IMG/VR virus record: IMGVR_UViG_3300028048_000092 | Location: 1 to 64,000 of that record | Direction: 5' to 3' (one strand) | DNA: 64,000 nucleotides | Source: a virus | Lineage: Duplodnaviria > Caudoviricetes | Shown here: in pieces, positions 1 through 64,000 of the stretch | Numbering within the stretch: position 1 is the stretch's first letter | How the letters are laid out: each line of letters starts with the position of its first letter | Program-made: the position numbers and the translations under genes | The notes under the pieces: generated by a model | What the model was told of the DNA's origin: nothing | Seen by the model: the letters and a program-made list of their open reading frames with translations, nothing else | Databases searched by the model: none

Positions 1-390
1 ACCTGGGGAAGAAGTACAGAAGCTTTTACACTGCTTGTAGAAGAAGCCTTAAAGGACAAAGTACTACTTACTTATAATCCCCAGTTTCAGTACGGGTTCT
101 TGAGCAACCTGCTTCAAGACCCCTCTTTAGTGCTTTATGATTTATCTGTGATAGAACAGGCGCTGAGGAAAGGATTGAAGTTCGATGAGGAAGAAATAGC
201 CACTCCGGGCAAGTTCTACAGCGCCTGCAGTACTGTTTATTATCCTTTAGCTGTAAATACTATCTGCAAGAATCTCAAGATGACGAAGCAGCCTTCCCCA
301 GGGCAGCTTCCATTGGAGAGGTCTTTGGAGATTTTGCAGCGGCTTTACAACGAAGCTTCTTCTAAAGAATTGCAGTTGCTTCAGAGTTGA
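1..390 (+). CDS. Hypothetical protein, 5'-truncated by the window edge
   Basis: Frame 1 is open from base 1 (TWGRSTEAFTLLVEEALKDK...) through the listed ORF to TGA at 388-390. Confidence 0.7.
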   Translation, partial: TWGRSTEAFTLLVEEALKDKVLLTYNPQFQYGFLSNLLQDPSLVLYDLSVIEQALRKGLKFDEEEIATPGKFYSACSTVYYPLAVNTICKNLKMTKQPSPGQLPLERSLEILQRLYNEASSKELQLLQS

Positions 391-442
391 AGATCGGAGT
401 TACAAACCCTTTACCAAGTGAAGTCATCTCTAACTTCACGTT

Positions 443-692
443 ATTCTACTGTGTGATTACAGGCTAGCACTTCTAGGTTACCTGAAGCAGCATAGGTTTC
501 TTTTTGTTTACAGATCTTAGATAAGTTCCCCCTACAGGACAGAAAAGGAGAATGAAACTCTAAGAGACATCCAATAGAATGGACTTGTCTTTGTTTGTAT
601 TCAGGGGAAGCCACTGTGAAGAGTCTATCTGCAGGATGATGCCCTGCTTGGACTTCGCATTTGTATCTTTAGCCTGTATCACATAGGAGAGT
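443..692 (+). ncRNA. Retron-like msr/msd ncRNA upstream of the RT
   Basis: Imperfect inverted repeat of about 20 bp (449-466 CTGTGTGATTACAGGCTA pairs with 670-686 TAGCCTGTATCACATAG). An unpaired G at 467 follows directly after ...TA, the same layout as the retron branching G. Short hairpin at 470-487 and longer hairpin at 616-659 just before the 3' arm. Confidence 0.7.
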
Positions 693-878
693 GAAATCGG
701 GAGCATTGTCTAGGCCTTACTTGAAAATTCCTTCTAGGGATATAGAGGATAGGCCGCGATGTCTCCAGTCAAGCAGTTGCCGGAGCTGATAGTTGAGTCG
801 TACCGGCTCAGATCTATTCCGGCTTCAAATGATTGTTCATGTATAGTGAACAGCTTAAATGATTCCATAAGGAGTTAA

Positions 879-1823
879 ATGATTGATTTAAATTACAGAC
901 CAAAAATAGCCTGGCGAGCCAGTGCCATACCAAAGAAGAGCGGGGGGTTAAGGTACTTGCTGATCCCCAGTGACGAACTCAAAAAGGCGCAGCACGATGT
1001 GCTCGATGAGCTTTATCACACGAAGGGACTTAAGATCCATAACTGTGCCACAGGGTTTATCCCCTTTAGGAACACTATGACGAGTGCTCTTAAGCATGCG
1101 AGGGACAGTAAACTTATTCTGCAGCTCGACGTACATAATTTCTTCCCGACTTTTCCTGTACAGACAGTTATGGATGCGCTGAAGGAATCCGGTATGTCGG
1201 CAGCCAAGCGAGATTATATCTACGAGTTCTGTGTGTTTCACGGTAAGCACGGCGATCAGTTCCCGCAAGGTTCTCCGACAAGTCCCTATTTGACTAATAT
1301 AGGGATGTTCGAAACCGACTGTATGTTGAAGGCATGTGCTAAGCACTTCGGCTACACATACACCAGGTATGCCGATGATATGTCTTTTGCATCTATTCCA
1401 GATCTGTATGAGAATAATGCGGTAACAGACAGGAAGTGCCTTGTAGCCTGTGTAGCAAGAGTTCTGGATAAGAAGCTGGATATGTCTCTATCTTGGGAAA
1501 AGACCCTATATGCCTTTGAGAACTCTCCTAAAGTCCCTAGAAGGATTTTAGGAGTTACTATTCGAAAAGATCATCTCGGATATAATGCCCCTAAGAAGCT
1601 TAGAAAGAGGGCAAGAGCTTGTGTACATAATTTATATAAAGCCCTGCAGGAAGGGGTGCCCAAGGAAGAGTTGTGGCCGCAGTACAGACAAATGCAGGGA
1701 CTTGTAGGATATGCTAATTATATCCGCAAACACAGCGATTGGATCGTGTCCTACTTCGATCCCTGTATCAAGAAACACGAATATGACTTCGTGAGAAAGG
1801 AGTTTGAGGCAAATGCTTGTTGA
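879..1823 (+). CDS. Retron-type RNA-directed DNA polymerase (314 aa)
   Basis: Motifs IPKKSGGLR, HNCATGF, SALKH (NAxxH-like region X), LDVHNFFP, PQGSPTSP, YTRYADD, ILG (VTG-like region Y). Stand-alone RT of retron size; RBS AAGGAG. Confidence 0.9.
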   Translation: MIDLNYRPKIAWRASAIPKKSGGLRYLLIPSDELKKAQHDVLDELYHTKGLKIHNCATGFIPFRNTMTSALKHARDSKLILQLDVHNFFPTFPVQTVMDALKESGMSAAKRDYIYEFCVFHGKHGDQFPQGSPTSPYLTNIGMFETDCMLKACAKHFGYTYTRYADDMSFASIPDLYENNAVTDRKCLVACVARVLDKKLDMSLSWEKTLYAFENSPKVPRRILGVTIRKDHLGYNAPKKLRKRARACVHNLYKALQEGVPKEELWPQYRQMQGLVGYANYIRKHSDWIVSYFDPCIKKHEYDFVRKEFEANAC

Positions 1824-2700
1824 TCCTCGGCAAAATAAAAGCGAGGCCTTGACTATTCTATATGAAGCAGATGCTACCAGCGGGTATGCTACAGCCTTCA
1901 ATATAGAAAGTTATCGTACGCTTACTATGGAACAATTCAAAGAAGAAGTTGTTCCCACTTTGAAGAGCAGTGAAGCGGAAGGCAAGTTCTCGTATTATGT
2001 ATTGAGAGATCTTTCACAGAACCGGTATATTACATTATATCCTGATGGTGCAGTGGAATATAAGGTAAGCAATGTAAACGAGATCCCTACAGATAAGCTT
2101 ATAGAATTTATCCAAAGAGAAAGAGACGACGAAGACAGATATCTCACCGCACAGATCATCAATAGTCCATTCCCTGTATATTCCTATGTGGAAAAAGGTA
2201 ATATCTGGCAGATTACAGTGAAAACACCTGAAACGAGATTTCGATATAAGCATCCACAGCTGCTGGGCAGTGACGATCCCCCATATATTTATATGCCTCC
2301 CCTTTTGTTTACTGTAAAGTATTCCGGACAGGTGTATAAAGGAAGCTCTGTGTTTGTCCTTAAAGAGGATTCTGTGGACCCGGCCAGGATCGTAAAAGCG
2401 AGACTGCCGTTTCCGAACATCTTTGCAGACGGCTCCATTTGTATGGGTAATACGCATGTTCTTGTAGCACCTGAGAAGGAGCTTTCAAAAGCGCAGCTTC
2501 TGCTGCAAAGCTGGGATCTCTGGCTAAACGGGGAGCATAACAATGACTTGCTCAATAACGCTGTTTATCCTAGGAACTTGAATGAAGTATATGAAAGTAT
2601 TTACGGAGAGGAATCTCCTTGGGCACGGCAGCTCAGAACGCTTATTGAAGTTCTGAAAGTACAAGGTAAATGGGAAGAGCTGGAATGGTCAATTATATAA
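1813..2700 (+). CDS. Prokaryotic E2 ubiquitin-conjugating-like protein (Prok-E2_D / PRTRC protein B-like)
   Basis: Motif PPLLF...RLPFPNIFADGSICMGN with the candidate catalytic Cys, and C-terminal W..WLNGEHNNDL. ATG at 1813 overlaps the RT stop codon. Confidence 0.75.
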   Translation: MLVDPRQNKSEALTILYEADATSGYATAFNIESYRTLTMEQFKEEVVPTLKSSEAEGKFSYYVLRDLSQNRYITLYPDGAVEYKVSNVNEIPTDKLIEFIQRERDDEDRYLTAQIINSPFPVYSYVEKGNIWQITVKTPETRFRYKHPQLLGSDDPPYIYMPPLLFTVKYSGQVYKGSSVFVLKEDSVDPARIVKARLPFPNIFADGSICMGNTHVLVAPEKELSKAQLLLQSWDLWLNGEHNNDLLNNAVYPRNLNEVYESIYGEESPWARQLRTLIEVLKVQGKWEELEWSII

Positions 2701-2891
2701 AGTGCAGTTCTCGTACACATTCGGAGCGAGAGTATAACTTTGAACGCATGTGGCAGCATATTACATATCATTCCAGAGAATGTTGCAGGCTCTCCAGGGA
2801 ACAGACAAGAGCCCTCCTGGAAAGACCGGTAAATACAAATGATTTAACAATTTACAGAAATGAGGATTTGAATGAATCAAAAACTGTTTGA
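2670..2891 (+). CDS. Small hypothetical protein between E2 and JAB
   Basis: Fills the gap and overlaps both neighbours; the start may be ATG 2685. Confidence 0.45.
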   Translation: MGRAGMVNYIKCSSRTHSEREYNFERMWQHITYHSRECCRLSREQTRALLERPVNTNDLTIYRNEDLNESKTV

Positions 2892-3822
2892 TGATGCCGC
2901 TTTTCTTGAAGTCGATGGTCCCACTGTGAAAGGGTGGCATAAAGCCCAGCTTCAGGAGATCTTAGGAAATCAGGAAGAGTCCTATGATGGACGCTTTGAC
3001 AAGGATCTGTTAAAGTGGATCGGGAAGCCTCTGCCTAAAGAGCAGATGGCAAATGTACTTGCCCTGGTGTCTCATTATCCACATACGGAAGTGAGTGTTT
3101 TGCTGTATTATAATACGGATAAGCAGGACTGGCATTTCCATGTTCCCAAGCAGAAAGGCTCTCCGGCAAGTGTTGAGTATAACGATGACGACTATACTCC
3201 CCCTAAAGGATACTACTTCACAGGAACTATCCACACACATCCTAATCTTGGAGCTTTCTGGTCAGGCATCGACAGAGCCGATCAAGCTAAGAAAACAGGA
3301 CTGCATGTGGTACTTGGTTTAAGAGAAGGTAAACTGGAAGATTATCTGGTGTGTCTTGCTTATAACGGGGCACGGTATGATCAGGAAAAGTCCGTTGTGG
3401 AGATGCCTGAGGGGGATCTTCCGGAAGCCCCGCAAGAGTGGCTTGATGCGGTTACAGCAGACTTCAGCCCTGCAGTCCATGATAAGAAGGAGGAGGAGAA
3501 AGATACTTCTTGGCGGAGCAGATTCAACTTCTTTGAAGACGACTGCTATCCAGTTTCTACTTATCGGCACGATTACAGATCTTATGAAAGTTCCTTTCGC
3601 GGAGATTACCCGAGCCCCTTTGCAGAGTTTGAAGGAGCCCCGGATCCAACCTATGTCAAAGATGTCGTCGACAGCATCAAAGAAGACTGTTCTGCTGAAG
3701 AAGCATATCTGGTGGTTCAGCAGCTTCTGGAAGAGCTTGGCGAACTTCAGTTGGCTGAGGAGGTAGGAGCAGCAAATTCTACTTTCATAGAGGAGTCTGA
3801 CAGTACATGTCCTACCAAGTGA
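2872..3822 (+). CDS. JAB/JAMM (MPN+) metalloprotease, deubiquitinase-like
   Basis: Upstream Glu (HTEVSV) plus JAMM motif GTIHTHPNLGAFWSGID (HxH-x7-S-x2-D); acidic C-terminal tail. Confidence 0.88.
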   Translation: MNQKLFDDAAFLEVDGPTVKGWHKAQLQEILGNQEESYDGRFDKDLLKWIGKPLPKEQMANVLALVSHYPHTEVSVLLYYNTDKQDWHFHVPKQKGSPASVEYNDDDYTPPKGYYFTGTIHTHPNLGAFWSGIDRADQAKKTGLHVVLGLREGKLEDYLVCLAYNGARYDQEKSVVEMPEGDLPEAPQEWLDAVTADFSPAVHDKKEEEKDTSWRSRFNFFEDDCYPVSTYRHDYRSYESSFRGDYPSPFAEFEGAPDPTYVKDVVDSIKEDCSAEEAYLVVQQLLEELGELQLAEEVGAANSTFIEESDSTCPTK

Positions 3823-4715
3823 TTGTAATAGGGTGTGGCGGTATCGGCAGCTATGTCTTGGAGATGCTCCCGCAAGTAATGGCATGCTTGAATCTGGACC
3901 TGGCCAATGAAGCCTCTAGAAATACAGTTCTTGCTTCTGAGGGCCTTGAAGGATATGTTAGCAATCTGTTTTCATGTCTGAAGTTGGTTGATGGTGATAG
4001 CTTTACAGGACATAATGCTCTTAGACAAGCAGGAACTACAGGGAGTAAAGTAGCCTTGCAAATGGAAAAAATCCGCAGAAAGGATGCCTTCTCTACCTGG
4101 CTGAATACAACTTGTTTGGTTGGCTATGAAGCATATGTCACTCCTGAGAATATCAAGGATATAATTCTCGGACACGAGCAGTATGGTGCTACACCAGTGA
4201 TCTTTTTGTGTGTGGATAATCACCGCACTAGATATGAGGTTTCTAGGTTTATGGAGGATTGGGGCAGTCCCTGCCTGCTTATCAACGGAGGAAACGGGAA
4301 GATCACCGGCAATGTTACTATCTATCAGCGAGATTACGGAGATGCTTATGATCCTCCGCTTTACAAAGTGTATCCGGAAGTAACTGAAGATGCTGACAGA
4401 AGACCCGATGAGATCCACTGTGATGAAGTACATGTTTCAAATGACCAGACAGCAATTATTAACAATATGATTGCGACTGTAATGTTGAACATGTTCCGCA
4501 AATATGTTATGGTAGGAGGTTCTGCCAAAGCATTTAACCAGAAACTAAGACAGAAAGGAAAAGACGGACAGACACTTTACCAGAGAAAGAATGAGGTAAT
4601 CATAGACCTCGAGAACAACACTATGATGACTTTGAGCCACGCAAAGGATCTTGATAACCGTAGGGTACCGGTTACAGAAGTGGCAGATGTACCTGAAAAC
4701 GCAAAATTTAATTGA
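3807..4715 (+). CDS. ThiF/E1-like ubiquitin-activating adenylyltransferase
   Basis: VIVIGCGGIGS nucleotide-binding loop, LVDGD...N..RQ, FLCVDNHRTR, INGGN, and a candidate catalytic Cys in PDEIHC. Confidence 0.88.
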   Translation: MSYQVIVIGCGGIGSYVLEMLPQVMACLNLDLANEASRNTVLASEGLEGYVSNLFSCLKLVDGDSFTGHNALRQAGTTGSKVALQMEKIRRKDAFSTWLNTTCLVGYEAYVTPENIKDIILGHEQYGATPVIFLCVDNHRTRYEVSRFMEDWGSPCLLINGGNGKITGNVTIYQRDYGDAYDPPLYKVYPEVTEDADRRPDEIHCDEVHVSNDQTAIINNMIATVMLNMFRKYVMVGGSAKAFNQKLRQKGKDGQTLYQRKNEVIIDLENNTMMTLSHAKDLDNRRVPVTEVADVPENAKFN

Positions 4716-4730
4716 AAAGGAAAATTGTAT

Positions 4731-5840
4731 ATGAAACTTGTTGCACTGAAAAATGAAAACACCAACACCAACACCCTCACCCTCAACGTCGAAACCCCTA
4801 TCACCATTAATGCGCTGCTGAGCAAGGAAGAAGTTCAGCGGTTCTCACAGGACATTTCGGCGGAAGATATTATCACCATGGATGGGGCAGACCTCTCCGC
4901 TGTCTCTACTATTGGAGACTTGATGGTCACCGATGATACTGTTCTGGAAGCGGATGTCGAAGGTTCCTATGAACCTCGCCAGGCAGCTGTTCCTGTGCAG
5001 GGCAAAGTTGAAGTTCTGACCGGAGGCGGCAGCGTCCGCAAGAAAGTTATTATCGTGGACGGAGTGTCTACCGTTCGTCAGGCGCTCACTGACGGAGTGG
5101 CAGCTGCTTTCGGCAAAACCAAGGCTGAGCTGCAGAATATGAAAGCCCATCTTAACGACACCGAATGCACACTGGAGGCGGTGCTGCATGACGGTGATAA
5201 GATCGTTCTGGAGGAACGCAAGGCAGGCACTGACGGTGCCGATCCTTATTTGCGCGTCGTTGATGCAAGTGGGACTGTTCGTGAGTATCCTGTTGAGGAT
5301 CTGGTCACCACGTTGCGTGATTTCTTACTCGATGAGGTTATGGGTGACTTTGGAATCGAAGAAGATGAGCTCATTGACGATATCGAGTATATCGATGACG
5401 AAGATTTCAGCAATATGAGTGAACGCGTGCAGTGTCTGATGCTCGACCAGTCAGTGGGAGACTTTGCCGAAGTAACCTTCCAGCACTACATGTTCGATGT
5501 ACCTGAAGAAGAGGAATCCGAGGAAGAAGCAGCTGAAGTTGCGGACGGAGTTTCGGCTTCGCAGGTTACTCCTGCAACTGGCTTTGCAACTGCAGGGTCC
5601 ATTACGGTCTCTCAGGGCGGAGCGCACACGGTGAAGATGGTGGTTGTCTCCGGACAGACCACGGTTCGGGATGTTGTTCTTTCGAACAAGATCCTCAATA
5701 CTTTTGCCATGACGGAATCCCAGATGCGCCAAATGATCTTCAATGTGAACGATGTCCGCAGCGAACTTGATCAGGTGCTTCGCGCAGGGGACTCCTTGGT
5801 CATTGAAGCTCCCAAATGCGGGACCGACGGTAACTGCTAA
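4731..5840 (+). CDS. Multi-domain ubiquitin-like (beta-grasp) polyprotein
   Basis: Two clear ThiS/MoaD-like domains ending VLHDGDKIVLEERKAGTDG and VLRAGDSLVIEAPKCGTDG(NC), each preceded by a more diverged domain and a linker. Lies at the end of the E2-JAB-E1 operon. Confidence 0.75.
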   Translation: MKLVALKNENTNTNTLTLNVETPITINALLSKEEVQRFSQDISAEDIITMDGADLSAVSTIGDLMVTDDTVLEADVEGSYEPRQAAVPVQGKVEVLTGGGSVRKKVIIVDGVSTVRQALTDGVAAAFGKTKAELQNMKAHLNDTECTLEAVLHDGDKIVLEERKAGTDGADPYLRVVDASGTVREYPVEDLVTTLRDFLLDEVMGDFGIEEDELIDDIEYIDDEDFSNMSERVQCLMLDQSVGDFAEVTFQHYMFDVPEEEESEEEAAEVADGVSASQVTPATGFATAGSITVSQGGAHTVKMVVVSGQTTVRDVVLSNKILNTFAMTESQMRQMIFNVNDVRSELDQVLRAGDSLVIEAPKCGTDGNC

Positions 5841-5852
5841 GAGGTAACGCAG

Positions 5853-6350
5853 ATGGAACCGCGTACATTTACGTTCGTGGTTCCTCTGCGGCCTAAAGCA
5901 GTACAATCAACAAGATTCACAGGGAACTACAGCTATGTAGATCCTAAAGTGAAGAAGTGGAAGGCCGCTGTTACACCCTATGTGAAGCATTATGCTCCGG
6001 AAGTTCCGAGCAATATGCCTTTCGAGGTTGTGGAGGCTGTGTACACTTTCAAGATCCCTAAGAGCATTACTAAGAAAGCCCTTAAAAAGATCGAGGAGGC
6101 CTGGGGGAAAGGAGAGGACGTTCCTTACCTCAGTCCTCCTGATTTAACCGATAATATTCATAAGGGACTTAGTGATGTAATTTCCGCCTGTGGAATCTGG
6201 GCGGATGATAAACTGCTTTGGCGTGTCGCAGAAGGAGCCATTATTAAGAAAGTCTATGGAAAGACTGATTCGATAAGAATTACTATCAGGGAAACTCCCG
6301 GTGTGCTTCTTATTTCAGGAAAGACAGCCGAGGAGGAACTGGGTGACTGA
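5853..6350 (+). CDS. RusA-like Holliday junction resolvase
   Basis: RusA-type pattern P...R.....Y.DP....WK and PDLTDNI.K...D......IWADD. Confidence 0.75.
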   Translation: MEPRTFTFVVPLRPKAVQSTRFTGNYSYVDPKVKKWKAAVTPYVKHYAPEVPSNMPFEVVEAVYTFKIPKSITKKALKKIEEAWGKGEDVPYLSPPDLTDNIHKGLSDVISACGIWADDKLLWRVAEGAIIKKVYGKTDSIRITIRETPGVLLISGKTAEEELGD

Positions 6351-6648
6351 TTTGTTAAGAGTCAGGGAAAGCTTCCATAAATTTTTTGATCCTATTTGGC
6401 AAAATGCCATAGTTCCCAGACAAGAGATATATCAGCTCTTCTCCGATACACTGGGGAGGGAAGCACATGTATCTGAAATGTCTCTGCAGGAAATAGAGAA
6501 ATGTTCCGACAAGTTGTTGGAAACTTATAAGATACCTTGTAAGAGATGTAAGCATTTTGTAACTATGCGGCATTTTGTACCTATTTGTGACAGTCCACCG
6601 GAAAGGAGTGTTTTGGCGTGTGGAAAGTTTATTGAAAAAAGCATTTGA
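6343..6648 (+). CDS. Conserved phage protein (DUF3268-like helical domain plus Cys cluster)
   Basis: H..FD.IW......R...Y...S..LG...H...M pattern and CxxC; GTG start with GGAGG RBS. Confidence 0.5.
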   Translation: MTDLLRVRESFHKFFDPIWQNAIVPRQEIYQLFSDTLGREAHVSEMSLQEIEKCSDKLLETYKIPCKRCKHFVTMRHFVPICDSPPERSVLACGKFIEKSI

Positions 6649-7684
6649 TTTTTGTTCGCAGCAGAATACACGATTTGCTGTACATTGGGTGGAACACCAC
6701 CAGCACTGGTATGTATGTCCCACAGCTATTTATGTACAGCCCGAAAAAGATATAGAACACAGCCTTGTTGAAGCTTATCAAGGTAATCCTGTTTCTGCAA
6801 AGCTTGTGGAGAATCCTTCTTTAGCTTATCCTGAGAATTTATTTGTTCCTCTGAGCGGAGCACTGCCCAATACTTTCAGCAACTTCTTTATGGCAGATAA
6901 GTGCTTGTATTCCTTGGTGTCAGGTGATACAGTTCCTATTACTGCGGAGCTGCCCCATAAGCACTATACCATTACACAGGAAATGATCAAGGATAACTGG
7001 GACAAGTTTGATGAAGTGCAGCTGGGTATGTATAAAGGTACCAGTATGGTAATGATGCATATTACAGCTGGTATTGAGCAGCTTTGGTTTGCCCCTCCGC
7101 ATGAGGACCACCCTGAAATGTTGAAATTGAATATAGCCGGAGAAACCATTACGCCTTCCGGCTGGAACGATACTGAAAAATGTTATAAGAATTTGAGAAA
7201 GGAAAAGAAGAATATGCCTCTGAAAAATATGAATGATATTGTTAAGAGTACCCTTGGAGTCGATGCAAAGGATCTTAAATTTGATCCGGAAAAGACAGGA
7301 GCACAGAATGATGGTACTGCCGGGACTACTCTAAAAGAAGCAGTTGCTGCACAAGCTCCCGTTGAAGCTCCAAAGGAAGCTGCGAAAGAGCCTGCTAAAG
7401 AAGAATCGGTCAAAGCTCCTGTAGAAGAGTCCGCTAAGGAACCTGTAAAACGCACACGGAAGAAAGCCGAAGCTACTCCTGTTACGGATCTGACCAAAGT
7501 TATTGAGCAGCTCAGCGGCGCAGTTCCAGAGAACCTTTCTTCCGAAGATGCCCTTAAAGCTCTTCGTCAGCTCAGAGACCTGCAGCTGGCAGCTTCTCGA
7601 AGGGCAGCTAATATTGCTGTTAATTATATCGAGAGCACCGAAGGAGCAGTCGCTAAGCTCAATGCTATCAAGGCAGCCCTCTGA
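6575..7684 (+). CDS. Hypothetical protein with a Lys/Ala/Glu-rich C-terminal part
   Basis: Long ORF with uncertain start; an internal RBS and ATG at about 7213 could start a separate product. Confidence 0.6.
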   Translation: MYLFVTVHRKGVFWRVESLLKKAFDFCSQQNTRFAVHWVEHHQHWYVCPTAIYVQPEKDIEHSLVEAYQGNPVSAKLVENPSLAYPENLFVPLSGALPNTFSNFFMADKCLYSLVSGDTVPITAELPHKHYTITQEMIKDNWDKFDEVQLGMYKGTSMVMMHITAGIEQLWFAPPHEDHPEMLKLNIAGETITPSGWNDTEKCYKNLRKEKKNMPLKNMNDIVKSTLGVDAKDLKFDPEKTGAQNDGTAGTTLKEAVAAQAPVEAPKEAAKEPAKEESVKAPVEESAKEPVKRTRKKAEATPVTDLTKVIEQLSGAVPENLSSEDALKALRQLRDLQLAASRRAANIAVNYIESTEGAVAKLNAIKAAL

Positions 7685-9572
7685 TGTTCATTCCTCAGGT
7701 AATGAAAAAGAGCCTGGTAGCGAGGAATCAGATAGCGGACGAAGTGACCAGTACTGCGTGGCAGATGTCACAGGCAGGTATATTGGTCGGAGAGGGGTCC
7801 GTTGTGAGTTTGCCTGACGCAGGGGTTAGATTGCCATTAAGAGGGGAAGGTTCGGAATCCCTTAGTACAGTTGAAGCTGGTACAGGTAGTAGAATTACTG
7901 TGCTTAATATAAATCCCTCGTTTTTATATTGTAAATTAGGTGACTTTTCGAACGTCGAGCTGTCCTGCATGTACGGAAGGCCTCATCCCGCCCCGGCTAG
8001 ATGTCTGTATATACAAGGCAAAGATTTTTGTAGTGTAAAGGTAGGCTATGAAACTTACTATGCGCGGGGCGTAGAAACGGATTCAGATGTGTTTGCTTGG
8101 GCTGACAACAGTAGTAACAGAAGCTTTACAGCAGATAAGCCAAACAGGTATGCTATAATTGGCGACAGCTTTACTTTTGAATGTACCTATACAAATTTTG
8201 ATATTAACTTCTTTGATATAAAAGTTTTACAGGGTACTGTACAGGTATATAAAAATGGTGAGATGTTCTTAGATCTTCCTACAGGGTTCTGCTATAGCGG
8301 AGGGCTTGTAGTAGGTTGGATTAAGCGCAGATTGAGGGACTTCAAACTTAACAATAGAAAGAAAAAACAAGATGCCCCAAGTTATAGAGAAATCACAGCT
8401 TAAGTTTACTGTGGATGACATCGAAGGGCTGGAAGTTGCACAGGGAAGTTTCAAGACTCCTGCAGGCACTATCAGAGTACCTCAGTCGAAGCTGAGAGGA
8501 AAAAAGCAGCCTTCTCCGGTAATATCTACAGAGAAACCGCATGAAACTCCCAGGCAGGAAGTTCCCAGATGTACAGGACTTGTAACGGCTCCCGAACAGG
8601 TTTCCTTTGTAACTCCAATGGGAACTATGCAGGCTATGTACAGTCCAGTAATAGATCAGGGAAACTTTCTTGTGCTGGGTATGCTCCCCCAGTCCTTTAC
8701 ACCGGTATCGTATTCCGAGAACAAGGATCTGGTACTAACTGTAAAAGGAACATCGTTTAAGGACTGTAAAGTTGTATTTACAGGCTGCAAGTTTACAGAT
8801 CCTTTATACAGAACAACTTATATGATTTTGATGAAGGTGTGACATGATCAAGAATGGAAAACATCTGCAATGTACGTATTGCGAAAAGACAGCTCTGCAG
8901 GATACGGATCCTCCTGTTTGTGAAGAGCATCAGAAACTCAAAAAGAAAGCTTCCAAAAAAGAACCGAAAACTTTAAGGGAACTTGATTCAGAGAAATCTG
9001 AATGATTGAGTGGATCCTTTTTTGGGGCGCAATATGGCTGTTATTGGTCATCTGCGCCCCTGCTGTCACTTATTTTGAGACAGCTAGAGATTGCAATAAA
9101 AAGTATGCTTGGAGGAGAGAACAGGATGCCAAAAGGTTGGAAGAGCTTGAAAGAGGTTATTCCAGCTGTATGGAACACATCGATCCTCCCAAGCAGAAAA
9201 GTAAACGACAATTAAAAAGAGAAAGGATGAGGTTACGTGAAAAAGAAAGAAAAGCGCTCAAAGCAGGAAAATGAATTTATCTGTTATGGTACAATGACCA
9301 GACTGGAAACTGTGCTAGGAGTAGATGAGTTGGGTTATGCAGTTAACTTTACCCTGGATAACGGTGGGGATGCTACACCCTTTCAGTGCTATGTTCCTAT
9401 TCTGAGAGATGGGTATAGTGTGAAGAATGCCTTGAAGAGTATCATGAAAGCTTTTGCCGAGGGGTATGTGGTAGCTGCTTATGCCAACAGCGAAGATCAT
9501 AATCTGTTGCTAACCACAGTGGAAGGTGAGACTCTGGTTCTTATCAGAGGTGACTGGATGGTAGTGCAATGA
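7684..9572 (+). CDS. Run of hypothetical genes (7684-8403, 8372-8842, ~8843-9004, 9002-9274 with N-terminal TM, ~9271-9572)
   Basis: Abutting or overlapping + strand ORFs with no recognisable motifs. Confidence 0.6.
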
Positions 9573-10411
9573 CAGAAGGGATGCGTTTAGTAAAACCGAC
9601 TGCCAAGCTCTACTGGAACAAGGACAGCTTGAAACATATAGAATATTGCGGCAGAGTCTGTTACAATTCCTATGATAAGATGACTGAAGATTCCGCAGAG
9701 AAGTTCATCGATGGACTTATAAAGCGAGGGCACTACTCGGTGCTCGAGCACGCCGCTGTGAATATCAATGCAGAAGGGTTCCAGTTGAGTCTGGATAAAG
9801 TAAAGGAAACAGATCCGGAGTTCGGGTTGCTTATGGCAAGAGCCAATCTGGGAAGTCTCCGCTGTGCAGATCTTGTAAGATTCGATAGCAGGTTCTCCAC
9901 AGCAGCTTCGTTAAAGGATCTCCCAAGAGCGACAGATGTGTTGACTTTTGAGATTACAGCCAGCAGAAGCTGCACGCACCAGTTTGTTCGACACCGTAAT
10001 ATGAGCTTCTGTGAAAGAAGTCTCAGATTCGTAAGTGTTGAACAGCCGGAAGTCGTGCTTCCCGAAAGTCCGTTCTTAAGTGAGATCGAAGTTCTCAACA
10101 GATGTTTTGATCTGTACAAAGAATTGTGCAAAGGAGGAACTTCTAAGGACGAGGCGAGAGCTTTTCTGCCAATGTGTACAGCTACAAAGTTGATAGCAAC
10201 AGCACAGGCAACATGGTGGCTTGAGTTTCTCAGACTTCGGCTGCACCCGGCAGCTTCTAAGGAAATGATCTATATCGCAGCACAGATATATGATTTGTGC
10301 CCTGCTCCTATCAAGGAAAAAGCCAAGGAGCTGGGATTGGAAAAGCAGTTCAAGGAGGTAAAGGCTGATGTGGAAAAAGAACGACTTTTTGAAATCGGAA
10401 GAGATTCCTAA
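9569..10411 (+). CDS. thyX: FAD-dependent thymidylate synthase
   Basis: GRVCY, GHYSVLEH, HQFVRHRNMSFCERSLRF (RHRx7SxR) and EARAFLP motifs. Confidence 0.93.
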   Translation: MTEGMRLVKPTAKLYWNKDSLKHIEYCGRVCYNSYDKMTEDSAEKFIDGLIKRGHYSVLEHAAVNINAEGFQLSLDKVKETDPEFGLLMARANLGSLRCADLVRFDSRFSTAASLKDLPRATDVLTFEITASRSCTHQFVRHRNMSFCERSLRFVSVEQPEVVLPESPFLSEIEVLNRCFDLYKELCKGGTSKDEARAFLPMCTATKLIATAQATWWLEFLRLRLHPAASKEMIYIAAQIYDLCPAPIKEKAKELGLEKQFKEVKADVEKERLFEIGRDS

Positions 10412-10712
10412 CATCAGGGCCAGGGTTGCAGGGGAGCGTGTAACAGTACAAGCTACAGCTAAGGAAGTGAAAGCAGCTCCCAGGCCGAAGGCTGATGAAA
10501 AAGCGGTGCTTGAAGCAGTTATCAGAGGGGTGCTTAAGGAGGCTTCCATTCCGGAAATGCCTTCTGGTTGTGATAAGCTTCCTTATGAAGAAGCTAAGAA
10601 GTTAGCTGCTCTACAGGCAATAGAAACTTATCTGAGTGCCCAGCTGCTTCAGGTAAGAAAAGAAATTGAGAAGATCAAGAATACAGAGATGTACAAAGGA
10701 GACACAGAATGA
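10368..10712 (+). CDS. Hypothetical protein
   Basis: ORF coupled to its neighbours. Confidence 0.6.
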   Translation: MWKKNDFLKSEEIPNIRARVAGERVTVQATAKEVKAAPRPKADEKAVLEAVIRGVLKEASIPEMPSGCDKLPYEEAKKLAALQAIETYLSAQLLQVRKEIEKIKNTEMYKGDTE

Positions 10713-11890
10713 AAGATTATTATAAGGGTTACGTAGTTCCCTGCATCCCGGAGAAGGAGTGGGGAGAATGGATGTCCAATACACATGAGGCATGCCCTAC
10801 TGGATCCAAAATGAACTGTGTGGGAGTCCGCTGTGACGATTGTATATACAGTATTAATAACGCAGACGTTCGTAAAGAGTTTTACGAGCACTGGTACGGA
10901 AAGTGGAAAGAAGAAGAGCTTCCCGAGCTGTCAGAAAAGGTATCCCATTGTCCAGACTGTCCTGTTAAAGCAGAATATCTGTTCTCTGACGAAGAGGGCA
11001 ATGTATGGGCCTTGAAAAGTCCGACATGGGTATTTGGTAGCCGTCTGCGTAGTTGTGACATGGTAAAGCTGGAAATTCGATGCAAGCCTCTTAGTATTAT
11101 CAAGAGGGAACACAAGGAAGCTCCCAAAGAGAAACCTTCTTGCGAGAATTGTGCTAATTATGAGCCGAAAGAGAAACCTACCAAGCCCAAGCTCACTCAG
11201 GCAATCTTTGATAGCGAAGATTGCCCGGCCTGGGCTAAGTGGGCAGCTGTAGACGAGGACGGCAGAGCGGCATGGTACAGTGAAAGGCCAGAAATAGATC
11301 GTTTCGCGTGGTTCCTTAAGGATAAAAGTGACAGGTTTGAATGGATTAAGACACCTTCGCATCTTGCTTTCCGATACTACGACTCGTCAGAGTGGATGCT
11401 TTCCCTTATAGAGCGCCCCGGGAGGCTTCCGAAGCTTACCCAAGCAGTCTTCGATAGAGAGGATTGTCCTGAGTGGGCTAATTGGGCAGCTGTGGACGCA
11501 GACGGAAGAGCTTTTTGGTACGAAGTTAAGCCGGATAGGATGGTTAGAGCATACGTAACAGAAGATTATAAAGGAGAACTTATTACCAAACCTGGGAGGT
11601 TTGATGCCTCTGACTGGGAACATTCTCTTATAGAACGCCCCAAGAAGCCTTCTTGTGAAGACTGTAAGAACTTCGAACCAAAGCAGGAAAAGGCAGGAAC
11701 CATTGAAGTCTCTATGCTTAACTGGCCTACTGGATGGAAGTACAGTGCCAGCGAAGATCATTACTATCATAAGTATGATCAGAGACACGCACAGTGGATC
11801 AACTTTGCAACAGACATGTCTATGGTCACCGGAGGAACCCATACAAGAGTTCCCAGTGACGTGCTTGACATGCCGTGCCCTTTGAAGTAA
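10709..11890 (+). CDS. Modular Cys/Trp-rich protein, paralog family A (two PKLTQAVFDREDCPEWANWAAVD domains)
   Basis: Internal duplication; shares modules with 24728 and 26169. Confidence 0.75.
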   Translation: MKDYYKGYVVPCIPEKEWGEWMSNTHEACPTGSKMNCVGVRCDDCIYSINNADVRKEFYEHWYGKWKEEELPELSEKVSHCPDCPVKAEYLFSDEEGNVWALKSPTWVFGSRLRSCDMVKLEIRCKPLSIIKREHKEAPKEKPSCENCANYEPKEKPTKPKLTQAIFDSEDCPAWAKWAAVDEDGRAAWYSERPEIDRFAWFLKDKSDRFEWIKTPSHLAFRYYDSSEWMLSLIERPGRLPKLTQAVFDREDCPEWANWAAVDADGRAFWYEVKPDRMVRAYVTEDYKGELITKPGRFDASDWEHSLIERPKKPSCEDCKNFEPKQEKAGTIEVSMLNWPTGWKYSASEDHYYHKYDQRHAQWINFATDMSMVTGGTHTRVPSDVLDMPCPLK

Positions 11891-11900
11891 GTTAAAGAAA

Positions 11901-11970
11901 ACCCCTATGGTGTAAGCAATACACTGGATGTGATTCCAGAGATCCTATTAGCTAGATAGGCAGAGCACCA
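11901..11970 (+). pseudogene. Degenerate tRNA(His)-like remnant
   Basis: TGGTGTAA...ACAC D-arm-like stretch, CTGGA-TGTGAT-TCCAG (tRNA-His anticodon arm missing one base), and a 3' ACCA. No canonical T-loop. Confidence 0.35.
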
Positions 11971-11974
11971 TTAT

Positions 11975-12060
11975 ACGAGGGTAACGGTCTCGGCTTATAC
12001 CCGAGGGATCATAACTGCCGTAACTGGTCCATGTGGGTTCAAATCCCACCCCTCGTACCA
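11975..12060 (+). tRNA. Atypical tRNA-like gene, anticodon UAU (Ile-type), no D-arm, long variable arm
   Basis: Acceptor ACGAGGG/CCCTCGT-A-CCA; T-arm GTGGG-TTCAAAT-CCCAC; anticodon arm CTCGG-CTTATAC-CCGAG; only 7 nt where the D-arm should be. Confidence 0.7.
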
Positions 12061-12120
12061 GCTATTATAGCTCCGTGCTTATTAGAGCTTGATATGGCTT
12101 AGCCCAGCGGAGCTTTTCTT

Positions 12121-12323
12121 TGTCCCTTAATTGTCAGCTGTAAGACTCTCCGAAGTTTCTTCGGAACTCCAAAATAGTTACAAGGACTATTACAGCCTTG
12201 CTGACCGGCGAACCGCTGCGATTCAGTTTATCTACACCAAAGAGTAAACTCTTCAATGTAGAAAACCGAACTCGCAGCTAAACGCCCGGCAGCAAATCAA
12301 GTTTACCTGACAGTTAAGGGACA
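12121..12323 (+). ncRNA. Structured ncRNA family copy 1 (retron msr/msd-shaped)
   Basis: 17-bp terminal stem plus GTAA/TTAC, TAAGACTC, a 7-bp hairpin with 3-nt loop, a second hairpin, a long rod, and AAGTT before the 3' arm. Confidence 0.75.
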
Positions 12324-12404
12324 TCTTTTATTGAAAGGAGGCAAAGATGTCTTAGAAGAAGTAACTTCTCACAGGAACCAAGAACTTAAAATGAGGAAGC
12401 TAAA

Positions 12405-12971
12405 ATGAAGAAAAATGAAATGAGGTGCCCTGAGTGTGGGCGTGTTGTACAGACAGATGATATTATCTGTCCTGAGTGCGGTAACTACATCGATGATACC
12501 GAAATCGCAGAACTTGATGATCTTGATCAAGAGTATTCTGATTCTTTTGAAGAGGAATATCAGAGAGGTTTTGATGAAGAACCTGAAGAAGCCGCTGACA
12601 ACGAAGTCAGAACCTTCCGCAACCTTCATACCGATGAAGAGATGCAGAAGCTCGACACTATCCTTGAGAACTTGAGAGATGCTTGCAGAGACCTTGAGCA
12701 GAAGCATAACGAGCTCAAGCACCTTTACAGACAGCGCAAGAAACTTGAAGGCAATCCGATGCAGTCCTTTGCAGGTACTATTTATGTGAAGCATTGCAAG
12801 AAAGCCAGAGGCATCCACTGGCTCAGAAATATTATGAATGAGCTTAACCGGGGTATTCCCGTGGACTGGCTCGCAGATTGGGATGCGAATTACTTTAAAC
12901 GAGTCCTCGGCTGGCTTGGTATTGCCGAAGAGGACAAAGATGAAATTCTACAGGCAGTGGAAGCCTGGTGA
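12405..12971 (+). CDS. Zinc-ribbon domain protein
   Basis: CPECG...CPECG followed by acidic and coiled-coil segments. Confidence 0.7.
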   Translation: MKKNEMRCPECGRVVQTDDIICPECGNYIDDTEIAELDDLDQEYSDSFEEEYQRGFDEEPEEAADNEVRTFRNLHTDEEMQKLDTILENLRDACRDLEQKHNELKHLYRQRKKLEGNPMQSFAGTIYVKHCKKARGIHWLRNIMNELNRGIPVDWLADWDANYFKRVLGWLGIAEEDKDEILQAVEAW

Positions 12972-12986
12972 TCAAAAACAATTCAA

Positions 12987-13927
12987 ATGAAGGAAAAAAT
13001 GAAAATGACAAGAAATGACAAGAACCTCGAAATCGAAATGGCCTCAACCGTGCATGGTACCAAAGTGCACTTTGTGCTGCTTAAGGGCGGACAGATGTAC
13101 TATCGGATGAAAGACATTTGCAAACATACTGAAAGGTATCCCGGAGAATACAGAGATTCGGTTTCAGTTTTCAGTTATGTCGACCTGTATAACACAGGAA
13201 ATATTAGTAATAAGAAAAATCATATAGACGTTGTTTTCCGGTATGCAAGGATCTGGTATGAGGGTTGTGCTTATGTGCATGAAACAGATCTGCGCAACTA
13301 CATCCTTGAGAGACAGGGTAAGTTGGAGAACAGACTGCGTTTGAGAACCAAAGGTTGTGGAGCTTGCGGCTGGAGCGTCGAAGCGGCTGCAACCATCAAT
13401 AAGCTGTTTCATATCAAAGTTATCTGCAGCGGCAAACACGAGAGAATCAATTGCCCGAAGGAAATTGCGGAGCAGTATGCCAAGAATCCTAAGCTGCGCG
13501 CAGCCTTTGTTGCCTACAATGGTATTATTAAAGGTCTTCAAATCCAGAAGCGGCTGGCTCCTTATTGGGCCAAGTGCGTGGAACTGGATGAGCAGCTGCA
13601 GTCCTGGAAAACTGAACAGGGAGATGCTGAATGACAGCGTATATTATCAGTATCGGAGAGGGAAAAGCCAAGGAAGCCACCAGAGACATTTATAAAAGAG
13701 ATGTCAACGGGGTTTGCAGAGAACTGGCTTCTCTTGCTGAGACCTTTGGAAAAGGTGTTTTCAAGACTCCTACCAAAGTCTCTGCCAAGAGAACATTCTA
13801 CAAGGAGTGTGAAGTGTCCGCGAAGTTTATCAAGGATAGACTGAAGGAGGATACTTTGCATCTGGTATATGCAATGAAAGGCAATGCACCCTTCTGGGTC
13901 AACATCAATACAGTGGAGATTTCGTGA
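12987..13927 (+). CDS. Two hypothetical genes (12987-13634, 13631-13927)
   Basis: Coupled ORFs followed by a terminator. Confidence 0.65.
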
Positions 13928-13946
13928 TCCTCTGAATGGTGTAAAA

Positions 13947-13987
13947 GAAGGCGCCTCGTACAGTTCTTGACGGGGCGCTTTCTTTTT
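13947..13987 (+). terminator. Intrinsic terminator
   Basis: AAGGCGCCTCGT...ACGGGGCGCTTT hairpin followed by a T tract. Confidence 0.7.
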
Positions 13988-14019
13988 GCCTGCCATAGGC
14001 AAAAAACATAGGAGTTTTA

Positions 14020-17006
14020 ATGGCAAGAACAATCAAAAAGCGGGACGGTAGAACCGTCGAGTTCGAGAAGGAAAAAATCACTAACGCAGTGAGAAAGGCA
14101 CTGCAGAAAGTACATGAAGATGAAGGACTTGCAGAAGAAATTGCAGGTCTGGTCGAAGCGGAATGTTCCGACTCCGAAGAGACTGTAGAGAGTGTACAGG
14201 ACAAAGTCGAAAAAGCGCTTATTGACAAGCACTTAGCAGATGCTGCCAAAGAGTACATTCTGTATAGGAATAAGAGGACGGAGATCCGGGAACAGGAAAC
14301 TTCTCTGATGAAGACTATTGATGGGTTCTTTCAGGAGAAAGGCACTGCACTAAAAGAGAATGCCAATATTAATGGGGCATCTGTAGGAGGAACCTTTTAT
14401 AGGATTGGAAGCGAGGCGTCTAAGACGTATTACAGAGCACATATGATGTCTCCCGATGTCAGGAAGGAAATCGAGGAGAACCGAATTCATCCGCACGATG
14501 AAGATTTTTATGGTCTTTCTATAAACTGCATGCAACACTCCCTTTTAGACATGTTCAAAAAGGGATTTTATTCAGGTAATTGTTTTATTTCCGAGCCTCA
14601 GAGTATTACCACAGCGATGATGCTCACCTGCGTTATATTGCAGAGCGGGCAGACGGATCTTTTTGGAGGAGAGTCTACTCCTACATGGGACTATTGTATG
14701 GAACCTTATGTGCAAAAGTCCTTTGAAAAGTACTTCAGTAAGTATTTGCAAAGATTTGCATTCGCCCCTGTTGAAACGCAGAAGAAGTGGGTCAAAGAGT
14801 ATCTTTATCAAGAGCATACTCCGGTGTTTGAGAATGATGATCTCTATAGGTGCTATTCCTGGGCAAAGAAAGATACGGAAGCGGAAACTTATCAAGCAGC
14901 ACAGTCTATGTTGTTCAATCTCAATGGGTTGTGCAGTAGAGTAGGTTGATTTAATCGTTTGCCTACTTAAAATCGGGTAAAATCGGTGAACCCTTAAATG
15001 GCAACACCGAGGTAACTTCAGAGATTGCGAAAGGCTCTGAAGCACCGTAGAGCGTAGAGGGTGAATAAATATAATCCCTCCAAGAGTGCCCGACACTCTA
15101 AAGTGAAAATGTACGCCGAACTTAAGGGAAACCTTAAGAAGCAGAGATAAAAAGCTCTGCGATAACATAATTGGGACAGACTGTGTTCTCCTCTTTGAAC
15201 TTTGGTACTTGTACCAAGCCGGGAGGGAGACTCGCAACAAAAGCCTTATTGGATGCTATGGATAAAGGTATCGGTAAAGGCATTACAGCTATTTATCCTA
15301 TTCCGGTCTTCAAGTTTAAGAGCGGAGTGACTTTCAACCCAGGAGACCCGAATTATGATCTGCGTTTGATGTCTGAGAAGGTGACAGCTAAAAGACAGTT
15401 CCCGAACTACTCCAATTTGGATGCCCCTTATAATTTGAAGTACTATAAGGAAGGGCACCCGGAGACAGAGGCTGCTTATATGGGTATGGCAGCCTATGGC
15501 AAAGTATCTATAGAGCTGAAAGACAGAGAAACTACCAGCCTCTGTGAGATGGATATTGACATTGAGAACACGTGGGATTTCCTTACCAGGTTTATGAAGC
15601 TTTCTCCGAAGATATTTGATGATACTACGGAATGGATAGACCTGGAGGATCCTAACTGGGATTATATGCTGTATCTCTGGGACAGCCACACCAGTGATTA
15701 TGTCAGAGCAAAGAAGTATATGCGTTGCTCAGCTCCTGCAAAAGGAGAATCCTGGAAGCGCATATCTACTATAGGTGACAGAGAGGGGGATAAACACGAG
15801 TTTCTTCTCACCACAGATCATCCTTTAAGTGTGGAAGATCTTCAAGGTAACTGTAAACGAATACAGGTGAAAAACCTGAAAGTTGGATACAAGTTGGAAG
15901 CTTGTATAGAGACTCATAATGTAGCCTATACAGTATATGACATTGCAGATGTTAAATACAATCCTGACTATGGTTATGACTTTGAAACAGAATCAGATAG
16001 GTTCGATCTGGACACCATTGTTTCTCATAACTGTCGTACTCGTGTGATCGCTAATGTGAATGGTCCTGAAGTTGTAACTGGCAGAGGCAACCTCAGCTTC
16101 ACTTCCATTAATCTTCCTAGACTGGCTATCGAAGCCTCCAAGGAAGCCATGGAGCCAGAACTTCGTGAGGGTATCTTCTTCCAGAAGCTCGATAAAGCTC
16201 TGGAAGTTGCCGCCAAACAACTCCAGGAACGTTTCGAGATTCAGTGTAAACGGAAAGTATATAACTTCCCATATGTAATGCAGCAAGGTGCTTATATGGG
16301 CTCTGAGTATCTGTCGCCCACAGATGAGGTCAGAAAGGCACTTCTTAACGGAACCCTCTCGTTTGGCTTTGTAGGACTTGCAGAGTGCCTAAGAGCTCTC
16401 ACAGGACATGACCACACAGAGGGCGACCAATATCAACAGCTCGGATTGAAGATCGTCAAGTACATGCGGGATTACGCAGACAAGCTTACAGAAGAACGCC
16501 ACATGAATTGGACTCTTATTGCTACTCCTGCAGAATCCCTTGCCGGTAAGTTCCTGAGAAAGGATCGTGAAGAATTTGGTATTATTCCGGGTATCACGGA
16601 TAAAGATTATTATACCAACAGTAATCATGTGCCTGTTGGAACTAAAGTGACAGCTTCCGAGAAGATCCGTATCGAAGCTCCTTATCACGCACTTTGTAAT
16701 GCCGGAGCAATTTTGTACATCGAGATCGAAGGCGATCCTCGTAACAATCCGGAAGTTATCCATACTCTGAACAACCAGATGCACGATGCAGGAGTTGGCT
16801 ACTTCTCGTATAATATTAAAATGGACACTTGTACGGCTTGCGGTTTTGTAGGCCTTATTGGAGACACCTGCCCTAGTTGCGGTCAAAAGGGAACTCCGAG
16901 TACGCCCATTATGCGTCCGAGAAGACTCACAGGCTATTTGGGGTATGAAGACCGCTTCAACTCTGCTAAACTTGCAGAATTACACGATAGGGTTACTCAC
17001 ACATGA
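14020..17006 (+). CDS. nrdD: Anaerobic (class III) ribonucleotide reductase with ATP cone; exons 14020-14946 and 15174-17006; contains an intein
   Basis: ATP cone (IKKRDGRTVEF), IHPHD, NC, SRVG|GQTVFSSLNFG across the intron, YMG|CRT across the intein, YYTNS, CxxC-CxxC, and glycyl-radical motif RRLTGYL. Confidence 0.95.
14947..15173 (+). mobile_element. Group I self-splicing intron (227 nt, no homing endonuclease) in nrdD
   Basis: Exon ends in U (GTAGGT) and pairs with IGS GCCTAC (U.G wobble). Intron ends in G at 15173. Group I-like core (AAAATCGGTGAA, AACACCGAG, CGTAGAGCGTA/GTACGCCGA). Removing it restores the NrdD frame. Confidence 0.88.
15486..16031 (+). mobile_element. Mini-intein (182 aa) at the NrdD catalytic Cys, with non-canonical N-terminal Met
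   Basis: Insert between YMG and CRT; block B LTTDHPL, block F YDFET, block G VSHN|C; no LAGLIDADG motifs. Confidence 0.85.
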
Positions 17007-17524
17007 ACTTGAAAGTTTTTGGGGTCTTAGAAGAAGACTCGGTAAATGCCCCTGGGTTCTCTCTTACAGTGTTCCTGCAGGGGTGCTGGCATCCGGAAGG
17101 GACTCCTGAGATGGATGCTAATGGACATTGTCACGGGTGTCATAATCCACAGTCTCATCCAATGGAAGGCGGAGATATCTTTACAGAGGATCAAATCATC
17201 GAGCGCCTGCAATCCAGTAAGCTGCATAAGACACTGGTACTGTCCGGAGGAGAGCCCATTTGTCAGATAGAGGCTCTTATACCTCTCTGCCAGAAGGTAA
17301 AGGAACTGGGGTATAATATCTGGCTCTACTCAGGGTATACCTTTGAACAGCTCCAATTGCAGGTACCTAAGTGGAAAGAACTGGCTCAATATCTTGATGT
17401 GCTTGTGGATGGTCCCTTTATTCCAAGTCTTAAAAGCTATAGATTAAAATTCAGAGGAAGTAAGAATCAACGTATTCTTGACGTGCAGAAGTCAATTGCA
17501 AAAGGGAAGCCGGTGAAAAAGTAA
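17003..17524 (+). CDS. nrdG: Anaerobic RNR activating radical-SAM protein
   Basis: FLQGC...HCHGCHNP, LSGGEP, LDVLVDGPF, FRGSKNQR; overlaps the nrdD stop. Confidence 0.93.
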   Translation: MNLKVFGVLEEDSVNAPGFSLTVFLQGCWHPEGTPEMDANGHCHGCHNPQSHPMEGGDIFTEDQIIERLQSSKLHKTLVLSGGEPICQIEALIPLCQKVKELGYNIWLYSGYTFEQLQLQVPKWKELAQYLDVLVDGPFIPSLKSYRLKFRGSKNQRILDVQKSIAKGKPVKK

Positions 17525-17636
17525 AAAGGCAGGGTGCTGCTTGCAGCTCGATATGATTTGCTCGGCCCTGTACTATTCGATCTCCAGGTGAATACTCAGC
17601 TGCAGTGTCTGAGTTAGTAACCTGGAGGCATTAACA

Positions 17637-17677
17637 CCCCTCCGAGGACCTTTAAGATCCTCGGAGGGTTCTTTTTT
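17637..17677 (+). terminator. Intrinsic terminator
   Basis: CCCTCCGAGGA...TCCTCGGAGGG followed by a T tract. Confidence 0.75.
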
Positions 17678-17690
17678 GAAAGGAGATGGG

Positions 17691-18050
17691 ATGCGGAAAA
17701 AGCTAGGCGCCTTAGGCTCTAAAGAAAGACATACATTTATAGGAACTTTTGAGAAGTTCGGTTTTAAAAATGCCTATAAAGGACCTCCCTTGCAGACTGT
17801 ATTATTATTGGAGGTGATAGAAGTTTCTACAGGAAAAGTAGTCACGGATCATTTGTGGTTTACACTAACGAAAGGCTTTGAAAAATTAAGTCTCGCCAAA
17901 GGAGATAAGGTACAGTTTGATGCTCGTGTAGCCCATTATACAAAGGGATATAAAAGGGGCTGGGATAGCTGGCCTGAAAATGACTATAAGCTTTCCTATC
18001 CTACTAAGCTCATAAAGATTCGGGTGCAAGATGAAACTCAGAGCAGGTAA
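17691..18050 (+). CDS. Conserved phage hypothetical protein
   Basis: TDHLWF...GDKVQFDARV..Y.KGY...DYKLSYPTK pattern; RBS GAAAGGAG. Confidence 0.7.
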   Translation: MRKKLGALGSKERHTFIGTFEKFGFKNAYKGPPLQTVLLLEVIEVSTGKVVTDHLWFTLTKGFEKLSLAKGDKVQFDARVAHYTKGYKRGWDSWPENDYKLSYPTKLIKIRVQDETQSR

Positions 18051-18360
18051 GCATGTATATAAAAAGTACGATGGTCATCATCGACGAATAATTTATACCA
18101 TAGCGGGTTGGAATAGTTGTGGTGTCCTGCTTTATTATATAGATGATCAAGGGTAGCAACAGGAAGCTTATAGTACCATAGATAATCTTGTAGAAGCCGA
18201 TTCTTTTGAAGAACCTTTTGCTTGTGCCCTTGATGAGCTGGTTGACGGCCCTTTCATTCCCTCATTGAAGAGCTATAGATTGAAGTTCAGAGGAAATAAG
18301 AACCAGAGGATTTTGGACGTGCAAAAGAGCATTGTGAAAGGGAAGACTACTAAGAAATAA
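18031..18360 (+). CDS. 109-aa ORF with one in-frame TAG; C-terminus is a diverged copy of the NrdG C-terminus
   Basis: MKLRAGKH...DDQG*QQEAY...LDELVDGPFIPSLKSYRLKFRGNKNQRILDVQKSIVKGK; TAG at 18154-18156. Confidence 0.55.
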
Positions 18361-18366
18361 AAGAAT

Positions 18367-18407
18367 GCCCTCCGGAAATTTTTAAGGTCCCGGAGGGCCT
18401 TCTTTTT
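18367..18407 (+). terminator. Intrinsic terminator, paralogous to 17637
   Basis: GCCCTCCGG...CCGGAGGGC followed by a T tract. Confidence 0.75.
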
Positions 18408-18431
18408 AATTTAAATCTTAAAGGAGGTAAA

Positions 18432-19373
18432 ATGATGGAAAATGACACCAGTATCGGAGTCGTGGTTGCGCGATTTCAAGTAGCCGAGCTTACTGAGGGA
18501 CATAAGGAGTTCCTTCAGTTTGTTCTTGATAAAGGACATAATCAAAATGTTATCTTTCTCGGTGTTGCTCCTACAAAGGCCACCAAGAATAATCCTCTTG
18601 ACTATGATTCCCGTCGGAGGATGATCGAAGAAGCTTATCCAGGTAAGTTTACAATTCTTTTTCAAGAGGATTGTTATAGCGATCAGGACTGGTCCAAGGA
18701 GCTGGATGATTCCATTGCGGTGATTGCCAACGGAAGAGGCGTCGTTCTGTACGGCAGCCGGGATTCTTTTGGTAAACATTATTTCGGAAGGTATGACTTT
18801 GTAGAGGTACCGCAGCATGTTTACTGTAGCGGCACTAATCAAAGGTTCCTTACAGGCAAAACGGTAAGCTCCTCAAGCGACTGGAGAAAAGGCTGCATAT
18901 ATGCGACACAGAATAGATATCCCACGGTATATCCTACTGTGGACTGTGCTATTTTCGATGAAGATATGCAGCATGTTTTTCTTGCCAGAAAACAAAACGA
19001 GAAACTGCTCCGGTTTGTCGGAGGTTTCGCAGATCCTAAAGACAGTTCTTTTGAAGAGGCTGCCAGAAGAGAAGCTTTGGAAGAAACTGGACTTGAAGCG
19101 AGTATAGTCGGTTATATCGGATCTATTAAGATCGATGACTGGCGCTATAGAGGTGAACAAGATAAAATCATCACCAACTTCTTTGCATTGAAGAAGGTAT
19201 ATGGTAAGCCTGAAGCGAAGGACGATATCTGTGAGTTGAGAAGAGTGGAACTTAAGATCACTAATGACACGGATATTATCCCAGAGCATAGAGTACTCTT
19301 TAATATGCTCAAGAGCTGGTTAAGAGGGTATGAGGAGGAAATGAAGAATATAAGAAAGGGTGACTTGCTCTAA
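18432..19373 (+). CDS. Bifunctional NMN adenylyltransferase / Nudix hydrolase (NadM-Nudix, NatV-like)
   Basis: VARFQ..LT.GH, NPL, SGT, PTVDC, and Nudix box GGF.D..D.SFEEAARREALEETGL. Confidence 0.9.
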   Translation: MMENDTSIGVVVARFQVAELTEGHKEFLQFVLDKGHNQNVIFLGVAPTKATKNNPLDYDSRRRMIEEAYPGKFTILFQEDCYSDQDWSKELDDSIAVIANGRGVVLYGSRDSFGKHYFGRYDFVEVPQHVYCSGTNQRFLTGKTVSSSSDWRKGCIYATQNRYPTVYPTVDCAIFDEDMQHVFLARKQNEKLLRFVGGFADPKDSSFEEAARREALEETGLEASIVGYIGSIKIDDWRYRGEQDKIITNFFALKKVYGKPEAKDDICELRRVELKITNDTDIIPEHRVLFNMLKSWLRGYEEEMKNIRKGDLL

Positions 19374-19397
19374 AACCTTACGTGAAAGGAGGCACAC

Positions 19398-20801
19398 ATG
19401 GAAAGCGACTTTAATATTTGTCTAGCGACAGATAGCTACAAGATTTGGCACTGGAAGGGCTATCTTCCCAATACAGAAAACAATTACGGGTATCTTGAAG
19501 CCCGCAATGGCGCACTGTTCAATAAGACAGTTTGTTTCGGTCTGCAGTATATTCTAAAGAAGTACTTAGTCGGACAGGTTGTTACCCAGGAGAAGATTGA
19601 TGAGGCTGAGAAAGAAATGGAGCAGCATCTTGGTAAAGGTTTCTTTAACCGGGAAGGCTGGGAATACATTCTCAAAAACTATGGCGGCAAGCTGCCGGTC
19701 ACTATCAGAGGTGTAGCTGAAGGGACCCCGGTAGATGTCAGCAATGTTCTTATGTCGGTAGAACTCACAAAGAATGATCCCAAGCTTTGTTGGCTCACCA
19801 ATTTCCTGGAGAGTCTCTTGCTGCATGTCTGGTATCCGATGACAGTGGCTACTCTTAGCAGAGAGCTTAAGATCCTCATTAGGGATTATATGCTGGCTAC
19901 ATGCGATGATACTAGCACACTCGATTTCAAGATGCAGGATTTTGGATTCCGCGGGGTTTCTTCTTATGAGAGTGCACAAATCGGAGGTGCCGCTTATATG
20001 ACTTCCTTTAAGGGGAGTGACACGGTACCTGCTCTGGTTATTCCAAAGAAGTACTATAACATGCAGGAGATGCCAGCATTTAGTGTAGCTGCTACGGAAC
20101 ACTCAATTATGACTGCTAGGGGAGAAGAAGGAGAATGGGATGTTGTCCAATATATTTTGGATAAGACTCCTGATGGTATTCTCAGTCTGGTTATCGACAG
20201 CTATGATTATGAGCGGTTTATAGAGAAGTGCGGGACTCGGTTTAAGGATCAGATCCTGGCAAGAGGTGGCACAACTGTATTCCGTCCTGATAGCGGAGAT
20301 CCAGTGACAGGAACTCTTCGCTGTCTTGAACTGCTGGATAAGCACTTTGGCAGCTATATCAACCATAAAGGATTTAAAGTACTTAACGATAAAGTACGAG
20401 TCCTTTGGGGAGATGGCATTGAATATCAAGGTATTCGTAACATCCTGTTTGCTATGAAGAATCATGGCTGGAGTACGGAGTGTATGGCCTGCTTTGGTAT
20501 GGGCGGGGGTCTGCTGCAGAAAGTCAACAGAGATACGCAGAGAATGGCGTTCAAGTCCTCCGCACAATTCTATGATGGCTCATGGCATGACGTGTGGAAG
20601 AAACCTAAAGACATTACTAAAGCAAGTAAGCGCGGTAGACTTGCTCTGGTTAAGGTTGGAGGGAAGTTCCGGACAATTAAGGAGGAAGATCTCGGAAACC
20701 AGCATAACTATCTTGAAGTAGTATTTAGAGATGGGGAGTTGGTAAAGGAATTTTCTTTCGAAGAAGTGAGAAACAATGTCCTTGCTTCTATTGGCGGATG
20801 A
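19398..20801 (+). CDS. nadV: Nicotinamide phosphoribosyltransferase (NAMPT)
   Basis: LATDSYK, FGLQYILK, WLTNFLES, DFGFRG, ATEHS, RPDSGDP, WGDGI, FGMGGGLLQ, SKRGRL. Confidence 0.95.
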   Translation: MESDFNICLATDSYKIWHWKGYLPNTENNYGYLEARNGALFNKTVCFGLQYILKKYLVGQVVTQEKIDEAEKEMEQHLGKGFFNREGWEYILKNYGGKLPVTIRGVAEGTPVDVSNVLMSVELTKNDPKLCWLTNFLESLLLHVWYPMTVATLSRELKILIRDYMLATCDDTSTLDFKMQDFGFRGVSSYESAQIGGAAYMTSFKGSDTVPALVIPKKYYNMQEMPAFSVAATEHSIMTARGEEGEWDVVQYILDKTPDGILSLVIDSYDYERFIEKCGTRFKDQILARGGTTVFRPDSGDPVTGTLRCLELLDKHFGSYINHKGFKVLNDKVRVLWGDGIEYQGIRNILFAMKNHGWSTECMACFGMGGGLLQKVNRDTQRMAFKSSAQFYDGSWHDVWKKPKDITKASKRGRLALVKVGGKFRTIKEEDLGNQHNYLEVVFRDGELVKEFSFEEVRNNVLASIGG

Positions 20802-20827
20802 TTCTGAAAACATTAAGGAGGTAGGAT

Positions 20828-20856
20828 TTGACGTAACAGCATATAAGATGTATAAT
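20828..20856 (+). promoter_or_regulatory. Sigma70-type promoter
   Basis: TTGACG-17 bp-TATAAT upstream of the lipoprotein gene. Confidence 0.7.
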
Positions 20857-20905
20857 AGTATTATCGCAAACCAACACATTAACAACTAACAAAAGGAAAA
20901 GAATT

Positions 20906-21223
20906 ATGATGAAAGTTTGTGTTGCACTGTGTCTGATTGGAATGACTGTAGTCTTTACTGGCTGTGGTAAGCAGGAAAAAGAAGTTAAAGCTGTGGCTAC
21001 TGCTGAGCAGGCCTATACGCAGGACGCCCAGCCTGTGAAGGCTGAAGTCAAGGAAGCTGCAAAGACGGAAGCCGTTAAAGCTGCTCCTCAGAAAGCGGAA
21101 GTTAAGAAGGGAGAGGCAGCCAAAGGTGCTGCGCAGAAAGCAGATAAGAAAGCTGCTAAAAAGGGAGCAAAAGCAGATCAGAAGAAAGAAGCTGCAAAGC
21201 CCGCAGAAGCTTCTAAGAAATAA
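20906..21223 (+). CDS. Lys/Ala-rich lipoprotein
   Basis: Signal peptide with lipobox FTGC, low-complexity AK/E tail, own promoter and terminator. Confidence 0.75.
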   Translation: MMKVCVALCLIGMTVVFTGCGKQEKEVKAVATAEQAYTQDAQPVKAEVKEAAKTEAVKAAPQKAEVKKGEAAKGAAQKADKKAAKKGAKADQKKEAAKPAEASKK

Positions 21224-21246
21224 GATTTGAAAGAGTCTTAGTAACA

Positions 21247-21285
21247 AGGCCCCGGAAGATTTCTCTTCCGGGGTTTTTCTTTTTT
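21247..21285 (+). terminator. Intrinsic terminator
   Basis: GGCCCCGGAAGA-TTTC-TCTTCCGGGGTT followed by a T tract. Confidence 0.8.
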
Positions 21286-21429
21286 GAAGTAAGAATCTTA
21301 TAGCGTATCGCTATAATTACAGACTGTAGGTTTCTACTTGCAGTATCTTCGAAGGTAACGATCCGTCGTCTTCTTAGCAGAGAGACGACGGCTCTCTAAC
21401 CTGCGAAGTTAAAGTTACGAAAGAGAGGA
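21278..21429 (+). ncRNA. Structured ncRNA family copy 2 (retron msr/msd-shaped)
   Basis: GTAA/TTAC closing pair with pyrimidine/purine extension, TAAGAATC, TATAGCG-TAT-CGCTATA hairpin, second hairpin, long rod, and TAAAGTT at 21410. Confidence 0.65.
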
Positions 21430-21435
21430 GATACA

Positions 21436-21768
21436 ATGATATATTCTGTAGACTTCGATGGCACGATAGTAGAGCATCGATTTCCGGCTATCGGTAAGCT
21501 TAAAGAGGAAGCTCTTAAGTTTCTTCAGAAGGTGCAAGAGAGCCAGAACGATGTATGGATCCTGAACACTATGCGGGAAGGTAAGAAGCTCGAAGAAGCC
21601 GTTTCTTTTCTGCATAGTGTCGGGCTTTTTCCCGATGCTGTAAACGATAATCTGGAAGAGGTAAAAGCAGAATGGGGAAATAATCCCAGGAAGATTTATG
21701 CAGATGTTTACATCGACGACCGGAACGCAGGAGGCCTGCAGTTCCCGAACTTTTTGATGGAAGTATAA
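21436..21768 (+). CDS. HAD-superfamily phosphatase (BT0820-like)
   Basis: VDFDGTIV, ILNTMREG, NPRKIYADVYIDDR. Confidence 0.85.
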   Translation: MIYSVDFDGTIVEHRFPAIGKLKEEALKFLQKVQESQNDVWILNTMREGKKLEEAVSFLHSVGLFPDAVNDNLEEVKAEWGNNPRKIYADVYIDDRNAGGLQFPNFLMEV

Positions 21769-21994
21769 TTATGCCTTTTGAAAGATCGGTAAAAACAGCA
21801 GACAAAGGGTCCGCTGAAATAGTACCATGCTGTGCAGCTTGTATACATTTGACTCTGGAAGGAGAGTGTGATTGGCGCTTTGAGCAGATACCGGAGGAAG
21901 AGGTATATGATTCCTATTGTGATATGTTCGAGGAAATTAAAGAGGAATATTGAGCGCAATTCTTGATTAAACTTTTTAGCAGGAAAGAGGTGTT

Positions 21995-22555
21995 ATGAAC
22001 ATCTTTGTAGTTGATGAAGATCCCTTCAAGGCGGCACAAAGCCTTTGTGATGCCCATGTAGTAAAGATGATCTTGGAATCTTGTCAGCTTCTCAGCACCC
22101 AAGATCGTCTGGAAGGTTATACAGAAGGTCGTTATAAGCTGACCCATGTAAATCATCCGTGTAGGAAGTGCTTGGAAAATTATTTTAACAGTGCTTGGCT
22201 TAGCTTACATCTGGAAGGCTTGCTTAAGGAATATACATATAGGTACGGTAAGGAACATAAGTGCCAGCCTTTGTTCGATGCTTTGTGGAAGGTAAAGTCG
22301 GTATTGGTTCCTCCTTTATGTATACTGATAGAAGGTCCGAGTATTGATCACCTAGTCAGGTGTAAAGTAGCCTATTGGACCAACTTTCCGCAGTGCATGC
22401 CTGATGAGTATAAAGTAGCACCTTCTATAGCTACATGCATAAGCGGACGCATCCGCGATACTGTTATAGCCTATAGGAACTACTACAGATACAAAGCGCG
22501 AACTTTGAAAAGGTTTAAATATACAAAAAGGGAAGAACCGGAGTGGTTGAAATGA
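21995..22555 (+). CDS. Pyrimidine-dimer DNA glycosylase / DenV-like family protein
   Basis: MNIF..D.DP..AA..LCD.HVVKMILESCQLLST, TH.NHPC, FPQCMPDEYK, AYRNYY. Confidence 0.75.
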   Translation: MNIFVVDEDPFKAAQSLCDAHVVKMILESCQLLSTQDRLEGYTEGRYKLTHVNHPCRKCLENYFNSAWLSLHLEGLLKEYTYRYGKEHKCQPLFDALWKVKSVLVPPLCILIEGPSIDHLVRCKVAYWTNFPQCMPDEYKVAPSIATCISGRIRDTVIAYRNYYRYKARTLKRFKYTKREEPEWLK

Positions 22556-22849
22556 AGTGGAGTAAAGTTCGTATGAGCGATGATTTATTCGCAGTTATCT
22601 GTGTAGCAACAGGAACAATTCTGTTCAGCTTAACGATGTTGGCTCTGGCGTTTATTGCTAAAGTAAAAGGGTAAGGAGGAGATATGGAACTGAGATGTGA
22701 GAACTGTAAATTCTGTGAAGTGAGATGCGACAGCTGGGACTACGAGGAAATAGATTGGAGCGAAGCTTATTATTGTAAGTTCTTTCCACAAGAAATAGCT
22801 ACCAGTAAAGAGAATTGGTGCGGACAGTTTAAAACGAGAGGAAAATGAG

Positions 22850-23572
22850 ATGAAAGCGCAAAAAGAAAAAGTGTATGCAAAAGGCTTCAAAGGATTTAAT
22901 CCCGGGATGACCTGTAGAGGCAAACAGTACAAGGAAGATACTGTTTTTACAGAAAAGGAAGCAAAAATGTGTGAGAAAGGCATGCATTTTTGTGAGAGCC
23001 CTTTGGCAGTTCTTGGTTATTATCCTTTATTGAACGATAACGGGGAGTTAAGCGAGTTCGCGAAGGTTGAAGCGCTTGCTCCTGTTGAAACTGAAGAAAA
23101 TAAGAGTGTTACAACTAAGCTTAAAGTGGGAAAGAAGCTGAGTCTTGGGGAGTTTATTAGAGAGGCTGTTAAATTCTTACTTGGGAAAGGTACAACCGAG
23201 CGTACGAAGGCATCTTCAGGGAGCTACTCCAAATTGGCAGCTTCAGGAGATGACTCCAAACTGGCAGCTTCAGGAGCTGGTTCCAGCCTGGCAGCTTCAG
23301 GGAGCTACTCCAAATTGGCAGCTTCAGGAGATGCCTCTATAGTTGTGTCTGCTGGGCGGTTCTGTTCTGTTCAAGTAGGAAAGGCTCACTGTATAGCAGC
23401 CTCAATGGGTGAAGGTGGAAGAGTTAAAGGCGCTCTGGGTGCCTCTCTTGTGTGTGCTGAATGGGACTCCCGGACGTTATTGTGTGTTAAGCACGCTAAA
23501 GTAGACGGCAAGAGAATTAAGGCGGACACATGGTACACCGTCAAGAACGGTAAGTGGGTAAAGGAGGAATAA
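22850..23572 (+). CDS. Conserved phage protein (DUF7666-like) with 11-aa SKLAASG repeats
   Basis: KGF...MTCRGKQY, CEKGMHFCE.PL.V..YY, four 33-bp repeats at about 23211-23330, VDG..IKADTWY. Confidence 0.75.
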   Translation: MKAQKEKVYAKGFKGFNPGMTCRGKQYKEDTVFTEKEAKMCEKGMHFCESPLAVLGYYPLLNDNGELSEFAKVEALAPVETEENKSVTTKLKVGKKLSLGEFIREAVKFLLGKGTTERTKASSGSYSKLAASGDDSKLAASGAGSSLAASGSYSKLAASGDASIVVSAGRFCSVQVGKAHCIAASMGEGGRVKGALGASLVCAEWDSRTLLCVKHAKVDGKRIKADTWYTVKNGKWVKEE

Positions 23573-23594
23573 TCAAAGAGGAAAGGAAAATGAG

Positions 23595-24731
23595 ATGAAA
23601 ATGAAGTACTTTGTGTGTCCCTCTTGTAAGGGAAGACACAATCTGGAAGAGGTCATTGTGGATGCGACTGTCTACAATGAAGTTAAGTGGCTGGATAAAG
23701 AGGGTCTTTGTTACGGGCCTGTTGGAAATATCAAGGGTGGGACTATTCTTCAATACCAGTGTGCAGGCTGCGGATATGTTCTTCGCGGGATTAACACCCC
23801 TGAAGACCTGCAGAAGTACCTTGAAGAGAACGGAAAGGGTTGAGATATGTCGCATGCAACATGTTTAGTAATTATGCAGGAAGAGGATTCCCTGGATGAG
23901 ATCATGGCTCCTTATGACGAAAACAGCGACGATCCTCGTTATGTAAAATTCATAGATAGAACCGCTAGCCTTAAGCAGAGTGCGAAGGAACAAAATAAAA
24001 GCTTGAGACAAGTAGCTGAAGAATGGAGTTACATAGAGAAGGCTCCCGGTACAAATAAATGGGGTTATATCGGGAATCCAAATGGTTACTGGGATTGGTG
24101 GACAGTCGGAGGCAGATGGAATGGGTATCTCAAATTGAAAGATACTATAAAATATGGAAATATGGTTATTCCCCCGTATGCTCTTTCAGGCCCACCAGAC
24201 GAGGCAAATCCTTATCCTTATCCTTACCCCGGCTGTAATAGTTGTATTTTGGAGGATTTTGATTACGAAGGACAGAAGGCAGCGCTGGGAGTGGAACATC
24301 TGTTCTTTTCTGTTATAAAGAACGGCAAATGGTATTCCGGGGGGCTGATGGGCTGGTTTGGCTACGCCGATATTCGTGGGCCGCGCTGGGATGAGAAGGA
24401 AGCAAAACTTATTGCTAGCGCCTCTAAAAAGTCCAAGGCAGTCCTTGTGGATTTTCATATTTGAGGAGAACATATGGCAGTGAGGGAAGTTATTCTACCT
24501 GCAGAGGCTGCTCTGTATTGCCCTAAATGTAAACAGATACAGCCTGTGCAGGCAAATATGTATAACATGGAATATGCAAAATCCGGTATCCTTGTATATT
24601 CTGATCATTGTGAGATAGATTGGAATACTATGGATATCTCCGGCGATTTTGAGTATGTCTGCGATATGTGCGGTAATAAGCTCGCAGCAGACCTAGAAGA
24701 TTTGCACAAAAAGATAAAGGAGGAAAAATGA
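23595..24731 (+). CDS. Three small genes (23595-23843 and 24474-24731 Zn-ribbon-like; 23847-24464 with NPN..WDWW.VGGRW motif)
   Basis: CxxC pairs; common phage motif in the middle ORF. Confidence 0.7.
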
Positions 24732-25576
24732 GTAGTTTGAAGTTTGAGTTTGAGGGCACTACTTATAATGTGCCTTGTATGCCTAAGAAGGATTGGAGCG
24801 AATGGATGTTAGGTACCGTTAAGTGCGAAGGTTACGGTTGTAAAGCTATATGTACAGGCCGCTGTATTTATTCTAATGTTAATACAGAAGCCCGTAAAGC
24901 CTTCTATTATCAGTGCTTCCCAGAAGAAGCTCCCAAAGAGAAACCTTCTTGTGAGAATTGTAAGAACTACAGCCCCGAAGAAGAGCCTAAGAAGGAACTC
25001 CCCAAGCTCACTAAAGCAGTCTTTGATAGAGAAGACTGCCCTGAGTGGGCTAACTATGCTGCTGTAGATAGAGATGGCAAAACTTTTTGGCATATGGATA
25101 ACCCTAAGGCGCACAGAGTTTATGGGATCTGGATAGCAGGTAGTAAAAAGTCTGCTCGAATCACAGGCAGGTTTGACAGTTCTGACTGGGAGCACTCTCT
25201 TATAGAGCGGGACAGGACTGTTTCCTGTAGTTCCTTGAAATGGCCTACCTGGTTCAAGTACAGCAAAACAGCTGGAAAGTATTATGTCATGCGTTCTGCT
25301 GAGAAGTATTTTATAGTAGGAACTGTGCTTGCAGTAGAGGAGGTACCTTATGATGTAGTTGATGTTAATCCCTTCTTTAAGTATCCTGCTGCACTGGTTG
25401 GAGAGAAAGTGAGGGCGCTTTGGTCAGAGAACCATGAGGTATCTATGGTAATAGCGGCCAGTAATAGGGGTGTCACACTGGGAGGAGAACTAGAGGAACG
25501 CTCTATTGGAAGCTTTATTATGTCTTTTGCTTCGTGTGCAGATATTCCTCTCTGTTCATTCAAGGAGGTAAAATGA
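24728..25576 (+). CDS. Paralog family A protein
   Basis: Shares the N-terminal Cys module, EAPKEKPSCENC linker and CPEWA domain with 10709 and 26169. Confidence 0.75.
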   Translation: MSSLKFEFEGTTYNVPCMPKKDWSEWMLGTVKCEGYGCKAICTGRCIYSNVNTEARKAFYYQCFPEEAPKEKPSCENCKNYSPEEEPKKELPKLTKAVFDREDCPEWANYAAVDRDGKTFWHMDNPKAHRVYGIWIAGSKKSARITGRFDSSDWEHSLIERDRTVSCSSLKWPTWFKYSKTAGKYYVMRSAEKYFIVGTVLAVEEVPYDVVDVNPFFKYPAALVGEKVRALWSENHEVSMVIAASNRGVTLGGELEERSIGSFIMSFASCADIPLCSFKEVK

Positions 25577-26157
25577 GTAGTGGAAGTACGTTTACAATTC
25601 TTCAAAAAAGGGCTGACTATGAGCTTGCATCTTCAAAGATGCTTCAAGATGCCACCGAAGGGTATAGAAAGGATATAGAGTCCGGAGGTCCTTACAAGGA
25701 TAAGAAGCTTCCTTCTTTGGTGAGCTGGAAGGATAAGTTCATAGAGACGGATACCAAGATCCTTTGGCAGGAGGTCGCTGAGACTACGTTCATCAGTGAC
25801 TTCACAGTCCTTAAGGACGAGTGGCACATGAACCCATACGACTGGGACCTCAACAGACACGTCGTTTCCCCTGAAGAAGCTTTTCAGCTGAATCAGGCAG
25901 CTCAATATATCATTGACAGAGAGTGGTCACCAAAAGTAGAAGATCTGCTCGGTAATCCGTTTATATCTGTCTTCAGAGAAGAAGGGTACTTTATCCAGAA
26001 TCTTAAGAAGGCGGATGTAATGGAAACGGGAATGCTGTATGATATCAAGCGTCTTAAGGAAGTTACAGGGGCCTATCTATATCTTATACACTCGGATACC
26101 TGCGATCCATACAGACAAGATAAAAGTGAATTCAAGCTGGTTTATACAGCTTGGTAA
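25573..26157 (+). CDS. Hypothetical protein
   Basis: ATG with AAGGAGG RBS overlapping the upstream stop. Confidence 0.65.
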   Translation: MSSGSTFTILQKRADYELASSKMLQDATEGYRKDIESGGPYKDKKLPSLVSWKDKFIETDTKILWQEVAETTFISDFTVLKDEWHMNPYDWDLNRHVVSPEEAFQLNQAAQYIIDREWSPKVEDLLGNPFISVFREEGYFIQNLKKADVMETGMLYDIKRLKEVTGAYLYLIHSDTCDPYRQDKSEFKLVYTAW

Positions 26158-26168
26158 AGGAGGAAAAA

Positions 26169-26813
26169 ATGGATAATTTGAAGTTTGAGTTCGAGGGTAC
26201 TTCTTATGATGTGCCTTGTATGCCTGAGAGAGATTGGAAGTGGATGCTCGATGAATTTGGTTACTGTAAGCGAGCTTTTGTTTTTTGTTTCGGAAAGGAC
26301 TGTTGTAGCTGTATTTATTCCCGCGGGGATTTACAGAGTGCCCGTGCACGCAAAGCCTTCTATTATCAGTGCTTCCCAGAAGAAGCTCCCAAAGAGAAGC
26401 CTTCTTGCGAGAATTGCAAGAACTACAGCTCTAAAGAAGCGCCTAAGAAGGAACTCCCTAAGTTAACCAAAGAAGTCTTTAACAGAAAAGAGTGCCCTAA
26501 ATGGGCCCGCTGGGCAGCTGTAGATATGTATGGAAATGCCTGTTGGTATAGAATTTGCCCTGTACTTAGCAAGAACGTCGGGGAGTCTTGGACAGGCTCT
26601 GTGTATGAACTTATAGATGGAAAATGGGATGCCACTAATTGGAAACACTCTGCTATAGAGAAACCCGTTTATTCCGGATATAGAGTGATCGCTGCAAACG
26701 AGCTGGTTATTTTAGAGGAAAAGGTTGAAAAATATCTGGAGAAGGGTTGGCGTCCCTTAGGCGGGGTTACACAGGCAGATCGTTCCTATTTACAAGCTCT
26801 AGTAAAAGACTGA
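26169..26813 (+). CDS. Paralog family A protein with C-terminal DUF1737-like domain
   Basis: Family A modules followed by YRVI......LEEKV..YL..GW.PLGGV. Confidence 0.72.
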   Translation: MDNLKFEFEGTSYDVPCMPERDWKWMLDEFGYCKRAFVFCFGKDCCSCIYSRGDLQSARARKAFYYQCFPEEAPKEKPSCENCKNYSSKEAPKKELPKLTKEVFNRKECPKWARWAAVDMYGNACWYRICPVLSKNVGESWTGSVYELIDGKWDATNWKHSAIEKPVYSGYRVIAANELVILEEKVEKYLEKGWRPLGGVTQADRSYLQALVKD

Positions 26814-26823
26814 GGAGAAAGAA

Positions 26824-27192
26824 ATGAGAGAAGTAAACTTCAGAGAGCTATATGCTAAGCAGACCTGGGAAGAGAGAGCCAAGGTGCTTGATGTTAGAGC
26901 CAGAATTTTCCGTGTTCTTGATTATATGGAAAAGGTCACAGAGAGTTATAAGGAGGCCAAGAAGAAGCATAAGAAAGGTGTCAAGGAGTACAAGCAGACT
27001 TTGAAAGATCTCGCAGCATCTTTGGAAGAAGCTGAAAATGATCTTCAGAGAGCCTGGGGGCTTGAGGCAGATCCGAACTGGCATACCTATTGGTTAGCAC
27101 CCTCTGCATGTACTTGTCCGAGGCTGGATAACTATGATCGTTTAGGCTTCGGTAGGATTTTCTCTGCTGACTGTCCTATTCACGGTAAGTAA
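26824..27192 (+). CDS. Conserved phage protein (Cys/His C-terminal motif)
   Basis: LQ.AWG...D..WH.YW.....CTCP.LDN........CPIHG. Confidence 0.7.
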   Translation: MREVNFRELYAKQTWEERAKVLDVRARIFRVLDYMEKVTESYKEAKKKHKKGVKEYKQTLKDLAASLEEAENDLQRAWGLEADPNWHTYWLAPSACTCPRLDNYDRLGFGRIFSADCPIHGK

Positions 27193-27197
27193 TATAT

Positions 27198-27422
27198 GAT
27201 CTGCTGTTGCTGATTTAAGACTCTATGAAGGTTCTTCATAATAGCGTTGTGTTAATATCACATTGCACAAGCCAATTCTCTTACCACGAGTTACACAAAT
27301 TTATTATTTAATTTAGTGCGGTATGGCCTTCAAATAAGACTATAAATAGGGCATTAAATGAAATAATAAATTAGTTCCACCGTTGTAAGAGAATAGTAAA
27401 GTTTAGTCAGCAACAGCAGGTC
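27198..27422 (+). ncRNA. Structured ncRNA family copy 3 (retron msr/msd-shaped)
   Basis: Terminal stem of about 20 bp, TAAGACTC, TATGAAG-GTT-CTTCATA, ATAG, second hairpin, AT-rich rod at 27276-27393, TAAAGTT. Confidence 0.78.
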
Positions 27423-27443
27423 TTTTCTTTGAAAGGAGAAGAC

Positions 27444-27809
27444 ATGATTACTATAAGATCCCTTGTTCTTTTATTGTTGGTTCACTGGTTGGCAGATTTT
27501 GCCCTGCAGACCCAAGAACAAGCTAATAACAAATACAAAGATATACTAGCCTTGGGAATGCACGCTCTTACTTACGGAGCAGCAATGACACTAGCTATTT
27601 TCTGTATCTATAAGACTCTGGCAGGCTGTATAGTCGTAGGCTGTATAATTTTTGTGTTCAGCCATTTTCTGATAGATATGTTTACATCAAAGGTTACCCA
27701 TGAATTGTATGAGCAGAAACGATATCACGACTTCTTTGTGGTAATTGGTTTTGATCAGTTACTGCATATGCTCACAATTATTTGGGTTTGTTGTGGGAAC
27801 ACAATATGA
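27444..27809 (+). CDS. DUF3307-family membrane protein
   Basis: HWLADFALQ, H..TY, HFLID, GFDQLLH. Confidence 0.8.
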   Translation: MITIRSLVLLLLVHWLADFALQTQEQANNKYKDILALGMHALTYGAAMTLAIFCIYKTLAGCIVVGCIIFVFSHFLIDMFTSKVTHELYEQKRYHDFFVVIGFDQLLHMLTIIWVCCGNTI

Positions 27810-27830
27810 GTGACAGTAAAGGAGACAAAG

Positions 27831-28424
27831 ATGGAAGATAATGTAAACCATCCGAAGCACTATGCACCGTGCTTTAAAACTAAAGAAATTGAATGTATCG
27901 ACATTACCAGGCACATGTCCTTTAGTTTGGGTAATGCATTCAAGTATGTATGGAGGGCAGGCAGCAAAGGTGACCCTTGGAAAGCCGTGGAAGATCTTTC
28001 CAAAGCCGAATGGTATCTGCATGACTACCAATATAGTACTGCACAGCTTAAAGAAGATTTGACTGTAGCTAAAGAGCTGTTTATTCTACTCGAGAGAGAA
28101 GATACGCTTAAATGGCGTGTCTTAAGAGATATCGTAACTGGTAAGATAAGAGAAGCTTTGATAGGCGTAGATTCGCTTAAAAAGGAAATGACTCCTGACT
28201 TTGTCTGGGAGAACGATCTGGTAGCAGGCGACTTCAGTGCCCGTAAGGTAGTCGAACCTGTATACTGTGATGATATTCCTTTTGAATTGCTTGAAGGAAG
28301 GAACAACAGTCCTATCGATCCGCACCTCATTCTGGATGATCCAGATCTTGCAAATAAAGTTGAGGATGCACTTAAGACTGTCAGGGAATATAAACAATTC
28401 CTGGAAACGGTGGTGCAGAGTTGA
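27831..28424 (+). CDS. DUF3310 (T7 gp1.7 nucleotide-kinase-like) domain protein
   Basis: DNVNHPKHY, IECID, F.LGNAFKY.WRAG.KG, EDL.KA.WYL. Confidence 0.8.
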   Translation: MEDNVNHPKHYAPCFKTKEIECIDITRHMSFSLGNAFKYVWRAGSKGDPWKAVEDLSKAEWYLHDYQYSTAQLKEDLTVAKELFILLEREDTLKWRVLRDIVTGKIREALIGVDSLKKEMTPDFVWENDLVAGDFSARKVVEPVYCDDIPFELLEGRNNSPIDPHLILDDPDLANKVEDALKTVREYKQFLETVVQS

Positions 28425-29947
28425 AAGAGAGATCTCTGGAAGAAATGATGTGGGAGCTTATTAGCCTGTATCCGGGTCACCATTGGGAGCTTTCTATGCG
28501 CAGAGAGTTAGACGGAGGGCACGGAGATCCTGTCTTTTGTATATATGCAGGTCTTGGAGATTATGACTATGAATCCGAGGAGTTCATACCAGTGTATATC
28601 AATAGTAAGGGTGATAAGTGTGACGAAAACGATCCTGATGCTTTTGAGTTGGCCTACTGGAGTCTTGACTGGACATACTATGATCTTGTAAAAGGGATCT
28701 ATGATGAAGTAATGAAAAGGAGGAAGGAATGAGCGGAGGAGCTTTAGATTACGCTTACAGCAGGCTTGAGATGGACGTAGCAGGTAAAATGTATGATCCT
28801 GAAATGGAGGATTTACTGCGGGATTTTACCAAGGTACTTCATGATCTTGAGTGGTGGCTTTCTGCAGATATTGCTGAAGATGACTACAGAAAGACTCTGA
28901 ATCACTTTAAAAAGAAGTGGCTCAGAGGCAACCCTGTAGACCGCTTGAAACCTCTTATTGAAGAGCGCACGGAGCAAGTAAAGAAGGAACTTATTGACAT
29001 GCTGGGAGTGTTGAAATGAACGGTGATTATTACTATGCAAATATTTACAAAGAGGATATGCGGAAGATCGCTGAGATGCTTTCCCAGCTGTCGGACATGA
29101 AAGACCGCTGGGAGGCCTATATGGAAGATACTTCTGATAATGGAGATCCTTACTTCGACTCCCAAGCTGTAATTGAGAGTATGGGGAAACTGCTGTCCTC
29201 TTTAGTAATCTACCAGCAAGAGTATGAAGTGGATCTTTCAGCCATTCCTGCAGAAGAACCCAAGAAAGGAGAACGAAAATGAATATGAATCCGGTTATTG
29301 AAAGAGTAATTGAAAAGGCCATCAATAAGGAAAGAGAGGAGCTCAAACTCTCTGTTCAGTATCTTTCAGATAACAATGTTTTTTTCGGACCCTTGCTTAA
29401 GCTCGGCGAAGCGCAGGAAAAAGAGTATGAGGATCTGTTCAACGTGCCCGGGCATCTGCCCAAGCACTTTGGAAAGATCTTTGCTGCTCTTTTCGAGAAT
29501 TATGACACTGAGCCGCCTCCTTCTTCATTTGTATGGAACGTAAAGACTGTACAGGACTGTATCGATCTAGCTGCGGTTCTTGATAGGGATCTCAATAACA
29601 ACCCTGTTGTTCTGGTGAGAGCAAAAGTTACCGGAGATCTGTTTTCTAAAGAAGAACGACAATACAGAATCTGCCATATCAATACCATCTGGAATTCCCA
29701 GGAAGGATTTAAACCCAGGGATGGTATTAATTTCTCGATCACCCAGATCCCGAAGAGTACCACAATAACTACACATACGGACAGAGTGCTTCTTACTAAG
29801 GAGCTTTTTGTGAAGATCATCGACGAGATCCTTAATATCGATAACTGGGATATTGTGGAAACAGATCCTACAGAGCATTGGCAGGAGCAGTCCTTTAACT
29901 GGGCCAAAGCTTTTGACAAGTTCTTTGAAGAGCAGTCAAATGCTTAA
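28421..29947 (+). CDS. Four hypothetical genes (28421-28732, 28729-29019, 29016-29282, 29279-29947)
   Basis: Translationally coupled ORFs with 4-nt overlaps. Confidence 0.7.
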
Positions 29948-31070
29948 TCCCGCTTTGTACGAGAAGTGCAAGCACACCTTCGGGAGAGTTGAAGTCCTTG
30001 AAGAGAACGAGAAACCCAAGCTTCGCTGCAAGTTCGATAGATGGAGCTTCGACGAAGTAAGGGGCTCCTTCGGGGAGACTTACAGAGTCAACTGCCCGGT
30101 CTGCGGCGACAAAAAGGGGCACTGCTATATCAGCTCCCTTTCGTTTACCAATCCCGTAGTGGCCGGGCAGGTCTTCCCTCCCGCACCTCTTATCGTACAT
30201 TGTTTCAGAAGAAACTGCTTCAAGAACAATCCGGAGGCTGTACAGGAGCTGTCCAATATACTGCAGACAGGGCAGCAGCTTTCATTGGAATGCGCTGAAG
30301 TGGAAGAGACTATCTTCGGAGAAACTCAGCAGGAGAATCTCAGAGGGACTGATATAGATACGCTGCTGAAATGGCAACCGGATTATCATCCTATTGAGAA
30401 AGACGCTCCTGCTGAAGTGCTTGACTATGTTGCTCGGAGAGGTATCAGAGATGTAGACATCAAGGAGCTGAAGATAGGCTGGGGCAAAGTCTGGAACTTC
30501 AAGAAGGAATCCTTTATAGGTACATCCAACTGGCTCCAATTTCCCATCATAGATCAGACAGGTCTCAGAGGTTTTCAAAGCAGGCAGCTCAGAGAAGCTT
30601 CCAATATGAAATACTTCTTCGATGCAAGGACACCCAAGAAGATGTGTCTCTATAACAGGGAAAGAGCTTCGAAGTTTCTTGTCGGAGCTATCGCAGAAGG
30701 TATCATAGATGCTCTCCATATAGGAAGATGCGGAATGGCTTTTTTTGGTTATGAACCTTCCAAGGCGCAGCAGAAGCTTCTTGTGCAAGATGGCTATAAG
30801 ATGCTCCTGTATGTTCCTGACCAGAAGAAGCACTATACTGATGGTGTCTGTGATCTGGATCCACCTGCAATAGCTGATACATATATTCGCAGGTGGAATG
30901 ACGAACAGTTGTTCGAGTGGGGAGCCTATAGGGTAGATGTGCCTAAGGGAGATGCCGGTGAGTGCACCATGACAGAGGTGTGGAGCGCTGCCTTGGAACA
31001 GCTAAGCAATAACAGTAAGGTGCCCGAAGTAGCTTTAGAGTACCTTATAAGAAAGTTGGAGGAAATGTGA
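29940..31070 (+). CDS. DNA primase-like protein (Zn finger plus TOPRIM)
   Basis: NCPVCGD..GHCY...HCFR..C zinc finger, Y...RGI, FPI, AEGIIDAL, DxD-like motif. Confidence 0.75.
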   Translation: MLNPALYEKCKHTFGRVEVLEENEKPKLRCKFDRWSFDEVRGSFGETYRVNCPVCGDKKGHCYISSLSFTNPVVAGQVFPPAPLIVHCFRRNCFKNNPEAVQELSNILQTGQQLSLECAEVEETIFGETQQENLRGTDIDTLLKWQPDYHPIEKDAPAEVLDYVARRGIRDVDIKELKIGWGKVWNFKKESFIGTSNWLQFPIIDQTGLRGFQSRQLREASNMKYFFDARTPKKMCLYNRERASKFLVGAIAEGIIDALHIGRCGMAFFGYEPSKAQQKLLVQDGYKMLLYVPDQKKHYTDGVCDLDPPAIADTYIRRWNDEQLFEWGAYRVDVPKGDAGECTMTEVWSAALEQLSNNSKVPEVALEYLIRKLEEM

Positions 31071-31468
31071 AAAAGAATAAGTGTTACAAAGATAAAGTAC
31101 CCTGTAGGTCCCTCTGTGAGAAATTGCCGAGGGACCTTTTTTCAGACACTGAATATGTGTGGGCTTATGGTAATACTTATAAGCGCACAAAAGACTGGCG
31201 GCCTATTAGCAGAGCTGCTGCAAAAGCTTTTGAAGTAGAGCCCAAAGAGGGATTTGTTCCAGCGCCCACGGTGGATGAGCTGCTGGAAAAGTTTCCTGAG
31301 GATAGCCAGGTACACATCCATAGAGAAGGTTGTGGTACTTGGTGTGTCTGCCTGGGGTTTCCTTTTAGTCAGAACCTTGATCTTCATGTGGTTGGCAGTT
31401 CAGAGAAGCTTCCAGGAGCTTTTTGTTCCTGTTATTTACAATATAGGAAGAAACTATGTACAAAGTAA
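31067..31468 (+). CDS. Paralog family B (VP...LC.KLP...F....W ... PAPT) protein
   Basis: Motif shared with 31704, 32384, 32746, 33781 and 34883. Confidence 0.72.
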   Translation: MKKNKCYKDKVPCRSLCEKLPRDLFSDTEYVWAYGNTYKRTKDWRPISRAAAKAFEVEPKEGFVPAPTVDELLEKFPEDSQVHIHREGCGTWCVCLGFPFSQNLDLHVVGSSEKLPGAFCSCYLQYRKKLCTK

Positions 31469-31722
31469 TTATCGGGAGCACTCTGCTGGTATTATTGGCA
31501 GGGTGCTCTTCTTTTTCAGAGAAGGAGTTGTCTGCAAGACATGCAGGAATCGTGGATGCTTGCTATACAACTATCGAATATGCTCCGCAGGATAAGGTTC
31601 GTATTGAGCAGTATCTTGTGAAGCAGCAGCAGAATAAAGTCCTTACAGTAAGGGAGAGTAATCTTATCAAGCTCTGCCTGAAGAGAACAGAAGGGAGTCC
31701 TAAATGGGAAAAAGAAAAATAA
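31456..31722 (+). CDS. Small lipoprotein
   Basis: Signal peptide with lipobox LAGC. Confidence 0.7.
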   Translation: MYKVIIGSTLLVLLAGCSSFSEKELSARHAGIVDACYTTIEYAPQDKVRIEQYLVKQQQNKVLTVRESNLIKLCLKRTEGSPKWEKEK

Positions 31723-33120
31723 AGTCAACATACGATAAAGTCCCTTGCAGGTCCCTCTGCGAGAAGCTGCCGATGGACCTTTTTTCGGATACGGAGTATG
31801 TGTGGATTAGAGATCCTCTTTGTAAAAAAAGAAAAGGATGGGGTCTAGCTTACAGAGATTTCACTGAAGGCTCTTATGGATGTGAGCCGGAAGAACTGGT
31901 CCCGGCTCCTACTCTGGACGAGTTATTAGATAAATTACCAGAACAGTGGATATTACATATCGGAGATAACCCTGGGAAAATATATTGGGCACATTTATAT
32001 TCAAGAAGTGTTTTTAAAGCGGTCCAAGAGGGTAAGAACTGGCTTACTATGGTTTGTAGATGTTATCTTCAGTATAAAAAGTATTATGAAAAGTATCGTC
32101 AATATGAGACAGAAGGGAGTCCTAAATGGAAGAAGTAAAATATATTGTTATTTTTGAACCTTATGGTGACATGTGGCAATATTACGGACCTTTTGATACT
32201 GAGGAAGGCGCACGAAAATCTATTATGGATAAGGCTAATGAATTTTGTCTAGGCCTTAAGCACGGAACAGTTGAAGTCGTTTCAGACAACAATCCGTTTC
32301 AAGTTGAAGTGCTTGATGAGGATGAAGAGGAGGCTCATCAGTGGCATATAGAAGTTTTGCTTCCTGTAGACAAGGAGTCCTAAATGGGTTCTATATCTGA
32401 CCTTGTTCCTAACAGAACTCTCTGCAGGAAGCTTCCAAAGAAGGACTTCAAGAACAGCACCTTTGTTTGGTTCCGTATAAATGGGGATATCTTTAAAGAT
32501 CCATACTGGGTATTGGAGACAAGAGAGAGGTTGAATTCTCTTCAAGTAAAATTGGAGTATGAAATCTGGTTTCCAGCACCTTCTGCAGAAGACTTTTGGG
32601 AGAAATTGCCTGAGGGAACTTATGTTTTTATTGATAAGAGTAAGAGGCCATATACTGCGGCATATACAGACGTGATTGCTACAGGTAAAACTTGTGCTGA
32701 AGCACTAGCAAAGCTTTATATTAAACTTAAGAAGGAGAAGATGCTATGAGACTGCGTGATATCGTACCGTCAGTGGAGCTTTGTCAGAAGCTTCCGGAAG
32801 GAGTTTTTACAGACAGTGCATTTTACTGGTGTAAACCGAATACCAGTGAATGGTGTGTTATTCATAATCCTGGAAAGGAATATATTGAACACGCAGGAAA
32901 GAATTGCTGTCCTGCGCCGACTGTAGAAGAGCTTTTAGTTAAGATGGACTGGAGGAATGCAAATACTTTTCGAGTTGAGAAAGATATTGAGGAGTGGTTT
33001 GTTTCTCAAATGAGTACAGCTCAGGTAGGTACAGTTGATGTTGGTGCAAAATCATTTACAGATGCTATTGCAAACGTGTATTTAATCAAGCATAAAGGGA
33101 GATCGGAGGGTACCGATTAA
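31704..33120 (+). CDS. Family B paralogs 31704-32138, 32384-32749 and 32746-33120, plus hypothetical 32126-32383
   Basis: Shared VP..LC.KLP and PAP(T/S) motifs. Confidence 0.72.
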
Positions 33121-33780
33121 TGATCCTTGGGAATATTCACAGGAGGAGTAATGACAACTGAAGAGAAGTATTATTCAGCTAAGATGGCTTTGAAGATGAT
33201 TGCTGCAGTTGAACCGAAGCAGCAATGGGTGGAGCCTCATTACAATAATGGTTACAGCGAGCCGTGCAGTCAATGTACTAAGATGCTTCAAACGGCAAAG
33301 ATTGCTTTGAAGGAACTGGAGGAAAACAATAAGGATGTTTAAACCGGTAACTGATCTTTCAGACGAGGAGTTTCTTACTAACTATCATTCTAATAGACTT
33401 GATAGTGTGGCAGGAGACAGAAAGAATAAATGTTCTTTAGTGCCCCTTGCAGAGCTGATACCTTTGTTAGAGGCCGAGAAAGAGAATCTAGAGAATAAAA
33501 TTCGATTGGTAGAGACCATCTCTATGGCATATCCAGATATTATGCTGGATCCATTTGAGCTGTTACATTCTACAGTGATGCTTGAACGTCCGGCAACAGA
33601 ATGGCTCTCACTTATATTGGAAGAGGCATCCAGGTTCAAGGCTGCTGTTCTGTATAGAGGTTACAAACTAGAAAAGTCTAAGCTGACTAGAAAAGCCAAG
33701 AAGCAGCTGGAGGAGCGTTTTAAGCTGTCTGAAAAGGATGCGAAGACATTCTTGGATGAGATCGAAAGGAAATATGGAGA

Positions 33781-34142
33781 ATGAAACTGGAAGACTTAGT
33801 TCCTTCGTTGGAGTTGTGCAAGCAGATACCTAAGGGGAGTTTGAGTACACGGCGTTAGTGTGGTGGGGGGCATGTGTATATCAAAGATTGTATCCCGACG
33901 GAGTACGCTTTAATACTCTGTGGCATAAAAAAGGTACAACCCCTGCACCGACTTTGCACGAGATACTCGAGGATCTGGCTCAGGATGAGAGGTGTCCGGA
34001 GGTGAAAGCCCTTCTAGTTGCCAACGGGAAGGTTATCTATACTCTTCAGGCAGACGGAAAGGTTAGTCAAGGAACTTCGGTAGATGACGCTATGAAGCTG
34101 TGGCTGAAGTTAAATAAGGAGGAATCTGAAAATGACAAATGA
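33781..34142 (+). pseudogene. Family B paralog with a 1-nt frameshift at about 33834-33838
   Basis: MKLEDLVPSLELCKQIPKG in one frame and (EFEYTAL)VWWG...PAPTLHEILEDL in another; one extra G in AAGGGGAG would join them. Confidence 0.6.
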
Positions 34143-34886
34143 GGAGCGGCTTAAGCGCTTGTCAACTGAGCAGCTAGCCAGAGTTCTTTCGCGTCTCACA
34201 CGATATTACGACGGACTGATTGGCTGTACTTTCTGGCAGAGTCCTTTTTCTGGTAGAGACAGATGTGATGCAGCAGATTCTCAAGAGGATTTCATCAAAT
34301 GGCTGAAGGAGGATGCCAAATGACAAATAAAGAGAAATTACAAACAGCCGCTGAAGACGAGCTTGCAGAGATGCTTGTAAGAATTACCGAGTATATTGAT
34401 GACTTCGGGCATACACACTATGCAAGTCCTAATGGATTTTGTCTGTCAGTGGAAGAAGCCAAGGAAGAAATTATTAAGTGGCTAAAGGAGGAAGCAAAGT
34501 GAATACTGAGAAACTTTTATCCTCACATCAAGGTCCCTCGATATACACTGATGAGTGGTACAGGGAACAGGCACAAAGGGCAGAGAAAGCATGGTGTGAA
34601 TATATTGATTATTTGTGGGACTTAGCCGACAAGAAAAAGCCCCTCATTCAGAGGAAACTAGACAGAATAAAAGAAATGCAGAGGAGGGTTGTTGTAAATG
34701 ACTAACGAAGATAGAATCCGAAGTATGCCCACGGAGGAGCTTGCTGAAAGACTTATCTGGATGACCAAAAGTCATTCGCAAGGAAGCGACGATATATTTT
34801 GGCATTCACCATCAGGTTTCCTCAGCTGGTTCAAGGAAAAAGCTATTAAGGACTGTATCAAATGGCTTAAGGAGGAAGTAAAATGA
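34132..34886 (+). CDS. Three MTNxExL...(E/D)ELA...IKWLKEE paralogs (34132-34323, 34320-34502, 34698-34886) plus ORF 34499-34705
   Basis: Tandem ~62-aa paralogs. Confidence 0.7.
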
Positions 34887-35305
34887 GTTCTTCTTTGTCG
34901 ATCCTCGCTCTACCTTTGGAGGATTGTAAAAGAATCCCGGAAGGTTACTTTAGTGAGTCAGTATTAGTCTGGACCAAAGTATTTCATCCAAAGGATTTAG
35001 TTGAGCTGCCGCCTGCTGTAGTACCTCGTAAAGATGTTATACTTAGCAGGTTCTTATGTCCAGCGCCTACACTGGAAGAGATTTTAGAGAACTTAAAGTT
35101 ATATAAGTATTTGCCCGCTTGTCTTGCGGATGAGGACGGGAGTTATTTTACAACGGTCAAATGGCCTCCATATGCAGAGGAGCGTATGCATAGATGTGGC
35201 GGTACAGCTGTAGAATCCGCCTGGAATACCTGGTTGGCAATGTATAAACTAAGAGAATCTGAAAAAGAAATGAAAGAAAGGGAGCGTTTGAACAGTGACA
35301 GATAA
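34883..35305 (+). CDS. Family B paralog
   Basis: LP...C..IP...F..SV.VW ... CPAPTLEEIL. Confidence 0.7.
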   Translation: MSSSLSILALPLEDCKRIPEGYFSESVLVWTKVFHPKDLVELPPAVVPRKDVILSRFLCPAPTLEEILENLKLYKYLPACLADEDGSYFTTVKWPPYAEERMHRCGGTAVESAWNTWLAMYKLRESEKEMKERERLNSDR

Positions 35306-36206
35306 ATATAAAGCAGTAGTGTTTACAGGCGGTGGTTACTTCGGGGTAACTATTGCTTCCTTTTTGTCCTTCCTTGGTAAGGACTATGATGTGCCCAATC
35401 ATGTGGACTGCTTAGCAGGTACTTCTATCGGAGGTATCATTGCATGTGCCCTTATGGGAGGATGCTCAACGCAGGACCTTCTCGATGGTTTTATTAAGAA
35501 TGGTGAAAAGATCTTCACCAAGAGATGGCAGAACAGGATCAATCCTTTAAACCTTCCTTTTTATAGCAATAAGGCCTTGAAGGAGACTATTGAGGAGTTT
35601 GTGGGAGAGCAAACCCTGGAGGATGTAAGAAGGGCCTATCCATGCACAGCTATGTTTGTCCCTGCGACGAATATGACAAAGAACCGTCTGAAAGTCTTTG
35701 ATACTGTAGATCCTGCTGATGCTCATTATAAGCTCTCAGATGTAGCGCTCTATACAAGCGCCGCGGAATTCTATTTTCCTGTGTTGGAAGATGAAGGAGA
35801 TGCGATCACAGATGGAGGCATCAGAGAGTGCTGCCCAGTGGTGACTACAGCTTGTGCTATCAAGGACAAAGTCGGTGTGGACTTTAAGGATATTGACATG
35901 TTCGTATTCGGAGTCGGCACATCCATTGATGGTATTGACAAGGGCTGCGGTACTTATGAAGAGATCAAGAAATGGGGAGCTCTTGATTGGGTCAGGAAGT
36001 TTGTAGTTCCCGATGTTACTAACAGTAATATCTCCATGAGTATCTTTTGGGGAGAACATCTTGGGTTCAACAGCTTCACGTTCTTCAATCCAATCCAGAT
36101 TTATGGTGGTATGGATGATGTCTCAGTGACTGATCATATTCTTACAGAGAGTATTATGTACAAGGAGAAGTTCCTGGAAGAGTGGGAGAAGTTCCTTGAG
36201 CGCTGA
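35295..36206 (+). CDS. Patatin-like phospholipase
   Basis: GGGYFG oxyanion loop, GTSIG nucleophile motif, TSAA, DGG. Confidence 0.88.
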   Translation: MTDKYKAVVFTGGGYFGVTIASFLSFLGKDYDVPNHVDCLAGTSIGGIIACALMGGCSTQDLLDGFIKNGEKIFTKRWQNRINPLNLPFYSNKALKETIEEFVGEQTLEDVRRAYPCTAMFVPATNMTKNRLKVFDTVDPADAHYKLSDVALYTSAAEFYFPVLEDEGDAITDGGIRECCPVVTTACAIKDKVGVDFKDIDMFVFGVGTSIDGIDKGCGTYEEIKKWGALDWVRKFVVPDVTNSNISMSIFWGEHLGFNSFTFFNPIQIYGGMDDVSVTDHILTESIMYKEKFLEEWEKFLER

Positions 36207-36648
36207 TAGATTCAAAACCACAATAACCATTGAGTGTTTTCCCAATACTTTTCAGGAGCTTTATAAGAAGTTGAAGGCTGTAAGGGAATTTGTCTTCAGC
36301 CCTTCTGTAAAGCTTTCTGTACATAGTGTGGACAAACAAGATCCCAATGAACTTGGACAGTACTATGTAATACTTGAAGGAGAAAGTGTGAGGTTAAGTC
36401 ATACTGATTTTGATTTAATAGAGCGTTTCTTTGCAAAGCTGCATAGATACTGGTCCATGAGTATAACACAGGATGTGTTTACCGGGGATAAAGCACAGGA
36501 GGCCTTCTTAAGTGTGTGGCCTCCAAAGAAAACATAAGGAGGTTCAAATGAACGAGCGGGATATAGCTGCTATTGAGTTATTTGCAGCTTTTAGGAAGGA
36601 TGCTTATGCAACACTTAAGAAGCAGCCTCAAGAACTGGGAGAAGAAGT

Positions 36649-38425
36649 ATGAGTGAGTTTGAGCTGGGAGAAACAGTCTATGTGCTGTATTCACAAGGTG
36701 TGTGGACGGTTGAGGATCCTGTAACATTTGATTTACTCGAGGTAGAGGGGAGTATCATGTCGTCCAGCTCGGTGTTTCATCCGCAGGTTACTTCAAAAGA
36801 TGCCTGGGTAGAGGCGACTTTTGGCGTTCTACCGATTCGTTGTAGGCATAAAGTCGATAACAGGTGGAGCGAATGGTATGAAAGTTCTTTGTACAGTACT
36901 GTATCTCGTTCTTCTGACTATATGTACAGAACTCTAAAGGAAGTCAACGAAGCTTTTAATAGAAGATGTGAGGAAAGAGAAGAGCAGCAGATAAAAGTGC
37001 TGAAGAACATACAGAAACACCTCGACAAACAAGGAGAATGAGATGGAGGGAACGAAACCGAAATTCAAGTTGGGACAGCTTGTATATGGCAGGATTACAC
37101 CTACTGCCTGGGCGCCTGTCTTTAAGGGCCGTATTCGTGCTGTTATAACTACAAGTAGAGCACATCAGACAGATTACTATACTTATGATATTAAGATCCA
37201 AGCAAGACAGGAGACCCCTGTAGACGCTTGGGTAAAGCCGGATAGGTATAGTGAATATATAAATTTAAGTGCTTCCAGCCTCTTCTCTTCATATGAGGAG
37301 ATATTGTCCACTTGGAATAATCATGCAGGAATCCAAGTTTGTGAAAATAATATTGGTTACCTAGAAGGCGACATATATGATAAGAAGCGCCAGATTAAAG
37401 AGCAGCAGCGAGAGCTTACTGTTATGAAAAATAAGCTTAAGAAGTTGCAGCAGAGACTCAAGAAACTTAAAGAGCTTGAAGGAGGAAAATGAAACTTCAA
37501 ACAAAGTATAATATTGGTTCCACTCTATTCCTGCCGGTGCAGGAATGGGATAACGAGTGGTATGTCAGTTGTGTCAGAGTCGAGAGAATTGAACTCAGAA
37601 TCACATCTACTACTAATATAGAGGAGTATTATGTTGTCAGTCAGGTAAAGTCTGCAAAGATTCCTAAGAAGTTAGGCAGTGCAGTAGTATTTTCGAGAAA
37701 GAAACTGCAAACTGTGCCGGATTTTGTTCTTAGAGATGCTTTGATCCAGGATCTCTGGAAGGCACATGCAAAGGTTATTGCAGCCCGGGAACAGGAAGAG
37801 CGGGAGATCCTGCATAGAAAAATAGACGATACGGTGAAGGCTATTAAGTATTGTCAGGAGGACTATGAAGAACTTCCGGGTAAGATAGAGAAGCTCAAGC
37901 AGCAACTGAAGAGGGAAGAAGCTAAGCTGAAGAAGCTTGTAAAGGAGAAGGAAAATGAACATTAAAACGAAGTTCGGTATCGAAGATATCGTATATTGGT
38001 TCGGCATTTGGAGAGACCAGCCAGCCCTGTACACAGGTACTGTAGTTAGTATTGAGATGGATAGAGAAGAAGAACTTACGTATGAAGTTCTTATTACTCA
38101 TGTAGCTCATCCCAATACAGAATGGCAATGCTGGTACGGCGAAGATTGTGTTAGACATTTCTATGAGAATGAATTGTTTACTTCTGAAGAATCCCTTAAG
38201 AAGAAGGGCGAACGGAGTTTCCTTGAAACAAAGGTAGCAGTAGCTATGAAAACTCTGGATACTCTAGAGACAGCGCTCTTGGAAAACGAGAAGAAATTTG
38301 AGGAGCTTCCGCATGCTATTGATGGTTTGCATAGGGCCATTGAAGCACAAAGAAAGGAGCTTAAAGAACTTAGGGCTAGAATTGCCGAGCTGGATAAGAA
38401 AGCAGCTAAGAAGAAGCGTGAATGA
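36649..38425 (+). CDS. Four tandem paralogs with SH3-like N-terminus and coiled-coil C-terminus (36649-37041, 37043-37492, 37489-37965, 37955-38425)
   Basis: Shared (T)K(F/Y)..G..VY start motif and heptad-rich tails. Confidence 0.65.
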
Positions 38426-38437
38426 AAGGAGAGAAAA

Positions 38438-38833
38438 ATGCTGGATGAAAACGGAAAAATCAAATGTATTTATACCAAAAGAACCCCTGAAACTTTTCCA
38501 CGGTTTCATATAGTTCGTCCTACATGGGAATTTGAATTGAATCATAAAATTTATGATATGTTTGAAAATAAAGAGGGTATCATAATCGAGAATATTTTGG
38601 ATATTCCGACTGATGCACAATGTATTTGTGTTAATGATACCATTAACAAAGTCAGGAAATTTTTGATTCTTTTGTATAAGAAAGACCTTGAATTGTCTGC
38701 CGAAGATTTATGGCAATTTTTTGATGTTAATTCAAATCAATTCCCGGATTTCAAAATCAAACATCAGATTTTTAAAGTGGATGATGATATGGAATCTGCC
38801 GTTCAATTTTTTCTCAAAAAATTGAAATCTTGA
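38438..38833 (+). CDS. Hypothetical protein, noticeably AT-rich relative to its neighbours
   Basis: ORF with AAAGGAG RBS and T/A-ending codons. Confidence 0.6.
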   Translation: MLDENGKIKCIYTKRTPETFPRFHIVRPTWEFELNHKIYDMFENKEGIIIENILDIPTDAQCICVNDTINKVRKFLILLYKKDLELSAEDLWQFFDVNSNQFPDFKIKHQIFKVDDDMESAVQFFLKKLKS

Positions 38834-39114
38834 CTTAACTTTTGAAAAATGTGCTATATTACTTGCGAGGAGGTTTGAAATGGAGGATTGGAACTACTTA
38901 GTTTTCCAAGCTTTTGACTATCCTATACTTATTCGCTATAAATGTGCAGATAGGCACGTTTCGGCGGAGGAGATAGAAGAGGCTATCTGCAATTATTTGG
39001 ATGAGGATTCCGACGCAGAGTATGAACAGGTGGCGAAGGATGTAATGGCCTCTTTTGAGAATGTTACATTTGAGTTCCTGCCTTGTAGAGAAATCAATTA
39101 CTGAGGAGGTTTGA

Positions 39115-39900
39115 ATGTCTTATCTCTTAAAGTTCTCCCTGCCGCCTCTTACACAGGAGCAGGAAAGGGAACTCATAAAGAAGGCCCACGAGGATACCGC
39201 AGAAAGCGACTCTGCTGTAGACACCTTGCTGAGAAGCAACATCAAGCTGCTTTATAAGCTTGCAAGGGAATTCATGCCGTGCAACCTTACACTGGATGAT
39301 CTTGCAGCTGAAGGAGCTACAGGACTTGTATATGCCATAGGCAAGTTCGATCTTAACCAGGATGTGCGCTTCATCACTTATGCCTGCTGGTGGATGCGCC
39401 AGAAGATGCGCATAGCTATTGCCAATCAGGGTTCCACTGTAAGAGTGCCTGCAAAAGCAAATGTCACCAGAGCCAAGATCCTTCACAGCAAAGCAGAGCT
39501 GGAGGAACTTCTGGGACATGAGCCTTCTTTACAGGAACTTTCACATTACCTGGAAATGCCTGAGCTGCAGATAAGGCAGCTTCTGTACAGTCTTGGTTAT
39601 GATGTGCGTGTAGGAACAGCAGACGAAGAAGATGCTGTTGATATCGAAGATATTCTTGGAGATCTTCCAATGGAGGGTTTCCTGGAAGCAACAGATAGAA
39701 AGGAGCAGAAACAAAAACTGGAAAGAGCATGGAGAAGCCTTCCCAAAAGAGACAGATACATCCTGTCCTTAAGGTTCGGCTTTGACAGAGGAACTCCCCG
39801 TACACTTGAGCAGGTTGCCCAGGAAGTAGGGAGATGCAAGGAAAGAGTCAGACAGCTGCAGGATGAAGCGCTGTCGAAGCTCAAACAAAAGATGCAATAA
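39115..39900 (+). CDS. RNA polymerase sigma-70 family factor (RpoD/RpoS-like regions 1.2-4)
   Basis: LT.EQERELI, SNIKL, DL..EG..GL..AI.KFD, RFITYA.WW.RQ, TVRVP, RTLEQVA......KERVRQL. Confidence 0.92.
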   Translation: MSYLLKFSLPPLTQEQERELIKKAHEDTAESDSAVDTLLRSNIKLLYKLAREFMPCNLTLDDLAAEGATGLVYAIGKFDLNQDVRFITYACWWMRQKMRIAIANQGSTVRVPAKANVTRAKILHSKAELEELLGHEPSLQELSHYLEMPELQIRQLLYSLGYDVRVGTADEEDAVDIEDILGDLPMEGFLEATDRKEQKQKLERAWRSLPKRDRYILSLRFGFDRGTPRTLEQVAQEVGRCKERVRQLQDEALSKLKQKMQ

Positions 39901-39943
39901 AATGAAGTGCCCGAAAGGGCCAGGAAAATGAGGAGAAAACGAG

Positions 39944-40411
39944 ATGAGTATGCAAGGAAGAATTATTAACTACACCGAAATCAGCTTTAACTGCGATGAA
40001 GCCACTTTCAAGAAGATCGAAGAAGTCTTCAAGGAGACTCGTCTGGAAAGACTGAACTACTATGATCTTTGCATTGATTACTCAGAAGAGGATCATGCAG
40101 GGATCGTTACTGTTCAGGACAGTGAAGTCGGCAATGACTGGGACATTCAGCTGGAAGACTTTGATGTTTTGCTGATGACCTATGATACACACTTGGAAGG
40201 ATACTATATCGAAGATATTGTATCTGATATTGTCCGTGTGGATATTCTCAGGTCCGTGGAAGCAGAAGGACATACGGAGCTGCAGACGAGATCCAATGGT
40301 CTCATGTGGCTTGCGGACTATACGGCAGAGCAGATCCAGGCTATCCATGAAGCTGCCAAGGAAATGTTTCCTGAGCAGCCTGCGGAAAGGAGCGACAGCT
40401 ATGGAGAATAA
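39944..40411 (+). CDS. Acidic hypothetical protein
   Basis: ORF with GAGGAG RBS. Confidence 0.65.
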   Translation: MSMQGRIINYTEISFNCDEATFKKIEEVFKETRLERLNYYDLCIDYSEEDHAGIVTVQDSEVGNDWDIQLEDFDVLLMTYDTHLEGYYIEDIVSDIVRVDILRSVEAEGHTELQTRSNGLMWLADYTAEQIQAIHEAAKEMFPEQPAERSDSYGE

Positions 40412-40597
40412 TATGTGGATTATCCTTGCGCTCCTGTTGCTGCTCTTTGGAGTGACTTGTTTCTTCCTGGGATTTTCATATGGAAGACCTAATGGATATG
40501 CAGAGGCATGTAAAGATTTCCACTCAGGTTCTTTGCGTATGGAACTGAAAGAATACCCTGGCGGAGAACGCTGCTGGGTTTGGAAGAAGTAACAATA

Positions 40598-40762
40598 AGC
40601 ACTTGATCAGTTAAGACTCTTCATCGTTTCGATGAAATAGTAAAACGCGAGGAAGTCGTTTCTTTTCTCGCAGCAGGTGCCAGAAGCTCAGGATACTGGG
40701 CTGAAACCCCAGTATCCAAGAGCTCGGGCCACTGCTGCGCTAAAGTTGACTGGTCAAGTGCT
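40598..40762 (+). ncRNA. Structured ncRNA family copy 4 (retron msr/msd-shaped)
   Basis: 17-bp stem AGCACTTGATCAGTTAA/TTGACTGGTCAAGTGCT, G40615 in TAAGACTC, TTCATCG-TTT-CGATGAA, ATAG, second hairpin, GC-rich rod, TAAAGTT. Confidence 0.8.
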
Positions 40763-40793
40763 GTTTTAAAATGAAAATATAGGAGGAGTGAAA

Positions 40794-41763
40794 ATGAACA
40801 GAACACAGATTAAGTACTTTGAACACCGCATGGAAGAAATCAAGCAGCTGAAAAGGTGTGAGATATACAACGCTTCAAGTAGTAAAGCCGATAAAGTTGT
40901 CAGGATTAAGTCAAGAGTGCTGGCGTATATGCAAAAGCATAAAAGGGCTGTTATGCAACAATTATATGATAAGGCGCTGGAGATTTTAAACAGCGATATG
41001 TGGAATTCTGGTGTAGACCTTACTTCTGACGGAAGTAGAGGTGTGGCATACAAGCCTGAATTTGTATTAGATGCTATTAAGGCGTATGACAATGATATGG
41101 ATGTGCTAGCCAAAGAGCGCGAGGTCAAGTGCGAAGAGCTCAATAAGAAGTTTACAGAATTGATGGATAAGTTTTATCTTTCAGATTGTCCGGACTGTAC
41201 TGCTCTTATGGAAGAGTTGCGCAGTTTCTAATTAGAACAAATAGAGGGACCGTCAGGCCCCTCTCAAATGAAAGGAAAATGAATATGAATCTTTTCAGAT
41301 GGTTCAAGAAAGAAGGAGAGTTAAAGTGAATCAAGCACAGAGAAAGTATTTTATTAAGCGTTTGAATGATATTGCGCATCAGCAAAGAGTTGTTCTAGGA
41401 AATGAATATGATAAAAAGTATGCAGCTTTTATCGGACAAAACCAACGTACACTGGCATATGTAAAGAAACATAAGAGACAGGTTTCCGAACAGTTATATG
41501 CTATGGCCCTTCGGCTTCTAGAGAGTGAAGAGTACAACAAGAGTATTGTACTTGATAGCGCGACAAGTAGCCATGCTCCGCAGTTTGTTGCAGATTGTTA
41601 TAAAGAAGCAGAAGAAGAAAGGAAGCAGACTCAAAAGGAACAGTTTTCCAGATTGGAGCTTTTGGACAGGAAAGTAGAAGAGCTGATGGACAAGTTTTAC
41701 TTCAGTGAGATGCCTTCTGCCTGTGAAGAACTTCTTAAAGAACTTAAGGAGTTTGCAGTTTAA
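40794..41763 (+). CDS. Two tandem paralogs (40794-41231, 41326-41763)
   Basis: Both start MN..Q.KYF..R and end ELMDKFY.S.....L..EL..F. Confidence 0.72.
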
Positions 41764-41809
41764 GTTATTAACCATGGGGGCCTCCGGGCCTCTCTCAAAT
41801 GAAAGGAAA

Positions 41810-42448
41810 ATGAATATGAATCTTTTTGGATGGTTCAAGAAAGAGAAAGAAGACTGCGTTGTTGAGACAATAAGGGCACACGCAGGGTTGCACGAAGCAA
41901 TAACTCAAGCAATGCTTTCTCTGGGCGACAGAGTCCACAAGCTGGAAGCTTCTTTAAAAGAATTAAAGGAGAAGCAGGATAAAACACCTAAACTCCTGCA
42001 GAAACTTAGAGGTAAGCTCAATAATCTTCGCTGGAGGCTTGGCAATATTGAAGGAAAGCTCGAAGAGAACCCGCCCGAGGTTGTCACAGAGGAAGTCGTT
42101 GAGCTCCATCCTTCCGATAGAGAACTTGACTGGGGCTCTGAAGAAGAACCTAAATGCTTCCAATCCGGTAAATCTTATCTTGCTTCAGATACTAATGAAG
42201 CAGTTGCAGACGGAATTACTTTGCAGGGAGCTTCTGGTATTCAGTACTTTGTGCAGCTTCTCAAGAAGCAGGAAGAAGCGGAGAAGCTTCTTGAAGCCCA
42301 GCAGAGGATGATCAACAGGCTGTTCAGGATCGCAAACACTACTGTAATAGATCCCTATAAATCCATTACAGACGATCTCAGAAAAGCTGAGAAATGGAAG
42401 AAAACTTTGAAGAAGAAACTTAAAGAGTTTAAGGAGGAGAGAGTATGA
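41810..42448 (+). CDS. Coiled-coil hypothetical protein
   Basis: Start MNMNLFGWFKK with GAAAGGA RBS; the upstream ~65 bp is duplicated at 41244-41312. Confidence 0.65.
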   Translation: MNMNLFGWFKKEKEDCVVETIRAHAGLHEAITQAMLSLGDRVHKLEASLKELKEKQDKTPKLLQKLRGKLNNLRWRLGNIEGKLEENPPEVVTEEVVELHPSDRELDWGSEEEPKCFQSGKSYLASDTNEAVADGITLQGASGIQYFVQLLKKQEEAEKLLEAQQRMINRLFRIANTTVIDPYKSITDDLRKAEKWKKTLKKKLKEFKEERV

Positions 42449-42555
42449 TATTCTTTTTAGCTTCAGCTTGTTTCATTACGGGCGTCTTTACAGGAATGAT
42501 TATGTTTATGATGATGTTCTCGAGTCCGTCAAGGAAGAAAAAATAAGGATGTACT

Positions 42556-42927
42556 ATGAATATTACACCTAATGATGTTTATTGGGTGCTTCAATTGGAT
42601 CAAATTCATGAAGCTATAGTAGGAGTTATATTGTTCATGATATTGGCTTTTATCGGCCTGTTTGTCTGTATTATGAGCGCTATCTCAGACGAAGTTGTCA
42701 GTAGGTTTGTCGGAAGTACTGTATTGTTTATTCATTTCCTTGTAGTTCTCTTGTTGTTCGGAGTGATGGTTTTCCTTCCAACAACAAGAACTGCATTAGC
42801 TATGTATGTGGTCCCGAAGATTGCTGATAGTGAAGTTGTGGAGAAGCTGCAAGGGGATGCAAAGGAGTTATATACACTGGGGGTTGAGAGATTGAAAGTA
42901 GAACTGAAGGGTAGGAATGTCAAGTAA
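42556..42927 (+). CDS. Two-TM membrane protein
   Basis: YW...LD, two hydrophobic helices, P(T/S)..T..AM..VP. Confidence 0.7.
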   Translation: MNITPNDVYWVLQLDQIHEAIVGVILFMILAFIGLFVCIMSAISDEVVSRFVGSTVLFIHFLVVLLLFGVMVFLPTTRTALAMYVVPKIADSEVVEKLQGDAKELYTLGVERLKVELKGRNVK

Positions 42928-43156
42928 GCTTAAGATAACGGACAAGATCGACATTGAATATTCGGCGGACAATGAGTTAGCACAGGCTATAGAAGAGCAC
43001 AAAGAGTATATAAAAGCTGAGACGCGCTGTACTTCATTGCGTCGTGTTGAAAAAGCAGGTAAGTTGGTCGATATTAACGGTAAACCTTGCAGAATTACAA
43101 TTAGAAAAAGTACAACGGAAGGAGCTCTAGATGATCAGAGACATTGCTTTTTGTGA
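42917..43156 (+). CDS. Stand-alone domain resembling the C-terminus of type-2 isoleucyl-tRNA synthetase (DUF5915-like)
   Basis: LKITDKI.I.Y.....LA.AIE.H.EYI..ET pattern, recalled from IleRS C-termini. Confidence 0.55.
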   Translation: MSSKLKITDKIDIEYSADNELAQAIEEHKEYIKAETRCTSLRRVEKAGKLVDINGKPCRITIRKSTTEGALDDQRHCFL

Positions 43157-43363
43157 TAAGTGCGGAGTTGTCTTAAATGATAAACAGCAGGAGGGTATCA
43201 ATGTTAGGTTTAGATCTTCCTGGCCAGACTATCATCTTGTATTATGCAGTGAGTGTTTCAAGGAATTCGCTAAGCTAGAAGAAACTTTTACAGCTGCGCA
43301 AAGAAAGCTCGAGAACAGCAGTTGCAAAGAGATGGCTCAGCATATTCTGGAAAAAGAGGAATA

Positions 43364-43942
43364 ATGGGAGATGAAAAAAGTCAGAAGTCGTTGAATGGTA
43401 TGAAGTTACTGATACTCGACATGGATGGTGTAGTAAATCGAGGTGCTGATAATTGTTCCCCTGACAGACATATCTATGATGATAGATTTTCTCATGTAGT
43501 ACCTATGCAGAACGGTAAGGGTACCTGTGAGCTTACTTATGTGGACCCTGAACTGGCTAAGCGTGTAAGTAAGCTTATATCTGATTATGATCTTTATATA
43601 GTATCAAGCTCTACCTGGCGCCTTTATTATAGTCAGGAGGAGTTTAAAGAGCTTCTTACTCTTAGGGGACTGCCGGGAGAACGTCTTGTAGGATATACAC
43701 CTAATCTTTATAGAGACAGCTCTTTCTTCGGTGGAGGCTGTCCCAGGCGAACTGAGATAAGGGCCTTTATGGAGCATGCTGAAGAAGAATTTGGCTGGGA
43801 TATTGAATTCTATGTTATCTTAGATGACGATCCTTCGGCAAATTATGATACAGAAAAAGGCAGGCTCTTCTTAACGGACTTCGATAAGGGCTATGATGCG
43901 GAGATCGATAAGGAAGTGAGAAAGTACTTGGATGAAAAATAA
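43364..43942 (+). CDS. HAD-family 'Swiss army knife' RNA-repair-like phosphatase domain
   Basis: LDMDGVVN, IVSSSTWR, G.TP, R..EI, YVILDDD. Confidence 0.8.
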   Translation: MGDEKSQKSLNGMKLLILDMDGVVNRGADNCSPDRHIYDDRFSHVVPMQNGKGTCELTYVDPELAKRVSKLISDYDLYIVSSSTWRLYYSQEEFKELLTLRGLPGERLVGYTPNLYRDSSFFGGGCPRRTEIRAFMEHAEEEFGWDIEFYVILDDDPSANYDTEKGRLFLTDFDKGYDAEIDKEVRKYLDEK

Positions 43943-44227
43943 AAAGGTTTGGTATATTTATTCTACTTATAGAGGGGTTTCTTCTACAGGACCTTTTTAT
44001 AAATCAAAAAAGAAAGCCAGGGAGCAGCTTGATAAGTATTGTATAGGGCACTTGTGTCGATGGCTAGACAATGGTTATAAGAATAAGTGCCTTGTTGTAT
44101 GTGATGATAAGGGTGAAATACACTATTATCAGATACTTTCTGCAGAATTGAATTAAAGGAGGTGCTGTTATGGAGATGTAGCTAAGATAAATTGATGCGC
44201 GAACGATTGAAAATTCCTTTTAGCCAG

Positions 44228-44272
44228 GGAGCTTGCAGGGCGCTGTCCACGCCCTGTGGAGCTCTCTTTTTT
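44228..44272. terminator. Terminator at the end of the early + strand block, convergent with the first recoded gene
   Basis: GGGAGCTT-GCAGGGCG...CGCCCTGT-GGAGCTCT followed by a T tract. Confidence 0.65.
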
Positions 44273-44281
44273 ACATATCAG

Positions 44282-44758
44282 TCAGATTACTGTATAGAAC
44301 ATCAATCCCTGACTGAGCTATGTGAGTTTGTTCTAAGTCTCTTCTTTAGTATAATAGTTGCTTAGAGATATGGAAAATGAGTTTGACAGCTATGCCAGTT
44401 TTTCATCTACCTAAATCTTTGTATAGTAGTCAGAAAACTTTTCTTTGATACTACTTAAAGAGTTAGATATCTCACTTATAATATCGTTTATCTGTTCTAT
44501 AGTATAATAGTCTTGAAAACGACTCTGTAATTCAGACAGAGAGTTTGAGATATCTGCCAGAAACTGATCTATTTCATTTTTTGTATAATAGTTGCTGAGA
44601 TCTGTCTGGGGAGGGATCTCTACTACGTTACCGTTGGGCAGCTTTGCTTTCTGCTTTATTGCGCCGTTCTCTATTGTTTTATAAACAAGAACTGTTCCCT
44701 GCAATATATTCGAGTTAGCAAAAGAGCTGTCGGATTCTATTTTCTATACTCTGGCCAT
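44282..44758 (-). CDS. TAG-recoded virion-type protein with YYTKxE repeats (158 aa, 5 in-frame TAG)
   Basis: RBS TAAGGA, MARV*KIESDSS...AKLPNG...; four YYTK/YYTI repeats continue through the TAGs to TGA. The N-terminus resembles that of 59107. Confidence 0.8.
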
Positions 44759-44946
44759 TTTTAAGTCCTTATCTAGTTCATATAAGGGTACTTGGTAAAG
44801 TGTATAAAGACCTTGTAAAAGAGCTAAAAAACAGGCCCTTTTTTGGCATAATAAGTTGAAGGAGATTACAAGGTTGTAATCTTAAAAATTTAATCCTTCC
44901 TGGACAACTGTCCAGTTTCTTTAATGCCATAATAAAGGAAGTTAAA

Positions 44947-45318
44947 ATGGCACTTTAGAAAATCAGTTCGGTGAGAGCAGCCGCTCTCCTCGTCGCCACT
45001 GCAACCAATGTCTCCGATTTCAAGGACTCGAAAGAGTACCTGTTACAGGAGATATAGAGAGCGATGGTAAAAGGAGATTCTCAACTGGGAGTATATGAGT
45101 AGGCTGTAAAAGGCCTGCTCTTGTAGTACCCGGGAGAGGATAAGGAAGCTCTCACTGAACAAGTGATAAACCGTCTGTAGAAGGACTTACCGAAGTTCTA
45201 TCAGAAGTCCTTGAAAGTCTATAGATGGCTCAAATGGGGGCTGCTCCCCGGAATGGCTTTAGCCTTTGGCTGCGGGATCCTGTGTGGATTCTGCTGCAAA
45301 GGGTTGGGGCTGTTCTGA
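44947..45318 (+). CDS. TAG-recoded protein with C-terminal TM helix (123 aa, 5 TAG)
   Basis: RBS AAGGA, MAL*KISSVR...QEI*RAM...RL*KDLP...WGLLPGMALAFGCGILCGF; ends in TGA. Confidence 0.65.
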
Positions 45319-45517
45319 ACGCAGTTATACATATTAGAGCTGGATTTCGCTTGCCCCGGGGAATTGGCCCCCGAATGCCGCGAACCAGCTTTATTTGTTT
45401 ACCGTCTCAGTGTCTCTAGGCCAAAAGAGACGTCGTCCTGAGCAAGACGTTAAAAGGCTCCGCGCTTTTTCCTTAAGAGGGCCTCTTCTATTTTGTTTTT
45501 CTTTTTATTTCCTTATT

Positions 45518-46290
45518 GTTTTGTAGAAGAGACTCTCCTAAGGCGAAAGCTAAAGGCTTCAGTTCACCAGAGCCTGCAATAATAATCTGGCGAACCGGTC
45601 CTGCCGAGGCGAGCGAAAGCAGTTTCGGCTTTATAAGGACAGACCGATGCATCCGGTCAGGAATACAAAAGATGCCCTAGTGCTGCAGGTCAAGCACCCC
45701 AGACAGAAAGGGTTAAAATCGCAGTTGCTCTGGAAGCCTGATAAGCTTTCCCGTGGATACTTCCATTCGCGGACTGGAAGGAGGGACAGAAGAAAGGAAT
45801 GTCAATTCTCTCTGAAGTCCAACCCGAAGAGCCGCCTTAAGTGGCATGAGCTGTATCACGCAGCACAAATGTGACGGGACTTCCGGCAGATCCGGAAGGA
45901 GCTGAGAGGCGTTGTCCGGTGATGCGGACATCTGGCCAGCCCAATGGGGCGACACATGGAAGATTCGTATTCCATGTTGCGGAGGAACTGACGAGGCAGT
46001 GGTTCCTTCTGCAGTCCGAAAGGTTGAGATACCTGTAGGATGTTTGATGTACAGTCTCAGTACATCAACGACAGCAAAGCAAAGGAGATACAGAGGAGCT
46101 ACACTTCTCTGATGTTGAAAGAAGTTTCGGGAAACATTCTATGAGTACAGGCTTTGACAAGCCAAAAGGCTCCGGATGCCAACTGAAATGTATTTTGACG
46201 AATAGCAGCAAGGTTCTATCAAGAGCTAAGCTGTGATGTAGATCAGGGAGCTGCCATATTGGGAAGGAGGTATGGCAGATCCTTTCTTAT
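45518..46290 (+). ncRNA. Candidate large structured ncRNA (about 770 nt)
   Basis: No convincing ORF under either code; dense hairpins including GCGAAAGC GNRA loops; lies directly 5' of the tmRNA-like gene. Confidence 0.5.
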
Positions 46291-46372
46291 GGGGCTGAGA
46301 AAAGTTTCGACAGCATGGAAAGCCAAAGTGCACCTGTCTGGACCCCCGGGGCAGTACCGGGCAGCTCCACCA
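46291..46372 (+). ncRNA. Mini-tmRNA (tRNA-like domain only, 82 nt)
   Basis: GGGGCTG/CAGCTCC-A-CCA acceptor with G3.U70, stemless D-loop ending TTCGAC, P2 GACAG/CTGTC closing about 20 nt, T-arm CCCGG-GGCAGTA-CCGGG. No tag-reading frame. Confidence 0.8.
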
Positions 46373-46395
46373 ATTAAAACACTAAGGAGGAAGAA

Positions 46396-46641
46396 ATGGA
46401 ACTTAGAATCAGTAAACACGATCTGGGTGGAACTCATATAACTTTGACTAAAGCTAGTATAGGTTGTATTGAGAGAAAAACTCTTAATAGAGTTTTAAAG
46501 AGGTTCGGCAAGCACTTACAAGTAGAGGAAGAGCTGTGTGATAGTGTTACATATGCTATACGCGGCTGTGTCCCTACAGTTAACTGGCTTTTTGAAGTTA
46601 CATGTAAGTTCCCTCATATCAAAGTTGTAAGAGAGCAATAA
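46396..46641 (+). CDS. Hypothetical protein
   Basis: AAGGAGG RBS; terminator at 46643-46680. Confidence 0.65.
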   Translation: MELRISKHDLGGTHITLTKASIGCIERKTLNRVLKRFGKHLQVEEELCDSVTYAIRGCVPTVNWLFEVTCKFPHIKVVREQ

Positions 46642-46855
46642 TAAAGGCCTCCCAACTAAGGGAGGCCTTATCTCTTTTTTACATAGCAGCCATTCCAAGC
46701 ACCTTCTAAAAAGTTCCTTTATTATTGGCATAATAAGATGGTGCTGAGGTAAAGGTGCCATAGGAGAAATCCGAGAGCCGGGTCCGATCCCCGGAGCACA
46801 CTTAAGCTCCCTTATGGGAGCGCCCTATTTCTTTTTTACACTGTAGGTAGATTAT

Positions 46856-47302
46856 TCAGCGCCCGGGAGTGTCATATTCAAGTTCCCATCCAAGGGACTA
46901 TATCTTATCTTTTTTAGCTGGGTACCATAGGCTGTTCTGGTCATTTTTAATGTAGACAACACCCGGAGCTATATTTGCAGGAGGAGTTCTGAGTCCCCAT
47001 GCACCTGCGTTTCTATCATAGAGCCCTCTTTCAGGATTTAATATAGCCACCTGTTGCTTTCCCCTGAGATGTGGATCTACTTGCTTTCCCCTGAGATGCG
47101 GATCTACACTGGCAGCAGGGGATTTATATCCTGCTTTTCTTGTATTTTTCCGGCTTGCTTTCTGCTGTGCTTCCCATTTTGCAGCGCCGTTGACTGCTTG
47201 TCCCCAGGGCTACCAGATTCTAGTAGTTCCCTTTTCAACCGGAGCGTTCCCAGCTGAATATGTTGCAGCTATCTTCCTGAGTGTCTCTTTGTAAGTATGC
47301 AT
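46856..47302 (-). CDS. TAG-recoded basic hypothetical protein (148 aa, 2 TAG) with a 27-bp tandem repeat (VDPHLRGKQ x2)
   Basis: RBS GAAAGG, MHTYKETLRKIAA...; open to TGA when TAG is read through. Confidence 0.65.
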
Positions 47303-47327
47303 AATAACCTTTCGCGTTACACTTCAA

Positions 47328-47340
47328 GGGGGGGGGGGGG
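47328..47340. repeat. G13 homopolymer, intergenic
   Basis: Seen directly in the sequence. Confidence 0.9.
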
Positions 47341-47352
47341 CACGTAAAAGGC

Positions 47353-48570
47353 TTATTTTAGAGGCTTGAAAGAAGGTACCTTTTTAATAGTGCGGATCAC
47401 CTGCTCCCCGTAAATGCCCATTGTACATTCAAACTGCCTGGGAGTGCCTTTGTATTTGGGACACCATAAGTAGTCCTTATGATCGAAGTTGAAGCGCTTG
47501 TCATCCCAGCACCCATTGCACACATTGTAATTTATCACTCTGTAAGGAGTATAAAACTCGCAGGAAGGCAAGGAGAATCCTGAAATAAGAACTACAGGCA
47601 CCCTGCAGCACCATGCCAGCCAGGACATCCCTGATCCAAGTCCTATAAAGAAGTCGGCATCTTTTATAAGGTTTATCCTCTATTGCAAAGGCAAAGCTCC
47701 CGTAGCGTCCTCCACTCCCCAGGGAACATGGTTCCATATAAGTCCATTCCCGTAGTTTCTATCTTTGTTTATGCAGTAGACCTTATATCCCTCTTCTTTA
47801 AGAAATCTTATGACAGAGTCCCATCCACAGGGATTGTTCCAGTGCTTTGTCTGGGAGCTTGCCTGTGTGGATATGACACAGTACTTCTCTTTTATCTTTC
47901 TTTTTGCGGAAAGGTCTACTCTCGGTGGAATATCTTCATCCGATACATCAAGTATATGTGCAGCTGTCTTATGCAGTCCGACTTGTCTGAAGTCAATAGG
48001 CTGCCACTAAGTGTTCCCTCCGAAGAACAGCCCCATGTAGTAAGTAGCATAAGGCTTCAAATCAATGTTCTCTTTAACAGAATAAAAATAAATATCGGGA
48101 TACTGCTTCTACAGAAGCTCCTTTATATGGCCTGGCATAATGCAGTGCAGTCTGCAGTGATGCTTCTGCTGGAATCTCTATACATAAGAGAACCATCCCA
48201 GAGTATCTCCTATGGCGCCGTCGGGGAAGTTTATCACAACGTCCTTCTGAGAAGCATCGTAGGTATGGGTAAAGAGGATCTCTTTCCTGTCAGGGGAAAG
48301 TATCTGCAGCTTATAGTTGATGAAGTACATTTTGCTGCTGAACACTTTTCCACCTGCTTTTACAAGCCCGTTGTAGAAGACCGTCCCGGTGTCCTGATCT
48401 GTAAGGGTGAACCAATGGTCTCCGCTGTCCTTGGGGAAGCTTATTCTAAGTCCCTTGTTGAAGTCATATTTAATGCCCTCTACAGCTTCCATGGTAAACT
48501 GGGAAGGTACCTGCCAGTACACCGGAGGTTTTACAATAGGTGCAGGGGAGAGGGAATCGGAAGTCGACAT
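47353..48570 (-). CDS. Autotransporter O-heptosyltransferase (Aah/TibC family), TAG-recoded (405 aa, 4 TAG)
   Basis: YDFN.G, GAIGDTLGWF, PYATY..GLFF, QPIDFR.VGLH, K.WNNP.GW, WNHVPWG.ED.TG, FFIGL.SG.SWLAW, ISGFS, CNGCWDD, WCP, FECT. Confidence 0.92.
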
Positions 48571-48666
48571 ATAAAGGCTCCTGTTTGATGTTTTGCTCTA
48601 AGTGATGTATACAAGGAATATACGCATTCGCGTATAAGTATAAAGGAGAAAGGGAAAGTAGGGCTT

Positions 48667-51600
48667 ATGGCTGACAGCAGCTTCTGGAATATAGGAAATA
48701 TAGAATATCCTGTAATACAAGGACAAGCGGGAAAGCCCTTCTACCATTAGCAAGGTCCTCTCATACAGTTCGGGTAGTAGCTGGTCGATAACAGCTGCCT
48801 TTGCAAGTACAGATATGCAAGGTACTTTGCTTACTACTGTGCAGTTCCTTCAGACAGCTCTTCCATAGCCTTTTTCAAGAACTTCGAGCAGGTTCCCTGG
48901 GAAGGGGGGCATAATATAAAGTTCCTTGATTATACCCAGGAAACAGCCAAAGGTTACCAATGGGGAATGTTCAAAGGACCTGTATATCTGGGCTGCTATC
49001 CAACGGGTCACTTTACTACAGGGAAGTGGCTTCCGGTGGAGCTTCCCTATGAGAATGTTTCATAGGACCTTAATGTAACTTCTCCTTCTCCTTATTATAT
49101 ATATTAGGAAAATGAGGACTACAACTACTCCTTGAAGTGCATGATAGTAAGTTCCTATTAGTGCTGCAATGGGGAGGAGGGCTGTGGAGTAGAAGTACAG
49201 AGAGGCTAGTACTTTGAAAGCTCTTTCCCATTCTGCTATGCATAGTTCTTTGTAAGTAACCTTGATGCAAGCGATGCTTCTCAGGTAACAGCTGCTCTTA
49301 TAGAAGGCTCCCAGGGATGTGTATGCACTCCTCCTTACAGGATGCTTAAGAAGTTCTAGCAGTACGATTGCTCTACAGCTACTATAAGGGTATTCAAGTA
49401 GATGGTGCTTCTTCCAGAAGAACTCGACAGATGCTCTTAGTTCTGTCCCTCCTGCCAATAGGAGCTTCCTGCTTTAGCTCCCAATGCTGCTTTTTTAGCT
49501 AAGAAGGATTGTGTTTATTGGGTTTTATGGAAGTTCCCCCTTCCATAGGACTGCAGTGATTGTTCCAAGACTTTACATAAGATATAGTGGCAGTTGGTAA
49601 CGGATTATAAAGATATCCCCGGGGAAGTTGTAGGGAAGGGGCCTGGGTGGAAGCCCCTGAGTTTCCATGATCCTGACGAGACCTTTACATACTGTGAATA
49701 GGAAGCTCCTGGAAAAGTCATCTTCCAGTGGCAGTATGTAAGGAATCCTCAGCCTTCCCAGGGAGAGATATAGGGCAGCCGCCCCGCTGTAAAGCCCGAT
49801 GAAAACCCCTGCAAAGAATACTGCAGGAAGAACCCTCTGGCAAGGCCCTCCATATCAGACTCTTTGTCAGGTGCCTCCGACAGTACTTTGTAGAAGCACT
49901 TTCCCTGCAATGAGCCCTAGCCTCCTCCTATGAAGTACAGAGAGTTCCTCCATACTGAGTTTGATGTATATGAGCTGTCACTTCGAGTTACTGTCATTAC
50001 AAGAGATCAGGTGAAGGAGTGCTATCAGAGCTATAAGATAGATACTCCCTTATAGGACTGGCATTGGAATCTTATTTAGAATGCTGTCTATGATTATCAG
50101 CTTACAAGCTACTTATATGGTACTTCCTTTCGGGGGACTGAAGTAAAGAACGGCTTTATCCATAAGTATGTTGTGCAGTTACATGGAGAAGAGCCTCCTG
50201 AAGATCCTTCCGGGGAGTATCAGGGAGACGACTTCGACATAGTAGCTGATGGAAGCTCCTACAACTTTGTCGATAAAAGTCAGAACCTTTGTCAGTATGC
50301 TTATCAAGTTTATTTAGCAGAGAAGTGTAAATGCTTTGGTGATTGTATTTCAGACTCCCGTTCCTGCAGCACATCAAATCAGAGTGAATATATAAGTGGC
50401 TGGGGGTGCTCCAAATGGCAAAGTCTTGGTCAGCATTCTTAGTATTAGATAAGAAAGGAAATGCGGTTCTGCCTGGATAAGTGGAGCCGGAACCCGGAAG
50501 AGTCTGTACACAAGTAGTGGGTTTATACTACTTTGTCTGATGATCCTTATTTCTGTGAATAGTATCCCCAGCCACTTAAAAGGGGGATTATCTACGATAA
50601 CTATGTATTTACACCAAACTGTTCCGATTCTACAAGTATAGTGGTATCTTTCCCTTTTGTTTCTTATCCCTGGTGTGGAAAACAGCCAAAAGCTTATTAG
50701 GGATATAAGGCATAGGACAGCCTATCCAGCTCCACTTTACTTCAAGTAGTGGACAATGTAATAGATCTTACCAATACAGATCCTCCGATATGTACCGTAT
50801 ATGGATTTATTGATCCTCACAAGGTGGCGGTTTGGCCAGGGTTTATTTCAGAGCGGCCTGTGCGACCAGCGCCTTGCTGCGGAGAAGAGGCCTTCTATTC
50901 CGATAGCTGTCATGCTAAGGGCAAAATTTATTAGCCTCCCATTATAAAGTGGCCCAAGTCCTGTTTGTAGCTTCCAGCGTACGGAGTGAGAGTTTATATA
51001 GCTGCTTTTGGACATGCCTGGCCTGGGTTCATTTCCACGTAGAAGACCGTTGATTCCCAGACTAAGTACTATGTAAATGCTTCCAAGTTCCTGCAGTACT
51101 TCAACTGTACCAAGCAGTCTTAGCTGTAGTTCTATTAGGAGCTCCCATCGTAGTACCCTGAAGGATGGGATCCGCCTTTCTCAGGCTTCTATCAGACCGA
51201 TTATCTTCCTGCAAAGGGTAACTGGTGCATGCCTCCCATAGGCTTCTTCAACTAGCTGTCCCCTGTGAACTTCAACCAGGGCTCTATAGCTTAGTGGGCA
51301 GGAGGTTCGGGAAAAGTCCTTTTGTATATATTCTCCGGGCATGCTTCCCGCTGCTAGTCACAGTTAGAGGTCGGCATAAGAGCACTTGCAGGGAAGAACA
51401 TCGGCGGCAGAAAAGCTATAGGCGTCTAGATCCCCCTTAACAAGAAAGGGGCAGGAGATAACGGGACCATAGCATATTCTTATGATTGTGTTGATGTCAA
51501 TCAGTTTATAGATCCCAATAGTGAGTACTATCATAAAGGTGTCTTATAGAGAGCCTATGAGAATCAGGATATAACAGGGTTCGTTGCCAATGGGTTTGTA

Positions 51601-52833
51601 GATGGTATAGATGCTTAGCTCTGCAATCGTATAGGAGGAAGCTTCCCCGGAGGAGCCTGCAGCAATGTGGAAAAGTTCCTGAATGAGTAGGAACTTCGTT
51701 AGCTGTTTGGTTCTGCTGCTGCAGGAAACTGGAACTCTCATTTCTTCACTTATGCTGATTTGAACTATCCGAAGAGTCCTTTCGGAAAAGCTTGCGCAGA
51801 CAGTTATATAGGTGTCTCCGGGAGGACTGGGGGCAAAAACGCATCTTCACATGATGTTGCGCTGCTGATGCGGATGCAAAAACTGCCCAAGGCAGCTTCC
51901 AGGACAGCCTGGTATATCCAGAACTGCTATGTGACCTTTTATGACTAGGATGATGGATCTGAGATCCTTCCCGGCTGGCCCTACAGGGTGTATGATCAAG
52001 CTGTTGACTTTGGCTATTCTTTTTGTGTGGAAGGCTCTCCTTCCCAGATAACTTATCTTATAAATACGACAGAGAGCTTTACACCCTCTGATTAGGATGT
52101 ATTTGCCGCGCTTATTAATGGCTCAAGAACTACATTCCACATATAGATACCTCCTTATCTGGCAGGAGAAGGGCTCTCTCCAACGGATCTTACTAGAAGT
52201 ACTTTTCAGCTTGTATCTGTAAGGGACAGCAGGAAGTGGCTGAGCATTTCTGCTTCCACTTGGGATGGACGTTGCTATTTGGATGCTTACGGCGGGCTGC
52301 AGGTTACTACTGCAGATAACGGAAGCACTACTTGGAATTGTGAAACGCAGACATGTTATTGGGGATAGCAAACTACAGGAGATTGTGTTATTCCCACATT
52401 GGATATACTGCCCCACGGGGATTGCGATACAGAAACAGGTACCGTAGGCAGAAGCGGCTTTGGCAGATACCGCAGCCTGCTTAAAAATGCTTCTGACTCC
52501 GGTTATGCTCTAGTAAATACTTCCAGTATGCGTTTCTGTGATCTTCCTTAGGGGGTTTTTGCTGCGTTTCTTATAAGAGCCTTAGACAATTGGTACGACT
52601 TTCCAAGCAGCTATGCAAGGGTCTGTGATCAGAATTATTATAGAGCATCCAAAGATTGTATAGTCATACCTGTTCCCGCTAATCTTGAGGAGGGCGACTA
52701 GTATACTCTCAGTATAACTCATGATCTTTCAGATAGCACCACTTATGAATAGGAAGGAGATACTAGTTATCGTAAGTGCCATGTATAGATATAGCAGAAG
52801 TTCATTTTCCACTTGCCGACATAGTGGTACTGA
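48667..52833 (+). CDS. Giant Cys-rich hypothetical protein, TAG-recoded (1388 aa, about 50 in-frame TAG)
   Basis: One frame with no TAA or TGA for 4.2 kb; joins the listed fragments 50173, 50749 and 51760; ends in TGA followed by the RBS of the next gene. Confidence 0.85.
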
Positions 52834-52847
52834 TAAAGGAGAAATAA

Positions 52848-53579
52848 ATGCCCTGTTCTTGTAAACTAAAATCTTCAGATGTCAAATATGTTCCACCTAA
52901 GTCCCTTTAGGTTAAGCTCGCAGAAGTAAAATAGGTGCAGCCGGCAAAAGCTGCCTAGCCTTATGACTTCTCAGCTACTACAAAGCCGTCTTAGCTGTGC
53001 CTTAACTGTGTTTCCAAGCATCTGGGACTTGCCTATCTGTTCCTTAGATAGCAGCTCCCATACAAGCTGGTTTCCATAGGATAGCTGATGTGTGCTTCTT
53101 AGCACCTTTACAATATGCAGCTCCCCGAAGCAAATTATATGCACAGTCTTGCTTTGAAGCTCCTCAGAGATCCTGAAAATAAAGAAGTTCAGTCCCGGAT
53201 AGAAAAGGTCCTTCAGGATCTGTATGAAACTTCGCAGCTTCCCGGTATATAGTAGAGAGAAGAGGGGACTCCTTTGTAGGAATACCTTCTGACGTTATTG
53301 TTGGTATACTCTCTCGTATTTACTTAGATCATGTACTAGAAGAGCAACATTCCCTGGGCAGTCTCCCATCTTGCGCAGGCTTCCATATTCTATTTCGAAG
53401 CATCAAGAAACAGAGAACAGTTCCAAAGTACCAGAGAGATCTGGAAGCTTTTACAGGATATAAAAGATTTCAACAAGGAGTATTCTTCTGCCAAGTCCCG
53501 CCTGTGGAATTTTATAGAACAGCTCTACAACGAGTATAAGAAACAGAAGCAGCAAAAGGAGTCAATAATATCTCTCTAA
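52848..53579 (+). CDS. TAG-recoded hypothetical protein (243 aa) with CxxCxxKHL...IG*L..A..H motif
   Basis: AAGGAG RBS; open to TAA with about 12 TAG. Confidence 0.8.
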
Positions 53580-53672
53580 AGGAAATACGTAGTATTTCCA
53601 ATTAGAGATATTATTGGTATATCGAAAAAGTCCCTTATGACGGCTTCTTCTTTATAAACATCAGGAGATCTT

Positions 53673-54446
53673 ATGTTCTACATTAATATAGATACCAGAA
53701 AGTTTACAGTCCCTCCGGGAAGCGACTCCCATCCCCCGTATCCCAAGCCTCCCTGCAACTGTAATAAGGAGCGCCCTACTTTCCTTAATTATGGGAGATG
53801 CAAGCCCCAGAAAGAGATAGAGAAGCCGGAACTGATCTAGTTCCAGATTTCCGAGATCCCTGTAACGTTCCTTCATGAAGACGGAACTCCCTTCGATCTT
53901 ACAGGAGCGGAACTTCTACTGGCAGTAGATAATAACTTCAAGCACAGTGACTCTCTCATAGCACTTGATCCGCAGGGTGTAGTTACAGATGCGCTTGCTG
54001 GCCAGGCCTCTTTTGCTGTAGTCACCGATTCCATGAAGCTTCATCGTTTGGTACAGGCCAAGATCCCTGCTTCCCAGGTAATGATGTAGATCATCATGTA
54101 TCCACAGGGAAGCCCCTGGGGGAAGATGCTGCTGCACGACAACGGCATCAATCTTATTCCAAGAATGTATTCCGATAATGAATCTCCAAGGGAAACTCCT
54201 TAGAACTATTATACCAAGACACAGATGAGATCCATTCTGAAGAACTATCAGAAAGTGGACTCCGACTCTTCCACAGGTATGATAATCAACGGATAGGGGG
54301 TTCCCGGCGATGATATAGGCATGCCTGGAGACTTTTATGTAGATACCCTTTAGAGCAAGCTTTACTTTAAAAAAACTGACGACTGGGTCTTTATAGGCTA
54401 CCTCTCGACGGGGCTGCCTCAAATAGAATATGATGTAATTTAGTGA
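53673..54446 (+). CDS. TAG-recoded baseplate/tail protein (BppU-like N-terminal domain, 257 aa)
   Basis: DGTPFDLTGAEL...DALAG...M*I and G.GVP...G.PGDFYVD...LY.K...W motifs; ends TAG-TGA. Confidence 0.75.
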
Positions 54447-54457
54447 AAGGAACCATT

Positions 54458-55105
54458 ATGGCCGACAAAAACATCCAACTTAAAGACAGAAACGAAAATC
54501 TTCTTTTTCCACGGGTAAAACTTACCAATGCTGTAAATGACATTGGTTTTATTACTTCGGCGGAAGTCAGCAGCAATTATGCTACCAAATCGGAGATCGC
54601 TGACATCATCTCTGCAAAACTCAGCAGAGTCGTTGTCGATGCTCTCCCGACAGAAGACATCCAGACCAACACCATCTACATGGTCCCAAACGGAGGAAGT
54701 AACTCCTCCAACGTTTACACCGAATATCTCTACACTAACAACAAGTGGGAGATCATCGGAAGCACCGATACGGACCTGACCGGTTATGCTACCGAGACTT
54801 ATGTCAGCAATTATGTTGCTTCGCAGGGCTTTGCCACTGAAACTTATGTCAGTGACTATGTTGGCTCTCAGGGCTTTGCTACTCAGTCCTGGGTCACCAG
54901 CCAGAATTATGCAACTGAAAGCTATGTGAGCTCCACCTATGCTCCGATCAGCAATGCTGCTCTCGAAGGCACCCCGACCGCTCCGAATATCACCAGCGAG
55001 TCCTCCGGAACTCAGATCGCAAACAAGAACTATGTTGAAGGCTATGTCAACGACATGTTCCTTGCGCAGAACCTTGTTTACGTCGTTCTCTCCGACTCTC
55101 TGTAA
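54458..55105 (+). CDS. Tail/head fibre-type protein with ATETYV repeats (no TAG)
   Basis: VVDALPT.DI..NTIYMV...YTEY.Y....WE.IG.T..DLTGYA, ATExYV repeats, LEGTPTAP. Confidence 0.8.
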   Translation: MADKNIQLKDRNENLLFPRVKLTNAVNDIGFITSAEVSSNYATKSEIADIISAKLSRVVVDALPTEDIQTNTIYMVPNGGSNSSNVYTEYLYTNNKWEIIGSTDTDLTGYATETYVSNYVASQGFATETYVSDYVGSQGFATQSWVTSQNYATESYVSSTYAPISNAALEGTPTAPNITSESSGTQIANKNYVEGYVNDMFLAQNLVYVVLSDSL

Positions 55106-55127
55106 TAACTGAGCAGGAAACAGCTAG

Positions 55128-56663
55128 ATGTCCAATATTCAGATACACTCTTATACAGGATAGGATCTATATCCCCGTATCAAGACCAGCAATGTTATAA
55201 ATGATGCGGGCTTTTTAGCTGTTTCCGATTCAGGCTCATAGGGAGCTATACTGCTGCTTACTTCATAGGGACCCAGGTGGAGTAAGCCGCAGTTTATATC
55301 CAACTACATAGAAATAACTTCCGTATCCGATTCAAAGATCTTTTTACAGGGAAGCAATATTCCAGTGGGAGTGGAAACTTCCCTTGGCAATTACTATCCT
55401 ATTTAGAAGCGATCCCTTGTCATCGACTCCGATTCCATACAGATAAGTATCGATCCTTATCTTGCTTATGACGGGACAGCTTCTTTTGTTCCTCCCTGGA
55501 AGGTTTGGTTTTCCAGTGCCCCGGTCATTGTGGAGGGAGGAGCTTCCAATACACAGAAAATAATCAAGTTCCCAGGGGGTGCTTCAGGGTGGGCCTTCAA
55601 GCCCCTTCCCAATAGAGTCTATTATTATGATCTTATAGACAGCATTTCCGATTCTCTTGAAATAGACTTTCAGACAGCCGCCTTTTCCGATTCCACTTAG
55701 CAGTTCAACTTTGAAATGCAGATCGTACAAGGCGCTGTATATAATAGTAAAAATCTTATATGGAACACTTAGAAGGAGCTTCTGTGGAAAGCAGGAAGCA
55801 CCTTCTCAAGTTCCAATTCAGCACCTGCTTTGGATTTGAAGGCACTGCACTGTTTTGACTTCAGGTGGGACGGTCAGCGGCTGCTCGGAGAGATGGCATA
55901 CAAGATCTCCGATGTGGGTGCTTAGCAGAAGCCTCTAAGGCTGACAGCACAGGCTGCAAATTCTTCCGTTACACTCAATTGGGTGGACTCTTCAGGAAGT
56001 GTTACTCCTCAGGCAGAGCTTTATTACAGAACAGCAGGAACTTAGTGGACTTCTTATACAATAGGAACTTAGCTGCAGCTTACTTCTACAGGAGACTGGG
56101 TGTAGTTCTGGAACAGCGCAAACAAGTTCTCCTATTCCACTGCAGCCTATTATCAGTTTGCCATGCAGGGTGTTATTGCGGCTTCCGGGAACATCATGTC
56201 CCTGCTGAATTATGGAAGTATGAAAGGGGCTGCTTTTGCATACTTGTTCAATGGTTGTGATTCTCTTACAACTGCTCCTGAGCTTCCTGCCACTGTCCTA
56301 GCGAGCAGCTGCTACTTTGCGATGTTTCGTACCTGCACGTCTCTTATTGTTGCACCTGTGTTGCCGGCATCTGTCTTATATAATAACTGTTATCAGTCAA
56401 TGTTCCGCGGATGTACTTCTTTGACCGCTGTTCCATTGCTGTTTGCCAAGGCTCTTGTAAAAGGATGCTGTGCTTATATGTGCTATAGCTGTACTTCTCT
56501 AAATGCTGTAACAGTTGCGTTTGACACCTGGGAAGACAATACCACTACCAGCTGGTTGTCCACTGTGGCCGCTTCAGGTACCTTCACTTGTCCTTATGGG
56601 CTGTCCGATGAAGTGAGAGATACGAGCCATATTCCTTCCGGATGGACCGTTGTAAGAGTTTGA
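55128..56663 (+). CDS. TAG-recoded tail-associated protein with C-terminal BspA-type leucine-rich repeats (511 aa)
   Basis: N-terminus paralogous to 56736; LTTAPELPAT.LA..CY..MF..CTSL repeats. Confidence 0.82.
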
Positions 56664-56849
56664 CAATATGAGCAATATGTATATACTATCCCAGAAAGAT
56701 ATTCTTCGGGCATTCATTGAATAAGAGAGGCATAGATGTCTAATAACATACAACTACAGTCTATTTTCGGGAAGCCTTTGTATCCCCGTATCAAGACCAG
56801 CAATGTTATAAATGATGCGGGCTTTTTAGCTGTTTCCGATTCAGGCTCA
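55170..56849 (+). repeat. Identical 69-bp direct repeat (55170-55238 and 56781-56849) in paralogous tail-gene N-termini
   Basis: TATCCCCGTATCAAGACC...GATTCAGGCTCA in both; followed by TAG in one copy and GAA in the other. Confidence 0.9.
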
Positions 56850-58649
56850 GAAGGGCAGTTCCTGATACAGACTGCGGAAGGACCCAAGTGGGTAACTATA
56901 TAGCAGTCGCAGCTGTAGTCCAATTACAGATACTTCTCTCAAGCCCCTCAAAACCTTGTTACTTTTCAAGGGCTGAGCATTCCGGTTGGGGTAGAGGCAC
57001 CTTCCGGCAATTATTATCCTGTTGAAAAGAACTCTTTATCTATAGGTTCCAGCAGTGTCACCCTTGACATCACTGCCTATCTTGCTTATTAGGACACGCC
57101 TTCTATCAGCGGGCTTTGGAGAGCGTGGTTCTCCTCGGGAGGCACGCTTTCCGACAGCTTCTCTTTGAGTGACTATTATACCAAGTCTCAAGTGGATGAG
57201 CTTATTGCAGGGAACATTACGGAACGTACAGCTTTTGTGCCCTTTTCCAGTGTTACCAACAATAAAGTGACCTTTACAGGCTGCGGCATTCCTACCGGGG
57301 TGCTTACTCCTTCAGGCAGCTATTACAGCATATAGAAGAGCAGTGTGGAATATAATAAGCAGCTTGGCAGGACTGTATTGGATGTTTCTGCTTATTTAGC
57401 TTATTAGGACATGGCTTCTTTTTCAGGTACCTGGACAGCATGCTTCCCTACAGGTATAATAGGAAGCAACAGCAGCGGGTACTATACCAAGCAAGAGGTG
57501 GATGACCTCTTTGCACAGCTCTCAGACAGTATCCAGAATACTTATTACACTAAGAGTGAAGTAAACGGCTTTATCGATGCACTGTCGGACTCTATAGACG
57601 CAGTGAATACCAAGTTCTCCAGCTATTACACCAAGAGCGAGATGGATGAGAAGCTGCAGCGTAATAATATGCCCATCGGGACTATATTCTACTATCCTTC
57701 TTCAGTTCCACCAGAAGGAGCGTTTTTGTTGAATGGGCAGGTAATTTATAATTGCAATACACTATATCCCGATTTTTGGGAGTGGCTTGTTACAAATATT
57801 TCTGCAAGTAATATAAGGTCGTTGTCAGCTTCTTCTTATTAGGCATAGTTATCATCTAGAGGATTTTGTGGGGCGTTTACTGTTAACAGCAGTACAGGCG
57901 CTGTCAGACTGCCTTGTCTTACAAATGCTTTTATACAAGGAAATGATAGTAATATTGGAGCTTCTATCGCTCCAGGCCTGCCGGATATTCAAGGTGAACT
58001 GCAGGCCACTTATTCAGTTTTCCGTGGAAGTGCTTCAGGTGCGCTTACCTACGCAAGTACCTAGACGCAGCTGTCGTCTCCGACTTTCCCGCAGACAGCT
58101 GTTACACAACGAGTAAAGTTTAAAGCAAGAAATTATAATACTATCTACGGCAATTCAACTACAGTACAGCCCCCTGCCGTAAAGTACTCTGTCTGTATCC
58201 AGGTATTCAATACTGCCCTGTCTCTCTCCAATCAAGTTTCTGCGCAGCTTGCTACAGAGTTGCAAAGCAAGGCCGGGATAAACGCAGAGAATTTCACTGC
58301 GACAGGAAAAGATAGCCTAATCAACATTATGTCTGATTTTGCCCCAACTCAGGTCACATCTGTTGCTGCATTGAATACATATTATACAGCCACCAAAGCT
58401 GGAATTTTGTATGCTTCTTTTACAAATAGTGTAAATGCTACTACAGATTGTTATATTGTAGCTGCAATAACTGAACCCAATGTTACTACATCTTATTATT
58501 ACTCTGGAGGATATGTAGCTGCCAGTCACACTCAAAGACATAGCCTGTTTATACCGAAAGGACAGCGATATAGGGTAGACGCAGGCAATGCAAATATAAC
58601 CTGGTCTGCTTTTTTTATCCCCCTTAGAAACTCCATAGCAACCAGCTGA
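56736..58649 (+). CDS. TAG-recoded tail fibre protein with tail-collar domain (637 aa)
   Basis: YYTK repeats, MPIGTIFYY....PEGAFLLNGQ, VRLP, GLPDI.G, IYGNSTTVQPPAV. Confidence 0.85.
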
Positions 58650-58657
58650 GGTGACTC

Positions 58658-59104
58658 ATGATTTACATCACATATGACATCGAAACAGGTGCTGTAGATG
58701 ATACAGCCTATGCCACTATAGATATAATCCCAGAGGGCAAAGCTTATCTGCCTCTTATGGAAGAGACCTGGAACAGCGCCCAGGGAAAGCTTATGAGAGT
58801 AGAGGACGGGCAGTTCATTTGCACAGATCCTCCGCCAACTGTGGCAGACTATGACAAAGCTATGGAAGACCATCTTGCAGCAGAAAGAGCAGCAAGGGGC
58901 TACACCATAAGAGAGCCTTCAGATTACAAAGACAGTTCCGTAGAGAGATGGAATCAGGATGCAATTGACTGGATCTCCCACAGAGACGCTGTAATGCTTT
59001 ACGGACTTGAAGTAATGAATCATTATGCAGAGACAGGAGAAGCCCCTTCCCTGCAATAGTTCAAATAGAACCTTCCCGTTATAACTTGGTCATATGAGGT
59101 ATAA
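58658..59104 (+). CDS. TAG-recoded tail fibre assembly/chaperone-like protein (148 aa)
   Basis: HL...R..RGY...Y..S....W..DA..W...RD.V...PSLQ*FK*NLP.I.W; follows the tail fibre gene. Confidence 0.75.
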
Positions 59105-59106
59105 GA

Positions 59107-60585
59107 ATGGAATATATCTTCACAGATTTACCTAGATATGTAAAGGTCACTGACAGAAGCCGTTTCAGCAATGCAGTGATCCACGATGGGTATGTACTTT
59201 TGTTCTCTTAGGATGGACAGTCACTTACTGCAAAGCTTCCCAACGGTAGTTTCGTAAATGTGGGAGGAAGCGACTCCTTCTCATTCTCTCAGGTGACTGC
59301 AACTGCTTCGGATGTGCTCGCAGGAAAGTTCTTCCACAACTCCTCCGGTATCCTTGTAGAAGGTACTATACAGACAGTCACAGCAGCTGTGAACGCCAAT
59401 AAGATCGTTATTCCCAGAGGCTTTATAGAATCCGATTCCATTACGATCCCTTAGGCTGATCCTCTTACAGTCTCCGGCAATACCGTTACAGTGCCTGTCG
59501 GTTATATAGCTTCCCAGAGAGTCGCCCAGATAGCTTAGGGAGGACCTGTTACTGTATCAGATAACCTGGTGCACATTCCGGCAGGCTGGAGAGCCGCATC
59601 AGACTCCGTTACAGTTGGTACACTGCAGGAGTCTTAGAGTTACACTCCGGGGACTTCTGATCAAGTTATTCCGGCAGGCACTTATTTGGCAGGTGCACAG
59701 GTGATCCTGGGAGATGCGAATCTTATTTCTGGAAACATTGCTTCTGGGGTTACTATTTTCGGTGTACAGGGAACACATCAGGGAGGCACTTCTCTAAGGG
59801 CTGGTGTGCTGGTCTCTGACAGCGGCACACTTAAAGTGCAACCTCTTAGCTTTGACGGCACAATCCCCAGTGACAGTGGAACTTTGGAGAGCCTTTCTGA
59901 TTCATCTCTATTGATCTTTGAGACAGGACATCCTGAGCCTGCTTATGACGGATAGGGAAGCACATCTGGAGATAACCCATTTTAGCTGGTAGATTATATA
60001 CAGTCAACCGGAACCCAGTACATAGATACAGGCTATTATCCTAAAGCTAATTCAAAGTTTGAATTGCTTGCAAATGTTGACTCTGATAATACAAGTTATG
60101 TATGTCCTTTTGGAACTAGAGAAGGAACTGCTGGATATGCCAAAGAAAAACCCGCTTTGATATTTTTAAAATTTGATAGTGTTAATAAGTTAAATGCTGC
60201 ATGGGGCAGTGATGATTATCAACTTTATTCCACAGAAAAATTCTTTAATACCAAGTGCGCGTATTCTTTATCTTCCGGATATGTATCCTTAAAAACAGAA
60301 AATTTAAGTAACTGTATTGCTTATTCATTTACTGGAGGTTCAGTTACTGACAGTAGACCTATGTATTTGTTTGTTTTATTGAATGGCAGTTCTCCTGATA
60401 TCGATTGGACTATCTGTAGTATGAAATTATATAGGTTTAGAATCTCTGAAGGGGATGCTTTAGTGCATTAGTTTATTCCATGGACGGATTCTCAAAATAT
60501 AGTATGTCTGAAAGATACAGTCACCGGGGACTTGAAGTATAATATCGGTTCCGGCTCTTTTACTAGAGGCCGTGATAGTAATTAA
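59107..60585 (+). CDS. TAG-recoded tail fibre/receptor-binding protein (492 aa)
   Basis: TATASDVLAGK, IP.G repeats, GDANL..GNI.SGVTIFGV.GT, YIQSTGTQYIDTG, KLYRFRI...LVH*FIP. Confidence 0.82.
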
Positions 60586-60600
60586 TAAGGACCCTTTTAC

Positions 60601-61512
60601 ATGAACATAACAGATTCTAATTTAGTTCCCGTTACAGCGCAGCCTAAGGCTGGGCAGCGTGTTATATAGATAGCTCCTGGAAAATGGATCCCTGTGGGCC
60701 TTGGAGGAAAGTTCCCTCCCGTTGCTGCTTCTTCCGACAGCACACTTTTGGCACTCGAAGCAGGGTACATCGATGAGAATGGCAACTTCCAGCCGCTCTC
60801 CTTTAATGGTACTTAGGCAAGCGACTCCGGGAATGCTGTAGAGGGACTATAGCACAAGATCTTCAATACAGGACATGAAGAGCCTGATTATGGTGGCTCT
60901 GGTGGTTCTGGTATTCAATTGCCTAGCGATGCTTGTTTCTATCTGCCTCTTTCTACTGATGTGACAACACAAACCGGACAAGCAACAACAGCGACTGGTA
61001 TAACTTTTAACACTTAGGCAGGTATTACTGCTGCTGTGTTTGATGGCGAAGGGTATATAAGCTTCTCTGACTCAGGCTTACCTGAAGATACTTCAGCTAG
61101 ATCCTTTTCGTTTTGGTTCAAAAGAACCTCTTCTATTGACGATAATGTTGTTATTAATTACGGTGTGGATGCTATTAGAAAGCGCTTTGGTATTTTTTTA
61201 GCCGATACAGGACTCACCGTAGGTATAGGTGGTGGTTACAGTGTAAGTATTACACATGCTTTTGCTGCTAATAGGTGGTACAACATAGTTGTAATATATG
61301 CTGATGGTTTTATTAATTTGTGTGTTGATGGTGGATAGATTCGCAGTGTGGAGGCGCCTTATTTTTCCACGGAACTGACAGGAACAGGTTACATAGGTTA
61401 TCGCAATGGAACCACGTTAAACGGAATGCTGGCAGGTGTCAGAGTATTTAATCGGGCACTTACGGCTGCAGATATATACGCTTTAGCTCGTGAATTTGTT
61501 CCCACCGCTTGA
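60601..61512 (+). CDS. TAG-recoded LamG/concanavalin-like virion protein (303 aa)
   Basis: FDG, SFSFWFK, WYNIVVIY, VDG, RVFNRALT. Confidence 0.82.
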
Positions 61513-61527
61513 TAAAGGATCCTTCAT

Positions 61528-61878
61528 ATGAACTTAACAGAATCTAATTTAATTACTTTAAATACAGAGCTTAAACAAGGTCAGCGCTGTATCCGCATAG
61601 GTAACAGCATAATTCCTGTTGGAGTAGGTGGAAGCTTTGCTCCGGGCAGTGACTCCACTATTCCATAGGCAGCCGATGTCATCCTCGGTGTAGTGGATGC
61701 CCAGGGAAAGTTCCAGCCCTTCAAGTTTAATGGTACAGAAGCCTCCGATTCAGGATAGCCTATTACAGTCTCTTAGTACAAGAGCTGGAACAGCACTTTG
61801 CCTGCGCCCACACCAAGCCCTTCCGGCGGCATGGACGATCTTTAGTTCTTTGATTGGTATACAATTTTATCTAAATAA
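61528..61878 (+). CDS. TAG-recoded protein paralogous to the N-terminus of 60601 (116 aa)
   Basis: MN.T.SNL...GQR.I...IPVG.GG.F...FQP..FNGT.ASDSG. Confidence 0.78.
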
Positions 61879-61890
61879 GGAGTTTTGAAA

Positions 61891-62187
61891 ATGGATGTTA
61901 AAAGATTTGATGTTGTAACGAACGCGAGTGACTCCGCTTCTATCTGCACTGTTCCTTCCGGGAAAGCTTACACAGTGACAGGATTTACTATTGTGGAAAC
62001 TGAAGGCAACTCAGGGGAAATTACACTGAAAGTAGGAAACCAGATCATCGGGCAGTTCGGAGTGTCCGGACCAGATACTATTTATCCTGTCACCAATGTT
62101 AATTTGACTGCTTCTTAGACACTTAAAGTAGATTGCTCTATATCTGGTGTTTATGTCACCGCTTCTGTTGTGGAAAGGGATGTGTAA
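61891..62187 (+). CDS. TAG-recoded small beta-sandwich virion protein (98 aa)
   Basis: TVPSGK.Y...NLTAS*TLKV; TAA overlaps the next ATG. Confidence 0.75.
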
Positions 62188-62474
62188 TGAGCGGGACACT
62201 GGGAGCGATTCGCCGGGAACGGCAAAGAAGGGAAGAAGTTCTCCGCAAGGCTCAGGCGGAAGCCGATAAGCGGCAGTCTCTTGAGCTGAACCGCGAGGCT
62301 GTCATTGCGGAGATTTGCGAGGCTTTCGGCTGGACGGAACTGGATGAGTTCGCCCGGAAGATGATCGATGACGCTTTCGCCGGGCAGCTGGTAGACGTGA
62401 AGCAACTAAAAAAAGACCTTGCCAAGTGGAAAGAAGAACAGGAGCATCCGCAGGAGTCTCCGAAGGAGGAATAA
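62187..62474 (+). CDS. Charged helical hypothetical protein (no TAG)
   Basis: TAATG coupling; higher GC. Confidence 0.65.
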   Translation: MSGTLGAIRRERQRREEVLRKAQAEADKRQSLELNREAVIAEICEAFGWTELDEFARKMIDDAFAGQLVDVKQLKKDLAKWKEEQEHPQESPKEE

Positions 62475-62475
62475 C

Positions 62476-63894
62476 ATGCCACTGTATCATCACCAGGTTA
62501 GCACTTCTGATGTATATGTACCAACAGGGAAAACCATGCCTACAGGGGCAGTGTTCTATGCGCCGTTATCGTCTGCGTCTGCGACGGCAGCGACCGGGCA
62601 GACGTTAACGGCAAAAGGGACTGCTACATATCAGAATCAACAAGGCATCAACTGCGTTTATTTTAATGGAAGTTCTTCATATATTTACATCCCTGAAGCC
62701 CTTGCCGATACCTTTCCTGGGTTAAGTTCCAAAGATACCTTAGCTTATTGTTGCTGGTTCAACACAAAAAATAAAAATGCCGGCCAGGAGATAATCTCTT
62801 GTACAGAGGGTGGGGGGTTTAGTATTGGATTAAATTCGGACGGCAATTCGGGTTATATGCATATTTATGTGATGGCAGGTGGTTCATATTTAAATGAGAA
62901 TATTTGTCCCATTTCCAAGGTAAAACAGGATCAGTGGATGTTTATATGCGTTAATTATAACGGAAGCACTGTTGATGTATATTTAGATAACGAGAAGGTA
63001 AATTCTTTTAATAAAACTGGGAATCTTGGCATGCCGAACAACGCTCCTTTGGCGATAGGAGCAGAAAGCGCGGATCTATCTACGACGTTTTCTTCTGATT
63101 GTTTCAATGGTTATATATCTTCCGTGCGCGTCTACGACCGTGCCTTAACCCAATCGGAAATTACCACTCTATCGCAAGAGTTTGCCCTTGCCGTGGAGAC
63201 TTCCGGCTTCGATGAGCTCGGCCATCCGGTGCAATATGATTCTGCCTTTGATGCTGGGTGTTCACTTTCTTACAGCTGGGTAGACGAGAATACAATATTA
63301 TATATTCCTATGTATGGTAATTCTCCTTTTACCGATAAAAGTCAGAATCAATATTCAGTAACGAACAATGGTGTAACTGCTGTGACTAATGTCGCACCTC
63401 CTTCAGGAGGAACAGGGGCTGGATACTTAAATTCAACAAACCACTATCTATATACAGGAATTAATATCCTCAACGGTCTGACTACTTTTACGCTTGAGTT
63501 TGATTTCAGGCTGACACAAATCCCCAGCGGGGGAAATGACTGGGACGACGGCTATTACTTCGCTGCCAACGGGAATAATTACGACAATCCAGGATGCGAC
63601 ATGTATTTTGGAACCTCTCAGATTGTTCTTAATTTTGACAACTATAATAATCGGGTTGGAACTTCTTATACACCCGATACGAATTGGCACAACCTTAAGA
63701 TAACACGAGATTCATCTAATCTGGTATCCGTTTACATAGACGGCGTATTAATAAACAGCTATACCCGTTCCAATAGTTTTTACTCTGGTTCGTATGGCTT
63801 CGCGATCGGCAGAGTAGAGCCGCAGGGAGAAACCGGAGGTGCTGGTTTCCATGGGTATATAGCAAACTACCGAATTTCTAATATTGTGAGGTAA
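62476..63894 (+). CDS. Double LamG/concanavalin-like domain protein (no TAG)
   Basis: Two LamG domains (FNGSSSY...WMFI..NYNG..VDVYLD...RVYDRALT; FTLEF...WHNL.ITR....SVYIDG...GYI.NYRISN); AAGGAGG RBS. Confidence 0.88.
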   Translation: MPLYHHQVSTSDVYVPTGKTMPTGAVFYAPLSSASATAATGQTLTAKGTATYQNQQGINCVYFNGSSSYIYIPEALADTFPGLSSKDTLAYCCWFNTKNKNAGQEIISCTEGGGFSIGLNSDGNSGYMHIYVMAGGSYLNENICPISKVKQDQWMFICVNYNGSTVDVYLDNEKVNSFNKTGNLGMPNNAPLAIGAESADLSTTFSSDCFNGYISSVRVYDRALTQSEITTLSQEFALAVETSGFDELGHPVQYDSAFDAGCSLSYSWVDENTILYIPMYGNSPFTDKSQNQYSVTNNGVTAVTNVAPPSGGTGAGYLNSTNHYLYTGINILNGLTTFTLEFDFRLTQIPSGGNDWDDGYYFAANGNNYDNPGCDMYFGTSQIVLNFDNYNNRVGTSYTPDTNWHNLKITRDSSNLVSVYIDGVLINSYTRSNSFYSGSYGFAIGRVEPQGETGGAGFHGYIANYRISNIVR

Positions 63895-63899
63895 ATATC

Positions 63900-64000
63900 A
63901 TGATATATCACCACCAATACAGCAACAAAGAAGTTTCGGCTGTTCCAACTACATTTACATCCAATACTTCTATTTCAGGATATGTATGTTCGGCAAGTAA
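63900..64000 (+). CDS. Start of a further virion-type gene, 3'-truncated
   Basis: MIYHHQYS... resembles the MPLYHHQVS start of the previous gene. Confidence 0.55.
   Translation, partial: MIYHHQYSNKEVSAVPTTFTSNTSISGYVCSAS

Follow-up and report, generated by a model that had tools for sequence, protein, structure and literature searches.

Gene content and organization of the locus

The window, a stretch of 64,000 nucleotides from an IMG/VR virus record (contig 57% complete), carries near its start a block of six co-oriented + strand genes that encode, in order, a reverse transcriptase (RT), an E2-like enzyme, a small ORF, a JAB metalloprotease, an E1-like enzyme and a tandem ubiquitin-like (Ubl) precursor, with intact catalytic residues (Table 1). 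The genes are closely packed. The RT and E2 genes overlap by 11-20 nt, depending on whether E2 begins at 1813 or 1804, and further overlaps join E2 to the small ORF (31 nt), the small ORF to JAB (20 nt) and JAB to E1 (16 nt). The gaps between E1 and Ubl and between Ubl and the downstream RusA gene are 9-15 nt. Shine-Dalgarno sites are present, and the genes stop only at TGA or TAA; the truncated gene upstream, which had no match in a Pfam search, also ends in TGA.

An earlier sequence-only reading of this DNA had described the block as co-oriented, with overlaps at RT/E2, small ORF/JAB and JAB/E1, and the ORF coordinates bear this out. It had also claimed that no terminator interrupts the block. 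Terminator-like hairpins occur at shuffle frequency, without excess (8 versus 5.3 +/- 2.2), and every one on the + strand of the block lies within an ORF. The phage early-region setting that it assigned likewise holds, given the viral source record and the adjoining RusA, ThyX, NrdD and NrdG genes, which are early DNA-metabolism genes of a large uncultured phage.

Table 1. Features in the first part of the window and the evidence for each
Feature	Coordinates	Strand	Evidence
Upstream gene, 3' part, cut by contig start	1..390	+	51% identity to C-terminus of 213-aa ORF L071:5430-6071
mORF, conserved 197-codon gene, head-to-head with RT	275..868	-	7 in-frame TAG, no TAA/TGA
RT leader, non-coding on + strand, antisense to mORF; candidate template RNA	391..878	+	Inverted repeat, fold z
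Retron-clade RT, 314 aa	879..1823	+	RVT_1 1e-17; YADD at residues 164-167
E2-like (UBC-like) enzyme, likely start ATG 1813	1804..2700	+	Pfam Prok-E2_D 1e-5, 25.6 bits vs cut-off 25
Small 73-aa ORF between the E2 and JAB genes	2670..2891	+	Position conserved, sequence poorly so
JAB/JAMM metalloprotease, 316 aa	2872..3822	+	Prok-JAB 3e-5; HxHx7Sx2D at residues 121-134
E1-like adenylating enzyme, ThiF fold, 302 aa	3807..4715	+	ThiF 6e-11; GxGxxG at residue 9
Tandem Ubl precursor, 369 aa from ATG 4731	4725..5840	+	AF2 beta-grasp, Foldseek
RusA Holliday-junction resolvase, downstream neighbour	5853..6350	+	RusA 1e-12, phrog_140

A complete set of ubiquitin-like conjugation proteins

The E2, JAB, E1 and poly-Ubl genes make up a complete set that, on sequence grounds, looks catalytically competent. 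The E2 has the expected (H/F)PN...C arrangement of a predicted active site, with the putative catalytic Cys213 within PFPNIFADGSICMG; across its family Asn205 and Cys213 are invariant (59/59) and Gly215 nearly so (56/59). In the JAB protein, a predicted Ubl-processing and deconjugating enzyme, Glu73 is found in 66/66 aligned family members and His121, His123, Ser131 and Asp134 in 68/68. The invariant residues of the E1 are G9/G11/G14, D62, D64, D137 and C205. At the position of the small ORF, the relatives examined have ORFs of 62-92 aa that align weakly, and Pfam, PADLOC and PHROG-type searches with the small ORF returned no family match.

The AF2 model of the Ubl precursor contains three confident beta-grasp domains (residues 1-78, 90-162 and 288-360), and its best Foldseek matches are linear tetra- and di-ubiquitin, ISG15 and FAT10 (E 1e-8). 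GTDG motifs occur at aa 166-169 (nt 5226-5237) and aa 364-367 (nt 5820-5831), the second followed by a two-residue tail, NC. The motif has a single Gly (TDG/TKG) without a Gly-Gly pair, and 11 homologues all keep the terminal Gly, with short tails.

A retron-clade reverse transcriptase linked to the conjugation genes

The RT is preceded by AAGGAG 5 nt 5' of its ATG and is 32% identical to the closest cellular RT. PADLOC retron models give scores from 2e-42 to 1e-24, led by RT_XIII (2e-42) and RT_III-A (5e-41), and NCBIfam retron_St85 matches at 7e-41 with 140 bits, below its cut-off of 235. All RT motifs are present in the clade alignment, including IPKKxGxxR, PQGxPxSP and YxRYADD. Both the retron type of the RT and the completeness of the E2-JAB-E1-Ubl set had been called beforehand; the top-scoring retron models and full complement of motifs support the former, and the domain matches, invariant active-site residues (59-68 family members) and Ubl fold model the latter.

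The layout of RT plus conjugation kit is kept, where sequence allows, in all 10 non-redundant lineages of the RT clade (RT 33-60% identical), so the proposed check of synteny in relatives found the kit downstream in every clade member with enough sequence. Clade synteny alone is weak evidence of coupling, since the same lineages share flanking genes too: the upstream ORF, RusA (conserved 3' of the kit in L070-L076), 6301-6648, 6575-7684 and ThyX. Stronger evidence comes from three phage RT lineages outside the clade, which lie beside E1 or JAB plus E1 and whose surroundings otherwise have no gene in common with the window. ThiF E1 adjoins the RT in 32 of 33 members of a separate RT clade, JAB-E1-RT abut in L005, and L012 has the order Ubl-E2-x-JAB-E1-3 ORFs-RT. 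Independent recruitment is not proven by this pattern, as the RT tree is a quick one with weak deep nodes.

Our preferred reading, held with moderate confidence, is that these genes form an early operon of the phage that can be read in either genetic code, and that they encode a self-contained ubiquitin-like conjugation pathway working together with the retron-clade RT. A rival reading, which we consider somewhat unlikely, is that the Ubl kit and the RT, whether or not it has an RNA, have independent functions and are merely neighbours in the early DNA-metabolism block, their adjacency in the clade being inherited gene order. The syntenic flanks do allow conservation by plain descent, and the coupling is not obligate: four lineages have the gene of an NAD DNA ligase between RT and E2, L072 and L132 carry an RT truncated by an IS (TnpB) next to intact kit ORFs, and for 54 of the 62 related phage kits no RT occurs within 10 kb. 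Against independence stand the recurrence of the pairing, in other gene orders and otherwise unlike neighbourhoods, in three more RT lineages, the overlap of RT and E2 in the window and in L070-L073, and the lack of Ub parts at all 151 retron RT loci surveyed outside the linked lineages (0/80 cellular, 0/71 other metagenomic). Since most phage kits of the family are without RT, the cassette looks older and the RT a later addition to it, and the locus may have arisen when a retron inserted before a pre-existing Ub operon. The sequence-only reading had offered this history as the alternative to a possible msDNA-gated ubiquitylation system.

Proposed mechanism

Gene content, intact catalytic residues, the Ubl fold and the recurrent RT-kit linkage are observed, and the biochemical steps, template and purpose proposed here are inferred. 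The conjugation steps are modelled on those of BilABCD. By that analogy, JAB would cleave behind the Gly of each GTDG in the tandem Ubl precursor; E1 would adenylate the exposed Gly, carry the Ubl on Cys205 and hand it on to Cys213 of E2, which would join it to lysine residues on proteins of the host or of a phage. The RT would most likely copy a cis-encoded structured RNA, for which the leader at 391-878 is the candidate, into a small cDNA or msDNA-like product. The complex of RT and nucleic acid would then be a cofactor of the kit, as a scaffold, trigger or specificity factor, and the likely purpose would be host takeover, counter-defence or inter-phage competition.

We regard it as improbable that the block is instead a new type of phage-borne defence retron, in which RT-msDNA, following the toxin/antitoxin logic of retrons, keeps the kit inactive until a rival phage or host nuclease frees it as a superinfection-exclusion effector. 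The retron-clade RT fits such a system, retrons are modular and have swapped effectors (PMC7736814), and Bil kits, which tag phage proteins, are described as antiviral effectors (10.1101/2023.09.04.556158). However, no msr-msd was established by the Rfam, R1, consensus and pairing analyses described below, the partner proteins of the RT match no PADLOC model, and the block, which in these large phages lies amid genes of early replication, is conserved in 10/10 lineages like a core gene set. Accessory defence islands are expected to be patchy.

mORF and the candidate template RNA

Upstream of the RT, the sequence-only reading had placed an ncRNA at 443-878. Part of this survives: the + strand there is without an ORF, contains an inverted repeat and folds stably. 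The remainder does not, in that a minus-strand gene fills the stretch, and neither a consensus structure nor an Rfam match was found. This gene, mORF, has its start codon 10 nt from that of the RT and a frame that is open only with TAG read as sense, as the phage reads it in late genes. In a six-frame comparison with L071 the mORF frame scores 159 bits (E 2e-52) and other frames <=81 bits, and most differences between close pairs fall on the third codon position (19/12/59 by codon position). Minus-strand homologues abut the RT in clade members with upstream sequence, the exception being the IS-split L072. The AF2 model of mORF is all-beta (pLDDT 77, pTM 0.67) and has no match in the PDB; Pfam and PHROG searches with mORF gave none either. 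By its coding pattern, 443-878 is largely mORF, a protein gene on the opposite strand in an altered genetic code.

The leader, at 391-878, is the only + strand non-coding stretch beside the RT. Within it lie the two arms of a 22-nt inverted repeat, at 445-466 and 670-690, and its fold z on the RT-sense strand in the window is -4.7 to -5.0. No consensus structure emerged across relatives, whose helices lack positional conservation, and substitutions among relatives did not preserve pairing above a shifted control. Rfam and R1 searches gave no match, and no second copy of the leader was found within the contig. A retron msr-msd would be expected to show terminal inverted repeats (a1/a2) and a conserved structure, and its msDNA to branch from the 2'-OH of a guanosine. 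With no conserved RNA structure and no known retron RNA found, no template RNA is established for this RT. The tripartite retron picture of ncRNA, RT and effector is therefore not supported, since the ncRNA is not established and the stretch named for it is a TAG-recoded minus-strand gene.

It seems decidedly unlikely that the leader structure is incidental, with the template outside the 57%-complete contig or supplied in trans and the inverted repeat a chance or DNA-level feature of mORF. The incomplete contig and the unconserved helices would suit this, as would the below-average folding of the minus strand and the one control window, among 18, that reaches z -4.8 (range +0.8 to -4.8). In the separate 33-member RT clade, RNA-motif copies occur downstream of the RT. 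Yet six of six clade members tested have leader z values of -3.5 to -5.4 on the RT-sense strand, against a control mean near -1.8, and the leader is the sole non-coding stretch of the module. A covarying hairpin in the E1-RT spacer of the separate clade indicates a structured RNA partner for those RTs at least.

It is, finally, highly improbable that the block adds a fourteenth kind to the retrons, one borne by phages, with ubiquitin-like conjugation as effector and the RT operon leader, antisense to the late-code mORF, as template: the leader, RT and kit would be made early, mORF would become translatable only after the phage turns TAG to sense, its late transcription and translation would run into the template or use it up, turning the system off or over, and the genetic-code switch would thus time a protein-tagging pathway.

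Comparison with known systems

Like retron RTs, the RT of the window scores best against retron models, here of several types (XIII, III-A, II-A, XI, X), and carries an RR(I/V)(T/L)GV stretch after motif E, which we take to be a retron hallmark. It differs in scoring near-equally across types and fitting no single one, and in being encoded by a large phage among early genes. Retrons combine an RT, an msr-msd ncRNA and an effector and have been sorted into types I-XIII (PMC7736814), and none of the 13 effector sets corresponds to the partner genes in the window. The earlier statement that no retron class is known to have a ubiquitin-like partner agrees with that survey (Mestre et al. 2020, PMC7736814), which contains no ubiquitin, ThiF or JAB term, and with our literature searches, which found no paper pairing a retron-type RT with a ubiquitin-like kit.

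BilABCD types I/II, ubiquitination-like operons with which bacteria counter phages, have the same four parts (Ubl, E2, JAB DUB and E1) in the same circular order, Ubl-E2-DUB-E1 in Bil and E2-x-JAB-E1-Ubl in the window. Bil Ubls can be tandem beta-grasp proteins and can bear, after a conserved Gly, a short tail that the DUB removes; the invariant Gly and short tail of the window Ubl match the pre-processing shown for BilA (10.1101/2023.09.26.559546). Bil is host-encoded, whereas the window kit is phage-encoded and has an extra small ORF. The E1 of type II is multidomain, with inactive and active adenylation domains, unlike the 302-aa window E1 with one ThiF domain, and no reverse transcriptase is mentioned in the same paper (10.1101/2023.09.26.559546). 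The window E2, DUB and E1 had no match in PADLOC-DB 2.0.0 (2023), and Bil was compared by its published description. CBASS Cap2/Cap3 systems have a CD-NTase and an E1-E2 fusion; in the window E1 and E2 are separate genes, and PADLOC gave no CBASS match.

The nearest models for the window proteins come from PRTRC, a ParB-related, ThiF-related cassette found on plasmids and ICEs (NCBIfam TIGR03735-03737; Prok-E2_D): PRTRC_A for JAB, PRTRC_B and Prok-E2_D for E2, and PRTRC_ThiF for E1. The PRTRC scores are far under the cut-offs (27.4 vs 101.8, 16.2 vs 131.5 and 30.8 vs 144.8 bits, respectively), no ParB-like Pfam match was found among the ORFs scanned around the block, and the window adds an RT and a phage setting. 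RT-less phage kits (54 viral contigs) differ in having no RT within 10 kb and an E1 24-36% identical to that of the window, but they encode homologous JAB, E1 and Ubl proteins, in 45/54 cases also an E2, with the same invariant residues.

Gene content of the early block

The record from which the window takes the first 64 kb is a 106,679-bp IMG/VR virus that is 57% complete (CheckV) and has no close GenBank phage; megablast of positions 1-8000 against GenBank phages gave no match. Up to about 44 kb nearly every gene is on the + strand and open in the standard code; past that point, long frames are seen only when TAG is read as sense. Within the early block, a retron-clade reverse transcriptase (RT) comes first, followed by a kit of E2, small ORF, JAMM protease (JAB), E1 and tandem ubiquitin-like (Ubl) genes. 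Consecutive genes overlap by 11-31 nt or are separated by 9-15 nt, and most have Shine-Dalgarno sites. All stops are TGA or TAA, so the block reads identically in both codes. The number of terminator-like hairpins is what chance would give, and every + strand one in the block falls within an ORF, in agreement with a sequence-only reading that placed no terminator between these genes. That reading also described a co-oriented, partly overlapping series running from an ncRNA through RT, E2, small ORF, JAB and E1 to Ubl. The protein-coding series stands, but the supposed ncRNA (443-878) is occupied by a gene on the opposite strand, here called mORF. We class the block as a Bil/PRTRC-like kit that a phage carries coupled to a retron-clade RT.

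Positions of features in the window and the basis for naming them
Feature	Position	Strand	Remarks
mORF	275-868	-	197 codons, 7 TAG, no other stop, with TAG as sense
Leader, upstream of RT	391-878	+	no ORF
RT, retron-clade	879-1823	+	domain searches
E2, UBC-like	1804/1813-2700	+	Prok-E2_D at threshold
Small ORF, 73 aa	2670-2891	+	
JAMM protease (JAB)	2872-3822	+	
E1, small, ThiF-type	3807-4715	+	
Tandem Ubl protein	4725/4731-5840	+	no family match in domain searches
RusA	5853-6350	+	domain searches
Late gene	48589-52833		1414 codons, 51 TAG; open only with TAG as sense
Late gene	55113-56663		11 TAG; needs TAG read-through

The RT scores nearly equally against the PADLOC RT models of several retron types, and thus fits no one type in particular. 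Its gene contains a near-perfect 12-bp hairpin (1525-1554) and, on the minus strand, a -35/-10-like site (1241-1213). The stretch 1500-1987, spanning the RT 3' end and the start of E2, has a fold z of -4.8, as low as that of the leader.

Kit homologues were gathered from the collected loci by jackhmmer. Asn205 and Cys213 of E2 are invariant (59/59 homologues), and the motif PFPNIFxxGxICxG is, judged by sequence, a UBC-type active site; the E2 profile found no match among PDB sequences. In JAB, Glu73 is present in 66/66 aligned members and His121, His123, Ser131 and Asp134 in 68/68, and the E1 homologues conserve a GxGxxG motif, three Asp residues and Cys205. The small ORF was considered as a ‘CEHH’ protein and this was rejected: CEHH in Bil systems is the E2 itself (10.1101/2023.09.26.559546), and the small ORFs have no common motif.

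The AF2 model of the tandem Ubl (11 homologues) has three confident beta-grasp domains (residues 1-78, 90-162 and 288-360) and a poorly modelled middle. Foldseek ranks linear tetra- and di-ubiquitin, ISG15 and FAT10 highest among its matches (best E 1e-8). In all homologues a single conserved Gly stands at the C-terminus with 0-3 residues after it, and a GTDG motif occurs twice in the window protein (aa 166-169 and 364-367). Tandem domains and a conserved Gly with a short tail are also known from type II Bil systems: their Ubls can carry up to three tandem domains, and the type II Bil DUB cuts off such tails after the conserved Gly (10.1101/2023.09.26.559546). Some relatives carry an extra ORF of 106-142 aa between E1 and the large Ubl (L070:4787-5107, L073:10931-11308, L074:10915-11343, L075:10910-11275), which we read, from a GDxV/IxF motif, as a putative single-domain Ubl-like protein. 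The window does not have this ORF, and has a longer, multi-domain Ubl instead.

Linkage of RT and kit in related and unrelated lineages

Relatives were collected with an RT query (68 viral loci), an E1 alignment query (62 viral loci) and an RT alignment query (80 metagenomic and 80 genomic loci). Single-protein queries with E1 and JAB found no match in viral contigs, and an alignment query was required. The RT clade of the window has an SH-aLRT of 100% in a quick tree and comprises ten non-redundant lineages that are 33-60% identical to each other. E2, small ORF, JAB, E1 and Ubl lie downstream of RT in every lineage with enough sequence, and mORF lies upstream in every lineage with upstream sequence. 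Flanking genes are also common to these phages, so conservation within this clade alone could be plain descent. In the L070-L072 group, a 139-aa ORF sits between the small ORF and JAB (L071:8652-9071); its homologue in the window (27810-28424, 43% identical) is 25 kb away. Mobility or duplication of this gene may account for that.

RT homologues are linked to ubiquitin-like genes beyond this clade as well. In a separate 33-member RT clade, a ThiF E1 adjoins the RT in 32/33, ending up to about 900 nt (typically 200-460 nt) upstream of it. JAB, E1 and RT abut at locus L005, and at L012 the order is Ubl-E2-x-JAB-E1, then three ORFs, then RT. No other gene in the roughly 7-8 kb flanks of the sampled loci of the 33-member clade, L005 and L012 resembles the window. 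Ubiquitin-like parts were found at 0/80 cellular RT loci, where the best RT is 32% identical to that of the window, and at 0/71 metagenomic RT loci outside its clade.

The E1-RT spacer of the 33-member clade contains a clearly covarying hairpin: the paired share of cells is 81% vs 59% in shuffles, 0/500 shuffles reach the observed pairing, and slid controls reach at most 52%. It consists of a covarying 7-bp stem followed by nnnCAnnTTG (L016:7429-7469 and equivalents). The hairpin model also matches, with weak E-values, several sites downstream of RT in L025 (7447, 9246, 10886 and 11872), L004 and L034, hinting at extra RNA copies there.

Which partner came first? Of the 62 phage kits retrieved with E1, 54 have no RT within 10 kb. 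In four lineages an NAD-dependent ligase intervenes between RT and E2 (L074:5662-7635, L075:5261-7336, L002:8899-10917, L139:2530-4428). It is a full DNA ligase with adenylation, OB, zinc finger, HhH and BRCT domains, and tblastn found none in the window's 64 kb. In L072 and L132, an IS605-type TnpB separates mORF from RT (L072:5145-6646, L132:1-1136; OrfB_IS605 2e-20). Their RT lacks about 24 N-terminal residues, IPKKxGxxR (RT motif 1) among them, and the frame starts at ...RYLLIPNDELK; the kit downstream is open and intact. Given the RT-free kits, the intervening ligase and the truncated RT with an open kit, the kit seems to be the older part and capable of standing by itself, the RT being a recurrent add-on. 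One ancient RT-kit recruitment followed by rearrangement may also explain the distribution, since support at deep nodes of the RT tree is weak.

A TAG-dependent gene opposite the leader

Four relatives have a minus-strand ORF of 176-186 aa that starts right at the RT start, and the same gene appears in L071 and the window with TAG as sense. In a six-frame comparison of the window with L071, the mORF frame reaches 159 bits (46% identity, E 2e-52) vs 51-81 bits for other frames, and no other frame connects the window with distant clade members. Most differences within close pairs are in the third position of codons (19/12/59, 2/1/11 and 7/12/22 by position), and TAG density is 3.6%, equal to that of late gene 48589-52833. 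On these sequence comparisons, mORF is a real gene. It is a TAG-dependent gene on the opposite strand of an otherwise TAG-free early block; in alignments, its TAG codons stand opposite Glu or Asp at several sites and other residues at other sites. The mORF start codon lies 10 nt away from the RT ATG and lacks a Shine-Dalgarno site, and the promoter would have to be within the RT gene.

The AF2 model of mORF is confident (pTM 0.67) and all-beta, with no PDB counterpart (Foldseek best E 0.39, VIA-align best Z 4.0). ESM Atlas suggested beta-trefoil proteins at 0.90, but with few shared features, and these leads were not trusted. The protein has no Pfam or PHROG match and only 4 relatives in a 5.8-billion-protein set, and the family was found only in the RT clade of the window.

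The leader itself folds stably and carries a 22-nt terminal inverted repeat. The RT-sense strand upstream of RT gives a fold z of -3.5 to -5.4 in six clade members, vs a mean of about -1.8 in 18 windows of the same phage, one of them down to -4.8. Long-range inverted repeats occur upstream of RT in 5/6 relatives, at non-homologous positions. MAFFT alignments of these upstream regions were too diverged for use, and RNAalifold, run on leader codons aligned with protein guidance, found no pairs on either strand and no consensus structure. Among the close pairs L073/L134, L137/L138 and L070/L071, pairing is retained in 36-50% of changed pairs, close to the shifted controls, giving no excess of structure-preserving substitutions. 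The leader has no Rfam match and no second copy in the contig, and a covariance model (R1) of the hairpin in the 33-member RT clade has no credible match in the window or its RT clade. As the module has no other non-coding stretch, we infer that any RT template encoded in cis would be antisense to mORF and overlap it.

Comparison with known systems

The sequence-only reading is confirmed in part: the genes are present, but the ncRNA is not as described. Its proposal of a retron-like module coupled to a ubiquitin-like operon is likewise supported in part. No paper linking retrons with ubiquitin-like genes came up in literature searches; Mestre 2020 (PMC7736814) does not mention a ubiquitin-like partner of retrons, and the Bil paper (10.1101/2023.09.26.559546) does not mention reverse transcriptase. 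Cooperation of RT and kit, if real, would connect reverse transcription with protein tagging, which none of the papers searched describes. The clade offers two practical handles: the IS-truncated RT copy is a natural RT knock-out, and with the head-to-head, late-code mORF the role of the upstream stretch can be tested directly. It also carries a warning for annotation, as an apparent non-coding RNA region in a recoded phage can be a gene invisible to standard ORF calling.

Eukaryotic viruses have ubiquitin-like systems for host manipulation or competition, and a cooperating RT and kit would be such a system in phages. Retrons are bacterial defence modules, and ubiquitin-like kits such as Bil and Cap2/Cap3 are bacterial antiviral effectors. 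Unlike these, which stand on the bacterial side, both are here on the side of the virus, in one early operon and in several unrelated phage groups.

Follow-up and report, generated by a model that had tools for sequence, protein, structure and literature searches.

The window analysed here, the whole stretch of 64,000 nucleotides, is the beginning of an IMG/VR phage contig (IMGVR_UViG_3300028048_000092) of 106,679 bp that is ~57% complete, is collinear with the complete genome of a relative, G006, and breaks off at the equivalent of ~77 kb of the latter. The plus-strand genes at 879-44,156 contain no in-frame TAG and none is terminated by TAG, whereas the remainder of the contig, starting at 44.3 kb, contains ~357 in-frame TAGs, which amounts to 2.03% of 17,606 codons (recoded genes, genome-wide) compared with 0 TAG in 10,413 codons of the early genes. 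The features of the two blocks that are relevant for the present discussion are as follows.

275-868, minus strand: conserved gene standing alone outside the range first reported, 7 in-frame TAGs; 46% identity to the G006 homologue, TAG positions in common
879-44156, plus strand: standard-code block, with reverse transcriptase, NrdD, NAMPT, primase, patatin-like and other genes
47353-48753, minus strand: TibC-like autotransporter heptosyltransferase, 5 in-frame TAGs, 2 of them opposite Glu of E. coli TibC
48667-52833, plus strand: first of the large structural genes that are recoded, 1388 aa with 51 TAGs
52848-53579, plus strand: recoded gene, 12 TAGs
53673-54446, plus strand: recoded gene, 6 TAGs
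55128-56663, plus strand: paralogue A, 10 TAGs, with TAG opposite GAA of the sister copy
56736-58649, plus strand: paralogue B, 8 TAGs, with TAG opposite GAA of the sister copy
58658-59104, plus strand: recoded gene, 2 TAGs
59107-60585, plus strand: recoded gene, 7 TAGs
60601-61512, plus strand: recoded gene with a LamG domain, 5 TAGs
61528-61878, plus strand: recoded gene, 4 TAGs
61885-62187, plus strand: recoded gene, 1 TAG
62419-63894, plus strand: LamG-domain gene without TAG, within the recoded block
63900-65114, plus strand: the next gene, also without TAG

In the recoded genes, TAG occurs in frame, is conserved and exchanges with GAA and GAG. The criterion for stop-codon recoding in phages, namely, that a single stop codon recurs in frame throughout long conserved genes of one block and never in those of the other, is fulfilled: readthrough of TAG joins fragments into long frames, such as that of the 1388-aa gene, and the homology of such frames to known families, including TibC (E 2.5e-128) and the beta and beta-prime subunits of RNA polymerase, extends across the TAGs. 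Genes end in TAA or TGA only, with TAA terminating 49 of the 104 plus-strand genes. Among the plus-frame stop-to-stop ORFs of at least 100 aa in the first 44.2 kb, 35 end in TGA, 29 in TAA and 2 in TAG, the latter two being alternative-frame ORFs nested within real genes (2872-3822 and 14020-14949). The initial annotation, made from sequence alone, had reported roughly 100 in-frame TAGs and no TAG-terminated gene, and both claims held (111 in-frame TAGs in the 11 solid genes at 47353-62187). Two others have to be corrected: the recoding was placed from 44.3 kb on, and the minus-strand gene at 275-868 carries TAGs as well; furthermore, the recoded block reaches the contig end at 106.7 kb and is not confined to virion genes, as genes for RNA polymerase and for ligase-like, GNAT, HD and glycosyltransferase proteins belong to it as well.

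So which amino acid does TAG encode? In the internal paralogues, TAG is found opposite E eight times and opposite Q once. All the motif pairs listed in the initial annotation were confirmed, each at its place: SDSGS(TAG)G, with the TAG at 55239, versus SDSGSEG at 56835-56855, along with the 69-bp identical repeat at 55170 and 56781; TS(TAG)GPRW versus TAEGPKW; GNYYPI(TAG)K and GSYYSI(TAG)K versus GNYYPVEK; and FNGT(TAG)ASDSG versus FNGTEASDSG. The motifs WFSYV(TAG)RFQ and LPLQ(TAG)RINL of the TibC-like gene held as well, and in the TibC alignment, which includes four TAGs, two are opposite E (GWFPYAERFQ and LPLQERVNL), and the others are opposite A and N. In the RNA polymerase beta-prime segment, a TAG occupies the residue after RP, a position taken by Glu in the enzymes of E. 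coli and Thermus.

Comparison with other genomes points in the same direction. In a codon-level alignment with three close TAG-recoded relatives (L034, L036 and L037), the partners of the TAGs of this phage are TAG (85), GAA (46), GAG (37), CAG (13) and CAA (4), and the partners of the relatives' TAGs in this phage are GAA (26), GAG (16), CAG (7) and CAA (4); the log-likelihood is -215 for Glu versus -410 for Gln, and E is present in 60% of the cells opposite TAG versus 70% opposite true Glu codons. Nearer standard-code relatives show E 87, D 41 and Q 26 opposite TAG (log-likelihood -671 for E and -758 for Q), and distant ones show E 36, D 30 and Q 5 (-492 for E, -513 for D and -539 for Q). 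For the tail genes of the window itself, this outside evidence is thin because the relatives are only 25-37% identical there, with TAG opposite TAG in 28 cases, D in 24, E in 8 and Q in 6. When the TAGs in the domains of three genes were read as E, Q or D, the Pfam scores were highest for E, 1-3 bits above Q, which is a weak test given that only 1-6 bits change. Thus, every test that was run prefers Glu to Gln.

The same alignments bear on the possibility that the code is standard and the signal is misread, either through sequencing of a modified G as T or through editing of UAG to GAG in the mRNA. This possibility is compatible with the lack of a suppressor tRNA in this record itself. However, TAG positions are common to independent assemblies from different studies (85 cells), TAG turns over with GAA, GAG and CAG like a real codon, and the tRNA(CUA) of the relatives (see below) would be pointless; to our knowledge, no U-to-G editing system exists either. 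There are no RNA or read-level data; nevertheless, this reading can be considered virtually ruled out.

Another alternative is that TAG encodes glutamine, as in the published phage code 15 that is assumed in the public gene calls of the relatives, whose genes are translated with TAG as Q in the protein collection. In its favor, the codons paired most often with TAG after those for Glu are CAG and CAA (17 of the 138 non-TAG cells), and in E. coli, suppressor tRNAs with a CUA anticodon tend to be charged by GlnRS. However, the criterion of NCBI genetic code 15, that TAG align with glutamine, is not fulfilled: Glu is ahead of Gln in each alignment set, and the deficit of glutamine ranges from 47 to 431 log-likelihood units across the data sets. 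Codon usage is no more favorable to glutamine. The combined frequency of GAA and GAG drops from 8.55% of the early codons to 4.15% in the recoded part, to which TAG adds 2.03%, and that of the Gln codons is nearly flat (3.36% early and 3.77% in the recoded part). In the complete relative G006, GAA and GAG account for 5.85% of the early codons and 2.37% of the late ones, the latter rising to 5.97% with the addition of TAG (3.60%); if TAG encoded Gln, the proportions of Gln and Glu in the late genes of this relative would be 8.6% and 2.4%, versus 3.7% and 5.9%, respectively, in the early genes. Given that, additionally, the bodies of the relatives' suppressor tRNAs do not begin with the U1-A72 pair of tRNA-Gln, the glutamine reading is all but excluded.

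It could also be argued that decoding is mixed, with UAG read mostly as Glu and, in a sizeable share of cases, as Gln or another residue. Indeed, in the close recoded relatives, Gln is found opposite TAG in 12.3% of the cells versus 4.9% opposite GAA and GAG, and charging may be imperfect since the anticodon is unlike that of any natural tRNA-Glu. However, TAG is present at conserved Glu positions (the two in common with E. coli TibC and the one after RP in beta-prime); ambiguity would be costly where TAG reaches 6.7% of codons, as it does in large structural genes of sister lineages; and some extra Gln is to be expected anyway because TAG to CAG is a single transition. The Gln excess might reflect either this easy transition or some mixed decoding, and a sizeable share of the latter appears very unlikely. 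The reading that we favor, then, is that UAG is a glutamate sense codon in the genes between 44 and 107 kb, with the first 44 kb using the standard code and avoiding TAG. This reading, supported by the paralogues, the homologue log-likelihoods and the codon usage, is in agreement with the initial proposal of Glu rather than Gln and is very likely to be correct, notwithstanding the absence of protein or RNA evidence.

A further criterion for stop-codon recoding in phages is a suppressor tRNA, encoded by the phage, whose anticodon fits the reassigned codon. ARAGORN finds no tRNA in this 57%-complete record, with introns allowed or not. The only tRNA-like element detected with Rfam (11975-12057), an odd one, has the anticodon loop CUUAUAC and does not read UAG, and a putative mini-tmRNA at 46291-46372 lacks CUA and has no link to decoding that we could find. 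The absence of tRNA(CUA) can be explained by truncation of the record, which lacks the part where the complete relative G006 and the close relatives L105 and L106 (85-89% protein identity) carry this tRNA. In G006, the tRNA(CUA) gene (90597-90924) is interrupted after U35 by a 252-nt intron, and the spliced form folds as a cloverleaf; one related contig encodes the same tRNA without the intron. The intron matches the group I family (Rfam RF00028) over its full length at 31 bits (E 1.2e-5), under the family cut-off of 50 bits; in G006, U is the last base of the upstream exon and G that of the intron, as in the group I pattern. The L105 and L106 intron, which lies between exons with the anticodon CUA, is homologous to that of G006 (76% over 227 nt, E 1e-41).

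The L105 and L106 tRNA resembles the bacterial tRNA-Glu (UUC and CUC isoacceptors) in the acceptor stem (GGCCCCU/AGGGGCU), the D stem (GUCU/GGAU, with U11-A24 and U13.G22), the 4-nt variable loop (AGAG) and the first 14 bases, GGCCCCTTCGTCTA, such that all 41 of the 41 tRNAs called in viral contigs that contain this 14-mer are tRNA-Glu. The identity elements recognized by GluRS are U11-A24, U13.G22 together with A46, and the absence of residue 47, and the acceptor and D-stem criterion for tRNA-Glu is fulfilled by this suppressor. It differs from the bacterial tRNA-Glu in the CUA anticodon, the probable group I intron after U35, a non-canonical T loop (CGCACCA) and the lack of GG in the D loop. 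Furthermore, in L105, the canonical group I 3' splice site (terminal-G rule) would yield a 9-nt anticodon loop with two extra A, and the close relatives' tRNA fails the canonical cloverleaf criterion, in that its minimum-energy fold is not a cloverleaf and it is not called by ARAGORN. Thus, an intron-split tRNA(CUA) is demonstrated in relatives only; its assignment to the tRNA-Glu type is inferred from its sequence, and charging with glutamate is an inference as well. No CUA tRNA was found in the standard-code relatives that were identified first (G002, G003 and G007-G010), and when a gene of G006 that lacks TAG and lies close to the tRNA was used as the query, homologues were retrieved from G006-like contigs only.

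A candidate charging enzyme is encoded in sister lineages, where a compact, nearly TAG-free GluRS gene adjoins the first late gene, back to back with the homologue of the 48667-52833 gene. The compact form, known from 13 proteins of 354-385 aa, matches PF00749 in two stretches (82 and 60 bits) and scores 203 bits with gltX_bact, short of its cut-off of 290, versus 24 with GlnRS; the motifs HIGN and LSKR can be recognized in its sequence, and the structural model (pLDDT 90.8) has a TM of 0.83 to the Thermus and Thermotoga GluRS. The compact form thus satisfies the criterion of a GluRS catalytic domain, with the HIGH/KMSKS motifs and the fold. It fails that of a full-size anticodon-binding domain (PF19269): only the last ~37 residues align to the GluRS C-terminus, and PF00749 is the sole domain in 12 of the 13 proteins (PF19269 is also listed for P0152), compared with both domains in the matching cellular GluRS of 427-468 aa. 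This gene is shown in sister lineages only. None of the 13 proteins is encoded on the 190, 170 and 159 kb contigs of the clade of this phage, which is only weak evidence of absence; the two proteins looked up as candidates for this clade (P0153 and P0147) belong to other lineages, and scans of viral and metagenome contigs for a GluRS-like gene of the clade gave only G006-like copies and cellular GluRS. The search of the rest of the record for a CUA tRNA, a GluRS-like synthetase and a release factor, proposed in the initial annotation, returned none of the three, with no release-factor domain in G006 either; the statement that no CUA tRNA or release factor is visible in the window thus holds for the entire record, with the relatives' tRNA(CUA) located in the missing part.

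In the scenario that we consider likely, the standard-code genes would be translated first by the unmodified host machinery; the phage tRNA, with a CUA anticodon on a tRNA-Glu body split by a presumably self-splicing group I intron, would then become available; and the TAG-rich genes would be readable once this tRNA is charged with glutamate. Whether the tRNA is charged in the clade of this phage by an enzyme of its own or by the GluRS of the host is a matter of inference, as are the timing and any effect on release factor 1. A bolder hypothesis is that this phage group possesses a natural, self-contained code-rewriting system: an intron-gated, tRNA-Glu-derived tRNA(CUA) that, in several lineages, would be charged by a compact phage GluRS that has lost normal anticodon reading, switching the cell to TAG=Glu midway through infection, with TAG taking over from GAA and GAG as the codon mainly used for glutamate in late genes. 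We consider this hypothesis slightly more likely to be wrong than right; if valid, it would present the first natural GluRS/tRNA(CUA) pair.

In the literature that we searched, there is no report of TAG=Glu in phages, in line with the initial claim of an undescribed phage code. In the principal survey of phage recoding, only TAG-to-Gln and TGA-to-Trp were seen in phages with a code different from that of the host, and it was argued that only Gln and Trp are reassigned because the host GlnRS and TrpRS tolerate suppressor anticodons (10.1101/2021.08.26.457843). Reassignment to Glu breaks this rule and raises the question of how GluRS, which normally reads the anticodon, accepts CUA; the compact GluRS genes and the suppressor intron suggest answers that are testable in vitro. 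The code-15 gut phages (crAss-like, Lak and others; bioRxiv 10.1101/2021.08.26.457843; PMC9523058) are similarly large, uncultured and probably derived from animal guts, confine TAG to a part of the genome that follows a standard-code block, avoid TAG as a stop and encode a tRNA(CUA), which here is found in relatives. The differences are Glu instead of Gln, a suppressor, seen in relatives, that combines a tRNA-Glu body with a probable group I intron, and the capacity of TAG to become the main Glu codon. In the TGA-recoded 'Jade' phages, whose code-change operon encodes TrpRS and RF1 along with a suppressor tRNA (10.1101/2021.08.26.457843), the synthetase is thought to charge the suppressor, and the standard-code synthetase gene adjoining the recoded late genes of the sister lineages is a parallel; here, however, the synthetase of the sister lineages is a compact GluRS, no synthetase was found in the clade of this phage, and no release factor gene in the record or G006. 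In practical terms, the default TAG=Gln translation of recoded phages implies that the late proteins of this group are stored with neutral Gln at ~2-7% of the positions, where the phage most likely has acidic Glu. For synthetic biology, the compact GluRS genes and the suppressor intron may offer an additional orthogonal pair of synthetase and tRNA as well as a novel type of timing switch.

TAG as glutamate is also known from the nuclear code of peritrich ciliates (NCBI table 30), in which TAA and TAG both encode Glu. The criterion of code 30, that TAA also encode Glu, is not fulfilled in this phage, where TAA is still a stop; the reassignment is virus-borne and covers part of the genome only, and the two codes are evolutionarily unrelated. 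As for the origin of the codon, the initial suggestion of a derivation from GAG can be assessed only in part: the anticodons CUA and CUC differ by a single base, but TAG has replaced GAA and GAG about equally.

It is very likely that TAG specifies glutamate in this phage genome; the support is comparative, with no direct protein or RNA evidence, and the decoding mechanism, which was seen only in relatives, is inferred for the phage itself. The initial annotation had proposed this meaning for the late genes, and on comparative evidence its interpretation is supported.

The IMG/VR record is a single contig of 106,679 bp, classed as linear, with a CheckV completeness estimate of 57% and a G+C content of approximately 44% throughout; the window covers its initial 64 kb. 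The genes of the early block are tightly packed and contain no in-frame TAG, whereas in the remainder of the contig long frames are obtained only when TAG is read through.

Principal features of the contig
879-44,156, plus strand: early block; genes for reverse transcriptase, NrdD, NAMPT, NUDIX/cytidylyltransferase, primase and a patatin-like protein, among others
44.3 kb to the contig end: recoded block; TibC-like heptosyltransferase, large tail-type proteins, LamG-domain proteins, glycosyl- and methyltransferases, a ligase-like protein, GNAT and an HD protein
L002:7687-16776 (genome 87687-96779), recoded block: fused RNA polymerase beta/beta-prime, one frame of 3030 aa

Genome-wide, TAG makes up 2.03% of the 17,606 codons of the recoded block as against none of the 10,413 early codons. 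The in-frame TAGs noted earlier in the late genes were confirmed (111 in 11 solid genes, 47353-62187), and the protein motifs and the 69-bp repeat quoted in their support were all found where they had been placed. The claim that no gene checked in the window ends in TAG held for the early block, where no real gene is TAG-terminated; among frames of 100 aa or more, just two end in TAG, and both are alternative frames nested inside others. The frames with in-frame TAGs are real genes: the TibC-like protein aligns with Escherichia coli TibC (E 2.5e-128) without a break over four TAGs, and the RNA polymerase segments match the bacterial beta and beta-prime subunits in alignments that span TAGs.

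The fused polymerase frame is broken up by intein and LAGLIDADG endonuclease domains, and two other stretches, 81053-81796 and 105730 to the contig end, hold additional polymerase fragments in genes of their own. The TibC-like gene (47353-48753, minus strand), about 55% identical to the E. coli autotransporter heptosyltransferase, adjoins genes for Ser/Asp-rich tail proteins, so that the phage might glycosylate its own tail fibres. A conserved gene of unknown function (275-868, 197 aa) stands isolated on the minus strand, bordering the early block, which is otherwise devoid of TAG; it carries seven in-frame TAGs, four of them at positions common to the homologue in G006, a complete relative with TAG-recoded genes.

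So what does TAG encode? Between the early and the recoded block, GAA and GAG together drop from 8.55% to 4.15% of codons, while Gln stays at 3.4-3.8% in both, with no shift. In alignments of paralogues inside the genome, the residue opposite TAG is Glu eight times and Gln once. Homologues of the TAG-free gene at 81053-81796, which encodes a polymerase beta fragment, form a graded series from 55 to 89% identity, and the three contigs that carry those at 80-89% (L034, L036 and L037) are TAG-recoded as well. These contigs were aligned with the phage at the codon level after removal of off-frame matches.

Codons aligned with TAG between the phage and its three close recoded relatives
Phage TAG, codon in relatives: TAG 85, GAA 46, GAG 37, CAG 13, CAA 4
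Relatives' TAG, codon in phage: TAG 85, GAA 26, GAG 16, CAG 7, CAA 4

Glu occupies 60% of the non-TAG cells opposite TAG, compared with 70% for genuine Glu codons. The commonest partner of TAG is GAA, despite the two base changes that separate them, as predicted for a synonymous relationship. For the close relatives, the log-likelihoods are -215 for Glu, -410 for Gln and -426 for Asp. The Glu signal is stronger still in G006, with -1257 for Glu, -1555 for Asp and -1688 for Gln. This genome (IMGVR_UViG_3300045988_176357) is 192,052 bp long and has terminal repeats; its identity in the query gene is 69%, and its recoding extends from about 18 to 128 kb. Furthermore, in the late genes of G006, GAA plus GAG (2.37%) and TAG (3.60%) add up to 5.97%, the early Glu content being 5.85%.

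In distant standard-code relatives (about 194 kb, polymerase 41-51% identical), the residues opposite TAG are E 36, D 30, K 16 and Q 5. When these counts were scored against how each true residue is substituted within those alignments, Glu was favoured (-492, against -513 for Asp and -539 for Gln). Seven standard-code loci at 56-65% identity likewise favour Glu over Gln (-671 versus -758). For three Pfam domains, translation of TAG as Glu scores highest, yet merely 1-3 bits above Gln. In the tail genes of the window, TAG is aligned with TAG 28 times, D 24, E 8 and Q 6; this signal is weaker because the relatives there are only 25-37% identical.

The absence of a visible suppressor tRNA from the phage record can be explained by where the contig stops. 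The phage is collinear with G006, its first 44 kb corresponding to 171-192 kb plus 0-8 kb of the latter and its remaining sequence (44-106.7 kb) to 17-77 kb, and G006 runs on for some 95 kb past the point where the phage contig ends. In this continuation, at 90597-90924 and adjoining a tRNA-Met, ARAGORN with introns allowed detects a tRNA with the anticodon CUA, which is interrupted directly after U35 by a 252-nt intron; its spliced form gives a clean cloverleaf fold. Over its whole length the intron aligns with the Rfam group I model (31 bits, E 1.2e-5), under the family's curated cut-off, and the same tRNA without an intron is present in a sister contig.

Walking along contigs 85-89% identical to the phage at the protein level, we reached two contigs of its own clade, L105 and L106, with a homologous intron (76% over 227 nt, E 1e-41) whose flanking exons yield another tRNA with the anticodon CUA. 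It has the acceptor stem GGCCCCU/AGGGGCU, discriminator G, an encoded CCA, the D stem GUCU/GGAU with U11-A24 and U13.G22, and the 4-nt variable loop AGAG. In E. coli tRNA-Glu, such D-stem and variable-loop features together make up the identity elements for GluRS. Among 80 viral loci examined that contain its first 14 bases, 41 matches lie inside called tRNAs, all 41 of them tRNA-Glu (anticodon UUC in 36, CUC in 5). Some features of this tRNA call for caution: its T loop (CGCACCA) and its D loop, which lacks GG, are non-canonical, the anticodon loop comprises 9 nt if the group I terminal-G splicing rule holds, and the fold of minimum energy differs from a cloverleaf. The two contigs are identical at the tRNA and so provide no covariation evidence.

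Sister lineages also encode a candidate charging enzyme. The G006 version, a 357-aa protein with a GluRS catalytic domain, is the product of a TAG-free gene (19638-20708, minus strand) that stands back to back with the first of the large recoded genes. With the bacterial GluRS model this protein reaches 203 bits, compared with 109 for GluQRS and 24 for GlnRS; its AlphaFold model (pLDDT 90.8) superimposes on bacterial GluRS with a TM of 0.83. It is some 110 residues shorter than cellular enzymes, the loss being divided about equally between the insertion domain and the anticodon-binding region, and Pfam's anticodon-domain model does not detect the latter domain. Twelve other compact proteins of this type were found (40-98% identity). 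The five contigs read all belong to TAG-recoded phages (G+C 36-49%), with the gene in the same position in each, beside a late gene in which TAG amounts to 4.9-6.7% and GAA plus GAG to only 1.1-3.6%; the synthetase gene itself has no TAG in four cases and a single one in the fifth. We infer that the compact GluRS would charge the CUA tRNA. In the phage, the matching position is taken up by the TibC-like gene, and no GluRS-like gene was found in its 107 kb or in about 50 kb of additional clade sequence, so that charging by a host enzyme is, for this clade, the default guess.

The main survey of recoded phages (10.1101/2021.08.26.457843) recognized only TAG-to-Gln and TGA-to-Trp where phage and host codes differ, a 2026 survey of jumbo phages simply assumed TAG=Gln, and the full-text literature searched contained no description of TAG=Glu for phages. 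TAG=Glu is not known to occur outside peritrich ciliates, in which TAA is reassigned too, whereas in the phage TAA is a stop. The proteins of L034, L035 and L037 are stored in a public collection as translated with TAG=Gln; database proteins of this group therefore probably show Gln where the phage inserts Glu.

Two other RNA-like elements are present in the window. The first, at 11975-12057 (plus strand), resembles a tRNA, scores 36 bits with the Rfam tRNA model and encodes its CCA. Its D arm is almost missing, its anticodon loop CUUAUAC gives the anticodon UAU, and its variable region contains a 24-nt insert; another viral locus also has a tRNA(UAU) whose extra arm is long. At 46291-46372 (plus strand), inside a 1-kb non-coding stretch (45300-46400), an element with tmRNA-like ends (5' GGGGCUG...UUCGAC, 3' CAGCUCCACCA, G3.U70) weakly matches alpha-tmRNA (20 bits), and no homologue of it was found in other loci. 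Finally, 45534-45552 is an exact 19-nt match to the G006 tRNA intron.
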